A DNA stretch of 63,610 nucleotides, counting the filler, from Collodictyon triciliatum (lineage: Eukaryota): NCBI GenBank assembly GCA_043381765.1. It is 5 parts of 5 records of this genome, joined end to end, with 100 filler letters (N's around TTAATTAATTAA, not from the genome) between each part and the next. Parts side by side here need not be neighbours in the genome. Positions count along the whole stretch, not along the records: positions 56,609 to 63,610 come from JBHJMP010001601.1; 4 more parts are not named here. One strand, given 5' to 3'. Positions 1 to 63,610 of this stretch are shown here, piece by piece. The notes below the pieces were generated by a model. The model did no database searches. It had not been told where the DNA came from and saw only the letters and a program-made list of their open reading frames with translations. Position 1 is the stretch's first letter, and every line of letters starts with the position of its first letter. The position numbers and the translations under genes are program-made.

Positions 1-3000
1 CATGCGGACTTTCTTCAGTACGATGGCGACGGAATCAACGTTCATGTGCATCCACTTATCAGCAAAATCTTGTTGCATAGTAATGGATTTTTCATCCGAG
101 GTTATCAAGTTCGGTTTTGTGATTCTCGTTTGTGTACCATGCCTATCGATATAGAAGTAGAGTCCAATAGTCAAGTTCTTGTTTTTCCTCTCAGACTCTA
201 CATCTTTCTCAACCTTTTCACCAGTAAGAATTTCGATCTCCATCAAAAAGAAGGTATTTGGAGTGTTCTCTGGTGCAAAGCTGTTCAGGTTGAAAACAAC
301 AGCGTCATCATCCTGCTTTCGTACAAAAAGGCGAGTGTGCGAAGACTCTAGCGAGGTATCTTCCGTTGATGGGGTCTCTTGAGCGGATGTACCTGGAAAA
401 TAAAAACCATATGTATAAATATTACAGGGCGGCTCAGATCAAGAGTCATCACCTGTGTTACATATTACTAATACAACCATGTATTATGTAGTGGATATAA
501 AGTTGGTATCATTATGCAGGGGTCTAATAAGAGGCTAAATTGACTGATTATTTCCTATGACACACAAGACTTTACATTTTTGCTAGTATTCATAAAATTT
601 ACCTGTGTGGTGAGTAGCTGGAGATGGTACAATCTTTCTGCTGCGTGCAAGTGTGCGTAAGCTGGATAGCTAATGAAATGTAGACAGAAAAGATATTTGT
701 TCAAGTATAAATATGTAGACGTGTATGCGTATGCGTATATCGACAGATTGATAGGCATTTCGCATTGCTGGATATTGCCCAAATTCTTTTATTTTTGTGG
801 TTGCGAAAAAAAAATTATCATATAAATACAGCAACTTCGACGGACGACTTTACATATCATATATAGAGGTGAAACGAATATCAATCTGTTACATAGAGAA
901 CAAAACAAACCTTTTGTTCACCTCGCAATTTCTGCATAATAACATATGCAAGCCACCATAGTGGGCTTGCGATGAACCAACTCCATTGTAAGAAGACAAA
1001 CAAAGAGCTGTAGAAAATTTTGATAACCACGCTATCTTTTCCATATATGATATCAGACTGTTCGGTAATCTGATTCTGAACCTTTTGAAATATACGTTTG
1101 ACGAAGGCAAATATGCTACTAGATGTTTCAGTCTGAGAGCAATTTTCATTTTTATCTTCAGAGGCTTTGGAGTCATTTGTCTTCAACTGGGATTGAACCC
1201 TGCTAATAATATTGGGTGTACTCTTTGAATTCTTTTTCATCTTATCATTTCCATGAATTTCATGCTCTTTGGTCTTCTTTTCTTCAGCTTCCTTATTTTC
1301 TTCGGCTTTCTTCTTTTCTTCAGCTTCCTTCTTTTCTTCAGCTTCCTTCTTTTCTCCAGTTTCCTTCTTTTCTTCAGCTTCCTCTGTTTCATTTTCGTCT
1401 TTGTTGCTTGGTAGATTGTACAAGGTGGCATAGATCAAGTAAGCTAAATCTGTTTGACCATGGTATCATATATCCAACATTAATTAGTATCGAATGGAAA
1501 ATAAAGCAAAAATACAAGTAGAATAAACCGTTAATTACCGCTATGTCTCACAAGTGGTGGGTGAGCAGAGGAGGACAAAAGAAGAGAAAATAATACAGAA
1601 AGTATATGAGAGGGAAAGTGTGTTCTTACATAAGCAAACGAAGACAGGCAGGTATGTGATGGCCAGAACTAGAATGGCGATGATGAATCCAAGAAAGGCT
1701 ACAATTCCCACAAAAGCAGCGAGCCAGTTGACAGAGCGAGCTAAAAAGAAGACACCCAAATGATCCACAGAAGGCACTGTCTTACTATTTGCATTGAATC
1801 TAAGAGATACAATGTTTTCTATAACACTACGGACATAGGCTTTGTGTGAATTCCGTTCCGTATTCATGTACAGAATGTAAGCATTGTCCGTGGGCATGAA
1901 ATCATACATCAACTCCAAGAGCCAAGGAATGACAAACTTTGAGATGGGCGTGAGTACGTTCAGAGGGACGTGCGATATGTTTTCTTGCATTTCTTTCACA
2001 ATTTTTGAAAACATGACCTGAAATTTCCGTTCGGAATCTTGGCTAATCTCTTCGTACCCAGCACTTAATAGGGCGATGAGGATATTGATGAGAATGATGA
2101 CACATACAATCATGAAGGCGAAAAAGAAAAAGACGCCTGCAACCGGAGCTGCAGACTTGATATCATCAAAGTTGAACTCTCCAAAGAGCATGAGGCCGAA
2201 GCTGTATGCCGAATCGATTTGGGTAGAGAGATAGGGAATATACTTTCCTGTTATAACATATAGGGCAGACGCAAACGCAGCGAGGAATGTGAAGAGAATG
2301 ATCATAAAACCAAAGGTTTCCTGGACAGAGCGTCCTATGATCAGCACAAGAGTCCCGGCTGACTTTGACAAACTCATGAAAAAGAGGAGGCGAATCCAGG
2401 TCAAGAAAAGCAGGACGGAGAGCACAATTTGCTTGACCTGCACCACCGACACCTTTTCGAAAATGGATGCAGAAGAGTAATTTTCTAATTTGGATGTATC
2501 TAGAGTGTTGCTAACTCTCAATTGGAGAATTACCGTGTACAAAAGGGCACAGACCATAAGGATATCGATCCAGTTCCAGACACTCCGAAAGAACTGCTGC
2601 TTTTCTTCCTTCAGTTGGTGAACTTCGTGGATAAGAAAACCGATGGCGTACACCACTAGCAGGTAAAAGATGACCGATTCACGATTCAGATCCAAATCAA
2701 AGAGCAGCAGAGGTATATTTTCTACTTTGGTGATGGTAGTAACCGACCCAGAGCCAGGAAACTCAATAATTTGGGTGATGGTGCTAAGAAGTCTCAAGTT
2801 CTCATTAACTGCATGGTACTCTAGTAACACCACACGTGTTTGGTCGTCAAACCACCCATCTTCTTGCAACTGATTTGCCATAGAAATGGATTCCTCGTAA
2901 TCCATATCCAGAGACTGTGCGTACCCTCCCCCTTCGTAAAATGTATTCGATGAACCAAAGTAGGGAATTCCATGAAGTTCAGATTCGGTCTGATACCTAA

Positions 3001-6000
3001 ATTGGTTGCTTGGCCCATAGTTCGTCCTGTCTTCGTATTGTTGAATGTAAGGATAGACGCACTGGGTAGCCCCTGGAATATTGCAGTCGACTTTTTTGGA
3101 TCTCAATTGGCGCAAGCGAATAGGGGTAATCAATCGATAGTATGTGGGGATGGATTCACTTTCTGTGGGCAAATATGCCTTATACCCCATATCGATCCCT
3201 TGGAAGGCCTTTGGCAGAAAAACATCTCTAGTGTAGTTCCAAAAGCCATTGGAGAAGTCACTTGTCTCTGTGGCAAAAAGATCATCGATTCCTTGCTTGA
3301 ACTGAATGGACGGGACTCCTGTGGCTTGGTTATGTTGCACAGCAAAGTAGGTAATCAAAAAAACATAGACAGAGTATAGCACGAAAAACATCATAAACTC
3401 TACCCTGGGTGGGCGGTTAGACCCCGTGGTCAGCATTTCCAGATAGAATTTAATGTGCTGCCAAATAGACCAAAAGTATATGTCTGGGTTCTCGTAGAAT
3501 TTTGAAACGTTTTTGTCCATCCTCTTCCAACTTTTAGCTTTGCCGTTTGCTTTATCGCTTGTTTCTTTATTTTTTGCAGAGCTTGCTTTGTCGCCTGCTT
3601 TGTCCATATCTGTGGAGTCTTTTTTCTCACTCAAGGTCTTGGGATCACTGCTCATGGTATGATATCCTGGTGTTTTTTCTAAAACATCCAAGTTTGGGTC
3701 ATTGAGGTAGAAGTTTCCACGAGCCCATGTTTTTGTGACGATATCCGATATGCATGGTTCTGAAAGGAAATATTCTGCACCAGCGTCCGATGCGATTTTG
3801 ATACACTCGCGCAGCTCTTGTTGGTTTTCATGAAATTCTTGCTGTGATTTTTTCTTGTAGTCATCTCCAGCTCTTCTGGCTGCATACTTGTCAAACTCCT
3901 CAATCATTAAGGGGTCTGTTTGCCAAAGTGATTTCAAGTGTTGGACAATCAGTAAAGCTTTCCTCATTGGTGAGTGCTTGGTGTTTTCAAAGTACTTTTG
4001 GGCCTCTTTGGCATACGCATTTTTCCGTATTGGATTATCTCGGTATGATAACACTCGCAGTCGGGAAAGCTCACATAGTTCAGGACAGATAGCTAAGTTC
4101 AAAATGGATATATGATGTGTTATACATTGGACTTTTGTATCACTTATTACATACTATAATTATTTTACTATTATTTCTCATTTTGGCAATATAAGGGCAC
4201 AATTCTAATGTCAAAATATATGAATAGACTTTAGACAAGCCCATTCCATCTCTTGATATTGGCGGATGTTTGTTTTGTTTTGTTTTGTTTTGTTTTGTTT
4301 TGTTTTGTTTTGTTTTGTTTTGTTTTGTTTTGTTTTGTTTTGTTTTGTTTTGTTTTTAAAAAAAAAAAGAAGGGAAGGAAGGCGAAGAGAAAGACATCGG
4401 AAAAAGGAAAGCATAGAAAAAGGGGAGAAACCAATTTTAAATGGTTTTCTTTTCTTTCAATTGATAATGTTCTTGGGAAAAATTTTGATTTTTTTTTTTT
4501 TGTCGAATACCCCATGAAAGAACTGATAAGTCTTGATATGATTGCTGGTGAGCGAGTGTGAATGAATAATTTTGTACAGACCTATTTTTGGTGGTCTTTC
4601 CTTCCTCTGCTGCGATTCATCAGATGACTCTTGGGGATTATCTGCATAGTATATGAATAGCTCGAATGCATCTATTGGAATATTCTTTTTCTCATCTTTA
4701 TTTTCTTCTGTCCCATCATCGTCATCCTTGGTGACTCTTATACTCCAATGACCCAGTTTGTTAGCATCGATATTGAGCTCCTCAAGAGACGTCATGTACT
4801 GGATGTAGTTGGGTATATATGATATGTTGTTGCGCGAAATGTCAAGAGTCTTTAGGTGCGACAGGCCAGATAATACTCTAGGTATGCACGTCAGCTTATT
4901 GTTGGATATATCCAGGGCTGTGACTTTCCCAAGGACGGCAAGAGCGTTTAGTGAAGGTGGGGACAGCTTTGCAGAAAGATGAACGTTACCGAATTCAGCA
5001 GACTCTGTCGCTGCTGTCCATATTGCTTTTTCGGCATCACAAAGCTCCATTTCCTCCACAGAGTCAACAATGTCAATAATACGAGGAGAACGCACAAAGT
5101 TTGCGAGGGACCCCATCTTGTTTCCTTCGAGGTTGAGGGAGATGAGATTTTTTTGGTTTGAAAAATCTTGAGTAATTCTTTTTAACATGTTGAAAGAAAG
5201 ATCCAACTTGTGAAGGTTGGTCAAACGGGACAATTCATCAGGGAGATCAGTCAACTTGTTTCTAGACAAAGAAAGGAATGCAAGATGGTTCATTTTCAGC
5301 AAGGCTTCCGGAAAATCTTGCAAATTGTTGATGCTAAGATTAATGACTGCCAGCATGCTCATTTGGCTAAAGAACTGAGGCACGGTGGTAAGATTATTCC
5401 CTGCTACGTTGATTTCTGTGATACGATTTGGGGTTAAAAGTGTAACATCATCAAGATTGGAGTTGTAGAATGACAAAGACAGCCTCTGAAGGTCAATTAA
5501 TTTATTATATTGTATTATGGGCTTTTTCAAAGGACTGTCAACAATAAGTTCCCGTAATGAGCTAGGTAGGAATCCTTTTTCCTGGGAATCTTCAGGCAGA
5601 GAAAATCTATTCTTGCTTATGTCCAGAAATCTCAGCTTGGTCAAAGCAGATATATTCACGTCGAAAGATATCAATGCAGCGGAGAGATTCAGATGGACCA
5701 AGTTTTCTAGTTTGAGGATGGCAGCAGGAAGTCTGGATAAGGCATTTCCTGACAAGTCCAGAAAGGTGACATTAGGTATGGATGTAGCCAATAAATCATC
5801 GATGCGGTTCATGTTATTGCGTCGGAGTGAGAGGGAGACCAAGCAGGACAAAGAACTGAGGCTTGTGAGGAAGTCAGCATAGTTATTTCCTTCAATGACG
5901 AGACGACTTATTGTAGACGTGTCTATGGCATGGCTGATATTGAACCCGGTGCAGTGTATGAGCTTCAGTGTGTTGATGTTTCTGATTCGATTTGTGTGCA

Positions 6001-6847
6001 CCAGTTGGGTATTTGATGCCTGCAAAGCATTGGTTGGTACGTACCGGCAGTTGTGGAGCTCCAAGTGTGTCACGTTATTTTCAGCATTGATAGCCAGAGG
6101 AGGACTCATAGAGTTTGTAATAAGGAGATGAGTATCGGGGGCGATAGTAGATGTGGCATGTAACAAAATAAAGAGGTTGGTGTCCCATAGCTTCAGGTGT
6201 GTGTCACCGAGACTCTTCTCTATGTATTTGGGCGCTGTTTTTGCGTAGTCCGGGTCAGTATTTTCTTTGCGCACCTGCTTCATGTGGATTTTTGGAGCGA
6301 AGTACATTGTATCCACATCATCCTTTTCATCCTGCAGTTCTTTTGTAACCCCTGAGTTGTCGATGAGCGACTGTCTCGACTTTTCGGACAAAAGGATTCT
6401 GCAGGGTGTAGCAACCTTGATATCAGAAATACTGGTCTTAAGCGATGGCAAAAAGCGCAGGTCAATGGTGTGGAGGTGGCCAAAGTCTTGCCAGTCCGCA
6501 AAGATGCACTCGAGGGGGTTGTCTGATAGGTCGATGAGCTCCAGTTTTCGCGGCAATACTGAAACATCTTCCTTGGAGATGGACCTATATTTGTTCTTGG
6601 ACAGATCCAGAATGCGCAAGTTTGTCAATTGAGAGACTAGCGTCGGGAATTGATCGAAGTTCTGGTCGCTTAGATTCAAGATTATAACTTGCGCCAGCCT
6701 TGGGTATCGCGAGGCTATGTGTTTGTTTGCGGCGATTTCCTTTTCTTTCTCCTCAATCTCAATGTGCTTCCAAGTGGTACCTCGGCGCCGCAGAAGATTC
6801 GTAGACGAGCCTGTGGGCAGCTGCCGTTGCACAGATTCGGCACTCAT
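1..6847 (-). CDS. LRR-repeat + polycystin-2/TRP-like cation channel, multi-exon, 3' end runs off the window
   Basis: Exon ~4582-6847 is LxxLxLxxN LRRs. Exon ~1630-4092 starts with a final LRR (ELCELSRLRVLSYRDNPI), then TOP-domain motifs (PIRLRQLRSKKVDC, YEGGGYAQSL, WFDDQTRVVLLEY), S2-S6, pore GLMLFGEFNF and LINILIALLS. GT-AG introns link the ORFs (e.g. 4545-4581; donor at 1629). Further exons lie at ~911-1443, ~603-669 and 1-393. The junction at 4093-4510 is not fully resolved. Confidence 0.8.
1277..1382 (-). repeat. Coding 18-bp repeat, (AEEKKE)-like x~6, in the channel C-terminal tail
   Basis: ORF 881..1438 reads EAEEKKETGEKKEAEEKKEAEEKKKAEENKEAEEKK. Confidence 0.85.
4268..4352. repeat. 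(TTTTG)n intronic microsatellite
   Basis: Direct reading. Confidence 0.95.
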
Positions 6848-6976
6848 TGGCACGGCTTATCTAGTGTTAGGAGCAGTTAGTTTGCTGCTGTTCCTCTTGT
6901 TACTGCTGCTGCAACCTCGACAGCCGATCATAAAGGTGTTGTGTTTACATTTTCTGTATTTTCTTTGTTTTGCTGT

Positions 6977-7068
6977 GTTTCTTTTGGGCTTTCTTTTGGG
7001 CTTTCTTTTGGGCTTTCTTTTGGGCTTTCTTTTGGGCTTTCTTTTGGGCTTTCTTTTGGGCTTTCTTC
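6977..7068. repeat. 12-bp minisatellite (CTTTCTTTTGGG)x~7, probably in the 5' UTR of the channel gene
   Basis: Direct reading. It lies upstream of a GTAAAC...CTAAC...TAG intron (~6860-6948, minus strand) that precedes the ATG at 6847. Confidence 0.85.
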
Positions 7069-7282
7069 AAGGCTTGAGTAGTCTTGGTTGATTCGAGTTG
7101 GGTTGGTTTGTGCGGGTTGATTTATAAACAAACAAATGCGCGCACACAGAGAATGAGCCGCTGCATTTGGTTATTTGGTAATTCAAAAAATTAAACTTGT
7201 GGGCATGAATGTCAACATAATTATGATTTCTTATTATGGTATGCCTACAATGAATTTGCCATCGTCGTTCCTGCCAGAAGAG

Positions 7283-7531
7283 GGCGGGGTGGCCGTGTGG
7301 TCAATCGCCTCCGGAGGGGGAAAATTTTGCCTCGGATCGAATCCAGGTCAGGGCTCCTGGTGGTTGCAGCTCCTTAGAGTTGTGATTATTCTCAACCCCC
7401 TCGGGTGCATATGATGGGCCATGAACCCAGCTTCCATACCAAGCCGGCCCGCACCCTTATCTGACACGCGCCACTGCTTTCAACCAAGGCACAAAACAAA
7501 TCTGTCTGACTGAAAAAAATAAAATAAAAAA
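7283..7531 (+). mobile_element. Possible tRNA-derived SINE or tRNA pseudogene
   Basis: A-box-like TGGCCGTGTGG at 7290-7300 and B-box-like GGATCGAATCC at 7334-7344, with an A-rich end at ~7513-7531. No proper cloverleaf or target-site duplication was seen. Confidence 0.3.
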
Positions 7532-7955
7532 CCCCCGCTTCCTTCCCTTGAATCAAATGAAGGGAAAAATCATCGTTCCTCCCAACCAAAACAGCCTCCA
7601 CCGCATCGCGTATCGTCTCATTTCACAAAGCACCACAACAGAACAAAGTATTATGTTCGAATTTTTTATATGTTTATTTTATTTTTATTTGTTTATTTTA
7701 TTTTTATTTGTTTATTTTATTTTTTGCTGTTCTTTTCCTGTGGTTGGTGGTGGCACAGCGAGGGCCCCCTGAGCCCTATGAACGAAAGATACAAAGGTTG
7801 GTATATCTTACGAAGCAAAGTTAAATTATTTTATTTCAAAAAAAAATGAAAGTATGGGAATGTATGATATTCAAGAAATTAGGTATGCACGAAATTCGAT
7901 TTCTGGTGGACTCGTCCTTGCCTTATATATTAGGGCTTGTGCTTCTCGGCCTGTC

Positions 7956-10900
7956 TCATTCTTCCTTTCCAGCCAGTTGGTTCATAAGTAGCCGATTCAA
8001 GTTATTGCAACCAACCAAGTTGTCGTATATGATCTCCTCTCCGCGGAGCGACTCGTGAGACGTCCACATCAAATGCAACTTGATAACCCGTTCTTGTGTC
8101 TCGGAAATTATATCAATCAGCCACTTGCAAATTGCCCCATCCTCTCCACTTGTTAGCAGGCTTGGTGGCTTTGGAATGTATTTAATTGAGCGCACTTGAT
8201 TGTGAAGCTTCTTCTCAAACAGCACTGCTTCCGATTCAGGTTCTACCGAGTCTGGACAGATTCTCACGATTCTCACAAATCCGTCGCGGCATCCAAAAGC
8301 AACATACTCTTCACCACAGAAATCAAAGGTGTCCAGGCAATATAATGGATCTTCTAGGGGTTCCATGTAAGTCAAGGATGCGTCATGACCCTCCGAATCA
8401 GAAAATTCACCATATGCGAGAGACCCGGACTCATCAACAACAGCAAACCGTTGTTTGCTTCCGATAGATTTCAAAAAAACTATAGCCGCCCCATCTTCAA
8501 AGGGGGTTGAGGCCTCAACTTTCGATTTAACTCCACAAGAAAATGATTTATCTGTTTGATTATAGGTGATGTGCACCAACAGTGCGGATTCAGCTTCCAA
8601 GAGTATTGCCACGGAATTAAACTCGCAATCAAATTCTTTCATCACGAATGCGTGTACACCAGTTTTAAGACAGCTGCTTGCTTTTGATCGAGTATCGTAA
8701 AAACGAAAACTGGCTTCTACAATACAAAATATGACATCACTATCACCTAATCTTTTTACGTCAAAGCTTCCAACTTTTTTTCCCAGTTTACCCGTGGATA
8801 ATTCTTCTTTGTCGCCTTCAAAAGGATTAAACCACCTGTAATTGTCATCCTGAGAGTAAAATATCTTGGTGCTGTTTTCACCAACATGTAAATGAATATT
8901 CGGCACCATGTCAACAGTATCTTTCGAAACTAAGCAGCTCCCAGTCGATAGATTCCAAACTTTTATGCTTTTGTCAGAACTTCCCGAGGCAACTAAGTCA
9001 GCTTGGAAGATGCTGCCTTGAGACTCAGTGGCCGAGCCACCAGACCCGGCTGATATGCTTGGGGGCATGGACAAGGACAGGGCATTCACTGCTTTTTTGT
9101 GTCGTATCATCTGCTTCGTCTGTTGGCTTGTATGCAATTCCCATATCCAAATATTATTGTCCTTGCATGCACCCAAGAGATACATATTGTTATTGTACTC
9201 CATAATATCGATCTTCGTCACAACACCCGCAGGTCCCAGAATCTGGTCTATGACATCTTTTTTGGCCAAAGACCAAACATATATCATCGTATCCATGCCA
9301 GTTGAAACCAAAAAGTTGTCATGGCTGTTTGGATTATTTATCCATTTGACGTCATTTATTGATTTTTTATGATTACCCTCCAACTGGGCAATTATTTTCC
9401 CATCCAAACCATTGAAAATGTGGATCTTATCTCGTAACACCAGTGCAATATGAGGTATCTCATTTATAAATGTAATACTTAATGAATTCACTCTCACGTT
9501 ATCAGTTTGTAAGGTAGTGTATTCCTCACATATAATAGGGCTTTCCAGTTTTACGGTTATGACACTCGCATGGCTAAGCGCCCCAGCTACGACTATGCGA
9601 GTTTTGCCTTCAGCCTGAAAACATCCTATAGCCTCCACAGAACTTTTCATGTCGTATGATGGAGTACGTTGTTTTAGTACTGCTGAGGCATCAGATAGCA
9701 TTTCAAACCATAAAATAGTATAGTAGCCACTTATTGAACCTATAGCCACGACCAAATCTGTATTTCCTTTTTGAGTCTGAGAAAGGTCGCTCTTGAGTAC
9801 ACATATGGTAGTTATTTGAGTTTTTTCAATGGCATCAAGTGGCAAAGAGGTTATGTCTTCTTGGGTTGTTACATTACATATGGAAAAGGTACCCTCTTTA
9901 TCACCACTAAGAATATAATCCACGCCATTTACTCTTGCATGGGCCAACGACGATATTCCCGAACGAGCTCTCACAACCGGCACATTCATCATATCAACAG
10001 ATATATCCCAAAAGTGTAGCTTAGTAGTTTCTGAAGAACAAACATAGCTTTTATCCGATCCTTTTCCAGGAATCCAGCAAACTGTATTAACAGGATTTTC
10101 GTGCTTCAACTTTGGAAGCATACCAAATTCAACACCTTCCATTATGGCATTTGTGAATGTGCATCCACGTATGTTTGCATTTCGTAGGGTAACTCCAGTA
10201 AGATTCGCTTTTGTAAAGTTCACACCCTGCATTACTGCACAAGATAAATCAGCATGACGTATGTTCACCCCAGCAAAGTCAACTTTGTGCATAGGGATTC
10301 TGGAGTAACAAAGTAATGTAATTGCAATACTTGAAGCTTGCCAAATTTCCTCAGAGTCTGAGTCCTTTGAATGATTTATAATGTCGAAAAGATTTTTCAC
10401 AATATCTGGATGGTCACTTACATATTCAGATATTAGACCCAGTATAAGGGTATGGGTGGCCCTCAGCGAATAAATGACTGATTTTCTATCTTTCCAAAGG
10501 TCTGTAGACAATAGCTCTTCAATTGCTTTTTTGGCTATGAAAAAGTCTTTGATAAACCGTTGCTTGAATTGGAACTTCTCGCCAGACTCATCACGCACTT
10601 TTCTCAGGAATGATATTTTTGCCGAGGTCGATACCGACTTTTGTCCTCTCTTTTCTTTGATTATTTCAAGAAATGATGATCGATCGATACTTGAACTCTT
10701 TGACGTGAATATTTTTTGTGCAACAGCAATTGATATCGACTCGTCGATGTACTCTGTGGAAGCAGCTGTGTCCTTGATACTAGAGAACCAATTCCTTATA
10801 AAATTTTCAAAAATCTGGAATCTATTGATAGAATATTGATGGACCGGATGCACGTCTGGACTATCCGAATAGCCTGTAAGTATCAGATTGAGCATGAATG

Positions 10901-13628
10901 GAATGGATGACAGCTCTGCGATGGTATGCGCATGGAAACATAGCTTTCCAAAGTTGGCTGAAATGGCATCCTTTTTATATTTAATTTTAAGATGTTTATA
11001 TTCCTCGATGTACTTATCTATATCTTCACGTCCAAAAGGCAATAGGTAAAGGATCGACATTTCAATATCTAATTTATTTGGATTAAAAAGAGTCTGAAAG
11101 TCGGACAATGTCTTTTGTGCTTCTTGCCTGAATGTCAATATAATCTTGTATGATTTGATAGCTTCCCAGCTATTGAATAGCAACCTTCCAATATCATTAT
11201 CTTTCATTTCGTCAACGCCATCCAAAAGCAATATTTGATCGGGATTCTCTTGTGCCTTCTCGTGGCCATGTTGAACTGCATTGTCATCAGCATAAAAGGT
11301 GTCATCTGTATCATTCGCACTTGCCTCTGTAGGTTTAATATCGTATTCGGTAATAATTGCATCTTTTATCAAAGGAAGGTACACTGAGCTTGTGCTTAAA
11401 GTTTTCTTATTGGATAACATGTTTTCTACTCTCCGATTTTGAATGTTTTTCAAAAAGACTGTTTTTCCTATTCCTGCAGGCCCAGCCACAACCAAAATTT
11501 TTGAACTAGAATCCAAAAATGAGTTGAAAATGGATCCAGCAAAAGATGCGTCACCTTGTGGTGATGACTTTCCCATTGCATCTATGTATATTTCTTTCTG
11601 AGCCTGTAAAAATAGTGAATCTGCAACGTCTTCAGAATCAGAATCCAAAAGTATTTGTATATCTGTCGGCGAGTCAAACAATGTGGTAGGCAACGGCTCT
11701 ATAGAATGCAAAAAGAATGGCTTTGAATACAGGCTTTGATTCAGAAAAGTAAATCCTCTATTTAAGGGAGTTCCTTTCTCCCTTTTTTTAATATGTTGTG
11801 GCTGGGATGTGCCTTTTTCTACTCGACGTTTTTGTAAAAAGTGTCTCATCCGACTGGTATTTTCTAAAATAAATTGCGAAACTTCATCCATGAATATATT
11901 TGATTGAGATATGTCAGCCAGAAAAAAAAGGCCATGGTAGATGGCATCATGAACAGCAGGAGAATCATCAGCAGATGTAGGGAATATGTCCTTTATGAAA
12001 ACAAAACACTTGCAAGCTGTATCAAAGTCTGATAGCGTCAAGGCCCAGCTAAGCAAATCGATGGTATTCAAAACATTGTATGCATGACCTTCAAGGCTTA
12101 GGAGTGTTATCAATTTTGAAAATGCCCTATGATATTTTTTTTCTCGAAGTGAGGATGTCGCATCAATAAAGAGTATATAGCGTGTGGCGTCAAACCCAGT
12201 TAAGTCGCTTTTCTTCATGTATTGCAACGATAATCTTATTTGATGTGCAAAGAAATGCAGTGTTTGTGGTATAAATACCAACAGCTGTTCAATTTCTTGA
12301 AAATAAGCCGATATATTCACGCTATCGATACAGCATAAGTTCAGTATTCGGCACATGTAAACGCAGAAGGTCCTCTGTCGATAGAAATCGAGCAAATGTA
12401 CTTGGATAGAGCCCAACTGTCGCAGTAACTTTTTTACCAAGTCTGGCATGTGCGTTTTGAGTTCGTCATCAAAAAACCAGCTATCCCCTAAACATTGAAG
12501 AAAGTCTAGAAAGAGCTCCTGGCGAGAAAAACTCTGTGTCTCGCTACCTGGGGGGTTTTCAGCCTCTTTACTATCAGGATCCAAATCTCTGATAGAATCA
12601 AAATTGACATTCAGTAGCAAATCCAGTAGTGCCTTCTTCCAGTGATCTTTTAAGCATCTGCCAAGAAACTTGAGTTCTTTCAAGTGGAGATAGGTCTTAT
12701 TTTCAAAATCAACCATCTGTATCACTTGATGAACCTTTTCCATATATCTTTTCGTGATAAACTCCGGGCCCCACCGAATTTGATTGCATAACTGCAGCAT
12801 ATTTCCAGGAGGTTGGGTTGGAATCTGAGGCGAGAATTTCGTCTTGCTATTGTGTAAAGGACGAAAAGGATTTGGAGGTAATTGCTGGGAGGATTTTGTT
12901 ACCGCTTGGACTTTGCTCCTGTCACCTTTTTTGCTGTGACTTACAGACCTCCTATCTTCAGTGCCATTGTCATGCTGAACGTGAGAGGGTGGTGAGTTCC
13001 CTGGTTGGTTTGGGCTGGCATCTTCCCTTCTACTTCTCGTAGTTTCAACCCCAGTACCTATGTCTGGCATCACACCAATCATTTGATTGATATTTGGCGA
13101 TGGGAGCTCCTCGTTGAAAGAACCATTCAGATCTTCCTTTTGGAGAGGTGTCTGATACCCTTGATGGAATGATATATCCTTGCATCCTCTCATGATCGGG
13201 TCGTCTCTGTGTGATGATAAGGCATTGAGAGAGTACGATGCACCACCGCCATTGGTTTTGAAGTGGATATGGATGCACTGCGTCGAACTTTTTGAGGCAG
13301 GGTACGTGACAAGAACGTGGTGGGACAAGTCGAAATGTAATGTATAAGAGCCGGGTGACGTGAGATCGGCAGCAAACGGGTAGGCTTGAAGCGGACTCTT
13401 AGGGTACAACGCGTGTTCTCTATCTTGGTTTGTAAATTGTGCAAATATGTCAGTTAGGGCGTGCTCAAAGCCCATGGAGAAGGTTACTGAGGTCTGAGAA
13501 TCCCACAGACCAGTGGATGGATCAAAGAGCACAGGCTGGATGTGTTGCCCATTCTCGGAGGCATACAAGTGCAGGGTCTCTCCCAACCGGATCAATGCAT
13601 GACGCGCTTCCAAGTTTGAGGGGTGCAT
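7956..13628 (-). CDS. NACHT (STAND) NTPase + pentapeptide repeats + WD40 repeats, NLR-like, 1890 aa, uninterrupted ORF
   Basis: Walker A GPAGIGKT (~11461-11483), Walker B LLLDGVDE, KIILTFR, LLPF, IPFML, WHD-like FKQRFIKDFF. Pentapeptide block ASSIAITLL...ADLSCAVMQGVNFTKANLTGVTLRNANIRG...VEFG. WD40 motifs VASGSSDKSIKVWNL, LVSTGMDTMIYVWSL and LTSGEDGAICKW. Confidence 0.92.
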   Translation of the reverse strand: MHPSNLEARHALIRLGETLHLYASENGQHIQPVLFDPSTGLWDSQTSVTFSMGFEHALTDIFAQFTNQDREHALYPKSPLQAYPFAADLTSPGSYTLHFDLSHHVLVTYPASKSSTQCIHIHFKTNGGGASYSLNALSSHRDDPIMRGCKDISFHQGYQTPLQKEDLNGSFNEELPSPNINQMIGVMPDIGTGVETTRSRREDASPNQPGNSPPSHVQHDNGTEDRRSVSHSKKGDRSKVQAVTKSSQQLPPNPFRPLHNSKTKFSPQIPTQPPGNMLQLCNQIRWGPEFITKRYMEKVHQVIQMVDFENKTYLHLKELKFLGRCLKDHWKKALLDLLLNVNFDSIRDLDPDSKEAENPPGSETQSFSRQELFLDFLQCLGDSWFFDDELKTHMPDLVKKLLRQLGSIQVHLLDFYRQRTFCVYMCRILNLCCIDSVNISAYFQEIEQLLVFIPQTLHFFAHQIRLSLQYMKKSDLTGFDATRYILFIDATSSLREKKYHRAFSKLITLLSLEGHAYNVLNTIDLLSWALTLSDFDTACKCFVFIKDIFPTSADDSPAVHDAIYHGLFFLADISQSNIFMDEVSQFILENTSRMRHFLQKRRVEKGTSQPQHIKKREKGTPLNRGFTFLNQSLYSKPFFLHSIEPLPTTLFDSPTDIQILLDSDSEDVADSLFLQAQKEIYIDAMGKSSPQGDASFAGSIFNSFLDSSSKILVVAGPAGIGKTVFLKNIQNRRVENMLSNKKTLSTSSVYLPLIKDAIITEYDIKPTEASANDTDDTFYADDNAVQHGHEKAQENPDQILLLDGVDEMKDNDIGRLLFNSWEAIKSYKIILTFRQEAQKTLSDFQTLFNPNKLDIEMSILYLLPFGREDIDKYIEEYKHLKIKYKKDAISANFGKLCFHAHTIAELSSIPFMLNLILTGYSDSPDVHPVHQYSINRFQIFENFIRNWFSSIKDTAASTEYIDESISIAVAQKIFTSKSSSIDRSSFLEIIKEKRGQKSVSTSAKISFLRKVRDESGEKFQFKQRFIKDFFIAKKAIEELLSTDLWKDRKSVIYSLRATHTLILGLISEYVSDHPDIVKNLFDIINHSKDSDSEEIWQASSIAITLLCYSRIPMHKVDFAGVNIRHADLSCAVMQGVNFTKANLTGVTLRNANIRGCTFTNAIMEGVEFGMLPKLKHENPVNTVCWIPGKGSDKSYVCSSETTKLHFWDISVDMMNVPVVRARSGISSLAHARVNGVDYILSGDKEGTFSICNVTTQEDITSLPLDAIEKTQITTICVLKSDLSQTQKGNTDLVVAIGSISGYYTILWFEMLSDASAVLKQRTPSYDMKSSVEAIGCFQAEGKTRIVVAGALSHASVITVKLESPIICEEYTTLQTDNVRVNSLSITFINEIPHIALVLRDKIHIFNGLDGKIIAQLEGNHKKSINDVKWINNPNSHDNFLVSTGMDTMIYVWSLAKKDVIDQILGPAGVVTKIDIMEYNNNMYLLGACKDNNIWIWELHTSQQTKQMIRHKKAVNALSLSMPPSISAGSGGSATESQGSIFQADLVASGSSDKSIKVWNLSTGSCLVSKDTVDMVPNIHLHVGENSTKIFYSQDDNYRWFNPFEGDKEELSTGKLGKKVGSFDVKRLGDSDVIFCIVEASFRFYDTRSKASSCLKTGVHAFVMKEFDCEFNSVAILLEAESALLVHITYNQTDKSFSCGVKSKVEASTPFEDGAAIVFLKSIGSKQRFAVVDESGSLAYGEFSDSEGHDASLTYMEPLEDPLYCLDTFDFCGEEYVAFGCRDGFVRIVRICPDSVEPESEAVLFEKKLHNQVRSIKYIPKPPSLLTSGEDGAICKWLIDIISETQERVIKLHLMWTSHESLRGEEIIYDNLVGCNNLNRLLMNQLAGKEE

Positions 13629-14251
13629 CCTGTCTGTAGGTCCTTTTTTCCCCTTTTAATGGAAAATATTAGGAACCCGGCTTTCTTTTGAGCCTTCCTT
13701 TTTTTTTTCTTTTTTTTTTTCCACTTTCTTTTTTTATTCCTTTTCCCTTGTTTTAGTGCCCACAGATCACATTGAGAGCAAGGACAGTACAGGTTGGGGT
13801 TGAACTCATATACATTAAAACACTAGGAGTGGCGCATAGCCAGTGATGAGGAGAAAGACTGATCAAACAGAGCCGAATAGAGACATCAAGTTGGCAGAAC
13901 AGCGCTCGTCTGTCCTGTGCGCTGCTCGTGTGCAGCGGATGCGATTAATCTGTTGCACTCGGAGATCGGCTTGGGGTTTTGTGTTTGGCAGAATGGCAAT
14001 TTTGTTCTGGTGTATTTTCAATGAATATATAGATTTATGGAATTTATATTGATTCTCAATTATTTATACATTTGGACAATATCAATCATTATGATACTCA
14101 ATTTCATCCAATATGCATATATTTGTATGTTTTTATGAGATAATGTGGACTTTTGTTCTAAGATAACCCATTGCGGGTGTCGCGATACCGGTGGGTTATT
14201 AATTTCACCAGTGTTGTCTTGGTACTTTGTCCTCCAATGTTTCAAGTAGCC

Positions 14252-14482
<231 letters not shown>

Positions 14483-15238
14483 TATAATGTGTTTGTTGCT
14501 GTTTNNNNNNNNNNNNNNNNNNNNNNNNNNNNNNNNNNNNNNNNNNNNNNNNNNNNNNNNNNNNNNNNNNNNNNNNNNNNNNNNNNNNNNNNNNNNNNNN
14601 NNNNNNNNNNNNNNNNNNNNNNNNNNNNNNNNNNNNNNNNNNNNNNNNNNNNNNNNNNNNNNNNNNNNNNNNNNNNNNNNNNNNNNNNNNNNNNNNNNNN
14701 NNNNNNNNNNNNNNNNNNNNNNNNNNNNNNNNNNNNNNNNNNNNNNNNNNNNNNNNNNNNNNNNNNNNNNNNNNNNNNNNNNNNNNNNNNNNNNNNNNNN
14801 NNNNNNNNNNNNNNNNNNNNNNNNNNNNNNNNNNNNNNNNNNNNNNNNNNNNNNNNNNNNNNNNNNNNNNNNNNNNNNNNNNNNNNNNNNNNNNNNNNNN
14901 NNNNNNNNNNNNNNNNNNNNNNNNNNNNNNNNNNNNNNNNNNNNNNNNNNNNNNNNNNNNNNNNNNNNNNNNNNNNNNNNATATATTTATATCTCGCTGG
15001 GTAGAGGGGGAGATAGACCTTCTTCTGTGCGCCAATTTCGATTACCGGTGCAATGCAGAGGCTTGGCCGTGGAGGCACGCATTTTGTCCGTTGGGGTGCC
15101 GCTTTCCAGACAACTCGGCCGCGAGGCAACAAGACAAATAACCTCAACAAGAAAATAAACAAAAACAAAAAACAAAAAACAAAAAACATCTTGCGACAAG
15201 AAAGCAGAAAACAAAGGCGAAGGCCAGGGCCAGGGACG

Positions 15239-16361
15239 ATGAGCACCACACAGACACATTCACACTCACACACACGGGCGCGACTGGACCAGCGGCACCG
15301 GTCGTTCGTGCAGACGATCGAGGCGGCGACGCGAGCAGAGGCAGAGGCAGAGGCAGAGGCAGAGGCAGAGGCGGGCGGGGCTGCGGGGTGGGGCGAGGGA
15401 GACGCGGAGGCGGGCGGAGGGGCGGAGCTGCGGCAGATGGAGCTTGTGCTGCAGCAGGCGGCGGAGTGGGCGCGGGTGGAGGGGCCGCCGGCGTCGAGCC
15501 TGGCCGAGTGCGTGCAGACGCTGCGGGTGCTGCGGGGCCGCGTGGAGCAGCGCATGGCGAGCGCCGTTGCAGCTGCGCGTGCGTTGCGGCTTCAGGTGCG
15601 TGCCCTGCTCACGGCCAACGCGCAGCTGCTCGCCCAGACGCAGCGGGACAGCCACAGCCACAGCCACGCAGCCAGCCACAGCCACAGCCACAGCCACAGG
15701 CACAGCCACAGCGATGCCGACCGCCAGACCGCGCAGCTGCACCGCTCGCTGCTCCTCGCCCACGCAGCCCTTGCCGACAGGGACCGCAGCCTGCTCCACG
15801 CGCGCGAGTCGGCCGCCTCCCTCCGCGCAGACCTCCGCGCCACCGCCGCACACGCCGACGCCCTCGCGCGGGAGCTGGACTTGTGGTATGTCCAGACACG
15901 GCCCTCGCTCGCTCACTCGCTCGCTCACTCCCGCGCTCACCCCCACCCCCACCCCCACCCGTAGCCGAGAGGACGTTGCCCGGCTGCAGCAGCAGCATCC
16001 GCAGCATCCGCATCAGGGCGACGAGGACGTGCGTCTGCAGCACCGGCGGCTGTGTGCGTATGCCGAGCACCTCGAGCTGGACGTGCAGCACCTGCGGGCC
16101 CAGGCGGCGGCGCACAGCGCACAGGACGCGCGCGTGCAGGCGGAGTTGGACCAGGCGCGCAGGGAGGCGCAGCGCTTCCGCGACGAGGCGGCCGAGGCAC
16201 GCAGAGAGGCCGACGACCTGCGCGAGGAGCTGCTGCACGAGCGCACAGACCGCAAGTCCTGGGCTGCCATGAGGGAGGACCTCCTTGCCCGGCAGGCCCG
16301 CATTCAGAGCGAGCTCCAGTCCGCCCTCCTCCTCCCGCCGCATCCCCACCCCCGCGCCTGA
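15239..16361 (+). CDS. GC-rich coiled-coil protein of unknown function, 2 exons, ~347 aa
   Basis: ATG at 15239. Intron 15886-15964 (GTATGT...CCGTAG) joins the two ORF frames in phase. The product is A/E/R/Q/L heptad-rich with (AE)n and (SH)n runs. Confidence 0.65.
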
Positions 16362-16639
16362 CTCCGTCCCTGCGCTGCCGTCCTGTTCATAAACAATGCC
16401 CCTTCGCCTGTCAAACGCCGCCTCTCTCTCTCTCTTTCTCTCTCTCTCTCGGAATGTGTCGCTTTTGGGGCGTACTGTTATCCTTAGTCTGCCAGAATAC
16501 GCCGGAGTCATTTGAACACAAGGCGCAAGAGAGCAAGTAAATATGAAGGGGAAAGATGGGAAGGGAAGGGGAGACTAAGGCAGTGCAGAGACACGCTGTC
16601 CACAGACTGACGCCGGCTGATCCTGTGCGCAGAAGCAGG

Positions 16640-16873
16640 ATGCGAACCGCTGTTGCTGTGCTGCTCGCTGTTGCCGTTGCCGTTGCCGTTGCCATCGCAG
16701 TTGTCGCCGTCCCCATCGAGTCCCTCGCCGGTGCGGACTCGTCTCTGCGTCTGCGCCACGTCTGCTCAAACTCTGCCCCGCTGCCTTTTGTGTCCATGAC
16801 TGTTGCGTACGGCTCATCCAGCGATGTCCAGTGCCCCAGTGGCTTCATCAAGATCCCCCAGGACCTCAATCAG
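16640..16873 (+). CDS. First exon of a secreted protein with an MABP/beta-prism-like motif, truncated by the contig end
   Basis: Signal peptide MRTAVAVLLAVAVAVAVAIAVVA, then CPSGFIKIPQDLNQ (resembles the MABP CPxGYxKIxxDLN motif). Donor GT at 16874 is followed by a (TTTTTACTC)n intronic repeat. Confidence 0.6.
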
Positions 16874-17060
16874 GTTTCGGCGTACTCTTTTTTACTCTTT
16901 TTTTTACTCTTTTTTTTACTCTTTTTTTTACTCTTTTTTTTACTCTTTTTTACTCTTTTTTACTCTTTTTTACTCTTTTTTACTCTTTTTTTACTCTTTT
17001 TTTACTCTTTTTTACTCTTTTTTACTCTTTTTTACTCTTTTTTACTCTTTTTTACTCTTT

Positions 17061-17160
17061 NNNNNNNNNNNNNNNNNNNNNNNNNNNNNNNNNNNNNNNN
17101 NNNNTTAATTAATTAANNNNNNNNNNNNNNNNNNNNNNNNNNNNNNNNNNNNNNNNNNNN
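17061..17160. other. Artificial contig-joining linker (N44-TTAATTAATTAA-N44)
   Basis: Six-frame stop 12-mer at 17105-17116 flanked by Ns; the same construct recurs three more times. Confidence 0.97.
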
Positions 17161-17392
17161 GTTTTTCTTTGTTAGTTTATATTTATTTTTTGTTTTTGAT
17201 ACAAGTCCCCCGCCCCCCCCCCCCCCCCCCCCTTAAAAGAAAACGTGGTGATGAAAACGGGTTGAAAAATAGCTTCAAAAGCTCATGTAAACTTTGTTCA
17301 ACAGCGCCTGATATGGAATAACATCTGCTGCATGTGACTATACCAATGAATATTGAGCTTATTTTTTTGTTAAAAAAAACCGTATGCTACGC

Positions 17393-18750
17393 CTAGGAGA
17401 AGCTTGGTCGTTCTCTTGTCTTTGGATATGACATGTGTAGTGTCGCGGGTCACATTATCTGTTATCTTATGTGTTCGAAATCATTGGGTCAGAAAATAGA
17501 CCAATTCTCTTGTTTAACCATCCGAAAAACCATCACTTATGGGAGTGGCTCTGAACGCAAAAATATATGATGATAGATGAATTTTTCAGAAAATAAAGTA
17601 CCTTGCCGCCCAAAGACTTGACTATGTCAGCTATCGCACTCCTCTCGACATTGTCAAATCCAGAAAGGGCCACTCTGACCGTCATCTTTGTAAATAAATA
17701 TGGTTAACATCATGAGATTATACAAAAGGAAAGTTGATTGATATCAGCCAGGTAAAAACAAAAAGGGACACTATTTGGAGACTTACGTGGCTGTCACCAT
17801 CAGCTGATTTTCTAATTTTCTTCTTTGGGATATAAAGAAAATCAGGAGACTCTCCATCCGAGGAGCCGGCGGCTTCCTGGTCACCAGGGTACCCCTCCTC
17901 GTCTGTCTCATTGCCTCCGTCCTCGATTGGTTGCTCGGATTCGTCTGAACTTTTCCTCTTGGAAGCTGCCTTCTTTCCAGGCTTCGCCTTGGAATTCTTT
18001 TTCCATGTATCCTTGGTCGCTTTCTTTGCTTCCTTAGTGTCTGGGTTTTCTTTTTTCTTCTGCAGGGAAAGAGGTGATTTCGACTTTGTTGCTTTTCCTT
18101 TGCTTTCTTCGTTAGTTTTGGCCTCGGTAGATTTGTCAGAGTCCTTGGCAACACCCTTTTCTTCAGATTCCTCGTCGTTGTCCTTGTTTTCCTTTGAATC
18201 AGACTCTGCTGTTGAGGCATCTGACTTCTGCTTTCCAGGGGCAATCTTTTTGCGTGATAAGGAGGGGAGAGCTGATGCAGTCCCTTTTTTCTCTGCAAGA
18301 GCATTTTTGGGTGCTGTCTTGAGAGAAGGAAGTGCTGCCTTGGTTTCTGACTGGCTGTTGCTTTCTGAAGTTTTTGATGGTGGTTTGAAGCCCCTCCCTG
18401 CTTTTGCAGTCTTTGTCTTTTCTGCTGCTTTTGTCAGCTCTGTGGCCTCCGAAACTGCCGTTTTAGCCGGCTGATCCTCGTTGTCGGAGTTGAATAGCAT
18501 CTCCGGTGAACTAGGAGCAGGAGGGTGCTGAAAATAGAGGAGTGGCTTTAGTTATCAAACGAGACCCACACAAGTAACCAGTTTAGTATTTCCAGAGCTG
18601 GTGTCAAACGCATGATATTACAAGGTTTGTTACAAGACGTGTAGAGGCAACTGGAGAGGGCTGCCCTGAATATTTTCAACGCATACTCACCTCCTCTTTT
18701 TTCTTGTCTGATGCGGCCTTGCCTTTGCCTTTGCTTGCCTTCGTTGCCAT
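17393..18750 (-). CDS. BRCT-domain protein with long K/E/S-rich disordered N-terminus, 3' truncated
   Basis: Exons 18691-18750 (MATKASKGKG...), 17787-18527, ~17602-17685 (VRVALSGFDNVERSAIADIVKSLGGK) and ~17393-17465 (VTRDTTHVISKDKRTTKLLLG); the last two carry classic BRCT motifs. Confidence 0.75.
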
Positions 18751-20275
18751 GCCTGTGAGTGTGTGTCTGTCTGTATTGAGGATTCTGCCTATAGAGCCGC
18801 GGCCCAGCCAGATTTAAGTTATGTTCATCTCTGAGTTTCTGGGATAACCGCCCGCCTTTGCGTTCTTTTGTTGGTGCTGCTATCTGTGAATTAATGGCTG
18901 CGGTTTGTGTGGCTGCAGTAATGCTTGTGAATGCAGAGCAGCGTATGTTGGGCACGGGCTTGGAGACTTTTCCATCGCGCTGCGCATTCATATGTACGAT
19001 CGCATCCAGGGGGAGAAGGTTGTCCGATTTTTCGCCGAGGACATACCCGACCGAAAATGGAACAGATTCATCTTTTACATTTATGGAAAAATGTATTAAT
19101 TTTTATAAAAATTGTAAACCTGGTATTAATCCAACTAGAATATAGAATGAGTACGTTTCAATATCAAATATATGATTATGGATAAATTACAAACTGGCTG
19201 CACCAAGAATCAGATTATACGTGGTATGTCTGTAGTAAAAACCAGGCGATGTGGCGCACTCACGCTATTGCAATTACAATATATAAATGATATATGTTAT
19301 TATTTCCATACTATATAAACTAGATCTTTTAAAATAGTGATATGATAAGCATATTACTTTAATATCCATAATTGTAGAACTGATCATTTTCACAAAAATG
19401 CTCTGTCCCCATCATTCATTGAATATAGACAAAAATAGAATTTTATCAATCCAGAGGGACCATAGAGTTTCATGGAAACCATACCAAAGTGGACAGACTG
19501 GGAAGACACATTGAATTCATTTTCCAAAACAAAACAGGCCTAAGGAAAAAAAACAGGCTTCTTTGGTCACGGCAGCAAAGTGGTTGGGCGGCTGTCTGCA
19601 TTGCGCTTTCATCTTTTGTGACCAAGGCAAGCAATTCAAACGTTTGAATCGCACTATCGCACGTCCACCGTGCGCTATGGCCGGACAATCGGCACATATC
19701 TGAATCACCAGGCCAATCAACGACAGGCTTAGCCACTGGTTGCCGACCGCGACTTTTCTCAACAACGACCAACTGCATTGCCCGGCAAAGCCAGCGTCAT
19801 AGCCGTCATAGCCGTGGCCTTGATCTCCAGTCCCACTTTACAGAACTCTAGAGCTATATACCTTACTCAATACAGGGATGTGTGCCAAAAGAGACCCAGG
19901 AAAGGGCGTTGCAGCGCGGTGGCCGAAACCCGGCCTGCTTCAGCTCTTTACTCTTTTGAAAAAGTTTCTGTCTTGTTTCCATTCATTGTCTGCAGTCCCC
20001 TTCTTTCAGCCAGTTCTTTGCCTATTGGTGGCTGTCTTCCTTATGTAGCGCTTGTCGAGGCGAAGAGTCCCTCTTTTCTTTTCTCCTTTTCTCCGTCTGT
20101 CTATTCACTCTTTTGTCTTCAGTTGTGTTTCTTCTTCTTCTTCTTCTTCTTCTTCTTCTTCTTCTTCTTCTTCGTCCAGTGTCAACTTGCTCTCTAAAGA
20201 GTCCGTGTGAGGCCAGGGTGGTCGTTCTTGTGTTCCCTCCCTCTAACCAAGAATAACTCTGCTCCGTGACGCTAG

Positions 20276-23200
20276 ATGAATTCCGCCACTCGACTTCTAC
20301 TTGTTGTGCTCCTGGTGTGCTCCTTGGCAAGCCAGAGTGCTTTCGCCGGGGAAATTCAGGTGAAGCCCTAATTATTCTGCCCAGCCTATGATCAGATTGT
20401 CGAGTTTATAGTTTCCTGTGTTCTTGACCCTCTTCTAAGCCTTCCTCTCTTAAATATCTTTATCTACTCGCGCATAAACTGTCACTTCGCTCCTCCGTCC
20501 TCTTATTTTTCAACATAATAATGCTAATAATAACACTAAACAACCGAGTAAAATAAATTCCTTGATCAATCGCACTCACAAATTCTTTCTCCCAGCTTCC
20601 TGATGGTAAGCCTTTATTTATTTCTTTTCTACTGTGCTATTTTCAAGACAACTCGAATAGTCTATGACTTTCATGAGTAAAATGTGTCATATTTAACTGT
20701 CCCTTTTAACCATAATATTGGCGATGTTTACCCGGGATCGGCGTTTTTTTTCTTTCTTTCTTGGTTGCTCGACCACTGGCACGTGAGTATGTCCTTCTTG
20801 TTAGTAGACTTCACACAAACCAGTTTTGAACTCTTTTTCTAGTGATAGCTAATCAGACTCTACGTTAGTACCCCGGCTTAGACGTCGTCAAAAACGTTGC
20901 AGACGCCAAAGAAACCTTAACAGGGTTCGTTCTTCTCCATCCTCATCATCGGGCATTGTGAGCGTGATGCAGCTCTTCATTATATATCGCTGTTATTATT
21001 CCATAATTTCGTTTCTATCCGGGCTGAATAATAAGCAGTTATTTATCTTTAGGATAGAAAGATACATTCACGAATTGGAGGAGAAAATCAAGGTGATTCT
21101 AGAATAACTATTAAAGTTTTTTTCTTTAACAAAAATAACCCTTCTCACACTTTCTCCTCATAAAAATTATTATGTATCCCTCACTGATAACTATTGTTCT
21201 TCCACTTTAGCAACTCCAATTTGATTTGGCTGTCAAGTCAGGTATCGGACAGTCGTCATACAAAACAATCTCGCAAATATATGGTTCGACTAAATTTAGA
21301 GAATAGAAAGAACGTATGCTGAATTCTTTTTCAATTTGAATGACGTTCAATGCAATAGTTCCTGTAACTGAAGTGCCACCAACACCTACCTCCTGCCCCA
21401 TCGTTTGTTTCTCACTCAAGAACCTGAAACAAGGATATAAGTTTCACAATTGTTGTACATTATTATCTAACCCTATGAACTTTGAATAGTCTTCTACCAA
21501 TTTGTTCAAGCTGGAGCAAAGGATCGCAATGATCGAGGCTGCATTGGCAAACTGTCAGGTGGACGAAACAGGGGCACCCCCAATCTGATATTGCCTTTTT
21601 TAAATATGTTTATTCACATTATTTTTTCCCTTTATTCGATTCAAAGTGTAGCGAGGGTATGTCAGTTTATTCACATTATTTAACACCTAACCCAATGCTA
21701 ACCTTACTTGGTTGTATGATTAGCTCGCTAAGTTTGATACAGAGCCTACCCAGAAACTCTTGAAAGATGAAGTTCTATTTGATAACTAATTACTCGCATA
21801 ACTCGATTTATTTTACATTTTTATTTTTTGTTCATATTTTCTGGTTATTCGATATAACACAAATTGAACCTAGATTCAAGAGCGCACCGACAGACTTGAC
21901 GAAATGGCCACATCGATGGTGGATCTTATCCGACGAAGGATTGAAAAGACATCTAATAGCGGGGTGTGTTTATTTTTTTGAAAAAATTGTAATACTATCT
22001 TCCACCGGCATATGGGACATCCTTAGACTCAATTATCTAGTTTCATTTCATCCACATTATTTTACCTGAAATTATGACACCCAAATTATACTATCATTTG
22101 ATATCGATGGATGCAAGACCATTAACGGGATTAAGTGATACTTTTTGTAAATCAGCAAAACATACTTCATTAGATTTCACGTAAGGATGCACCAACTGCA
22201 GCGTCCGTTTGGGAATCTAGTCGAGAATCTTTTGAGGACCAAGTTCACGATGCGATGAAGATATCAGCAGAAGGATATATGTAATCATCATTTTAATTAG
22301 CTAACCAAACAAGTAAATTTACAATAGCTAGCACAGAAGTAGTTTTCGAATTCACATAAACATTTTGACCGCATCAAAGATGTTTCAAGAGCATTTATTA
22401 TACCTCTAAAAATCAATTTTTCACAAGCGAACAAGCCAAATCTGAAATCCAGAGAATTACTGCCAAGAGCAAGTCAGATCTGAAAGAGAGATTCAATACC
22501 CGTGACCTTGATATTCAATCCGGCTACCAAGGCGTCGCAGCAGCAAGCAAGGAATCTGTTTCTGTAAGGCATTGCCATCAAAGTTTTCATCTGCAATGTC
22601 CCCCCTTCTTCACCTGCAATCTTACTCGTGACATTTGTATTCTTGCATTCTAATTTATTTTATGCATCGTTTTTTTTTTTTTTGTAATCGCAGAGTGCAT
22701 TCGAACGAACTCGTGATAAGCTTAAAAGCTTAATTGAGTTGAAGACCAAGTCCAGTGACGAAGAAATTGCAACCATAATCAACAATGTAAGTGTTTTATT
22801 CTATTTTCCAAACTCATTGCCGATTGGCATAGTATAGTTGAATATATGAAAATCTCGACTGTTGCTTTACGTTTTGCATTCTGTTGGTTATTGAAGAGAA
22901 ATCCACATTAGCAAAATTGGTCTGTGCATCTCCAAAGCTCTAAAGAACTTGAAGAAATCATCGTTGACCCCATCACAAAGAAAGATGGCATCATCTCTGG
23001 GGACATTTTTTCGACACTCAAAATGTTTGTCCAATTGACACCATCAGAATAATACCATGGATGCGTAATCAGGGCAGCCTGTGTGGCACATGTATTGTCT
23101 GCACCTCAACTCAGTCTCCTTGTTAATATTTTTTTCTGTCCCTTGACTAGTAAATTGGAAGACGCGAGGCAGATGAACCTCGAAAAAGCGGCATATGCCA

Positions 23201-24576
23201 ATGCTGCTGCTCAGCTCACAGCGGATCGGGTGGGCGACCTGAGATCCGAATTCGATGATAGCCTTCTGATAACTGAGAAGATGGTATGTTACATATACTT
23301 TTTGTGAGTGCTTTGTTTATTTTTCCTCGGGGTTCATAGTTTTTTTTTAGTGAATCTCACTTCATATTTTCACCACAAAACGCACACAAAAGTAACTCTT
23401 AATTCGTAAGAACAACTAAACCTCTAAATGTACATATCATTTATTTATTTTGAATACCTTTTTTTTTATTAATTTTATTTTGCACTGGTCATCTTTGGCT
23501 TTTTGCACGTTTTTTTTTAAAATATTAATTAAAAACAAAAAAAAAAAGCTTACTGCGGAGTTTGACGGGTTTATCCGGAGACTTATCACACGCAATATTC
23601 CTCGTCCAGTTGTTATTAGCGGTGCTGATAACGAAGAGGTTGTAATTTCTTGTCATATCATCTTCAGCCAATTGGAACATCTACTAAACACCCAAGTATT
23701 CTACTTAACAGGAACACTTCAAGGCCTTGACTAAATGCTTCGTACGGTCCCTTCATACGAACACTGATATATATCTACTAATCCTGTTCCATTGTTTTTT
23801 TTTTTAATATTACTGCACTTGATTTCTAGAAAAGGAAGGAAAGAAGATGCTTTATCTTTGACGCTGATAAAGCTGTCGCCCGAATTCCTTATGCAGTTTT
23901 CCCTTACTTATCTGGGTAAGTGTCTCCACTCATCCTTGCATGCATGTTTCCTTGCAGAATGCCGGGTGTATATGATATTTAACGAAGCAGTATTGGCTCT
24001 TAACGCTCTCGGTATCATTAAAGGATTAATACAATAAAAAAGCACGAGCGCTCGAGTTTCTGTAGGCAATATCCTGACACGGATTTTATTTCTTTAGGCT
24101 GCAGATCTCATTTGATAACGACAACAGTTGCAAGCCTGACATGGCCCCCGAACAAATATCTGTCTCTGTGAGTTGCACTCACATAGACATAGAGATAGCC
24201 ATAGACATAGACATAGACATAGACAGAGATAGAAATAGAAAAATATGAAACTTAATTCACTTCAATTACTCCTTCACTCATTCACCTATCGCACCAACAC
24301 AGCTGACATCGCCTATGAATAAAGTCTCTGTGCGGTCATTTGTCTACACGCAGAAGAGCGGAGCCCAGATATTCAAATTCCCGGTGAGTTTCCCCTAAGC
24401 AGCACACCTCCATGTGACCCGCCCGCACAGAGCACACCAGGCATTGACCACTAACCATTGTGTACTCCTCGCAGCACCCACACCTGGTAAGAGAGGTGGC
24501 TGTCTCCTTCGCCTCCAACCGCGGCAACGATTACTTTACATGCGTCCACGAAATCACTATGATCCGCCACGGCTAA
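20276..24576 (+). CDS. Divergent SUN (Sad1/UNC-84)-domain protein with N-terminal hydrophobic leader and long coiled coil, ~18 exons
   Basis: Spliced C-terminus reads RCFIFDADK...DMAPEQISVS...RSFVYTQKSGAQIFKFPHPHLVREVAVSFASNRGNDYFTCVHEITMIRHG*. This follows the SUN pattern CWAF/SAPKDF/FTY/QxF/SNWG-YTC/VHG. Linkage of the 5' exons is tentative. Confidence 0.65.
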
Positions 24577-24913
24577 CCCCTCCATCTTCTTGTGGCCCAC
24601 GCGCTTTCCTCTGCTAGTCCTCCTCCGAAGAATACACTCTAAGAAAGAAACCAAATATAAACGACACCAATAAAAACAAACAAAAGAAAAGAAAAGAAAA
24701 GAAAAGGAAGCAAGAAGAAAAATATAATAATACAAGAACAGACAAGAAAATAACGAAAACGCAAGGTGTCGGTTGGATGCATAACGCGACACAGAGAGTC
24801 CAGCGGCGTCGAGGCTGGGCCATATTCTTTATCTGTAGTCGTACACGGGCGGCACGCGGCCTGCGTGCTGAGTTTGCGCATGACCATTATGATTCAACAT
24901 GTGTGTAATCTGG

Positions 24914-26360
24914 TTACAAGTGCCCGGCCGGCTGCGAGGCTTGACTTTCGTTGTCTGCGACACCTTCGCCCACACGGGCCTGCGACTGGCGCCGCGCAAG
25001 GATGGTTTCAAAAGCTGAGGCAAAAAGATCCTGCGGAGTAGAGAAGGCTGCTAGGTTAGCGCTGAGTGCAGAGATGGGGGGAAAAGAGAGAAAGAAAAAT
25101 GGCGAGAAACCTTAAACACTTCGCCGTTGGCGTCATGACTTCGTATGCGAAGAAGAAGTCCGATGGTTTGCACGATTACCGAGTCTGGTGTAGGGTTGGT
25201 CAGCTCGCGTTGGATGCGTTGGGATGTTCCCTAATTATGTTATCATGTGTGATTGTGTGGTTGTGTGATTGTGTGATTACTCTATCAAGCGCATGAACCT
25301 CGTGTAGAAGGACCACATCCCTGAAATTGATTAAAGCATGCATAGCAATATCTGATTGGTCCACTTGGAATAGGGGCTCGATTCTCTGGTGGACGAAAAG
25401 GCCCTGCAGTTAAAATATGCTCAGGGGGGTACGAAGTGCAGAAAACATGGAGCGAAAGAAAGTCATAAATAAATCGATGTATACACCACTGCAAGTCACC
25501 TGGAGAAATGGGATAGTCGATGAATAGTATCTTTGCCAGTATTCCCGAAACTTTGAGACAAAATGAGTATCACCAAGTGCGGAGATATTATCCTATGATA
25601 AAGCTTCTTGATATTTTGAACTAAATGGAGGATGCAATAGCCATATTGATGGGGTCAATAAAGTAAAGAGTGGATACGCGATAGTGATATTGGTCTTTCA
25701 GATTTTTACATAGTACCGGGGCATGTTCGATTGAATAGGAGTCTATTTTGTACTTACACGAATGGGAGTAAGAGCCTCATTAAGAGTAGTACTAAGGCCA
25801 TATATAAGCGATGATACTGGCCTATAGATTGTCAATGACAAATATACAAAATACATGTCCATGAAAATATGACGACTTGGATAGTATGGTTGTAGTTTAG
25901 TTTCACAAATTGTTCATCTACGGGCCGCCTGCAATAACAATTTAACAGGGTTTTTTTTTTCTTACTTCGAGCGAGTAACCTCGTCTACCACGAAGACTAG
26001 AGAGTCGATGGGTTCCTCTGTTTGGCCTTTTGCTACCATCTGACGGATAGCATTGCTGATTCGGTCCCATTCTGTACCTGTGGTTTAGAAGAACATCTTC
26101 TCGATTAGCTATGTTTTAATTTTTCGTAAGAAGGACGCATTAGAAGAAAAAAATGAGAAAGACATGAAAACAAAATTAAATTTTGTAGATATTCTGGCAT
26201 GTGAGCGCTTAAAGTATGCTGGATACGAATATGTACATATTAATTTGTTCGAAAGTTCGATGTAAAGCATACCCTCAAGTTTATTTATCTCTTCAGATTG
26301 TGGTTTTGCCCTGGAGTTTGAACGAACTTTGAAGAGGTATGAAATGGCTGATCGGCTCAT
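24914..26360 (-). CDS. HbrB-domain protein (PRR5/Protor/Bit61-like TORC2 accessory subunit)
   Basis: Spliced segments EWDRISNAIRQMVAKG, KFREYWQRYYSSTIPFLQ|GLF and HALINFRDVVL resemble the HbrB motifs (W..I...V, W.FF....LP.LQA.F, AL..FRD). Start codon is uncertain. Confidence 0.7.
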
Positions 26361-26499
26361 AGACTCATTTCTGTGGGAGCGCGACTTCTTTTCGGACCTA
26401 TGGGAGACAAAAGTAGCAATAAGAGCGTACACTCCCGATACACCGCGCCTATTGATCCTAGTTGAACTCACACATACAATTTACACAGAATGGGAATAT

Positions 26500-26602
26500 A
26501 TGAATAAAGAAATGAATAAAGAAATGAATAAAGAAATGAATAAAGAAATGAATAAAGAAATGAATAAAGAAATGAATAAAGAAATGAATAAAGAAATGAA
26601 TA
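26500..26602. repeat. 12-bp minisatellite (ATGAATAAAGAA)x~8
   Basis: Direct reading. Confidence 0.95.
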
Positions 26603-27394
26603 AAATATTTAAACAGTACAACTTACATTCCTTTTGAAAAAAAAATAAATCGTTGTGGTTTACTGTCTTCGATGTCCTAGCCAAATCAAAGCTTCTGAGT
26701 TTTTTTTTTGTGCTACGCTGGCAGGCATACCCCGGCAAACCCCCCCCCCCCGAAAAATGGACCATTGCATAGTTAAAAGGAACAAAAATAACAAGAACAA
26801 AAGAACAAAAGAACAAAAGAACAAAAGAACAAAAGAACAAAAGAAAAGAAAAAAAAGAGAAGAAAAATGCTGACTGCAGACCAAGATGAGGAGGCTTGTT
26901 TGTGTGTATGTGAAAGGAAAGATTGAGTTGCAATAGGTCGACACACAAGAAGAGATTCTGTTGCTCCCCAGAAAGGAAAAGAGCAGGAGTTTGGTGGGAT
27001 CGAAAGTGCTGGTCAAGCGCTTTAGTTCCGGGACACGTCAGACGACAACGCTGATCCATTCGTTTGTTGATTTTGCAACATAATTCCCTTCCCGGTTCCG
27101 TTTGATGTCTGACGTTTCCGTGGATCACAACGACAAAATCGCGCTTGAGGTGTTGTGCTTGCAGAGCTGCTCATTCGAAGCAGAGACAATCACAAGCCTG
27201 GAGGGCAGAAAAGAGAAAAAAAGAGAAAAAAAGAGAAAAAAAGAGAAAAAAAGAGAAAAAGAGAAAAAGAGAAAAAGAGAAAAAGAGAAAAAGAGAAAAA
27301 GAGAAAAAGAGAAAAAGAGAAAAAGAGAAAAAGAGAAAAAAAAAGATACAAAATAGAAGGAAAGAAAGGAATACGGACAATCGGTGGCATAGAG

Positions 27395-27953
27395 GAGAGG
27401 GCAAGTCGGATGGGTCCACGAGCTTAATTTATTATTCGAGGGGGAGAGGAGGTTTGGCGAAGAAGAGGAAAAGAGTGGTCGAAGGCACAGAGTCCAACGC
27501 CTGGGCTCAGTGAGAGTCGTGGTTGGTGTCTGGGACTGGGGCTGTAAACGTCTGCTTCGGCTGGGAGGACAAAGCCTCCTGAGAGTCCGAGTCCTGCTTC
27601 TCGGCAATCAGAGACAGCAAACCTCCTTTCTGGGAGGGAGTCTTGCGGACAGAGATTTCGTTCTTTTTGCCGTCGAGTTCGGCAGCCTCGTCTGAAATGG
27701 CCCATGTGTTGCACTCCATGGTGAGAAGGTGAGGGATGTTTCCTTTCGGATGGTTGTAATACGCCTGAATCAGCGGATGGTCGGGTAGGTACAAGAAGTA
27801 CTGTGCAAATGTGCGTGTGCGTGTGTGTGAGTGAGTGAGGAAAGACGAATAAATACATCGTATTACACAGATGACAAAGAGTGGGTCATTTACCATAGAG
27901 GATGTATGCGACTTTTTTTCGAAGGCAAATCCGATGGCTCGGCGAATTGACAT
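27395..27953 (-). CDS. Hypothetical multi-exon protein, partial model
   Basis: MSIRRAIGFAFEKKSHTSSM splices in phase (GTAAAT...CAG) to YFLYLPDHPLIQAYYNHPKG...; no family recognised. Confidence 0.35.
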
Positions 27954-30900
27954 GATTGAAGGGAGTTTGGTGCTATTTCTTGTTTCTTCTTTTCTTTTCT
28001 ATCGGAGACCTGAAGATTTCACAGAGCTTATTTTGGTGTCTTAACTTTGTCCCATACAGAAGCATATAGAAGGATCGGAGAAGGGTGTTGCATATGCAAT
28101 GGTGTGTGTATGTGTGTGTGACTTAATGAAGTAGTACCTTTGTGGTTACTGAGACGCTTGCTCTTTTCTTGGGATCGGTGTCTTTGGCTCTTGTGTTTGT
28201 TTATGTACACAAATCTGAAATGAACGTAGCAGTATTTTAGAAGTCGTTAGTGTCACTATGGCTGTCAATGTCCTTCTATCAGCTCTGTATCAACTACTGA
28301 GCGGTCGAAAGTAGTATATGACCAGAAAACCCCCTCCAGAGTCTATGCAGACTTTGTCGCCATTAATTTATGTTTTTGCTCTTTCAGAAGAACGATTAAA
28401 TTCGTTATTCTTCCCTCTTTGCAAAGTCTTATGCCTTATTCCAAGGCGAAGAGAAAGCCGACTGTTGATATGTGAGTTTGTTAGGTGAGTGACAACAGAG
28501 CAGAGCCTTAAGGCCATTATATATCGGGATCGTCAGCATCTAGCCAGGTCCAAGTGTGTATTCTATTACAAATAGCTCCGAAGAAATGTGCTGGGAAATC
28601 ACGTCATCAAGGACAAAATAAAAGGGTGTCCCGACTGGTCTATAAGGAAGGAAGAAATAAAGAAAGAAAGGAAGGAAGGAAGAAAGAAAGAAATGCATTA
28701 TATATTTTTTAAAGATAAAAATAGATTCAGAAGAAAAGATACAGCCTTATTCCAGAGGACAAAGGACAACAATAGATCTTGCATAGAAGCTATTCTGGGC
28801 ACAGCTGAGAGCAGGCCTTGAAAGGCACAGAGCAGGCCACCCAAGATAAAGGCAACAACTTCAGAGTGCAGCAATAGGTATTGAACGATCCCATTTCTGA
28901 TCTGCTTGCTTTCGTGAGCAACAATAGCTTTGAACCACGACGGAAACCACGCTTAACCAGCGCTCTCTCTCTCTCTCCCTCTTTCTCTCTTTCTTTCTCT
29001 CTTTCTCTCTCTCTTTCTCTTTCTCCCTCTTCCAGGCTATTTTGAAGGGTTTGGAGGAGCAGTTCGAAAACAAAACAGTCACCTGTTCCTCTTTTAGTTT
29101 GTCCCCCATAAAGGCGTGACTTCCCCAACCCGCAACCAGACTCCCAGCCTCACCGAGACATTACTGGGTCGCTTCCTGATTTCCCTCCAGCGAGTTCTTT
29201 CTGCGCGGCCTTAGGGAGTGGGTGTTTGACAATATTAAGTGCGGCTTGAGGGCAGGAAGATTCCATGCATTTTTGCAGAAATGGAATCGCATGGTATTTC
29301 CACATGTGCAAACTCACGTTCGTCAATTAGGCTTGCAGGACAAATCAGGTCTTCACGGAACCAAAGGCCGCTTCGGGCACGCTTCGGCGCGTGTTCTCGT
29401 GCATGTTATTTCCAAATTTGGTGTTTCCTGGTTTGCCAATGAGGGCGCAGCTCAGGTCTCACAACAAACTGCTTATCATTATTATTATTATTACTATTAT
29501 TATTATTATTATTACTATTATTACTATTATTATTATTACTCAGCTTTCGTCGTTCAGAAGTTGAACGAATTCCGTTTGGTTTGCAATCTCTTCCTCCTGA
29601 CGTACTGGTAAAGGTTACTGGTCGATTTCTCCCTTTTGCTCCTTTTTGTTTCTTTTTTCTTTATCTTTTTACCTATCTCTTTGGCTATTTATACCTATCC
29701 TGAGCACTAAATATTTAATATATGTATGGATAAAAAAAATATTAATGAGGATATCTGAAAATCGAAACGGAAGGGGCTAAATTGTATGCTTCATACTCTG
29801 GCTGAGCATGTGTGATTCTCTGATACTCTAATTTGTCCATGCTGGGGCAATGGACTTGAAACTCTAAACACCCTCATCATCTATTGGGGTGATTCAGCAC
29901 ACACATATTTTCACACTGAACAGCGCATCAAACCTTCGATTTTCGCTGGCGTTGAAAGACGTGACACTTAATGGGAGAAAACGAAATAATTCTCTTCCTT
30001 CATTATCCAACCGATTGCAAAGTTAATCCACCTTGCACAGGCTTACTCACGTAGTCGGCCAAGCCCCTGTCCGTCAGTTTCTCTTTTTTTTCTTTATCGC
30101 TGTGGTTATAAAAATGGGGGTTTCCTGGCATTTCATGGATTTTTTTTTTTGGGGTTCTTTTTAATGCGGAACGCTTGGAAGAATTGTAAAAATTGAGTGA
30201 CTCCAGGGTAAGGACTCATTACCTATCCTCCTCCAGCATTAGTGTTTGAGGTCGGTTTCGACGAGCAAATCCTTGCAAACTGTGTAGGGATGGGAGCCGT
30301 AGGAAAAACGAGGTGATGCGAAAACATAAGGGAAAAGCGAGGAGGAGGAAATAGGCCAACGAGGGAGGGGGAAATTGACGCAATTGAAGGACGAGGCATA
30401 AGAAAGGAAAAAGAGGGGGGGGGGGGGGGGGGAAGAAAGAGGGAATAACAATAGATAGAAAGAAGATGAGGGGTCAGCAGCCATGTTTTGAGCGCAGCGA
30501 GTTGATGTGTTAGCAGATATTCATTCATCGCATCACGACTCGAGGTGTTTTCAAGTGCCTCACACCATCGGGGCATATTTACGCCGCTAAATTGCAGGAC
30601 ATGAACGATAAAAAAAAAAAAAAAAAAAAAAGTTGATCTGGTGAGCGAAAACAAGCGCAGGATAAAGTCGATAGACCATTTTCGAGGAGGATAGACCATT
30701 TTCGAAGAGGATAGACCTAAATATTGCAATTGGATGAGAAGGCCTTAGTGCAGTGTGAGGTTTTGTGATGACCACATACAGAGGGGAAGGGAGTCATGAT
30801 TGAATTTCCAGTGTCCAGAATGACAAAAAGGCATGAAGTAAGCAAAATTCAACAAAGAAAAAAAAAGTGTCCTTTGGGAATGGGGTGATTCGAAATGAAC

Positions 30901-30985
30901 CATACGTAGGCTCAACACAATGTATGCAGTGGATTGATCGGTTGTATAAATTACATATATTAACTCACTGAATATGTCCTCGTGT

Positions 30986-32645
30986 CTAAAGAGGAAGCTG
31001 CATGCCGGGTGAGACAACAGAGAGATAGCTTTGCAGATTTGCCAAGACTGCTGGTGATTGGCTAAGAGTGGCTGCGTACTATTGTGAATGATCGACTTGA
31101 GTTTATATTCCCTCCAGTGTACGTAAAAGACATATTTCTGATATGATAATAACGACAATAATCGCGATAATAAAAAAAAAAGTGTACCCGTCCAGTGTTG
31201 GTCTGTAGGTACGGAATAAGCCTCATAATAAGACAGTTTTTCCCATTAGGCACCTCAGGAAATGGGTCGTGTACACGATTGCTGGCGTAATGAAGACGTG
31301 AAAAAACATTTGAAAACTCTGTGACTTCGTCAGCGTCGAAGTAATCATCTTCAGGGTTGCTTGTATCTGTCTGAGGTTGTGTGGCTCCAACATTTTCAAG
31401 CATTTCAACCAGACCGGTGACAGCTTTGGTCCTTCAACAGATAATGTATGAGAGTAAATGATTAATCTTACTAACAAAGTGCACCACAATAAGTGGCTGA
31501 TATACTAGCAATGGTTCAAAATCAGAAACGACGCAAATTTCGTCATACACAGACAACCAGGAACACAATAAAGCGAAATCAAGGACGAAATCTAGTGGTC
31601 GCGAGTTAGATATGTGATTACCAGACTGGGGGTTCTCTGAATGCATCAACTTCAGTAATGACGCGACTGAATCCAATGCAGGCGATTTTTTGGTCAAGAG
31701 CTCGGTCCAATTTGTTGAAGTTCGAAATGATGATATTTTCGAAAATCATGTTGAATAGCCTAATTATATCAAAACAATGCTGTAGTTATGAAGTGCTTAT
31801 TTTTTTTTTTAAAAAAAAAAAAAAGGATTGGTAACTTCTTTGAGATAAGTAAGCATAACACAGTTTTCAAAAGATAGTCGAATATTCCAAAACTAGTGAG
31901 GTTTGATGACCAAATTTTGTATTTTTTTCTAGTAAAGAAATGGGAACTAAAAAATACAGTAAAAGTTCGTATAATAGCTTACCCGCTTTGAACAGTGTTA
32001 ACGTAGCTTACAAGAACTTGTCCTCCGGCTTTACCGGCAACTAGCCCCAGGAATCTGATAAGACCCTTTAAGTATTTATTTGTGCGGGCTGTCTGAAGTC
32101 TCTTCATCAGAATAACCAAAATAGTGCCCATGTGTGGATCGATAGAGGCCCTATGAAAAATAAGAAGATAATTTAATCATTTTTTTTTGGAAAAAAAAGT
32201 ATTAAATATAGGTTACTAATGAACAGTGAGATATTAGCGAAACATCGAGTAGTAATATGATGGAAATATACATTGAAACGTTCTCGTAAATTGCAGAGAG
32301 GAGGAGAAATCCTTCAGTGTCGGTGGCCTTGGAAGCAATGAGCTTTTGGAAAACACCCAATATATTTGTGAAATAGGGCGTGGATGCGAGTTGATCGCCA
32401 GCTTTACGAAAGAATTCCTATAAATTTTTGGAGGAAATGAGCGAATCTTAAAATTGTTTAAAGTTACGTATAGCATCTCAAACGACCTCGAAAAGGCGAG
32501 TTAGTCCAGGAACGTTTCCTTGTCGGCTCCATGCGTTAGGGTGGATCAGGTGTGGGAGGAGGTCCAGCAAGGATTGAGGAACCCCAGTCGGTCGAATTTC
32601 CAGCAATTGAGAAATAATTTGGTAGACGTAAGGGGTGAAGTCTAG
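30986..32645 (-). CDS. CSE1: Exportin-2/CAS, C-terminal part; 5' part lost at the contig end
   Basis: DFTPYVYQIISQLLE, WSRQGNVPGLTRL, ILGVFQKLIASKATDTEGF, FSRLHYA...HDPF, and terminal LANLQSYL. Confidence 0.9.
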
Positions 32646-32880
32646 TAGATATGAATTTTCATGATGAGTTTCCTTTACAGGTCTGACAAATCGAGTTGCA
32701 TTGGTACTCGCCAAGAACAATTCTCAGCTGAAATATCAAACTTGACAGAAGTGAATGAAGAGGGATAGCGAGGTATTTTCAACAGAAAAGAAAGAAAGAA
32801 AAAAAAGGAAGAAAAAAAAGGAAGAAAAAAAAGGAAGAAAAAAAAGGAAGAAAAAAGAAAAGAAAGAAGAAGAAAAAAAA

Positions 32881-32980
32881 NNNNNNNNNNNNNNNNNNNN
32901 NNNNNNNNNNNNNNNNNNNNNNNNTTAATTAATTAANNNNNNNNNNNNNNNNNNNNNNNNNNNNNNNNNNNNNNNNNNNN
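32881..32980. other. Artificial contig-joining linker
   Basis: TTAATTAATTAA at 32925-32936 within Ns. Confidence 0.97.
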
Positions 32981-33035
<55 letters not shown>

Positions 33036-33232
33036 TCCTTCCTTCCTTCCTTCCTTCCTTCCTTTAATTGCGCACAGACACACTCCCCATATGCATTCTC
33101 TTCCCATTCTGTGCGCAAAACCCCGTCCAAAATCTGAAATATCAATAGTGGATGAATGACATAATCCCTCCGAAAGGATTTGTGACATGATTCATTTTAT
33201 TTGCTTTCTTTTTTTTGGCCACGAAAATGTAG

Positions 33233-38773
<5,541 letters not shown>

Positions 38774-39115
38774 AATAAATAACACAACAAGAAATGCACA
38801 AAGGGACACGAACTGAGTGTATATATATATATATATATATATGTCTTTATCAACAAAATTTTCGTGATAAGGCTACTTTTGTATGTATTGATACGCGTCC
38901 TCCATTATATATAATCTGGTTCGCCTCCAATCGCATTTTGAGCAAGCACAAGAGTTAACCGTACACGCACCACCACACAGATGGAAAACACGCACTCGAT
39001 ATTAACAGAAGAGAGACAGAAGCATCCGAGTGGAATGTAGAAACCGAGGAGGAATCGTGCAGGCGCATTGCCTTTCCCCAAAGGCGCGGCGAATGTCACT
39101 GCGGCTACCATGTTC

Positions 39116-40862
39116 TCATTTTGATGTCTCTGCAACAGATGGCGGTGGCGGTTGGCTTTCATTAGGAGGACACAAATAGCCAGGATGTGCGCATTTTAGA
39201 ATATAAACAAGGGCATTGAACACGCATTACAAGGAATTGTTATTATTATTCTTGAGAACCAGTAAATTATAGTAATCCAATCGTGAATAATAAATGGTGT
39301 GCCAGAAGGATATTTTTGATGATACATTCTAGCAGAAAAGAACAAACCTTGAGACGACCGGTGTCGGTGTTGGTGTCGGTGGGGGCTTGGCTGGTTGATT
39401 CCCAGTATTCTTACCGCGTTCTTGAGCCAGCTACACATTGGTAAAGTAAAGTATATTGTTATCATTATTATTATTATTATTTTTAAAAAAAAAACATGAA
39501 CAAGAACAAGAACAGCCATACAATCGCCAATCATACACCGCACCCAGGTATAAAACGCGCTTGTTGTGGCAGAATTAATATATAAAGATACCTGCGATAT
39601 TGTCTTCGCAACGACGGGATATTCCATCAACAACGAGTCGAAATCTGATTTTTGAAGCTTTTTACAAAAAATAAATAAATCTATATCAATGAAGCGTCAT
39701 AGTTGACAAGTTCGTGGTAAATTGTTTACTATCAAGATGATGACAGGTTCTTGATAGCTAATATAACCCAAATAAGGATACACAAGTGAAAACACACATC
39801 GCTCCAACAAGCAGCCAACACGTCACTACATCATGTTTAAATTCCAAGAAATGGAACAAAACCCCCCAATAATTTAAATAAGTTAATATAAACCACAAAT
39901 AGTTCGCAGGTTTCACAGGCTTGCACCGAGGCAGTTCTGGTTGTGTTGGTGAGGAGGGCAATTTCACCTTCAGAATTTTTTTGGTTATTATTATTATTAT
40001 TTTAAAAAAAATTAAAAGGAGATAGGAAATTGGATTAAAGAAAGGTGGATCGCCAACTTACCAAAGAAAGAGCCTTCCTTCAATGTGGTAAGCACTGTAA
40101 CCCCATCCGCCGCAATTACCTTAACAGTTCCTCGACCGAGAAAATACATTTCCGCTCCACTTTCACTATAATGACAGAGTTGAAGTTGACAAGGTGTAAT
40201 ATAAATACTCCACCAACCACGAAAATGCATCAAAAATTAGGGGGATTTTAAATCAGCGATTTTATATGAGGTTATGATACACATGACAAAGTACCCTTTT
40301 CGAAAAACAAAGTCGTCTGCAGGACATATTTCAGGTCGAATTTTCAGGGCTAGAGCACGAATGAATGCATTCTCTGCATTCTTGAATAACGGGACCTTTG
40401 TCGGTTTATAAGTATGAGTATGTGAAAATAGTTGAGGGAAATATAAGAACGAAATTAATTATCATTTGTATACTTTTTGAATGAGGTCCTGGTAAACGTA
40501 TGCAGAAACTTCTGTTTTGAGTTCTTTAGAAAGGTCTTCAATAATGTCCCTCTCATCAACACCTAAAAAAGTATATTTCATGTTAGTCATCGCCCTATCA
40601 TGCATCAGTTGTCCTCTTCGAAGTATCAAGAAAAAGGGAAGTGTATTCTTATAAATCTCACCTTGGTTCAGAACCCAAATTAGCTCAAAGTAACTTTTAA
40701 TTCGCTCCTTGATGCTTTCTGGTACCCTTCGATACTGTTATGTGTTTGTTAGTCCCTTGATTATATGCATGAACTATTGATATAAATTTGTTGCAGTGAT
40801 TCCAGTGATAATGACAAAAGCGAGGTTGAATTGATACTAAGGATGAGAAGATGTGAAATAAT

Positions 40863-40955
<93 letters not shown>

Positions 40956-43900
40956 CAATAACAATAAGAGGAAGCAACTTGCGTGCTGGGTCAAAGGTGC
41001 AGATTTAATAAGGTAATTTGCATATACATATGAATGGAATAATTACCGTCATATATTCGTCAATGGATTGAATGCGTTCTTGAAATCGATTTTCCGTTCT
41101 ATTCATATTCTCTAATTGATTGCAGGAATAATATGGTTATTGTATTCTGCAGACGTACTCCATAATTAGACATTCTTAAAACAACGATAAGGTAAAAACC
41201 CCCTTGACATAAGAATGTATAGTTTTAAAATATTGGAATAATCTTTCAATAGGAATAGAATATCATATAGCTGCAAAAAGGAGAGAGAAGAAGGAATCAT
41301 CACTTCAAGAGTAAAATACCTATAGCTGAGTTCATAGAGCCGATAACAGTGGAGAAAACAAACATAGAAATGAATACAACAGTGATGGTCAGAATGTATT
41401 GATAGTAGGTATTCGGGTTCAGGTTGGCTGCATGACCCGCTATGGCTAAAAGTCCCCATGAGAATGACATCAGGTATTGGTCAAGTAGAGACTAAGAATT
41501 ACATATGGTAAGAATATTTGAAATATATAAAAATGAATACATCGGTATGTGCTTGAAAATTTTGTTTGTTATTCCTGAAAGTCCTTTACTTCGTTCATAA
41601 CCAAAAATTACCTTTGATTGGAAATCATATTCCCAGTAGAACTCAGTAATATCAAAATTCTAAAAATAATAATTTATAAATAAGTTAAAAACGGGGTTAT
41701 TAGCATCAAATATCCTTCAGAACAATAAGCAGGATGTGCCTGTCTGGACTAAAACGTGCAGGAAACAAAAACCTCCAAACGAGCTACAAGGAACCATCCA
41801 CACCCTGCCCAATGGGATGCAACACAAAATTGAAATGTAAGTTCCACAACAACATAAATCTTTGCAGCAGAGTTCCAGACATCGGCCTAAAGAAAACTCT
41901 CTTATTAATGTAAGGGTAGAATCAAGAGGAAGAAAAATGAAGGTCGTGAAAGGCACTTCCAATTGAAAAAGGGGTACGAGAACGATATATGAAAAAAATG
42001 CGCAAACAATGAACACAGGTACATTACCTGCTCCAGCCTCGATGTGCGGAAGAGTCTCAAGAGATAAATAGATCGAACTAAATTACTTTCCTCAGAGGTG
42101 GGAACCATGAAGGGAAACGGAATAGATGATACAAAGTCGACAAAAAACCATGACTGGAGATATTGAAGAAGCAAGACTTTCGGGTTATCTATTGTCTGTG
42201 TGGTTCATGGATAAGATTCGAGAAAAGGAAAAGGAAAAGGAAAAGGAAAAGGAAAAATAGAGGGAGATTAGCATAACCACTATCACAGATGGATGTAGAG
42301 GAAAAGCTCCATACCTCTGAACTATCCTCGATGATAGTCCTCATATTAACGACCGTATCTAACATAAATACGAAACAGGAAAACAGATCTACGGCCATCC
42401 ATCCTCCGACTACGTCAATCTTTGATGGAGATGAAAAATGAAAGAAATACTAAATACCTTGGGACTTTTCGTCTTAACCCAAACTTATATTAGGAGATAA
42501 GCATAACGCTTTTAATGAAATATATTTTTCTACTTTTTAAGGTAACTTTGATGGTGAACCGATTTTGATATTCACTTACACCAAAGCCGATGAAAAATGG
42601 AACTGCAAATAAGGTATAGAAGATGAGGATGCCAACCAATCGTTGCCAAAAGTAAATGAAGGTGGATGTTGGGTGGAATAGAGGAAGGAGATACCAAGGA
42701 TTCCCCTTTGCAACTTCCTCCTTTCATTTTTAAAATAAAAATAGTTAGCTATATTTAATAGATGCTAGAGATGGAGCAATATGCCACACGTATGATTGCA
42801 CAATTAAACTCACAGCGTAGCCCCAAAGAAAAAAAAAATGATATGGCCATGATATATCAGAGGTGATCAAACCTTCGCCCTGTACCCTGTACAAGTCATC
42901 GGTAGCTCCTTCAACCATAGCTTCACCATGGCATATTTCTCAATCACATAATTACTCACAAGAAGGTATATAATTAAGAATTTTTCTCTGGTGGTAATGG
43001 CATCATCCTAATGATTATATGCTCCATTATTATAAATAGATGTGTGTAAAACGATTAAAAAGAGAAAAGAGAAAAGAGAAAAGAGAAAAGAGAAAAGAGA
43101 AGAGAGAAAAGAGAAAAGAGAAAAGAAACAGAATGGTGATTAAAAATTAAATTTGAGCTGGTGGTTGCGGTGGTTAGGTAACCTTCATGTACCTTTTCGT
43201 CATCGACAGGATGATCATCTGAAACCGTGCTCTCGGTATAATAACTTTGTGATGCTTCAGATGGACCAGTCAGACTTCTTTCTGGTGATTTCAAAGAATT
43301 TACAGATCTCTGCTGTGGATCGAGGTGGATTGGAACTGGAGATGTATTCGCAGAAGATACTTGGACAGTTTCCTTGGGACTCGATGGCAACGCGTGCGCA
43401 TCTTGAGCCAAATCCAGACTGTTTGTACTTTTTTGCTTAAACGATGAAGAGAGTGAGGTATGATCTGATGATGATGATTGTGAGAGAAATGGAACTGTTC
43501 GCAGCACAGATGTGTCTTGAGGAGAATTATCCAGGACAGATACAGCACTGCGGTCGGACGGCACCTTGCGGATTACTGGTGGAGATATGGGATTCGGGTG
43601 GATTGATGACACGGACATGGTAATAGTTTGTGGCTCAAAGAACGTGACGGCACTGGAAGACTTCTTCGGATCTGCAGCGAGGACGATGGAGTGTGAGCTG
43701 GATGCTAGAGCCAACTCCTCTTGATCCAAGAGCGGACCTTGCATCGGATTTGCGACGGCAGACGATGGGCGATCGACAGCTAATCTCATCTGAGATGGAC
43801 GCTTCACATCTGGAGAAAGAAGCTGCTGCATGATAGGGCTCTGGCCAGAGGAAGATTTGAACGACCCGTTTTCCGAGGCTGCATTCTTCAATGCTGCTTT

Positions 43901-44848
43901 TCTAAGCAGCTTCCAGCTACTCCCGGGCTGAACCTTTGCCGGTGTGGATGGTTTGGAATGGGGAGCAGAATCGGGCTCCGGTTGCGGCTGCAGCTGAGAT
44001 GGTAATTGCTGTTGCGGTGATAAGGCTTCTGCAACATCGGACTCAGCCGGGTTGTGTGCTGAACCCAAAGCAGAAAGAACATCGGCGTCCAAGAAACGAG
44101 CAGAATGCGACAGGAAGGATGACACAGAGGCGAGTGAGATAAGCTCCTGTCGTGGATTCCTGTTCGTGCGCGTCCCAGGCCGGCTGGTAAAGCTGATTCT
44201 GGGGGCATCAGCGGCATCTGTGATGCTAGAAACAAGAGCAGCGTCTGGATCGGCCAGGTGAATGGTGATGGCCTCCTCAACATCCTCGGCCGTGAAGTCG
44301 GTGAGATGCGCGTCGATGGCAGCCAAGTCAAGATGCGGTCTAGTGTCTGTGTGGTGATCATCGTTCTCATCGTTCTCATCGTGATAATTGTCGTCGTTGT
44401 GGTCGTTGTGATCGTTATAGCCGTTCTGATCGTTGTGATCGTTATACTCGTTGTGATCATCATGGCTGTCCTCGTCTGTCTCGTGGGCCAGCAAGTCCAC
44501 CTGGCTGGTCATGTCTGTAAGCAGGCCAAGCTCCACAATGGCCGAGCCGGTGACAAGCTGAATCATGGGCGTCCGCGGCCGCGTGCGGGAAAGCGGGCGA
44601 TCGGAAACGGATAATTCTGGCGTGATTTGATCGGTGATGAAGCTTGAGCCGCTAACAAGATGATGGCTGCCTGCTTTTGTCCCGGGTGCTGCAGAAGCAG
44701 TTGCGCCTGTGGCTGACTCAGTCCTGTCATCGTGCGGCTCGGGAGCGACCACAACAACCACATCGGCAGCCGGGCGGCCTTCGCGTGTTTCGCGCGATCG
44801 TGGCCGGAGTAGATCGAGAAGTCCCGGCTGAGGAGTCTTTGGTCTCAT
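39116..44848 (-). CDS. Cyclic-nucleotide-binding-domain ion channel (CNG/HCN/KCNH superfamily) with long disordered N-terminus
   Basis: FHPTSTFIYFW (pre-S1), WFFVDFVSSIPF (S3), LLRLFRTSRL (S4), C-linker (RIQSIDEYM, RIKSYFELIW), CNBD VPLFKNA...GAEMYFLGRGTVKV...EGSFFGEIALLTNTTRTASV. Confidence 0.9.
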
Positions 44849-45260
44849 CTCGATGGCCTGTGCGTTTCCTGTCCCGCTGTTTTCCCTGCGTGATTTGACG
44901 AAGTGGTCTTTGCTGTTTGATCCATCTGCTGGGCGGACGATCGTGCGATCGGGTGATTAATCTCGTGCGGTGGTTTTCACTCCACATGTGGAATAATAGT
45001 TCAACGGAGTGCTCCGTTGGCTGAATTGATGAACATATGGATGAATCAAAATATGGAAAGGGTGGTGGCAGAGTCCAGGATTTACTTGTCTTTGTATCCC
45101 TTCATCGGTTCCAAAGAGAATTTTTTGCTTCTTCGTTCCTTATTCATCTTTGCTACTACTATTTTTTTTTTTATTTTTGTTCCATGCTCATCAAACCATT
45201 GGTTGGTGATAGATTCTGTGGGGATTTAACAAACGGGGTGGGAAGGCGTGTTAGACGGAC

Positions 45261-47787
45261 TCACGCGACCAACGCGTCGTACATCTCTTTGAAGCAGACA
45301 GAGCGGTATTTGTGCTCCAAGCGCTCCATGTACCCTGCATAATCTTTCGTGTGGAAATTTGGAATCGGCTCCTTCGCAAATCTTGTAAAAAGGTCGTTTG
45401 CCAAGACTGTTTGTCTCAACGAAGGACTGGAATGTCGAAAAAGGGATACACATACATAAACAAACCAATCAGGTCCTCTGAGGGTCTGAGCGAGATGAAT
45501 CCACGCCACTTCAGAAAAGTCCAGCACATCCCAGAAGGATTGCTGCCACCACCGCGATAGGATTCGAGATATAGGTAGACCAGCTATCCGAAAACAAGAG
45601 AGGATAAAGGGCTCTTCATTCTCTAGGACGTATTCCACCAGCCAGGAATAGCAGAGGACACAGGAGAAGTCAAATTCAAATGTCCGTTTCGGCCACGAAT
45701 ACACCGAAGATGCGTGTCTTGAAAAGCTGGATAGAAAGTTGAGAGACTCGGACACCGCATTCACACCGAATGGTTGAAAAATCATGAGTGTGGTTGCTAC
45801 AAAATAATCGCTGTCATATGTAATTGCTGGGTGCATGGTTGGTTTCAGAATAAGTTTGTCTGTGTCTTTACTCCCTAAAAATGTGCCGGATTGAGGCCCA
45901 GCGGATGGCTTTACCACCTCTGGGTTGGAGACGAGGGTCAAAGTCTTGGGATTTTTACAGAGTTAGGTTTTGATATCTTGAAATAATGCTATTCATAAAA
46001 ATGTAATCTTATGAGTCCATTCTTCAGAGATATTACTTTGTAGTCAAAGAGATATTTCTCTGATTTATTTCGTAAATAAAAAAAAACCTGTTCCAGGAGA
46101 GACACCAAATCTGTCTGGAATGAATGAGATACTGGCAAAACGTGCTTGGCATACCGGGATATCTTTTCGATGGACCATATTTTGGTAGGCGGTGATTTCT
46201 TTTCAAAGTGACAAATAGGATCAGAAAATAAATAAATAAATAAATAGTGTAGTATGTTATTTTATGACCCAAGAAACTGGGAAGTTTTAATTTATGCAAT
46301 GTATAATGCTGTTTTCTAACCTTCGAAGATAGTGCTCTGGGTGTTGCTCGTGGCGGTAGATGGGATTGGTATATATGAAGAGAGGCACACCAACAAAAAG
46401 GAATGTCAAGGTTTGAATGAGACCCAGCATTGGTGCTTACTCTTCCTAAATGCTGCAAATGTAGGTTTGCATACATTCTTAGAATATTTCATTTATCTTG
46501 ATCTCTAAAGGATAAAGAAGGAAAACAAATAAAAAGGAGAGAAGAGAAGAGGAGATGAGAAAAAGAAACGAATTTATTGATTCCAATATATCATCAAGAA
46601 AAAAACTCCTACAATTATCTGTTCGACTTGAATATTTGCCTTCTTCCATTCTTCTATTAGTCCAGCCTCGACACTAATTTAAAAATCACTCATTATGCGC
46701 ATGTTTAATATGCATATTTAGAATTTTGCTGTTTTATTCGCAATTAAATCAGGCAAATAGGGTAACCTTGTTAACAAATGTTGAGCAATTTTGTTTCCTG
46801 TGGCTAGATAACTATTTGATGGTGGCAAAGAGCCTGTTATTGGCAAATTTGCTTCCAAAGATACTTTTGGCCTTCTTTTTTCTTGCGCACCGCCAATAAA
46901 ATAAGAATTGACGACGATGAGGTTTCTCATCAATGAATTCAAGTCACGAATGACAGGGGCATCTAATTTAAGTTGGTTTTTTTTCGTTTTAGAAATATGT
47001 AAAGAAAAAGAAAAAGAAAAAGAAAAAGAAAAAGAAAAAGAAAAAGAAAAAGAAAAAGAAAAAGGAGGAACACGCACATATATATATATATCTGATTATT
47101 GTCATATAGGTACCTGCGTTATCATCAACCCTAGTTTGGAGAGAGCATAGATTATCCAATACGCCATATTTTTCCTGTAAATACTCTTGACTATACAATG
47201 ATGTCGACAGAATAGAGAGAAAAGAAAGGGCAACCTAATAAAACAGTATATAACCAAAAAAAAATAATTATTAGATTCATAGACGATGTGACGTGATATA
47301 ACTCGCAAGGTTCAAATTATCATCATATCAAATAAAACCACTCATATTTGTGGGAAAACATTATTGATGAAAAGAAGCGAACATAATCCATATCAAGGGT
47401 CCAATAAGATTGCTCGGTGGGCGGGTCAAAGTTCAATCGAATATAACGATTCATAATAAAAGTAATCTTTTCCATATCACGTGTATCGACGTAAATATGT
47501 GAATAAATAGAGCCTAAATAACAGTAGTTCAGTTTTCATTACAAGTACAAACATTCAAATGTTTAAAGTTGAATGAGTTAACAAAGCATGTCCGAAAAAA
47601 ATGAAAATGAAAAGAGGGAATATGACGCAATCGAGAATATTTGTTGTATTATAATACCCATGACAAGCTGTAAAATAGCAAAGAATTCAATGATGCTTTC
47701 GCTTGAATTGTTAAAATCTGATGAATTGACCATGATCTCAGAACAATATTCAAATTTGAAGATAAATTAATGATGATGATAATGATG

Positions 47788-47857
<70 letters not shown>

Positions 47858-50800
47858 AGGATGGTGCTCCCTATATATTTGACTCAAGTCGTGTAATTTG
47901 AGTGGAAATTTTTGAAAAATAGAAAGCGTACAAAGGTCATCACTTAGAGTTGGACAGTCGAGGAGAGCCTTGACTTTTTCGGACAAAATCTCCAATATTC
48001 TATGGAAAAATAGATAAAATATATATTTTGTATATTTGTGATATACCAAGAAAAATCTATTGCGCAATTTTTCAACATAAGTGGTCCAAATCAATCACAA
48101 AATACGCCGCAAATAGAAAAGAAAAATTGCAATACCTTGTTTTCATGAGTGCGTGAAATCCCTTCCTCGTTGACGATAAAGCAGATAAACAGTATACAGT
48201 TTCGTTGAAGTCAGAAGAACCAGCTAATCTACGATGCGATTTACTGCCCATCAGTGAGCGTCTTACTTTATGGATTGGCATCCCTCATCATATGTATTAC
48301 ATTAATGATTCAATCTTGTGTTGTCATTCGATTGTGTGCATAGGATAATATATGAAACCTATCGACAAATAATCGGAAGGTATCCTCAAAAAAATGTTGT
48401 TGTTGAATCCAAAGGCATCCAATCGAGTGGAGACATACTGTGACATTATGGATTTTACACATTTCTTTTCATTCTCATTGAATACAAAAATAGAAGAAAA
48501 AGAGTACCGGAGGCCATGGAGGGGCACCATAGTTTATGTGTCTCGATAATATCTCTGATGTACGTAAATCCTATGCGATGCTTGACGACTTGGGAGATGA
48601 CATTCAAATATCCTTCTTTAATCCTATGTTAATTTTGTATTGATATCTAATAGACTCGTTTCAAAATTGACATCAATTAGATTATCTTTGAATCGAATAA
48701 AAAAAAACATTAATCAGATTATGTAAAATTAAAATAGTAGACATTTATCGACTTATATGAGCATTACGGCTGAGGTAGCTTTGAGCTGATGGCAGAAACA
48801 ATTTCACAAAGCAGATGTTGGTATACATTCGCGTCTTGATGACTGTATTTTAAGAGTAAATCGAATCGTATATTTAACACAAACATCACTTGGCTGGATA
48901 AATAGACAAAAAAAAATCAGGAAAGCATAACAGACGGGATTTGCATTAAACAAATTCACTATATGAATACAGTTTAATGTACATTCTTTCATTGAACGGA
49001 ATAAACTTGTACCCATAAAAAGGACTGCGCTCAAATATTTTGGTTAATATAATTGATATGTAAGTATGGCTGCTAAATAATCGCTCTATCTGCTCTTTCT
49101 GATTACTAATCTCATCAAGGTCTTTTTGAATGCATGCGATTTTATTCGCTATCCTCTCGATATTACTCTCCTATGTAAAAACATTAAGTTTGGTAGAAAT
49201 GCTACAGGCCCGCATAAAAACGCTGTATAGAATAGATTTTTAAGCGTACACTTAAAATAATCGATATCCCTTTCTCGTAGTTGACTTCAAGGAAGCATTC
49301 CAGCGAGTTGAAAGACGAGTCCAATAGCGACTTTTGTAATGTCAGTGATATTGGTAATAATAATTTAATCAATTTAATGGTCCAAATCGTCAAAATGATG
49401 CGTAAATATCACTGAAATATTAAAGGCACTAGTATCAAAATATGCATATCAAATGGGGAAAGATGAAGGCGAGGACATCATTAAGTGTTGACTAATCATA
49501 TTACTTTATATCTCGAAGTCTTGGTGCGAAATAAGGTATCTGTTAGAATCTGAATCAACAACTCCACTGTTCTTGACACTGATACTAGGTTGAATTATTA
49601 AAGAAAAAATAGGTAAATTTACCATTTTCCATATTAATTTTTGATATTTTATTTTGATAAAGAAATAAAATGTACCAGAGCCCTCCGCTTTACCAATAAA
49701 AGACTCTTGAAAGGCTGGTGTAAGATTGAATCCGCAAATGTGTTAAAAAATGATAAAAGATCGGTATCATTTAAAGTATGATGTTGCTTAAAATTTTCAT
49801 ATCAAATAGATCCAAATAATACGTACGAAGCGAAAAGAAAATGAACGTAATAATGATACAAAACATCATACATACATACATACATACATACATACATACA
49901 TACATACATACATACATACATACATACATACATACATACATACATACATACATACATACATACATACATNNNNNNNNNNNNNNNNNNNNNNNNNNNNNNN
50001 NNNNNNNNNNNNNNNNNNNNNNNNNNNNNNNNNNNNNNNNNNNNNNNNNNNNNNNNNNNNNNNNNNNNNNNNNNNNNNNNNNNNNNNNNNNNNNNNNNNN
50101 NNNNNNNNNNNNNNNNNNNNNNNNNNNNNNNNNNNNNNNNNNNNNNNNNNNNNNNNNNNNNNNNNNNNNNNNNNNNNNNNNNNNNNNNNNNNNNNNNNNN
50201 NNNNNNNNNNNNNNNNNNNNNNNNNNNNNNNNNNNNNNNNNNNNNNNNNNNNNNNNNNNNNNNNNNNNNNNNNNNNNNNNNNNNNNNNNNNNNNNNNNNN
50301 NNNNNNNNNNNNNNNNNNNNNNNNNNNNNNNNNNNNNNNNNNNNNNNNNNNNNNNNNNNNNNNNNNNNNNNNNNNNNNNNNNCATACATACATACATACA
50401 TACATACATACATACATACATACATACATACATACATACATACATACATACATACATACATACATACATACATACAAACATACATACATACAACATAATA
50501 ATAATATATCGATGATAATATTAAAGTTGTTGAAAATTCAAAAAAATTAACAAGATAAACCTTCTGGGAATGGAATCAGATGAGATATGAAGCTGATACA
50601 GAAAACAAAAATAGAATATTGCTCTTCTATTTTCCATTCAGCAGGGAATGTGCCCCTATGGTAAGTTTTATCTTTATATTTTTCTTTTTTAAAAAGAATT
50701 AGATGATAACACGATATGAAGTCTTATAATGTGTTTATAGCATACTTGCTCGGTAGTAGTGATTCTTTTCTGGTGAGCATTTGAATTCGATTCCAGATGT

Positions 50801-51293
50801 TTGAAACCAAACCAGACCCACTAAGTTCCTTAAGTATTAGTGGGCGCATGTAACCACCTCTAATCCATTGAATAAACCATTCTGCATTTGGATCTAACGC
50901 GCAGAACAATCCACCTAGTTGATCTGATCGAATCCCTTTATTTTCGCATATCTGGTATTTCATATGTGTAGGAATAAAAGGTGACTGACACAATTTATGG
51001 ATGAAATCGTCAAACAGTATATTTGTGCATAAAATAGTTTATTTATCGAACTGGATTAATGCATATGATACGCGTAACCAAAGATATCATGACAGAGAAA
51101 TTGGGTGACTTATTTAAAATAAAAATGCAAGCCTATTTCTTGTCAATTGAATATGCATATTATATGGTAATAATTAATCATACCAGGTCAGATATAAATC
51201 GAAGAGAGGATTGAAAAACTTTAGACAGAAGCAAACTAGGCAGAGACATCCAATAGAAAGGTATCTCTGTCTGAAACTGAATGACCAATCGAA
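45261..51293 (-). CDS. TBC1D32: Protein broad-minded (BROMI), ciliary; multi-exon, 5' truncated, spans gap 49970-50382
   Basis: C-terminal RWWQQSFWDVLDF...GPDWFVYVCVSLFRH...DYAGYMERLEHKYR; N-terminal ALDPNAEWFIQW and VRLVIQFQTEIPFYW. All resemble BROMI. Confidence 0.85.
49867..50490. repeat. (CATA)n microsatellite containing an N gap
   Basis: Direct reading. Confidence 0.95.
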
Positions 51294-51393
51294 CCTTTTT
51301 TTTTAAAAAAAAAAAAAAAGTAATGTGAAACATACGAAAATATTGTCTTCGTTTCGCACAGAGCATTGTTTTTATGAGCATTCATCCCATAAA

Positions 51394-51492
<99 letters not shown>

Positions 51493-51592
51493 NNNNNNNN
51501 NNNNNNNNNNNNNNNNNNNNNNNNNNNNNNNNNNNNTTAATTAATTAANNNNNNNNNNNNNNNNNNNNNNNNNNNNNNNNNNNNNNNNNNNN
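51493..51592. other. Artificial contig-joining linker
   Basis: TTAATTAATTAA at 51537-51548 within Ns. Confidence 0.97.
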
Positions 51593-51640
51593 ATGAAAAA
51601 AAAAAAAAAAAAAAAAAGGCTAAAAAAAAAAATTTAAAAG

Positions 51641-51712
<72 letters not shown>

Positions 51713-51779
51713 GAGAAAAAAACCGCTGTGCAACACAAACTCTGTAAACGTGAGGCACACAGGGCGCAGGAGAAGGGAC

Positions 51780-51893
51780 GGCTTCTATGGGATATGTGTT
51801 ACCTTGCGCGTTGAAAGCAAGCCCTGGGATGAAGCCGCAGTAGCCCGAGATTCGGTGTCGAGAAGAGGCTTGCTCTTTCCGTGCTTCGGCCAT
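51780..51893 (-). CDS. Exon of a FAM166/CIMIP2-like ciliary microtubule inner protein, truncated
   Basis: HRISGYCGFIPGLAFNAQGNTY resembles the PGY.GF.P....G.TY motif. Confidence 0.5.
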
Positions 51894-53450
51894 CGACCAA
51901 AGGGTATCGCACGCTGCAGGTCGACAGCGCTGTTTTCGGGCAAACCTTGGAGCAGATTAAAGCCTGCGTTAAGCAGAAAAAGGCAACAACGTACACTCAG
52001 ATTCGACTCGTACGACAGCTTTGGCTCGCGGGGGATTGTAGAAGTGATTGCGAAGCCAGCTGCTTTCGTGCGCTGTTGTTTGGAGTGTGGCGACAGGTGC
52101 GCTTTGTGTCAGACAGATTCCACCTTTGGGTTCCGTTGGGGCTACCTAATGTGGATTTTACTACGTGTGACACAAGAAAGTGATTATGTGATTTAAATTG
52201 CGCGAGAGGTTATCCAGTTTCGTATTTCTTCCGTGTGTGTGTGTGTGCGTCGGGAATCTACGCGGAGGGAACGAGGGTTCTTCATGCATAGTCCGACCCG
52301 ATTACGTTCCGCGTGTATCCCGTGGTTGCTAGATGAGCCTCATGAGTTGTATAAATTGCATTAAACCTTAGCCATTAGTAAATGGGTGTGATGAAAAATA
52401 ACCATCCGATGTTATATATCTATATGTGGAATACATTTATTTTTATTTGTATTACGCACTTGTAACTGCGTTTGTGTGTATCTGCAATAAAATAGGCTAG
52501 ATTGTGGTTGCTATGTGTGATTATGTTGGGAATTCTGGCTTGGCTCAACAGCTCCCTGTGGACGGGTGCAGAGGCTGGGCTGGCAGATGGGTGGGGTACC
52601 ATAAACGCAAGCAAATCCATGCTCCGCGACGTAAACATCAATTAATTTTATTTTCCCCATCTCCTTGAAGAATAGTCAGATTAAAGCATAAAAAAAAAAA
52701 AAAGTACTGCTTGAAAGCGACAGTTTTTCCTTGATGAGGCGAAATAGTAGTGGAGTATTCCAGTATCCCATGCTTTGCAATGAGGCTAAATACAAAGTAT
52801 TACCCCTTTTTTTGAGGCGCAACAGGAATATATGAATATGAATATGAACATGTTTTTGAGGCTTCTGGTATGGTGGGGTCATCGGAGAAATGATATTGCG
52901 TAAACTTGGTGCGATTTTGTGGCTGGGGTGGGTAGGTGCAATCTGGGGTGTCCCATGTAAACGCAACTGGAGAATATGTCATATTAGTGCTCTACAACTA
53001 TGATGAATCCTTCCAAAAGCAATGGGATTCTAACGCAGCCATTTATCTGGATGCATATATCCTATTTTACTTATGAATACCTGGGGCTGTTTGTAATCCG
53101 TTAGGGTTCTGCCTCGTCTTGTTTCCTTTTTTCACTCTTGCATGATTCTTTTTTGTCTGGTGGCGAGTCTTCGATTTATCAGATTCACTCGATTCGTCAA
53201 TAACATCACGCGTAACCTTACAATTAGGGGATGCCGAAGATATGGAAGTTCCTTTTGATGAAAAATTAGTATTAGTACGGATAAATCATTTTCGGCTGGA
53301 GTGGCCCTGTACTGCCGCCAATTTAGAGTTTATTTTCATTTGTCATTATAGCATTTAGAGGAAAGAGAGCAATAGGCTTTTATTCTGGGAATGGTGCGGG
53401 TAAAGGAACTTTTGAAAACGGGATTCCTTTGTTATTTGTCCAAACATGCA

Positions 53451-54040
53451 TCATTTAGATTTAGTACCTGGTTTGCAAGTCTTGTCCGGCATTGATGATA
53501 GTTCCGACGGTTCGTATTGCCCCGAGCGAAGCGACCCCTGTTGTATCTTGTGGCATGATGACATGTCCGACGTAGTTGGGGTGAAAGTGAAGGATTGGTC
53601 GACACTGCCATATCGCAAATTATGATGTCTTGATAGGCGTACGATGGTCACCATGTCTACAGTCAAGGTTCTTGGGCCATTCGATGCAGTGTAAGGAGAT
53701 ATGGCCGACGAAGCAAACTCATGAATTTTAGCTGACGGGCCCTCATTTTCTCGGCGAGAAAGTGGCCGAGAGACAAACGGGGCTGACGAGGTAGACGATA
53801 GCAGCGACTGGCACGATGGCAGTAGCGGTTGCTTTTGTGTGCTGGTCTGTACCACATCTTTAGGTTTTCATAAGAATATTTATTTGTTTTAGCCTAAATT
53901 ACCTGCCAAAGCAGAGCGTGCAGCGCAGCAAATGTCATAGACACGGCCCACTGATATGATGTGACATTTGATGGGGCAATACCAACAGACTGTAGAAGCG
54001 ATTGCAAGGACGGCAGTCGTGTCGCGCTTGTGTTTTCCAT
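53451..54040 (-). CDS. Possible low-complexity hypothetical protein
   Basis: Two S/T-rich ORFs, each with an LPSxQSLL motif, are separated by an intron-like AT-rich segment; the splice phase is ambiguous. Confidence 0.25.
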
Positions 54041-56508
54041 GCCAACAGCTTCTATATCTCCCCCTGAGAAGCGGCCTCTGCTCGGCGGGTGCTCTTTACG
54101 CTGGGACAGATTTTGAGAAGCCTGGGTGTCATGAGCCACATATTTCATACGTCAAGGATGATACTGTATTTTTTATCTTTCTTTCCCCCAGAAACAGGCA
54201 AAAGACCAAGGTTATCGAGTTTCTAGCTCGGATACACAGCATCCACAAATGAAGCGGCACCCCACATCCCCTTCTGCAAGCCAGAAAAAACCCAAGAAAG
54301 ACAAGATAGCTCATATTATCTGAATTCTGCTCGCACTCAAGGCACTGTAGACCGGACAAACAATGGCCGCGAGAACTGCACCCTTGCAAACGAAAGAAGA
54401 CGCAAGGCTGGGTGAGGCACCAGATTCGCTGCAGTCATCTTACCGTCATGCCATCACACCATCACACCATCACACCATCACGGGATTATTTGGCTTCTAC
54501 AATCATAAGAGGCCTGGCTTCCTGTGCATGAGCATCGTTGCGTGTGTGATATTTGAGGAATGCGCTCTTTTTGCTGTGGTTCTCAAGCAAGTACAGTTTC
54601 CGCCTTTTTTCCAGGCTGCAGTCCCAGCCACAAACCAACCAACCAAGAAAAAGCAGCGACGCGACTTTGTGATTCCGGTTCAAGAGGCTTCGACCAACGC
54701 ACCAGATTTGATACAGTGCGCGTGCGCTTAGCCTCATTTGTAAATACATTTCCACATATGGATTGATTAAGTTTCTTTATTTCCGAAAACAGAACCCTCT
54801 TGCTTATTTTGGTGTGCGGTGTAAATATTCTGTAATTTTAGTATGGTATGATAATATATCCAGCGCTAGGCAACCCAGCCAAGCGAGATTGTTTTGCGTT
54901 CCGTTCTTTGTTACCATACAACACAACCTCGGGTTTGCGATGATAGTTTATCCTTGTATCTCTTTGCGCAAGATTAATGAAAATACTATACATCCACCGA
55001 GGAAGAGTTCTTTCTGTCTGGTGCTGAATATCCCCCAGATGCCCCGGCCTCTCATGCCACAATTAGAAACCAAGAGCAAACAAGTAACAGCTTCATGTAT
55101 TAGTGCCCCAGTCATGAAGGCGGATTCCCTACACAACCCATATAAAGCATCTCAGTGACTGAAGGTCGGCCAAAGACAAGATCCCCTACATCCTGCGCAA
55201 AACTGAAAGGAATAATTAAAAAAAATCTCATTGACTGAAGGTCATTCTGGTTGTGGATAATCGGCGACGAAAACTGACACTTATGCATCAAAACAAAGTA
55301 TTCCAGTTAAAAAAAAAAGTCAGCCTCGCAAGATTCCCAGAGAGGGCAGGTGCATAAAATACCGATGGATAATTGACCCGTCCTTTAGTATAAGAGGGGA
55401 AACAAAGGCTCTCCTTCGAAACAATTCCTCTCGATGGTGTTTCCACCCGCCTTTAGTGCCGATTTCTACCTTCGAAGGACATGCTTTAGTAGGCTACGCT
55501 CAAAGAGTGCGGTGAAGGCGTCAGTGTTAACTGCACAGGGTTTGTTAAAAACTATAAAACTTTCTGCTGCTTCGGCTCCCATTCCCGGTAACAGGCTGGG
55601 TGATATCATAGAAATCTCTTTCCTCAATGGCTTTCTTCGTGTCCTTCATCAATCAGCTTTACGAGAAGAGGCACGCGGAAGGAGACTGAATATGAGACCA
55701 AACCTCACCTTACCTCCCACGCATAAACAAGACTCAGGGCACAGCCTAAACCACAGGATTGATTCATGATACCTGACCGCTCCTTTTCCATCTCGCTCTC
55801 ATGTTACGTGCCAGCAAACGAAAACTAGCGAATCAAGACGGAGCCTCCTTCCGCACAAGACAAAATAAAGGCGAAGACAAAAACAAGGACAATCGCGATG
55901 GCAAATGAATAATTTACGAATTAGATAAATTTGAGCGTACACCCTTATATTTTTTTCTTTTTCTTCTTTTCTTTTACTTCTTTCCTTCTTTTTTCTTCTT
56001 TTTTCTTCTTTTTTCTTCTTCTTTTCTTCTTTTTTCTTCTTTTTTCTTCTTCTTTTCTTCTTTTTCTTCTTTTTCTTCTTTTTCTTCTTTTTCTTCTTTT
56101 TTTCTTCTTTTTTTCTTCTTTTTTTTCTTCTTTTTTTTCTTCTTTTCCTGTTCATTTTTCTTCATTTTCTTCATTTTTCTTTATCGCTGGGTTAGAAGGT
56201 AGTGGTCGAGGAAGCAGAGTGGACGAATCATTAATACGAATACATGATTCGAAAGTGAACACACAAATGGACTTTGGTGCTGAGGAGCCACCCCACACAG
56301 CCCCCGCAGAGCGCTTCCAACCATCTATTGCCGATGACTGTATTCATAGACAGCGAGTTTGGCAGGCGCAGTTTTTTGTTTTTTTTGTTTTTTTGTTTGT
56401 TTTTTGTTTGTTTTTTGTTTTTTGTTTGTTTTTTGTTTGTTTTTTGTTTGTTTTTTGTTTGTTTTTTGTTTGTTTTTTGTTTGTTTTTTGTTTGTTTTTT
56501 GTTTGTTT

Positions 56509-56608
56509 NNNNNNNNNNNNNNNNNNNNNNNNNNNNNNNNNNNNNNNNNNNNTTAATTAATTAANNNNNNNNNNNNNNNNNNNNNNNNNNNNNNNNNNNN
56601 NNNNNNNN
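56509..56608. other. Artificial contig-joining linker
   Basis: TTAATTAATTAA at 56553-56564 within Ns. Confidence 0.97.
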
Positions 56609-56680
<72 letters not shown>

Positions 56681-56774
56681 AACCATGTTTGAGACATGAC
56701 ATGATGACTTTTTATCTCTATGATTTTTCGATTCTTTTTGTCCCGAGAAGAACGCTCTCGGTTGATTGGAATGT

Positions 56775-58292
56775 CTCATTATTGCCGTACTTGGCGAAGC
56801 AAATGTTAACAGCTTATCATAATAACATTAAGGAGCATTTTGTAAAGAGGTTAATGCGCTTTATAAACCAAACGGCTCCTCAAGATGAGAATATGACGGA
56901 AGCTATTAAAAAGACAGAGTTATGAAAGTTAAAAAAAAAAGCCATCTTCAAGAAACCCGAAATACCGGAGCAATATCAAGAATGGGCTATAACGCATTTG
57001 CATCGTATCACTCCCAGCGATATTGTAAATGGTATCGAATATGACGGCAAAGTCAATCCAAATAAGTACATTCCATGTCTAATATACATGAATCGCATTT
57101 TTGGGACATTGGAACCAAACTTTTTCAACCAATCTCTAAAAGAATTACCAATATATCATATCATATCATATCATATCATATCATATCATATTACTCTAGA
57201 TACTGCACGTTTGATAGATATATTAGTATTGTCTGGAAAAACATCGTTAATGAAGAATATATCAGGATGCAAAGAGACACTATGGGATGATTATTTTTAA
57301 ATGAAGAAGAGTGTCCTTCATCAAAGAGACTACAATTTCAAATACATGATACAAACAGACGGCTTGGCGGGATTATTATTGTTTGAAAAGGAAGGGATTT
57401 CAAATTTCAAATTCCTATTTAATAAAAAAAAGACCCAATATATATATGAACTTTCCGAAGAGCAGCTATCTTTATTAGCGAAAAAAATAAAAAGTTGGAG
57501 CGGACGCAGGCTAGTTTAATTTGGTTTACATGGTGGATGAGACAGTAAGAAATTACGTTACACAGCACACCAAACAAGACATGATAGCAAATCTCTTAAA
57601 AATAATAAAATACTCTTGCGCGAGAAAAAAAAAAAGTACAATGCTTCAGGGATATACATGGCAACGGGTTTACAAAGTGCTGTTTCTTTTGGTATCAGGA
57701 CTTTTGAAGAGAATCAGCAGTTTGAGACATCAAGAGCATCTTTAATCGATTTAGAGACAGAACTGAGTAAACAACGTTCATGCACGGTCGATTATGGAAA
57801 ATTTAGAGAATATGTATCAATGAAATCAAGATACCACATAGAATTATCACGATTTTATGAAGTGACTTTTTGAAAGATGAGATGGAGACAGTATGTTAAT
57901 ACAAAAAGAAGTGAACAGTTGTTTATGAACTGAATCGAAAAGACATTTGGCAAGGACGTTGTACTGGCGTATGGAGACTGGAGCAGAAAATTTTCGATGA
58001 AGCATTTCATGGCAACAATCGGAAGAGGGTTATAAAAAAATACCATCCAAACATTTTGAAACAGTTAGTGTAAACGAATTTAGAACATCCAAGATATGCT
58101 GCAACTGCGAAAAAGAACTGGAATAAAGGAAACTGAAAGGAAATTAAAAAAGTGTATAGATGTCTCATATGTAAAGAATGCAATCGGTCAGAAAGCAAAC
58201 AAAGTGTATTCTTGACAAGAGACTTTAACAGCGCTAATAGCATACTCAAGAAAGTTGTTTTAATCCTTCGAAAAATATGCACCTTCCTCTAA
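56775..58292 (+). pseudogene. Fanzor (Fanzor1-like, TnpB-related RuvC nuclease) pseudogene, 5' truncated, with multiple stops and frameshifts
   Basis: Stitched translation: YHNNIKEHFVKRLMRFIN, KLFQPIS, HITLDT, MIQTDG, RuvC-I VGADAG*FNLVYM (D at 57503), LRYTAHQ, ETELS, LAYGDWS, VNEFRTSKICCNC (E at 58076), CLICKEC, RuvC-III TRDFNSA (D at 58221). Confidence 0.88.
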
Positions 58293-58420
58293 AAAACAGA
58301 CTGTCGGGTCTTTCCTGGCAGGCTTCATCACTACACAATCCTTGTGAAACAAGTGGTGAGACATTGGATACTAGTGCACCAGGTTTACCAATCGAAAGAT
58401 TTTATCATCCTTTTAGTCAA
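58293..58420 (+). ncRNA. Candidate Fanzor omegaRNA scaffold / element right end
   Basis: Lies directly 3' of the ORF. Nested stems: CCTGG(58314)/CCAGG(58379), TCACTA/TGGTGA, CTTGT-GAA-ACAAG, CATTGG-ATA-CTAGTG, and AATC-GAAA-GATT. Confidence 0.5.
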
Positions 58421-58794
58421 GTATAAGGGAAATAAGGATATGACCTAAAAAATGAAACGAAAAGAAATGAGAAAGAAAATGAAGAAAAAAAGAAGCAGAA
58501 GAAATATTGTCAGAGGAGGAAAGATTTTTCTGCTATGGGCATTTATGGCTTATGACTATTTCTTCATAAACTTATTGGTAATCGCTTCTCTTTGTTGCTC
58601 GTTAAATACGACTGTGAATGATATTAAATTATTCTAAATACTAAGAATAATTTAATATCACTTTAATTGGACCTGGGTGCAGAGCATTCCATGCATCCAG
58701 ACTGCAAACAAATCACTCTAATAGTTTTCAGAATTTGTCCCCTTCTTCACTTCTTTATAGCCATACAACAACCAAGAGATGAGCTAATCCAGCC

Positions 58795-61045
58795 TTAGTC
58801 ACAATCTATCTTGTGCGGGTATTGCATGATGAGGTTGTCCGACCCAGTCTACTTTTTGGATGAATAATATTATTTGTTTCTTTTTTTTGTCTTCGTTTTT
58901 ATTTAACTTTTGCTTTCATTCTCATTCCTGTAATGAGTATTTTTTTTCTTTTTTAGTGATATCTTTTTTCGTTTTGCGTATTCTTTGTTGTTTACTGGGC
59001 AAGGATTGAAGAGAAAAATGGATCGAGCGATTGCTTTACATCCGGCGGCATAGAGGACAGGAAGGAACAGAGATCGCCACAAAGCTCGCTTAGCCTAATT
59101 GCGGTGATTTAGAGGGCATGTATCTTTACAAGATGTGCAGGAATCTAAATGAGACGAGATATGACATGATAATGCGATAACGCAAATTGCAATTGAATGT
59201 CTCGTCTCACCAGCGGCACTGCTCCTCGGTTAGCGATGGTGAGTTTGGAGCTTCCAATGCAGCTTTGATTTCCTCAAATCGCTGTTCGATGCGTTTTTTG
59301 AATGGAACCGATACTGTTCCAATCTGATTCAGTGATTGCTATGCAAAAGAGGGGTAGAATGGGGAAGGAAGGGGATAAAAGAGAAGAATCACTCTTGGGC
59401 TTCATATACCACCTCGATGAGTATATGTATAAAAAGTAGAAGTATATGTACAATACGTTATTATCCATACTAGTTGAGCGGGACTGGGTTTTATGGCTTA
59501 CATAGAGAAGTGCGACCTGGTGAGCGAGATATTTGTGGACTCGTGCAGTAATATCGCGTTGTATTTGCACAGACATAGACCAGACTTGATTGTAGTGAGC
59601 TACGGTTTGTACGTAATCTAAAGGTTTTAAGACTGATTGAGTTTATTATAGTTTACAGAAATTAATAGAGCACTCTATAAAGAAAAAGAAAAATCCTGAT
59701 AAAAAGTAAATGGAGAGTGTCAATAAAGGATTCTTAATATATATATAACAATTTTTCAAGTTCATCAAAAGTTTCCTTAGCTTTTTGTTTTGTTTTGTTT
59801 TGTTTTGTTTTGTTTTGTAAATCTAAATATTAAAAAAATAAATCAATTCGAAACCTCTCAGATCGGTGGTTGTTTCCTTTTGGATAGAGACAGACAATCC
59901 AAACTGCTCAGCAGTAAGAGGAAAATGTCCCTCGAGTGACCGGGATTGAATAAAAGACTGCCAGAAGGAAAATGAGAAATTAGAAATTAGAAATTAGAAT
60001 AAAGGGAAATAAAATCTATTTAATCGGGTGAAAAAGAACATCTAAACATTATTCACAACAGCTGGATTTTTTGTTTTTCAAAAATAATAATAATAAAGGG
60101 CTGCATATTGTGTTGATCATATGTAATACATAAATGGTAGATCATACATAGTGCTCTCCGTCGATAGAATATGAATACAAACACCATGGATAAGTATGAT
60201 TCCATGACTTACCTCAATATCGAGTGATGAATCATATATTTGCAAGGATTGCTCTAGTTGTGAGATAATTGCATTTAGAGTAGCGTTTGCTGACCACTGT
60301 GGCTGGGGATATGTACGATCATCCTGCGTGCATTTGAAGTGAATGACATGCTTGGGAAAGCATGATGAGGAAAATACCAAGACAAAAAAAATCATGGGTA
60401 TCCTTTTGGGAGATCAATTCAATACTATTAACCCCTAGACGAAGAGGAGCTGTTATGCTAGACTCATTTAAAAACGAGATAAAATATTTGAAGATCGACC
60501 AATTGTTTTTTTCATGGATATATTTTATGACAGGATTAAAACAAAATATGCAATTGAAACCCGTACAAGTTGCTTCTTCTCCAGGAGAAATTCGTGCTGA
60601 GAAAGAAGAGAGAGCAGTTGCTGGGGAAGGAAAGAGTGGGCAGAAGACGCGGCTCCATGTAAAGGGAAATCAAGCTGGACTTCGACTGCTCATGGCAAGC
60701 CATATTACATATGTTTAAAATATGTAAATGAAAGGGGAAAATGATTCTTGCTTGGGCAGCGGTCTGAGTATTTGAGTTTGCTCAGACTTAAGATAAAAAA
60801 AAGCAAAAAAAAAAAAAAGTTCGCAACAGGGGCAAAGGACACAAAAGAACTGAAATAGAAATATTGACAAGAAATAAAGACAGCTTTCTTCTAGGAACGA
60901 GGCCTCTCTAGATGTACGGCAAACAAGAAGCCTTGAAAGGGGAACAGAGCACCAGGCAACAGGACACATAGCACCTACCTTTAAATAATTGTTGATCGGG
61001 TCCAGGAAGAGGCTCAAAGAGAGGCTGTGTGTTCCTGAAGCTCAT
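58795..61045 (-). CDS. Hypothetical protein, ~9 exons
   Basis: A phase-consistent GT-AG exon chain runs from MSFRNTQPLFEPLPG to ...QYPHKIDCD*; no family recognised. Confidence 0.55.
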
Positions 61046-62247
61046 CCTAACACGTTCACTTAGTTCAGCTTGTGGAGAGTCCACCAGGTTGTTCGCTGCC
61101 CTTTGGCATTGTTCGAAGGTGTGCCTTTACCCTGCTCGCCTCCGAACAGATTAGAAAGGCAGCGCATCTCCCGCAGCCGAAAAAAAAGTTTGCTATTTTC
61201 CACAAATAATAAATCATGTGTGGAAACTACACTATTTAAGTTTATAGTATCTAAAAACTGGAAATTTTAATGTTTATAACTGCAATTATTATTATTAATA
61301 CAATATTGTATATAGATCTAACTGAAATGATCGCATGGCCTTCCTTAGATTGCGTTTGCATTTATCCGCACAATGTTTTGTGCAAAATGGAAAATACCAT
61401 ACTAACCTGGAATGAAGCCAAAACTGGAAATTATAATCCACCATTGCACCGGCAAACGACGGCTCAATCTGGCCAAGGCCAACAGCATCAAGGGAGAAAA
61501 GCAGAGAAAGCGGCAGTGCGATGAGCACCTGGTTACAAGATGCGAAGGGCTGGACTCTTGCAAGGCCGATCCGAGCCAGTATTGTTGGGCACATATAATA
61601 TTTTAATTGACAAACTTGTAAACGGCAATATGATGATCAAGAAAAGAGGTGTGAAGGAAGGCCACATTATTTTTGGTGTGCCTCAGAGTTCGCCCTCCGT
61701 GGCGGTCGGCTGTGTTGTGTTGATGCGTTGCTGGCAGGCTGAATCTCAGCCCGTATAATCATTGGCGAGCACGATAAGCTTAGGATAAATAAAGTATATC
61801 GATGCAGCGGTAGTTAAGGCAGATCCGGAGAGCCTGATCGGTGTAATATCACGAGCTTCCGAAACGGCCATACGGCTCTCTTTTTATTATTATTTTTTTT
61901 TTAAAAAAAAAACCCGGCAAAACACGAAACAAAAACAAGTGGATGGTCTGTTATATGTATTTTAGTATTTTTCTTTCGTACTCTCCTTTTCCCCTGCTCG
62001 TTTAAACACACATGTTTATGTGACCTATAATTACTTTGGAAACGTTGGGGCCTTTCATCAAGAGCACATGCAACTCCCATATTTGACAAGGCACTCGCCC
62101 ATCAAAACTGTCCCGTTCAGTTTAACAATCGTTTCGCTCGGTTTATACATATCTACATTCGATGAGGCCCCTATTCTGCTCTTCTACTGACACGGTTTTT
62201 GGTGACCCCCAATTCCTGGACTAATTAATCTCCTTGTATGCAGAAAA

Positions 62248-63431
62248 ATGGAGAAGGTGCAAACGATTGTTGCAAACACATCACAATTGTCTGTTGTGAT
62301 ATCTTCTATGATGTTGGCTTCACACATACTCGGTTCCGTATATCCCTTTTTCATCTCTGTAATTGCACTGGCACCTGCATAGTAAGTAATCTTCCTTTTT
62401 TTTTTCTTACATGTTGCTCAAAAGTTGAACGATTATTTTACCAATCTACTCATACTCCCACCATACTATCGAACTAGTACGATGGGTGTCCAGCACTATT
62501 TCATTTGGAACATATTTACAGCTGCAATATACGAGCAAAACACGATAATTGTATCTATTTTTTTTCGTATTTCGTCGCAACATACTTCAGATATATAACC
62601 TGCCAAAGTTTTTCTGATTACCATGATTTATGAAAGAAAAAAAGAATACGTGAAAACAATGAAATTTTAATCATTATAGCCATCGTTATCTTATTTACAA
62701 GACATACTTTTCCTAGAGTTTATCTAATATAAGTATTACAGCATATACAACCCACGATGTATACTATAGGTTCTTCTAAATATCACGATTGTTATCACAT
62801 TTGGCTACTTCTCCAAAACATTCTGGACTCAGACAGAAGCGTTGAAATTCTACATTGTTGTAAACATCATCACTGGAATCTCAGCTTTTGCCAGTTACAT
62901 TTTTTTGTATGCAGTAAAGCACGACGAAGCATACTTGTATGTACCAATATTGTTTCATATAAATATTGACTTTTCCTAGAAATTGTCCTATAAAAATTCA
63001 TATTAGAACGATTCTTGCTTATTTACTGGGTTTTAATCATGATATAAGGTTTCAGCCGGCTTACGGATATTATGGAATTATCGGGGCATACTCTGTTGTA
63101 CTGAAGCAAAAGTGCCCTGAAATGGAGATATTCCACTTCCCACTGAAAGTAACAAAATTATTCATGTGATGAATTTCATGTCTATTTTACTGTGCTTCAT
63201 TCAATATCCAGTTACCCCATTTTCCTTTAGTACCTGCCCACCATCTACGCGGGGGTGTTTCTCCTCGTGCCGCAGTATTTGCCCGCTGGAACAAATATGA
63301 TTTTTGGCGTGTTTGGGACCTTCTACGGATGGTTCTACCTGAGATTCTACCAGAAGCATGATAATGGGTCACCTAGGGGCGACCAGAGCGATCAATTCGG
63401 ATTCCACACATTCTTCCCTCCAATTTTGCAG
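62248..63431 (+). CDS. TMEM115: TMEM115 (rhomboid-like Golgi membrane protein), 3' truncated
   Basis: IWNIFTAAIYEQ, YGIIGAYSVVLKQKCPE, and WFYLRFYQKHDNGSPRGDQSDQFGFHTFFP. Confidence 0.88.
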
Positions 63432-63528
63432 TATGCCTCATCTATTGGAGCCAAACTAAAAGAGACGCACTGCAATGAAAGCACATCCACATTATTTCCA
63501 TCTCATTTCTCTCTCACTCTCCCTCTCT

Positions 63529-63577
<49 letters not shown>

Positions 63578-63610
63578 CTTTCCTCTTTTTTTTTTTTTTT
63601 TCATTTTCTT

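Follow-up and report, generated by a model that had tools for sequence, protein, structure and literature searches.

Among the genes in the 63,610-nucleotide stretch of Collodictyon triciliatum DNA analysed here (the window; filler included) is one, here called LRR-TRP, that combines features of both groups of TRP channels in a single polypeptide, with LRRs replacing the usual cytosolic arm. As TRP channels are usually classified, the arms of group 1 are of ankyrin or MHR type and are accompanied by a linker helical domain and a TRP helix, and members of group 2 (polycystins and mucolipins) have a large ectodomain between S1 and S2 and few structured cytosolic parts. The LRR-TRP locus is one expressed, spliced gene of at least three exons, with a product of about 1765 aa. 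On balance, we think it probable that this one spliced gene encodes a cytosolic LRR arm, a TRPC-like linker, a PKD2-type pore, a TRP-like helix and a tail, and that the arm is coupled to the gate. Its owner is a freshwater protist with Diphylleia among its relatives, within CRuMs, a deep lineage of eukaryotes that has received little study.

Gene structure and transcript evidence

An ORF scan finds two long minus-strand frames, 6856..4457 and 4153..1541, both where the earlier note had placed them; the last 30 codons that it gave to the channel are intronic, an intron at 1629..1450 having been missed. The parts of the gene are as follows.

4582..6847, minus strand: exon 1, with ATG at 6847; 755 codons plus 1 base; N-terminal LRR region and acidic tail
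4093..4581, minus strand: intron 1; 489 bases, GT..AG, phase 1
1450..1629, minus strand: intron 2; 180 bases, GT..AG; if retained, the frame continues to a stop at 1541
881..1449, minus strand: exon 3, with a stop at 881-883; tail rich in Glu and Lys; hydrophobic segment carrying the LW....PLW motif of the family

All runs together, the RNA contigs at the locus lie between 1013 and 6842, and those of exon 1 span 4582-6842 with no internal joint. Removal of intron 1 keeps the reading frame in phase 1 (frame check), and the predicted joint is seen in a 1080-base contig of X1, a run classed as RNA by guess from the run table, which joins 4092 to 4582 with 94 bases on its shorter side. A contig of X3, from a second study, that ends at 4095 continues with 17 bases equal to 4585-4601, in agreement with this splice. 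Contigs at the first joint come from X1 and X3, and X2 and X4, which have no contig there, are uninformative either way. The second joint, 1449 to 1630, is seen in one contig each of X1 and X4, whose shorter sides measure 63 and 23 bases; the X4 piece here and the X3 piece at the first joint, with 23 and 20 bases on their short sides, count as supporting pieces below the 31-base rule. Removal of intron 2 also keeps the frame and puts a third exon in place of the 30 intronic codons that end the channel ORF, so that the spliced product reaches 1765 aa, its frame open past the second joint. An X3 contig covers 1013-1210 of this third exon, whose LW....PLW motif was aligned by eye to columns 1611-1625 of the family alignment (A2). 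Intron 1 also holds an (AAAAC)n microsatellite.

Were the LRR protein and the channel two separate genes, the fusion would be read-through or an assembly artefact. Each ORF alone does look complete enough to pass as a gene, the first frame from the ATG at 6847 (P0001) giving 796 aa unspliced and ending at its own stop at 4457-4459, within intron 1. Against this, the spliced contig crosses intron 1 at canonical GT..AG, and the intron has no RNA contig cover except one low-complexity fragment. The channel exon, moreover, is without a start of its own, family homology runs from its first codon, and eight of eight family members carry the linker in one transcript. We therefore find two genes scarcely credible. 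The earlier claim of a single gene is upheld by the cDNA contig, which joins 4582 to 4092 exactly as predicted, and by homologues in which LRR, linker and channel lie in single transcripts; that contig, with the X3 end in agreement, also answers the RNA check that had been proposed across 4093-4581.

A possible GT donor is present at 910 in exon 3, and the true 3' end of the gene may lie beyond. Joining exon 3 to the ORF at 1..438 (donor 910, acceptor 393, with or without a possible 38-base exon at 603-640) was tried and rejected, as the frames did not fit.

The LRR arm and its side of the membrane

In exon 1 the families reported by Pfam are all of LRR type, namely LRR_8 at 115 bits (cut-off 27) together with LRR_4, LRR_14 and LRR_1, with no ankyrin repeats or MHR1-3. 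A simple LRR pattern recognises 14 units, mostly 23-24 residues apart, in blocks at residues ~100, 336-430, 476-590 and 642-710; residues ~136-330 are poorly repeat-like, and residues 700-755 form an acidic low-complexity tail. The description of this region as some 750 residues of LRRs is accordingly right in that exon 1 is LRR-rich, with at least 14 recognisable repeats, and overstated in that the repeats do not run through it without a break; the final LRR reported at the start of the channel exon does have its counterpart in an LRR-like unit there. The closest solved relatives of the region are LRRD1 (2e-39) and SHOC-2 (3e-27), followed by LRRK2, and the solenoid is, as judged from sequence, of the SHOC2/LRRD1/LRRK2 type. 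LRRD1, SHOC-2 and LRRK2 are cytosolic proteins.

The N-terminus of LRR-TRP is hydrophilic, no 19-residue window before S1 reaching a hydropathy of 1.6, and the six top homologues, each beginning with Met, are likewise hydrophilic at the N-terminus and lack a strong hydrophobic segment ahead of S1. Since the TOP domain and its cysteine pair come after S1, the N-terminus would be on the opposite, cytosolic side, where we infer the LRRs to lie. Extra hydrophobic segments follow S6, and the C-terminus may lie on either side. REJ, GPS and PLAT domains were not found in the LRR-TRP frames (Pfam, E <= 0.01). Two propositions of the earlier note are thereby sustained: that the LRRs are N-terminal without a signal peptide, there being no earlier hydrophobic segment before S1 of the PKD2-type core, and that the protein is not polycystin-1-like.

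An extracellular arm, as in polycystin-1, would make of the protein a surface receptor-channel. Polycystin-1 indeed carries LRRs, and the 5' end of the mRNA above 6842 is uncovered. Yet an in-frame stop lies three codons upstream of the exon 1 ATG and the next gene ends just 1.1 kb off, the hydrophobic N-terminus or segment that such a topology calls for is missing before S1 in the protein and in its six top homologues, and the LRRs lead into a cytosolic TRP-type linker. With the absence of the REJ, GPS and PLAT domains and the place of the TOP domain added to these, an extracellular arm is very improbable.

The linker helical domain

Between the LRRs and S1 lies a linker of 125 residues, followed in the Collodictyon protein by an insert.

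3716..4092, minus strand: start of exon 2; last LRR-like unit, IPPExC motif and a helical linker of 5-6 helices like the TRPC LHD / TRPM MHR4
3530..3680, minus strand: Lys/Ser/Asp-rich insert, predicted disordered (pLDDT < 50 at residues 137-186)

Three linker residues (P3, L46 and W122) are invariant in eight of eight family members (alignments A2 and A4), and the AF2 model of the linker has a pLDDT of ~85-96. A profile of the eight linkers searched against the PDB retrieves TRPC3 (E 3.9e-4), TRPC6 (4.3e-4) and TRPM2 (1.9e-3); all 60 matches listed of 74 are TRPC or TRPM with the same region aligned, PKD2 chains being absent among them, and the profile aligns to residues 224-335 of TRPC3 and 635-743 of TRPM2. 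Comparison of folds (VIA) points the same way, placing nine TRP entries in the top 17 of 48,161 chains (TRPM3 at Z 8.2, TRPM8 8.1, TRPM7 7.3 and TRPY1 7.2), with the best Z of 8.2 below the caution line of ~13 for helical bundles; the matches are individually weak and jointly consistent. No Foldseek match to the linker was found at E <= 0.001, and no Pfam family at E <= 10. Taking together matches that are weak singly and consistent as a set, we regard the linker as a homologue of the linker helical domain found in TRPC, TRPM, NOMPC and TRPY1. A preprint describes this domain as common to TRPY1, NOMPC, TRPM4 and TRPC6 (bioRxiv 10.1101/2020.10.12.336495). The insert is a gap in all seven Diphylleia homologues (A2).

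The channel core and the segment after S6

The remainder of the channel exon encodes the following.

3338..3394, minus strand: S1 (residues 989-1007 of the spliced product, hydropathy 2.12; model helix 228-254), with no hydrophobic segment ahead of it
2708..3265, minus strand: Polycystin (TOP) domain, between S1 and S2; PF20519, 82.7 bits (cut-off 23.6)
2045..2674, minus strand: S2-S6 PKD_channel core; PF08016, 83.5 bits (cut-off 22.4)
2177-2185, minus strand: pore filter FGE, opposite LGD of PKD2
1916..2101, minus strand: end of S6, TRP-box-like helix and PLN motif; ERKF opposite EWKF

The channel exon matches PKD2 at E 9e-43 (identity ~22%), as against E ~1e-6 for TRPC, and its model (pLDDT 75) superposes on PKD2 9dwq_A with E 5e-22, a TMt of 0.82 and an rmsd of 3.8 over 476 columns (Foldseek). 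Cysteines C336 and C344 of the TOP domain are invariant in eight of eight members (A2) and align to two cysteines of PKD2. The filter FG[DE] is kept in six of the eight, P0013 having Asn at the filter acid and P0018 an altered motif, and not all paralogues therefore need conduct alike. It might be supposed from this variation, and from the size and divergence of the family (28-33% identity), that LRR-TRP is itself a non-conducting, receptor-like subunit in need of a plain PKD2-type partner, as polycystin-1 is. The FGE filter, the Asn of S6 and a full six-helix PKD2-like core modelled with confidence argue otherwise, and we hold this to be improbable and a conducting PKD2-type pore to be the better reading.

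The piece after S6 has other affinities. Its 42 PDB matches at E <= 10 are all group-1 TRP or TRPY chains, none of them PKD2, and they are marginal (best NOMPC at 0.017, TRPC3 at 0.031). Arg or Lys stands where the TRP box has its tryptophan, and the motifs after S6 are common to six Diphylleia LRR-PKDs and to an ankyrin-PKD, P0024. These likenesses, with the TRP-box matches marginal, suggest a membrane core of TRPP type joined to a cytosolic coupling apparatus of group-1 type, in which the LRRs would take the usual position of the ankyrin repeats. The contrast with group-1 TRPs that had been drawn from their ankyrin or MHR N-termini is consequently misleading, as the protein has both a linker like the TRPC LHD / TRPM MHR4 and a TRP-box-like helix.

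The family in Diphylleia and its relatives

The best six of 150 matches listed in a search of 1.84 billion representative proteins all have LRRs, Polycystin_dom and PKD_channel (E 5e-81 to 7e-56) and all come from the transcriptome of Diphylleia rotans; a seventh, P0095 (994 residues), has the same architecture. Pfam was run on 41 of the 150 listed representatives and the other 109 were covered by the crude LRR pattern, on which the family members score highest; there may be a further LRR form among these 109, for example P0115, which has 4 pattern matches. The Diphylleia transcripts are P011439, P035109, P032529, P025998, P022273, P033110 and P026996 in EukProt EP00002, and the species holds at least eight divergent paralogue clusters of the family, seven of them with LRRs. 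Identity to the Collodictyon protein is 28-33% in the search matches and 20-29% in alignment A2. The similarity sets in with the opening bases of exon 2 (4093/4096), and in P0015 it continues without a gap as far as the channel; the IPPExC motif there is kept in eight of eight members, in each of which the linker follows directly on the N-terminal region. The linker HMM gives the Collodictyon protein 125.7 bits within a family range of 122-143. In the tree the Collodictyon protein falls in a clade with Diphylleia members (SH-aLRT 85), to which the metagenomic ankyrin-PKD P0024, sharing the linker-end and TRP-box-like motifs, is sister (SH-aLRT 97).

Four of the six top Diphylleia members end in a SPRY domain. 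A by-eye resemblance to SPRY in the ORF at 1..438 of Collodictyon was not borne out: SPRY is absent from that ORF and exon 3 (Pfam, E <= 0.1) and from the six frames of positions 1-1500 (Diphylleia SPRY HMM). The 3' end of the gene may lie outside the window, and a SPRY exon might be placed there.

Searches elsewhere returned other architectures. Word-index searches with the channel ORF (P0002) gave nothing closer than remote relatives of PKD1 and PKD2 type (21-29% identity), and the A2 search within proteins of 3687-5000 aa, outside the length range of the family, gave PKD1 proteins and plain LRR proteins. A metagenome scan with P0176 produced 63 pattern matches, none confirmed; another with A5 produced three loci, none of them an LRR form, and the best of these, L001, is an ankyrin-PKD; and an ESM Atlas search with P0014 gave no usable match. 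The LRR-TRP design has so far been found only in the Diphyllatea lineage (Collodictyon, Diphylleia). Its supposed uniqueness to this gene gives way to the Diphylleia clusters, and its standing as undescribed persists, since our literature search for an LRR plus polycystin channel architecture found no published description.

Proposed mechanism

We envisage that LRR-TRP, like all TRPs, assembles into a tetrameric cation channel, one that is probably permeable to Ca2+. Its LRR arms would hang in the cytosol where the ankyrin repeats sit in TRPC, TRPN and TRPA, and would bind a protein partner or a tether; when the arm moves or is occupied, this may then be passed to the S6 gate through the linker and the TRP helix, as in group-1 TRPs. 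If the LRRs bind a cytosolic ligand, the protein would be a direct receptor-channel of an undescribed kind.

The arm could instead serve as an anchor to the flagellar or cortical cytoskeleton, or as a gating spring, in the way of the ankyrin spring of NOMPC, and the channel would then be mechanosensory or simply localised; we regard this as a minority possibility, one to be taken seriously. The best solved match of the post-S6 piece is NOMPC, four of six paralogues add another docking module in their C-terminal SPRY, and LRRD1, the top match to the LRRs, occurs in the large multi-chain entries 9fqr_Xo and 9ijj_4X, both of which appear to be axoneme-type assemblies. For Chlamydomonas, PMC7265326 reports PKD2 attached to axonemal microtubules, and this too counts in favour. 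Weighing on the other side, stretches without repeats break up the LRR region. We also know of no LRR solenoid that acts as a spring. An arm coupled to the gate through the linker and helix remains the reading that we prefer.

Significance

LRR-TRP offers a case for the coupling of a cytosolic solenoid to a TRP gate, and it bears on the ancestral TRP. A bolder reading, which we consider doubtful, is that the family is a living intermediate of the two TRP groups: the coupling apparatus would predate the split of groups 1 and 2 and have been lost in animal polycystins, and Diphyllatea would have exchanged an ancestral ankyrin arm for an LRR arm. The protein might in that event sense patterns or proteins in the cytosol and, as a receptor, be linked directly to the entry of Ca2+, so as to form in one polypeptide an analogue of NLR-type immune sensors with calcium channels as their endpoint.

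Comparison with known systems

LRRs and a channel also meet in LRRC8 (VRAC), which forms hexamers with cytosolic C-terminal LRRs on a four-helix, pannexin-like fold. LRR-TRP, by contrast, has its domains in the opposite order and a core of the six-helix PKD2 type; the 50 PDB sequence matches listed for the channel exon include no LRRC8 chain. Polycystin-1 is closer, in that it too has LRRs and PKD_channel in one polypeptide. Its LRRs are extracellular, however, following a signal peptide and followed by 11 helices, and they precede REJ, GPS and PLAT domains (PKD1-like Pfam lists), of which LRR-TRP has none; the hydrophilic N-terminus of LRR-TRP, with no hydrophobic segment before S1, is a further difference.

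PKD2 and PKD2L1 (TRPP, group 2) share with LRR-TRP the six-helix core, the TOP domain with its cysteine pair, the acidic filter and a cytosolic N-terminus. That of PKD2, however, is short and unstructured, and PKD2 is not known to have a repeat solenoid, a linker helical domain or a TRP box; the linker and post-S6 pieces of LRR-TRP match no PKD2 chain among the matches listed. Other protist fusions resemble LRR-TRP in joining a PKD2-type core to a lineage-specific cytosolic module, as ankyrin-PKD, WD40-PKD or PKD-RyR (P0024, P0092, P0154 and L001, metagenomic; P0107 and P0118, Cavostelium; P0064, Cyanophora); none of these has LRRs. The Diphylleia relatives differ from the Collodictyon protein in having fewer LRRs, in some cases a SPRY domain, and no Lys/Ser-rich insert.

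With TRPC, TRPM, NOMPC and the fungal TRPY1, LRR-TRP shares a plan of a repeat or N-terminal domain, a linker helical domain and S1-S6, followed by a TRP helix or, in LRR-TRP, a putative one. Set against TRPC, TRPM and TRPN, LRR-TRP has LRRs in place of ankyrin repeats or MHR1-3, a replaced TRP-box tryptophan, and a core with a TOP domain that is much closer to PKD2 than to that of TRPC.

Gene Structure and Splicing

The gene considered here spans two long open reading frames within the 6.9 kb at the start of the window:

6856..4457, minus strand: LRR frame, with product P0001 (796 residues, translated from the ATG at 6847)
4153..1541, minus strand: channel frame, with product P0002 (870 residues)

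The region has a GC content of ~40%, and positions 1-14504 contain neither N runs nor joiners. The intron that the earlier note had placed between the two frames, at 4581..4093, has GT..AG ends and joins them in phase 1. For an RNA test, public sequencing runs were retrieved with the locus and the assembled contigs of four of them (X1-X4) were placed on 1000-7600, a joint being accepted by the tool with at least 31 bases across. A 1080-base contig of X1, 95-99% identical to the window, joins 4092 exactly to 4582. The 489 bases it leaves out begin with CT and end with AC when read on the plus strand, and its shorter arm at the joint measures 94 bases; its loose ends carry what is presumably SMART-type cDNA primer sequence. 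A contig from X3, a metatranscriptome of a different study, stops at 4095 and continues for 17 bases equal to 4585-4601 before running into adapter; this is the identical joint, but with 20 bases across it falls under the 31-base rule. No contig of X2 or X4 carries this joint, and contigs of the four runs leave intron 1 uncovered except for one low-complexity fragment.

A second intron, overlooked by the earlier note, is evident from a joint of 1449 to 1630, which leaves out 180 bases bounded by GT and AG on the minus strand. This joint is seen in X1, where the shorter arm has 63 bases, and in X4, where it has 23. The final 30 codons of the channel frame are therefore intronic. Once the two introns are spliced out, translation can continue as far as a stop at 881-883, for a product of 1765 residues. 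An in-frame stop lies 3 codons 5′ of the ATG, and the neighboring minus-strand gene ends at 7956, 1.1 kb away; the RNA contigs extend no further than 6842, and the 5′ end of the gene is likely here. At the other end, a candidate GT donor at 910 precedes the exon 3 stop, and a 146-codon minus-strand frame (438..1) runs off the window start. This frame may belong to the channel gene as another exon or may close a different gene; Pfam recognizes nothing in it (nearest DUF6843, E 0.018), and a frame-keeping join to exon 3 was not found.

Retention of intron 2 would extend the frame 30 codons (1541-1629) to the stop at 1541, giving a shorter product from which both the Glu/Lys-rich tail and the final conserved hydrophobic segment are missing; the RNA contigs argue neither for nor against such retention. 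Within intron 1 lies an (AAAAC)n microsatellite (4263-4384), at which reads are apparently cut. At 1326, in the Glu/Lys-rich repeat of exon 3, contigs of X2 and X3 lack 3 bases and their loose ends continue into other repeat-like sequence. The repeat may vary in length here, or low-complexity coding sequence may have cross-matched. Upstream of the gene, an X1 cDNA contig matches 55 bases (7318-7372) and, beyond the match, continues into unrelated sequence in one direction and into primer sequence in the other; it could be chimeric or contain a transcript's 5′ UTR exon.

A Family in Diphyllatea

A HMMER search of 1.84 billion representatives returned 3430 proteins at E ≤ 0.001, 150 of which were listed. 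The six best matches (E 5e-81 to 7e-56, 28-33% identity, 1263-2106 residues; the next match is at 5e-41) are all Trinity transcripts of Diphylleia rotans (EukProt), and all combine N-terminal LRRs with Polycystin_dom and PKD_channel, four of them adding a C-terminal SPRY domain. The same species also yielded a further LRR form, P0095, which makes seven, and a relative with a short N-terminus, P0040. In tblastn, Diphylleia proteins match first the LRR exon, next a stretch that starts with the opening bases of exon 2 (4093/4096) and finally the channel, with the P0015 match continuous from 4093 to 1853. When the window product is aligned with seven Diphylleia proteins, exon 2 opens with a conserved IPPExC motif, whose proline is invariant. 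The fusion, present in independent transcripts, is thus a family trait rather than an accident of gene modeling. The earlier claim of a single gene is supported by the RNA contig across the first intron and by the Diphylleia transcripts that carry the same fusion. With seven Diphylleia LRR forms, the design is not an isolated case but belongs to a lineage-specific family.

Among the 150 listed relatives, 41 were scanned with Pfam and the other 109 by a crude LRR pattern screen alone; LRRs were detected in seven of the 41, all from Diphylleia rotans, and no LRR form outside Diphyllatea was found among the relatives so examined. Other N-terminal or additional domains do occur on PKD2-type cores:

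Ankyrin repeats: P0092, P0154, P0107 (Cavostelium) and L001, a 2026-codon metagenomic ORF (22-6099 of its contig)
WD40 repeats: P0118 (Cavostelium)
RyR domain: P0064 (Cyanophora)

Long N-terminal ankyrin or WD40 arms are carried by PKD2-type channels of Cavostelium and metagenomic eukaryotes. A quick unrooted tree of 42 channel cores groups the window protein with the Diphylleia proteins (SH-aLRT 85); sister to this clade is the metagenomic ankyrin-PKD protein P0024 (SH-aLRT 97). The LRR family and the channels with ankyrin or WD40 arms fall outside a clade of the 28 remaining PKD-type cores, which includes the RyR-domain P0064. A full-text literature search, judged from abstracts, found no published description of an LRR-PKD2 or LRR-TRP fusion or of Diphylleia polycystins, in agreement with the earlier note, which did not recognize the architecture as a described one.

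The LRR Arm and the Membrane Core

Pfam finds LRRs throughout P0001 (LRR_8 with 115 bits, cut-off 27, and also LRR_4, LRR_14 and LRR_1). The earlier reading of an LRR array holds in this respect but needs qualification in its extent, as a simple pattern search recovers 14 units, mostly spaced 23-24 residues, arranged in blocks, and residues ~136-330 are poorly repeat-like; residues 700-755 form an acidic tail. Among solved structures, the region comes closest to LRRD1 (2e-39), Leptospira LRR proteins, SHOC-2 (3e-27) and LRRK2.

P0002 carries Polycystin_dom (82.7 bits, residues 297-482) and PKD_channel (83.5 bits, residues 494-703). Of the solved channels, PKD2 (E 9e-43, residues 278-700) and PKD2L1 (4.5e-36) are closest to exon 2, followed by TRPC chains at ~1e-6, and an AlphaFold2 model of the channel exon (46 sequences, pLDDT 75, pTM 0.71) matches PKD2 9dwq_A at E 5e-22 and TMt 0.82. 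The window FGE aligns with the PKD2 filter LGD, and FG[DE] is conserved in six of eight family members; both cysteines of the TOP domain (the Polycystin_dom between S1 and S2), the S6 Asn and further core residues are invariant in all eight. Every family member has 1-3 more hydrophobic segments after S6, one of which bears a conserved LW....PLW motif and is encoded in the window gene by exon 3.

The window protein and its six top homologues all start with Met, their N-termini are hydrophilic and no strong hydrophobic segment precedes S1, the LRR-internal hydropathy peaks of two homologues being weak (1.6-1.7). As the TOP domain follows S1, the LRR should therefore lie on the opposite side, in the cytosol.

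TRP-Like Pieces Flanking the Channel

The main new point is the likeness to TRPC and TRPM of the linker, a 125-residue piece that connects the last LRR to pre-S1. It is conserved in the family (P3, L46 and W122 are invariant), is predicted to fold into 5-6 helices (pLDDT ~85-96), and has no Pfam match. A profile of eight linkers against all PDB sequences gave 74 matches at E ≤ 10; all 60 displayed are TRPC or TRPM, led by TRPC3 (3.9e-4, residues 224-335), TRPC6 (4.3e-4) and TRPM2 (1.9e-3, residues 635-743). The family FLSxP....W stretch aligns with FVAHPNCQQQLLTIW of TRPC3, and P0024 has LLSHP....W ahead of S1. Against 48,161 representative chains, a linker-only model is led by TRPM3 (Z 8.2), TRPM8 (8.1), TRPM7 (7.3) and TRPY1 (7.2), with TRP entries making up nine of the first 17; each of the four Z values falls short of the level below which the tool urges caution with helical bundles. 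Foldseek returned no linker match at E ≤ 0.001; the rows it listed, all above that value, are mostly TRPC4/5 and TRPM8/4/3. The preprint on the TRPY1 structure describes this linker helical domain as common to TRPY1, NOMPC, TRPM4 and TRPC6 and as touching the remaining cytosolic apparatus (bioRxiv 10.1101/2020.10.12.336495).

The 62 residues starting at the S6 end have 42 PDB sequence matches at E ≤ 10, all to group-1 TRPs or TRPY1 and none to PKD2 (NOMPC 0.017, TRPC3 0.031, YVC1 0.072, also TRPC6, TRPV3 and Inactive). In these alignments EWKF, the TRP box, pairs with ERKF of the window protein, and PLNL of NOMPC with a PLN motif. Both motifs of the window protein recur in six Diphylleia LRR forms and in P0024, the ankyrin-bearing protein, and were not found in ordinary PKD2-like proteins.

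The Neighboring Gene and Window Composition

The next gene upstream (7956-13655, minus strand) is a single 1899-codon open frame, whose product has a NACHT-type NTPase at residues 720-888 (26.5 bits, slightly below cut-off), pentapeptide repeats at 1122-1177 and a WD40 propeller at ~1200-1590. This domain layout is of the STAND type, unusual in its pentapeptide insert. Four identical joiners (17061-17160, 32881-32980, 51493-51592 and 56509-56608) consist of 44 N, TTAATTAATTAA and 44 N, and look like a six-frame-stop spacer for stringing contigs; the window is therefore probably several contigs in arbitrary order. Plain N gaps occupy 14505-14980 and 49970-50382.

Proposed Working

One spliced mRNA encodes, in order, an LRR arm, a linker helical domain, S1, the TOP domain, S2-S6 with an acidic filter, a TRP-box-like helix and a hydrophobic tail, and this order is conserved in a second organism. 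The LRR-channel architecture noted earlier is real, and the reading first placed on it is supported in part. By analogy with the named families, the product would be a tetrameric cation channel, probably Ca2+-permeable, in which the linker and post-S6 helix may couple the arm to the S6 gate. We regard such a regulated, arm-coupled channel as somewhat favored, and within this arm-coupled reading protein docking or tethering is more likely than small-ligand sensing. The most fitting description of the protein is a TRPP-type core that has kept, or has acquired, the coupling apparatus of group-1 TRPs. Its LRR arms, by inference cytosolic, would be placed like the ankyrin arms of TRPC, TRPN and TRPA; where ankyrin-armed group-1 TRPs carry ankyrin repeats, the window protein carries LRRs.

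Follow-up and report, generated by a model that had tools for sequence, protein, structure and literature searches.

What is the stretch of DNA at 56680-58292 (+), in which no long open reading frame (ORF) is present and the motifs of an RNA-guided nuclease are spread over a string of short frames? It lies in a window of 63,610 nucleotides from Collodictyon triciliatum, by which we mean the whole stretch of DNA that was analysed. We consider it very probable that a Fanzor1 pseudogene occupies the region 56680-58271 (+), Fanzor1 being the relative that the bacterial protein TnpB has in eukaryotes and viruses. An intact Fanzor1 protein has about 620-650 amino acids and a single RuvC site, which consists of the RuvC-I Asp, a relocated Glu before a C4 zinc finger and the RuvC-III Asp. 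The Fanzor1 proteins that have been solved or tested bind a guide RNA from the 3′ end of their own element and cut DNA that matches the guide, and, by analogy with them, the family of the relic would also be expected to bind guide RNA and to cut DNA under its guidance.

The homology is extensive. When the intact 648-aa metagenomic protein P0002 was compared with the window by tblastn, it matched 56680-58056 with an E-value of 1e-128, and two more pieces, in other frames, extended the match to 58271, after which the final frame remains open until a stop at 58290-58292. Our own frameshift-aware alignment (BLOSUM62; gap −11/−1, frameshift −14, stop −6) follows P0002 over residues 97-620, and 317 of the 523 aligned residues are identical. 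A profile of 15 intact relatives (A1) matched eight colinear ORF pieces of the relic in the six-frame translation, with E-values from 4.6e-25 to 3.8e-5; beyond these eight, nothing in the whole window fell below an E-value of 0.16. Based on the tblastn, alignment and profile matches, we conclude that the observation is real and that the window carries a single Fanzor1 copy. The original prediction, which had bounded the relic at 56775-58292, was right about the locus, but the homology starts about 95 nt further left and ends at 58271. A frame-1 read-through of the relic (P0001; 447 residues, with stops written as X) was also compared with 5.8 billion proteins, which yielded 182 relatives at E ≤ 1e-3 from 4400 candidates, headed by P0002 (E = 2.7e-131, 53% identity), which carries all of the invariant residues. 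An exhaustive HMMER search of 1.84 billion representatives with the same read-through returned 1156 matches at E ≤ 1e-3, of which 463 reached E ≤ 1e-10 and 23 reached E ≤ 1e-30.

Stitching the frames together recovers the motifs in the order originally described, and a translation check found every one of those named, distributed over three reading frames (Table 1). Four residues of the catalytic region, D364, G521, E555 and D604 in the numbering of P0002, are invariant in the 15 relatives, and the relic keeps all four codons; the earlier claim that three acidic catalytic codons survive therefore holds, with the catalytic D, E and D and both CxxC pairs still legible. The RuvC-I motif is cut by a frameshift and followed directly by a TAG stop at 57512, and the stretch between the two CxxC pairs contains a TAA stop at 58124 and a frameshift at 58145. 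We take the YGDWS column to be the RuvC-II position. The VNEFRTSK motif contains the [TS][TS] pair ahead of the zinc finger. The C-terminal motif of Fanzor and TnpB proteins has been described as D-X(125,275)-[TS]-[TS]-X-X-[C4 zinc finger]-X(5,50)-RD (Bao and Jurka 2013, PMC3627910), and every element of it occurs in order in the relic read-through; on the intact P0002, D364 and T558 are 194 residues apart, and C590 and R603 are 13 apart. In Fanzors and a TnpB subset (‘TnpB2’), the RuvC-II Glu is described as replaced by Gly or Pro, with an alternative conserved Glu about 45 residues away (Jiang et al. 2023, PMC10530073). In the relic, Gly stands in YGDWS and Glu in VNEFRTSK, positions that are 34 residues apart on P0002 (G521 and E555), and the description of the relocated glutamate as a hallmark of Fanzors and the TnpB subset agrees with that source.

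Table 1. Positions of the relic, its motifs and its surroundings in the window, and of two viral elements given as examples
Feature	Position	Strand	Remarks
Joint: 44 N, TTAATTAATTAA, 44 N	56509-56608		Adjoins the poly-A on the left of the relic
Poly-A run, 71 nt	56609-56679	+	Opens the piece that holds the relic; relic cut at about codon 97
Decayed coding sequence, very probably Fanzor1	56680-58271	+	Matches P0002 residues 97-620; 6 stops, 6 frameshifts
(ATATC)n microsatellite	57153-57191	+	Inside the coding remains; insertions in the alignment, local frame disturbance
QTDG	57352-57363	+	T, D and G invariant in 15 intact relatives
RuvC-I VGADAG	57494-57511	+	Shifted frame; Asp GAC 57503-57505 = D364, invariant in A1
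YGDWS	57970-57984	+	Gly replaces the canonical Glu; G521, W523 and S524 invariant in A1
VNEFRTSK	58070-58093	+	Alternative catalytic Glu 58076-58078; E555, T558 and S559 invariant in A1
Zinc-finger cysteines	58097-58181	+	CCNC 58097-58108; CKEC 58170-58181
RuvC-III RDFNSANSI	58218-58244	+	Asp codon 58221-58223; R603, D604, N606 and N610 invariant in A1
3′ flank, expected place of the omegaRNA scaffold and right end	58272-58560	+	Neither detected
Example viral elements	L037:8956-11389; L013:9121-11906		

To which branch of these nucleases does the relic belong? Similarity of the repaired protein had been proposed as a check, and the relic read-through gave three matches at E ≤ 10 among the proteins of the PDB, all of them Fanzor1: GtFz1 (2.4e-8), SpuFz1 (1.5e-4) and PpFz1 (2.1e-3). 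The intact P0002 matched the same three (GtFz1, 2.1e-28; SpuFz1, 3.7e-23; PpFz1, 2.7e-24), and the next matches were myoglobins, at 0.38 or worse. With the A1 profile the E-values were 1.1e-72 for PpFz1, 4.4e-71 for SpuFz1 (profile positions 2-608 of 637) and 2.9e-51 for GtFz1, and apart from these three Fanzor1 proteins nothing in the PDB fell below 0.19. The matches span the N-terminal (REC) half as well as the RuvC half, and the designation of the relic as Fanzor1-type, made originally, is upheld by the fact that Fanzor1 proteins are its sole significant matches among solved structures. SpuFz1 of Spizellomyces punctatus (PDB 8GKH, 9CEU-9CEZ), with which the profile aligns over nearly its full length, shares the motifs GxDPG, GDWS, EFRTS-C4 and RD, and PpFz1 of Parasitella parasitica (9CF0-9CF3) and GtFz1 of Guillardia theta (9CER-9CET) have the same motifs in common with the family. 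Compared with these three proteins, the relic is a pseudogene that lacks its 5′ part, its identity to them is low and visible by phmmer or profile alone, and beside it neither guide RNA nor ends were detected.

Pfam added little to this assignment. Among eight pieces of the relic, one had a sub-threshold match to Cas12f1-like_TNB (E = 0.0077, scoring 16.8 bits where the cut-off is 26.3), and the intact relatives reached the threshold of no Pfam family either. Weak Pfam matches of relic pieces to DUF5958, Ist1 and ARMH3_C were dismissed as noise, and the last piece, of 51 aa, matched only PRDM9 zinc fingers in the PDB, which we regard as spurious.

The copy had been called dead, and so it is, with more lesions than the original prediction implied. 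No single frame stays open for the whole protein: the path contains six stops (56923 TGA, 57298 TAA, 57512 TAG, 57871 TGA, 57931 TGA and 58124 TAA) and six frameshifts (56737, 56780, 57490, 57542, 58033 and 58145), and codons 1 to about 96 are absent. At the microsatellite, a second frame (57066-57287) bears a KLFQP match to the A1 profile. In the printed sequence, A or T runs contain or adjoin four of the six frameshifts, and these four may be sequencing errors. The same explanation cannot apply to the six substitution stops, because they are of all three kinds and sit within well-aligned blocks, opposite F, K, R, K and Y of P0002. At the 5′ side, the match starts right after the poly-A run, which itself adjoins a joint; identical joints occur at 17061-17160, 32881-32980 and 51493-51592, and because they recur we regard the window as assembled pieces strung together. 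Assembly rather than deletion may thus account for the missing 5′ end. The proposal that a consensus could be resurrected from the relic did not hold, since one copy yields no consensus and an intact natural relative, P0002, already exists; because intact natural relatives exist, reconstruction is also unnecessary.

Where, then, do the intact relatives reside? Fanzor1 in giant viruses has already been published (Saito et al. 2023, PMC10432273; Bao and Jurka 2013, PMC3627910). When IMG/VR was scanned with A1, at least 571 pattern matches were obtained, at least 268 of which encode a relative, and we analysed the best 80 of these at least 268 (L001-L080). Among the matches listed, many of the IMG/VR loci lie on contigs named as giant-virus metagenome-assembled genomes, and the nearest relatives of known origin lie on giant-virus contigs, with 37-47% identity to P0002. 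The genes next to four of the loci include, as would be anticipated for giant viruses, those of an mRNA capping enzyme, of SNF2-type helicases and of a YqaJ recombinase, and a single viral record of 194 kb holds two intact Fanzor1 copies. A scan of metagenomes for the contig of P0002 found a sole locus, the distant L081, with 21% identity. One further relative, P0153, is a 378-aa member of the Fanzor1 family whose source names it ‘6-pyruvoyl-tetrahydropterin synthase’; either this name is a mislabel or the protein is a fusion, probably.

The position of the relic was examined in a FastTree tree of 69 rows, comprising the relic, four close proteins, 23 of 75 viral ORFs and 41 further picked hits of the HMMER search; 52 near-duplicate viral ORFs and four short fragments were left out, and the rows include no named references for Fanzor1a-d, Fanzor2 or TnpB. 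The relic clusters with P0002, P0006, P0020 and P0148 (local support 98). Its clade falls within a clade of 40 rows (support 97), where it branches in a trichotomy alongside the two clades in which the IMG/VR sequences lie. Four short protein fragments (P0146, P0189, P0239 and P0284), on contigs of 513-629 nt, share 70-81% identity with the relic, whose frames one of them switches between; judged by sequence, they look like further decayed copies from the same or a related genome. For the earlier inference that this lineage hosts a Fanzor1 family, they are the sole hint of copies beyond the one in the window. It is possible, though we regard it as rather unlikely, that the relic, the intact P0002, the partial proteins P0006, P0020 and P0148 and these four fragments represent a nuclear Fanzor1 lineage of poorly sampled cilium-bearing eukaryotes that is sister to the giant-virus clades, with exchange of elements between virus and host and with at least one member intact and possibly active.

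The viral relatives allowed the extent of the mobile unit to be defined. Pairs of IMG/VR loci that are 89-99% identical have common blocks of only 1.7-2.7 kb, which end 64-100 nt past the stop. A right-end motif, TTKAAATnnnnAARGGTGTAA, is present 25-120 nt past the stop in 72 of 78 loci, and similarity stops there; its reverse complement is found upstream of the ORF, at 0.02-0.8 kb (mostly about 0.4 kb), in 35 distinct elements. These elements are mostly 2.3-2.8 kb long (range 1.3-2.8 kb) and have no room for a transposase. Their inverted-repeat ends are of about 25 nt (TTACACCnTT....ATTTAAAACGC and its reverse complement), and the variable positions within the two repeats co-change. In addition, a conserved structure resembling an RNA spans approximately the last 56 nt of the Fanzor ORF and approximately 80 nt downstream of it (L002-L080; alignment A3, model R1); of its 20 predicted pairs, 11 show compensatory changes, and its end coincides exactly with the right inverted repeat (GGTGTAA). 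Fanzor guide RNAs have been described as overlapping the right inverted repeat (PMC10530073), and from the sequence comparison it is likely that the structured 3′ RNA is the guide-RNA scaffold of the viral Fanzor1 clade.

In contrast to these elements of about 2.4 kb, with their 25-nt inverted-repeat ends and covarying 3′ RNA, the relic has none of these features in detectable form. The covariance model R1, built from 62 viral relatives, found no guide-RNA scaffold beside the relic: run over the whole window with filters off, its best match was at 48397-48509 (E = 0.78), and within about 400 nt downstream of the relic it gave just two matches, with E-values of 6.4 (58592-58657) and 8.9. A diverged scaffold could be missed by this model, because it was built from relatives only 37-47% identical to P0002. 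Local alignment of nine viral 3′ regions with 58250-58560, judged against shuffled sequences, gave Z-scores near 0 for seven of the nine; the best query, L008, had a purine-rich match at 58481-58544, and 2 of 300 shuffles scored as high. The viral end motif had no match beside the relic with up to three mismatches allowed, and the only inverted repeats around the relic were poly-A against poly-T, its left side being lost at the contig joint. Colinear matches to the guide RNA and right end that had been noted by eye at 58312-58460 were rejected, as they had no R1 match, were nonsignificant in the shuffle tests and contained no end motif. A candidate second copy at 48178-48336 (+) (tblastn E = 0.026), followed by the best R1 match mentioned above, was likewise rejected; it contains no motif, and since the family profile finds nothing there we take 48178-48509 (+) as chance. 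Because no scaffold, end motif or inverted repeat of this kind was found beside the relic, its context as an element is read from relatives that are 37-47% identical to P0002.

Decayed loci of this family are known elsewhere, the ‘ghost loci’ of S. punctatus being decayed Fanzor loci according to a figure legend in PMC10432273. Like the relic, they are the remains of a dead Fanzor1 element in a genome, but they keep the guide-RNA end and lose the gene, whereas the relic keeps most of the gene and its guide-RNA end was not seen. Relative to the giant-virus copies, the relic belongs to the same protein family and to the same clade of 40 rows, within which the viral proteins, at about 620-650 aa, resemble P0002 in length; the viral copies are intact and the relic is broken, its clade is distinct from theirs, and the record in which it is found is not that of a virus but one that carries cellular genes of a eukaryote.

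Other pieces of the window carry long uninterrupted ORFs for an LRR protein, a polycystin-type channel (1541-4153, −), a NACHT-pentapeptide-WD40 protein and a BROMI-domain protein (45261-45962, −). Such ORFs would suggest a ciliated eukaryote whose genes have few introns. That of the NACHT-pentapeptide-WD40 protein (7956-13655, −) is one uninterrupted ORF of 1898 aa that combines a NACHT NTPase, pentapeptide repeats and WD40 propellers in a STAND-type architecture. The polycystin-type ORF has a single distant homologue (26% identity) among 5.8 billion proteins and the BROMI-domain ORF has none among longer proteins, and from these almost relative-less ORFs the host lineage seems to be very poorly sampled. 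Plain N gaps lie at 14505-14980 and 49970-50382, and the ORFs seemingly open in all six frames at 14-17 kb and at 49.8-50.6 kb are produced artificially by N. Because the window is a chain of joined pieces, neighbourhood across the joints is not to be trusted.

Could the identification itself be mistaken? Membership of Fanzor2 or of bacterial-type TnpB (IS605/IS607) rather than Fanzor1 deserves consideration, since the C-terminal motif is common to all three families, including the mimivirus TnpB-like protein L79 (PMC3627910), and the relocated Glu is found in Fanzor2 as in the relic (PMC10530073); moreover, the 41-aa zinc-finger piece, taken alone, has a weak match to the L79 chain (PDB 9B0L), whose E-value of 0.2 is the best for any of these proteins. 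The relic, P0002 and the profile, however, all match the three Fanzor1 proteins across both halves, and none of them matched a Fanzor2, TnpB or Cas12 chain in the PDB at E ≤ 1, which makes this assignment extremely unlikely. Still closer to impossible, in our estimation, is a live gene that merely looks broken, its frame being restored by introns, programmed frameshifts or a variant genetic code. Fanzor genes have been reported to capture introns (PMC10530073), but here stops of three kinds stand inside well-aligned coding blocks and the RuvC-I motif itself is broken by a frameshift and a TAG. A variant code offers no rescue, because the standard code leaves ORFs of 799-1898 aa uninterrupted elsewhere in the record.

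The origin of the locus invites two further explanations, the stronger of which is that the relic arrived within a larger integrated fragment of a giant virus, as an endogenous giant-virus element, and not as a free transposon copy. The location of all relatives of known origin on giant-virus contigs, with at least 268 IMG/VR stretches encoding one, would be consistent with such an arrival, as would the viral genes that neighbour them in four loci and the virus-integrated Fanzor1 elements described in Ectocarpus (PMC3627910). Against this, the 80 viral loci supplied 1384 ORFs of 80 aa or more, and not one of these had a match at E ≤ 1e-4 in the parts of the window beyond 56600-58300. The piece that holds the relic (56609-63610) had no Pfam match at E ≤ 0.01 for any of six tested ORFs (99-123 aa), and when the flanking ORFs of this piece and of the piece to its left are taken together, none of ten has a Pfam family. 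Given these Pfam-less flanking ORFs and the missing matches to viral-locus ORFs, there is no sign of a larger integrated virus in the approximately 7 kb in view, although a larger viral region may lie further right, and, with the relic's clade also standing apart from both IMG/VR clades by FastTree support, we judge a viral fragment to be unlikely. A lesser probability still attaches to the idea that the piece comes from another organism, such as a virus or another eukaryote, as a contaminant or misjoined contig. The window does consist of pieces linked by N-linker-N joints, the relic's piece has no recognised host gene, its assignment to the same organism as the other pieces comes from the record, and no public sequencing run, of RNA or of DNA, is listed as really containing the stretch, the 11 listed each sharing at most 0.07 of the sampled words. 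Yet 12 disabling lesions within 1.6 kb of gene, together with a microsatellite insert and long runs of A and of T, would be typical of neutral eukaryotic DNA, and the G+C content of 0.30-0.40 lies inside the range of the window (0.24-0.50); a foreign source is accordingly quite improbable.

We return to a Fanzor1 pseudogene as the most probable reading. A mobile element that carried Fanzor1 would have inserted here or in an ancestor, and the inserted element would then have decayed without selection, losing its first approximately 96 codons (as far as the assembly shows) and gaining six stops, about six frameshifts and the microsatellite. The likeliest source would be a small transposase-less element bounded by inverted repeats, of the kind that the relatives form in giant-virus genomes, an analogy that we put forward tentatively and as somewhat short of probable. 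With no recognisable guide RNA or element ends, the relic would do nothing now.

By itself the relic is ordinary and matters little, being one more dead copy in a catalogued family, whose members were shown in 2023 to be RNA-guided nucleases; publications since 2013 have covered Fanzor1 of eukaryotes and of giant viruses, decayed and virus-integrated copies among them (PMC3627910; PMC10432273). Should the host lineage prove to be one from which Fanzor is so far unrecorded, the relic would contribute one small observation on gene traffic between viruses and their hosts. The results on the viral elements are more useful than the relic: the search that it prompted led to the intact P0002 and to a family that occurs in large numbers, and has moved recently, in giant-virus genomes, where it forms compact elements, about 2.4 kb long, whose right inverted repeat doubles as the 3′ end of a covarying guide-RNA-like structure.
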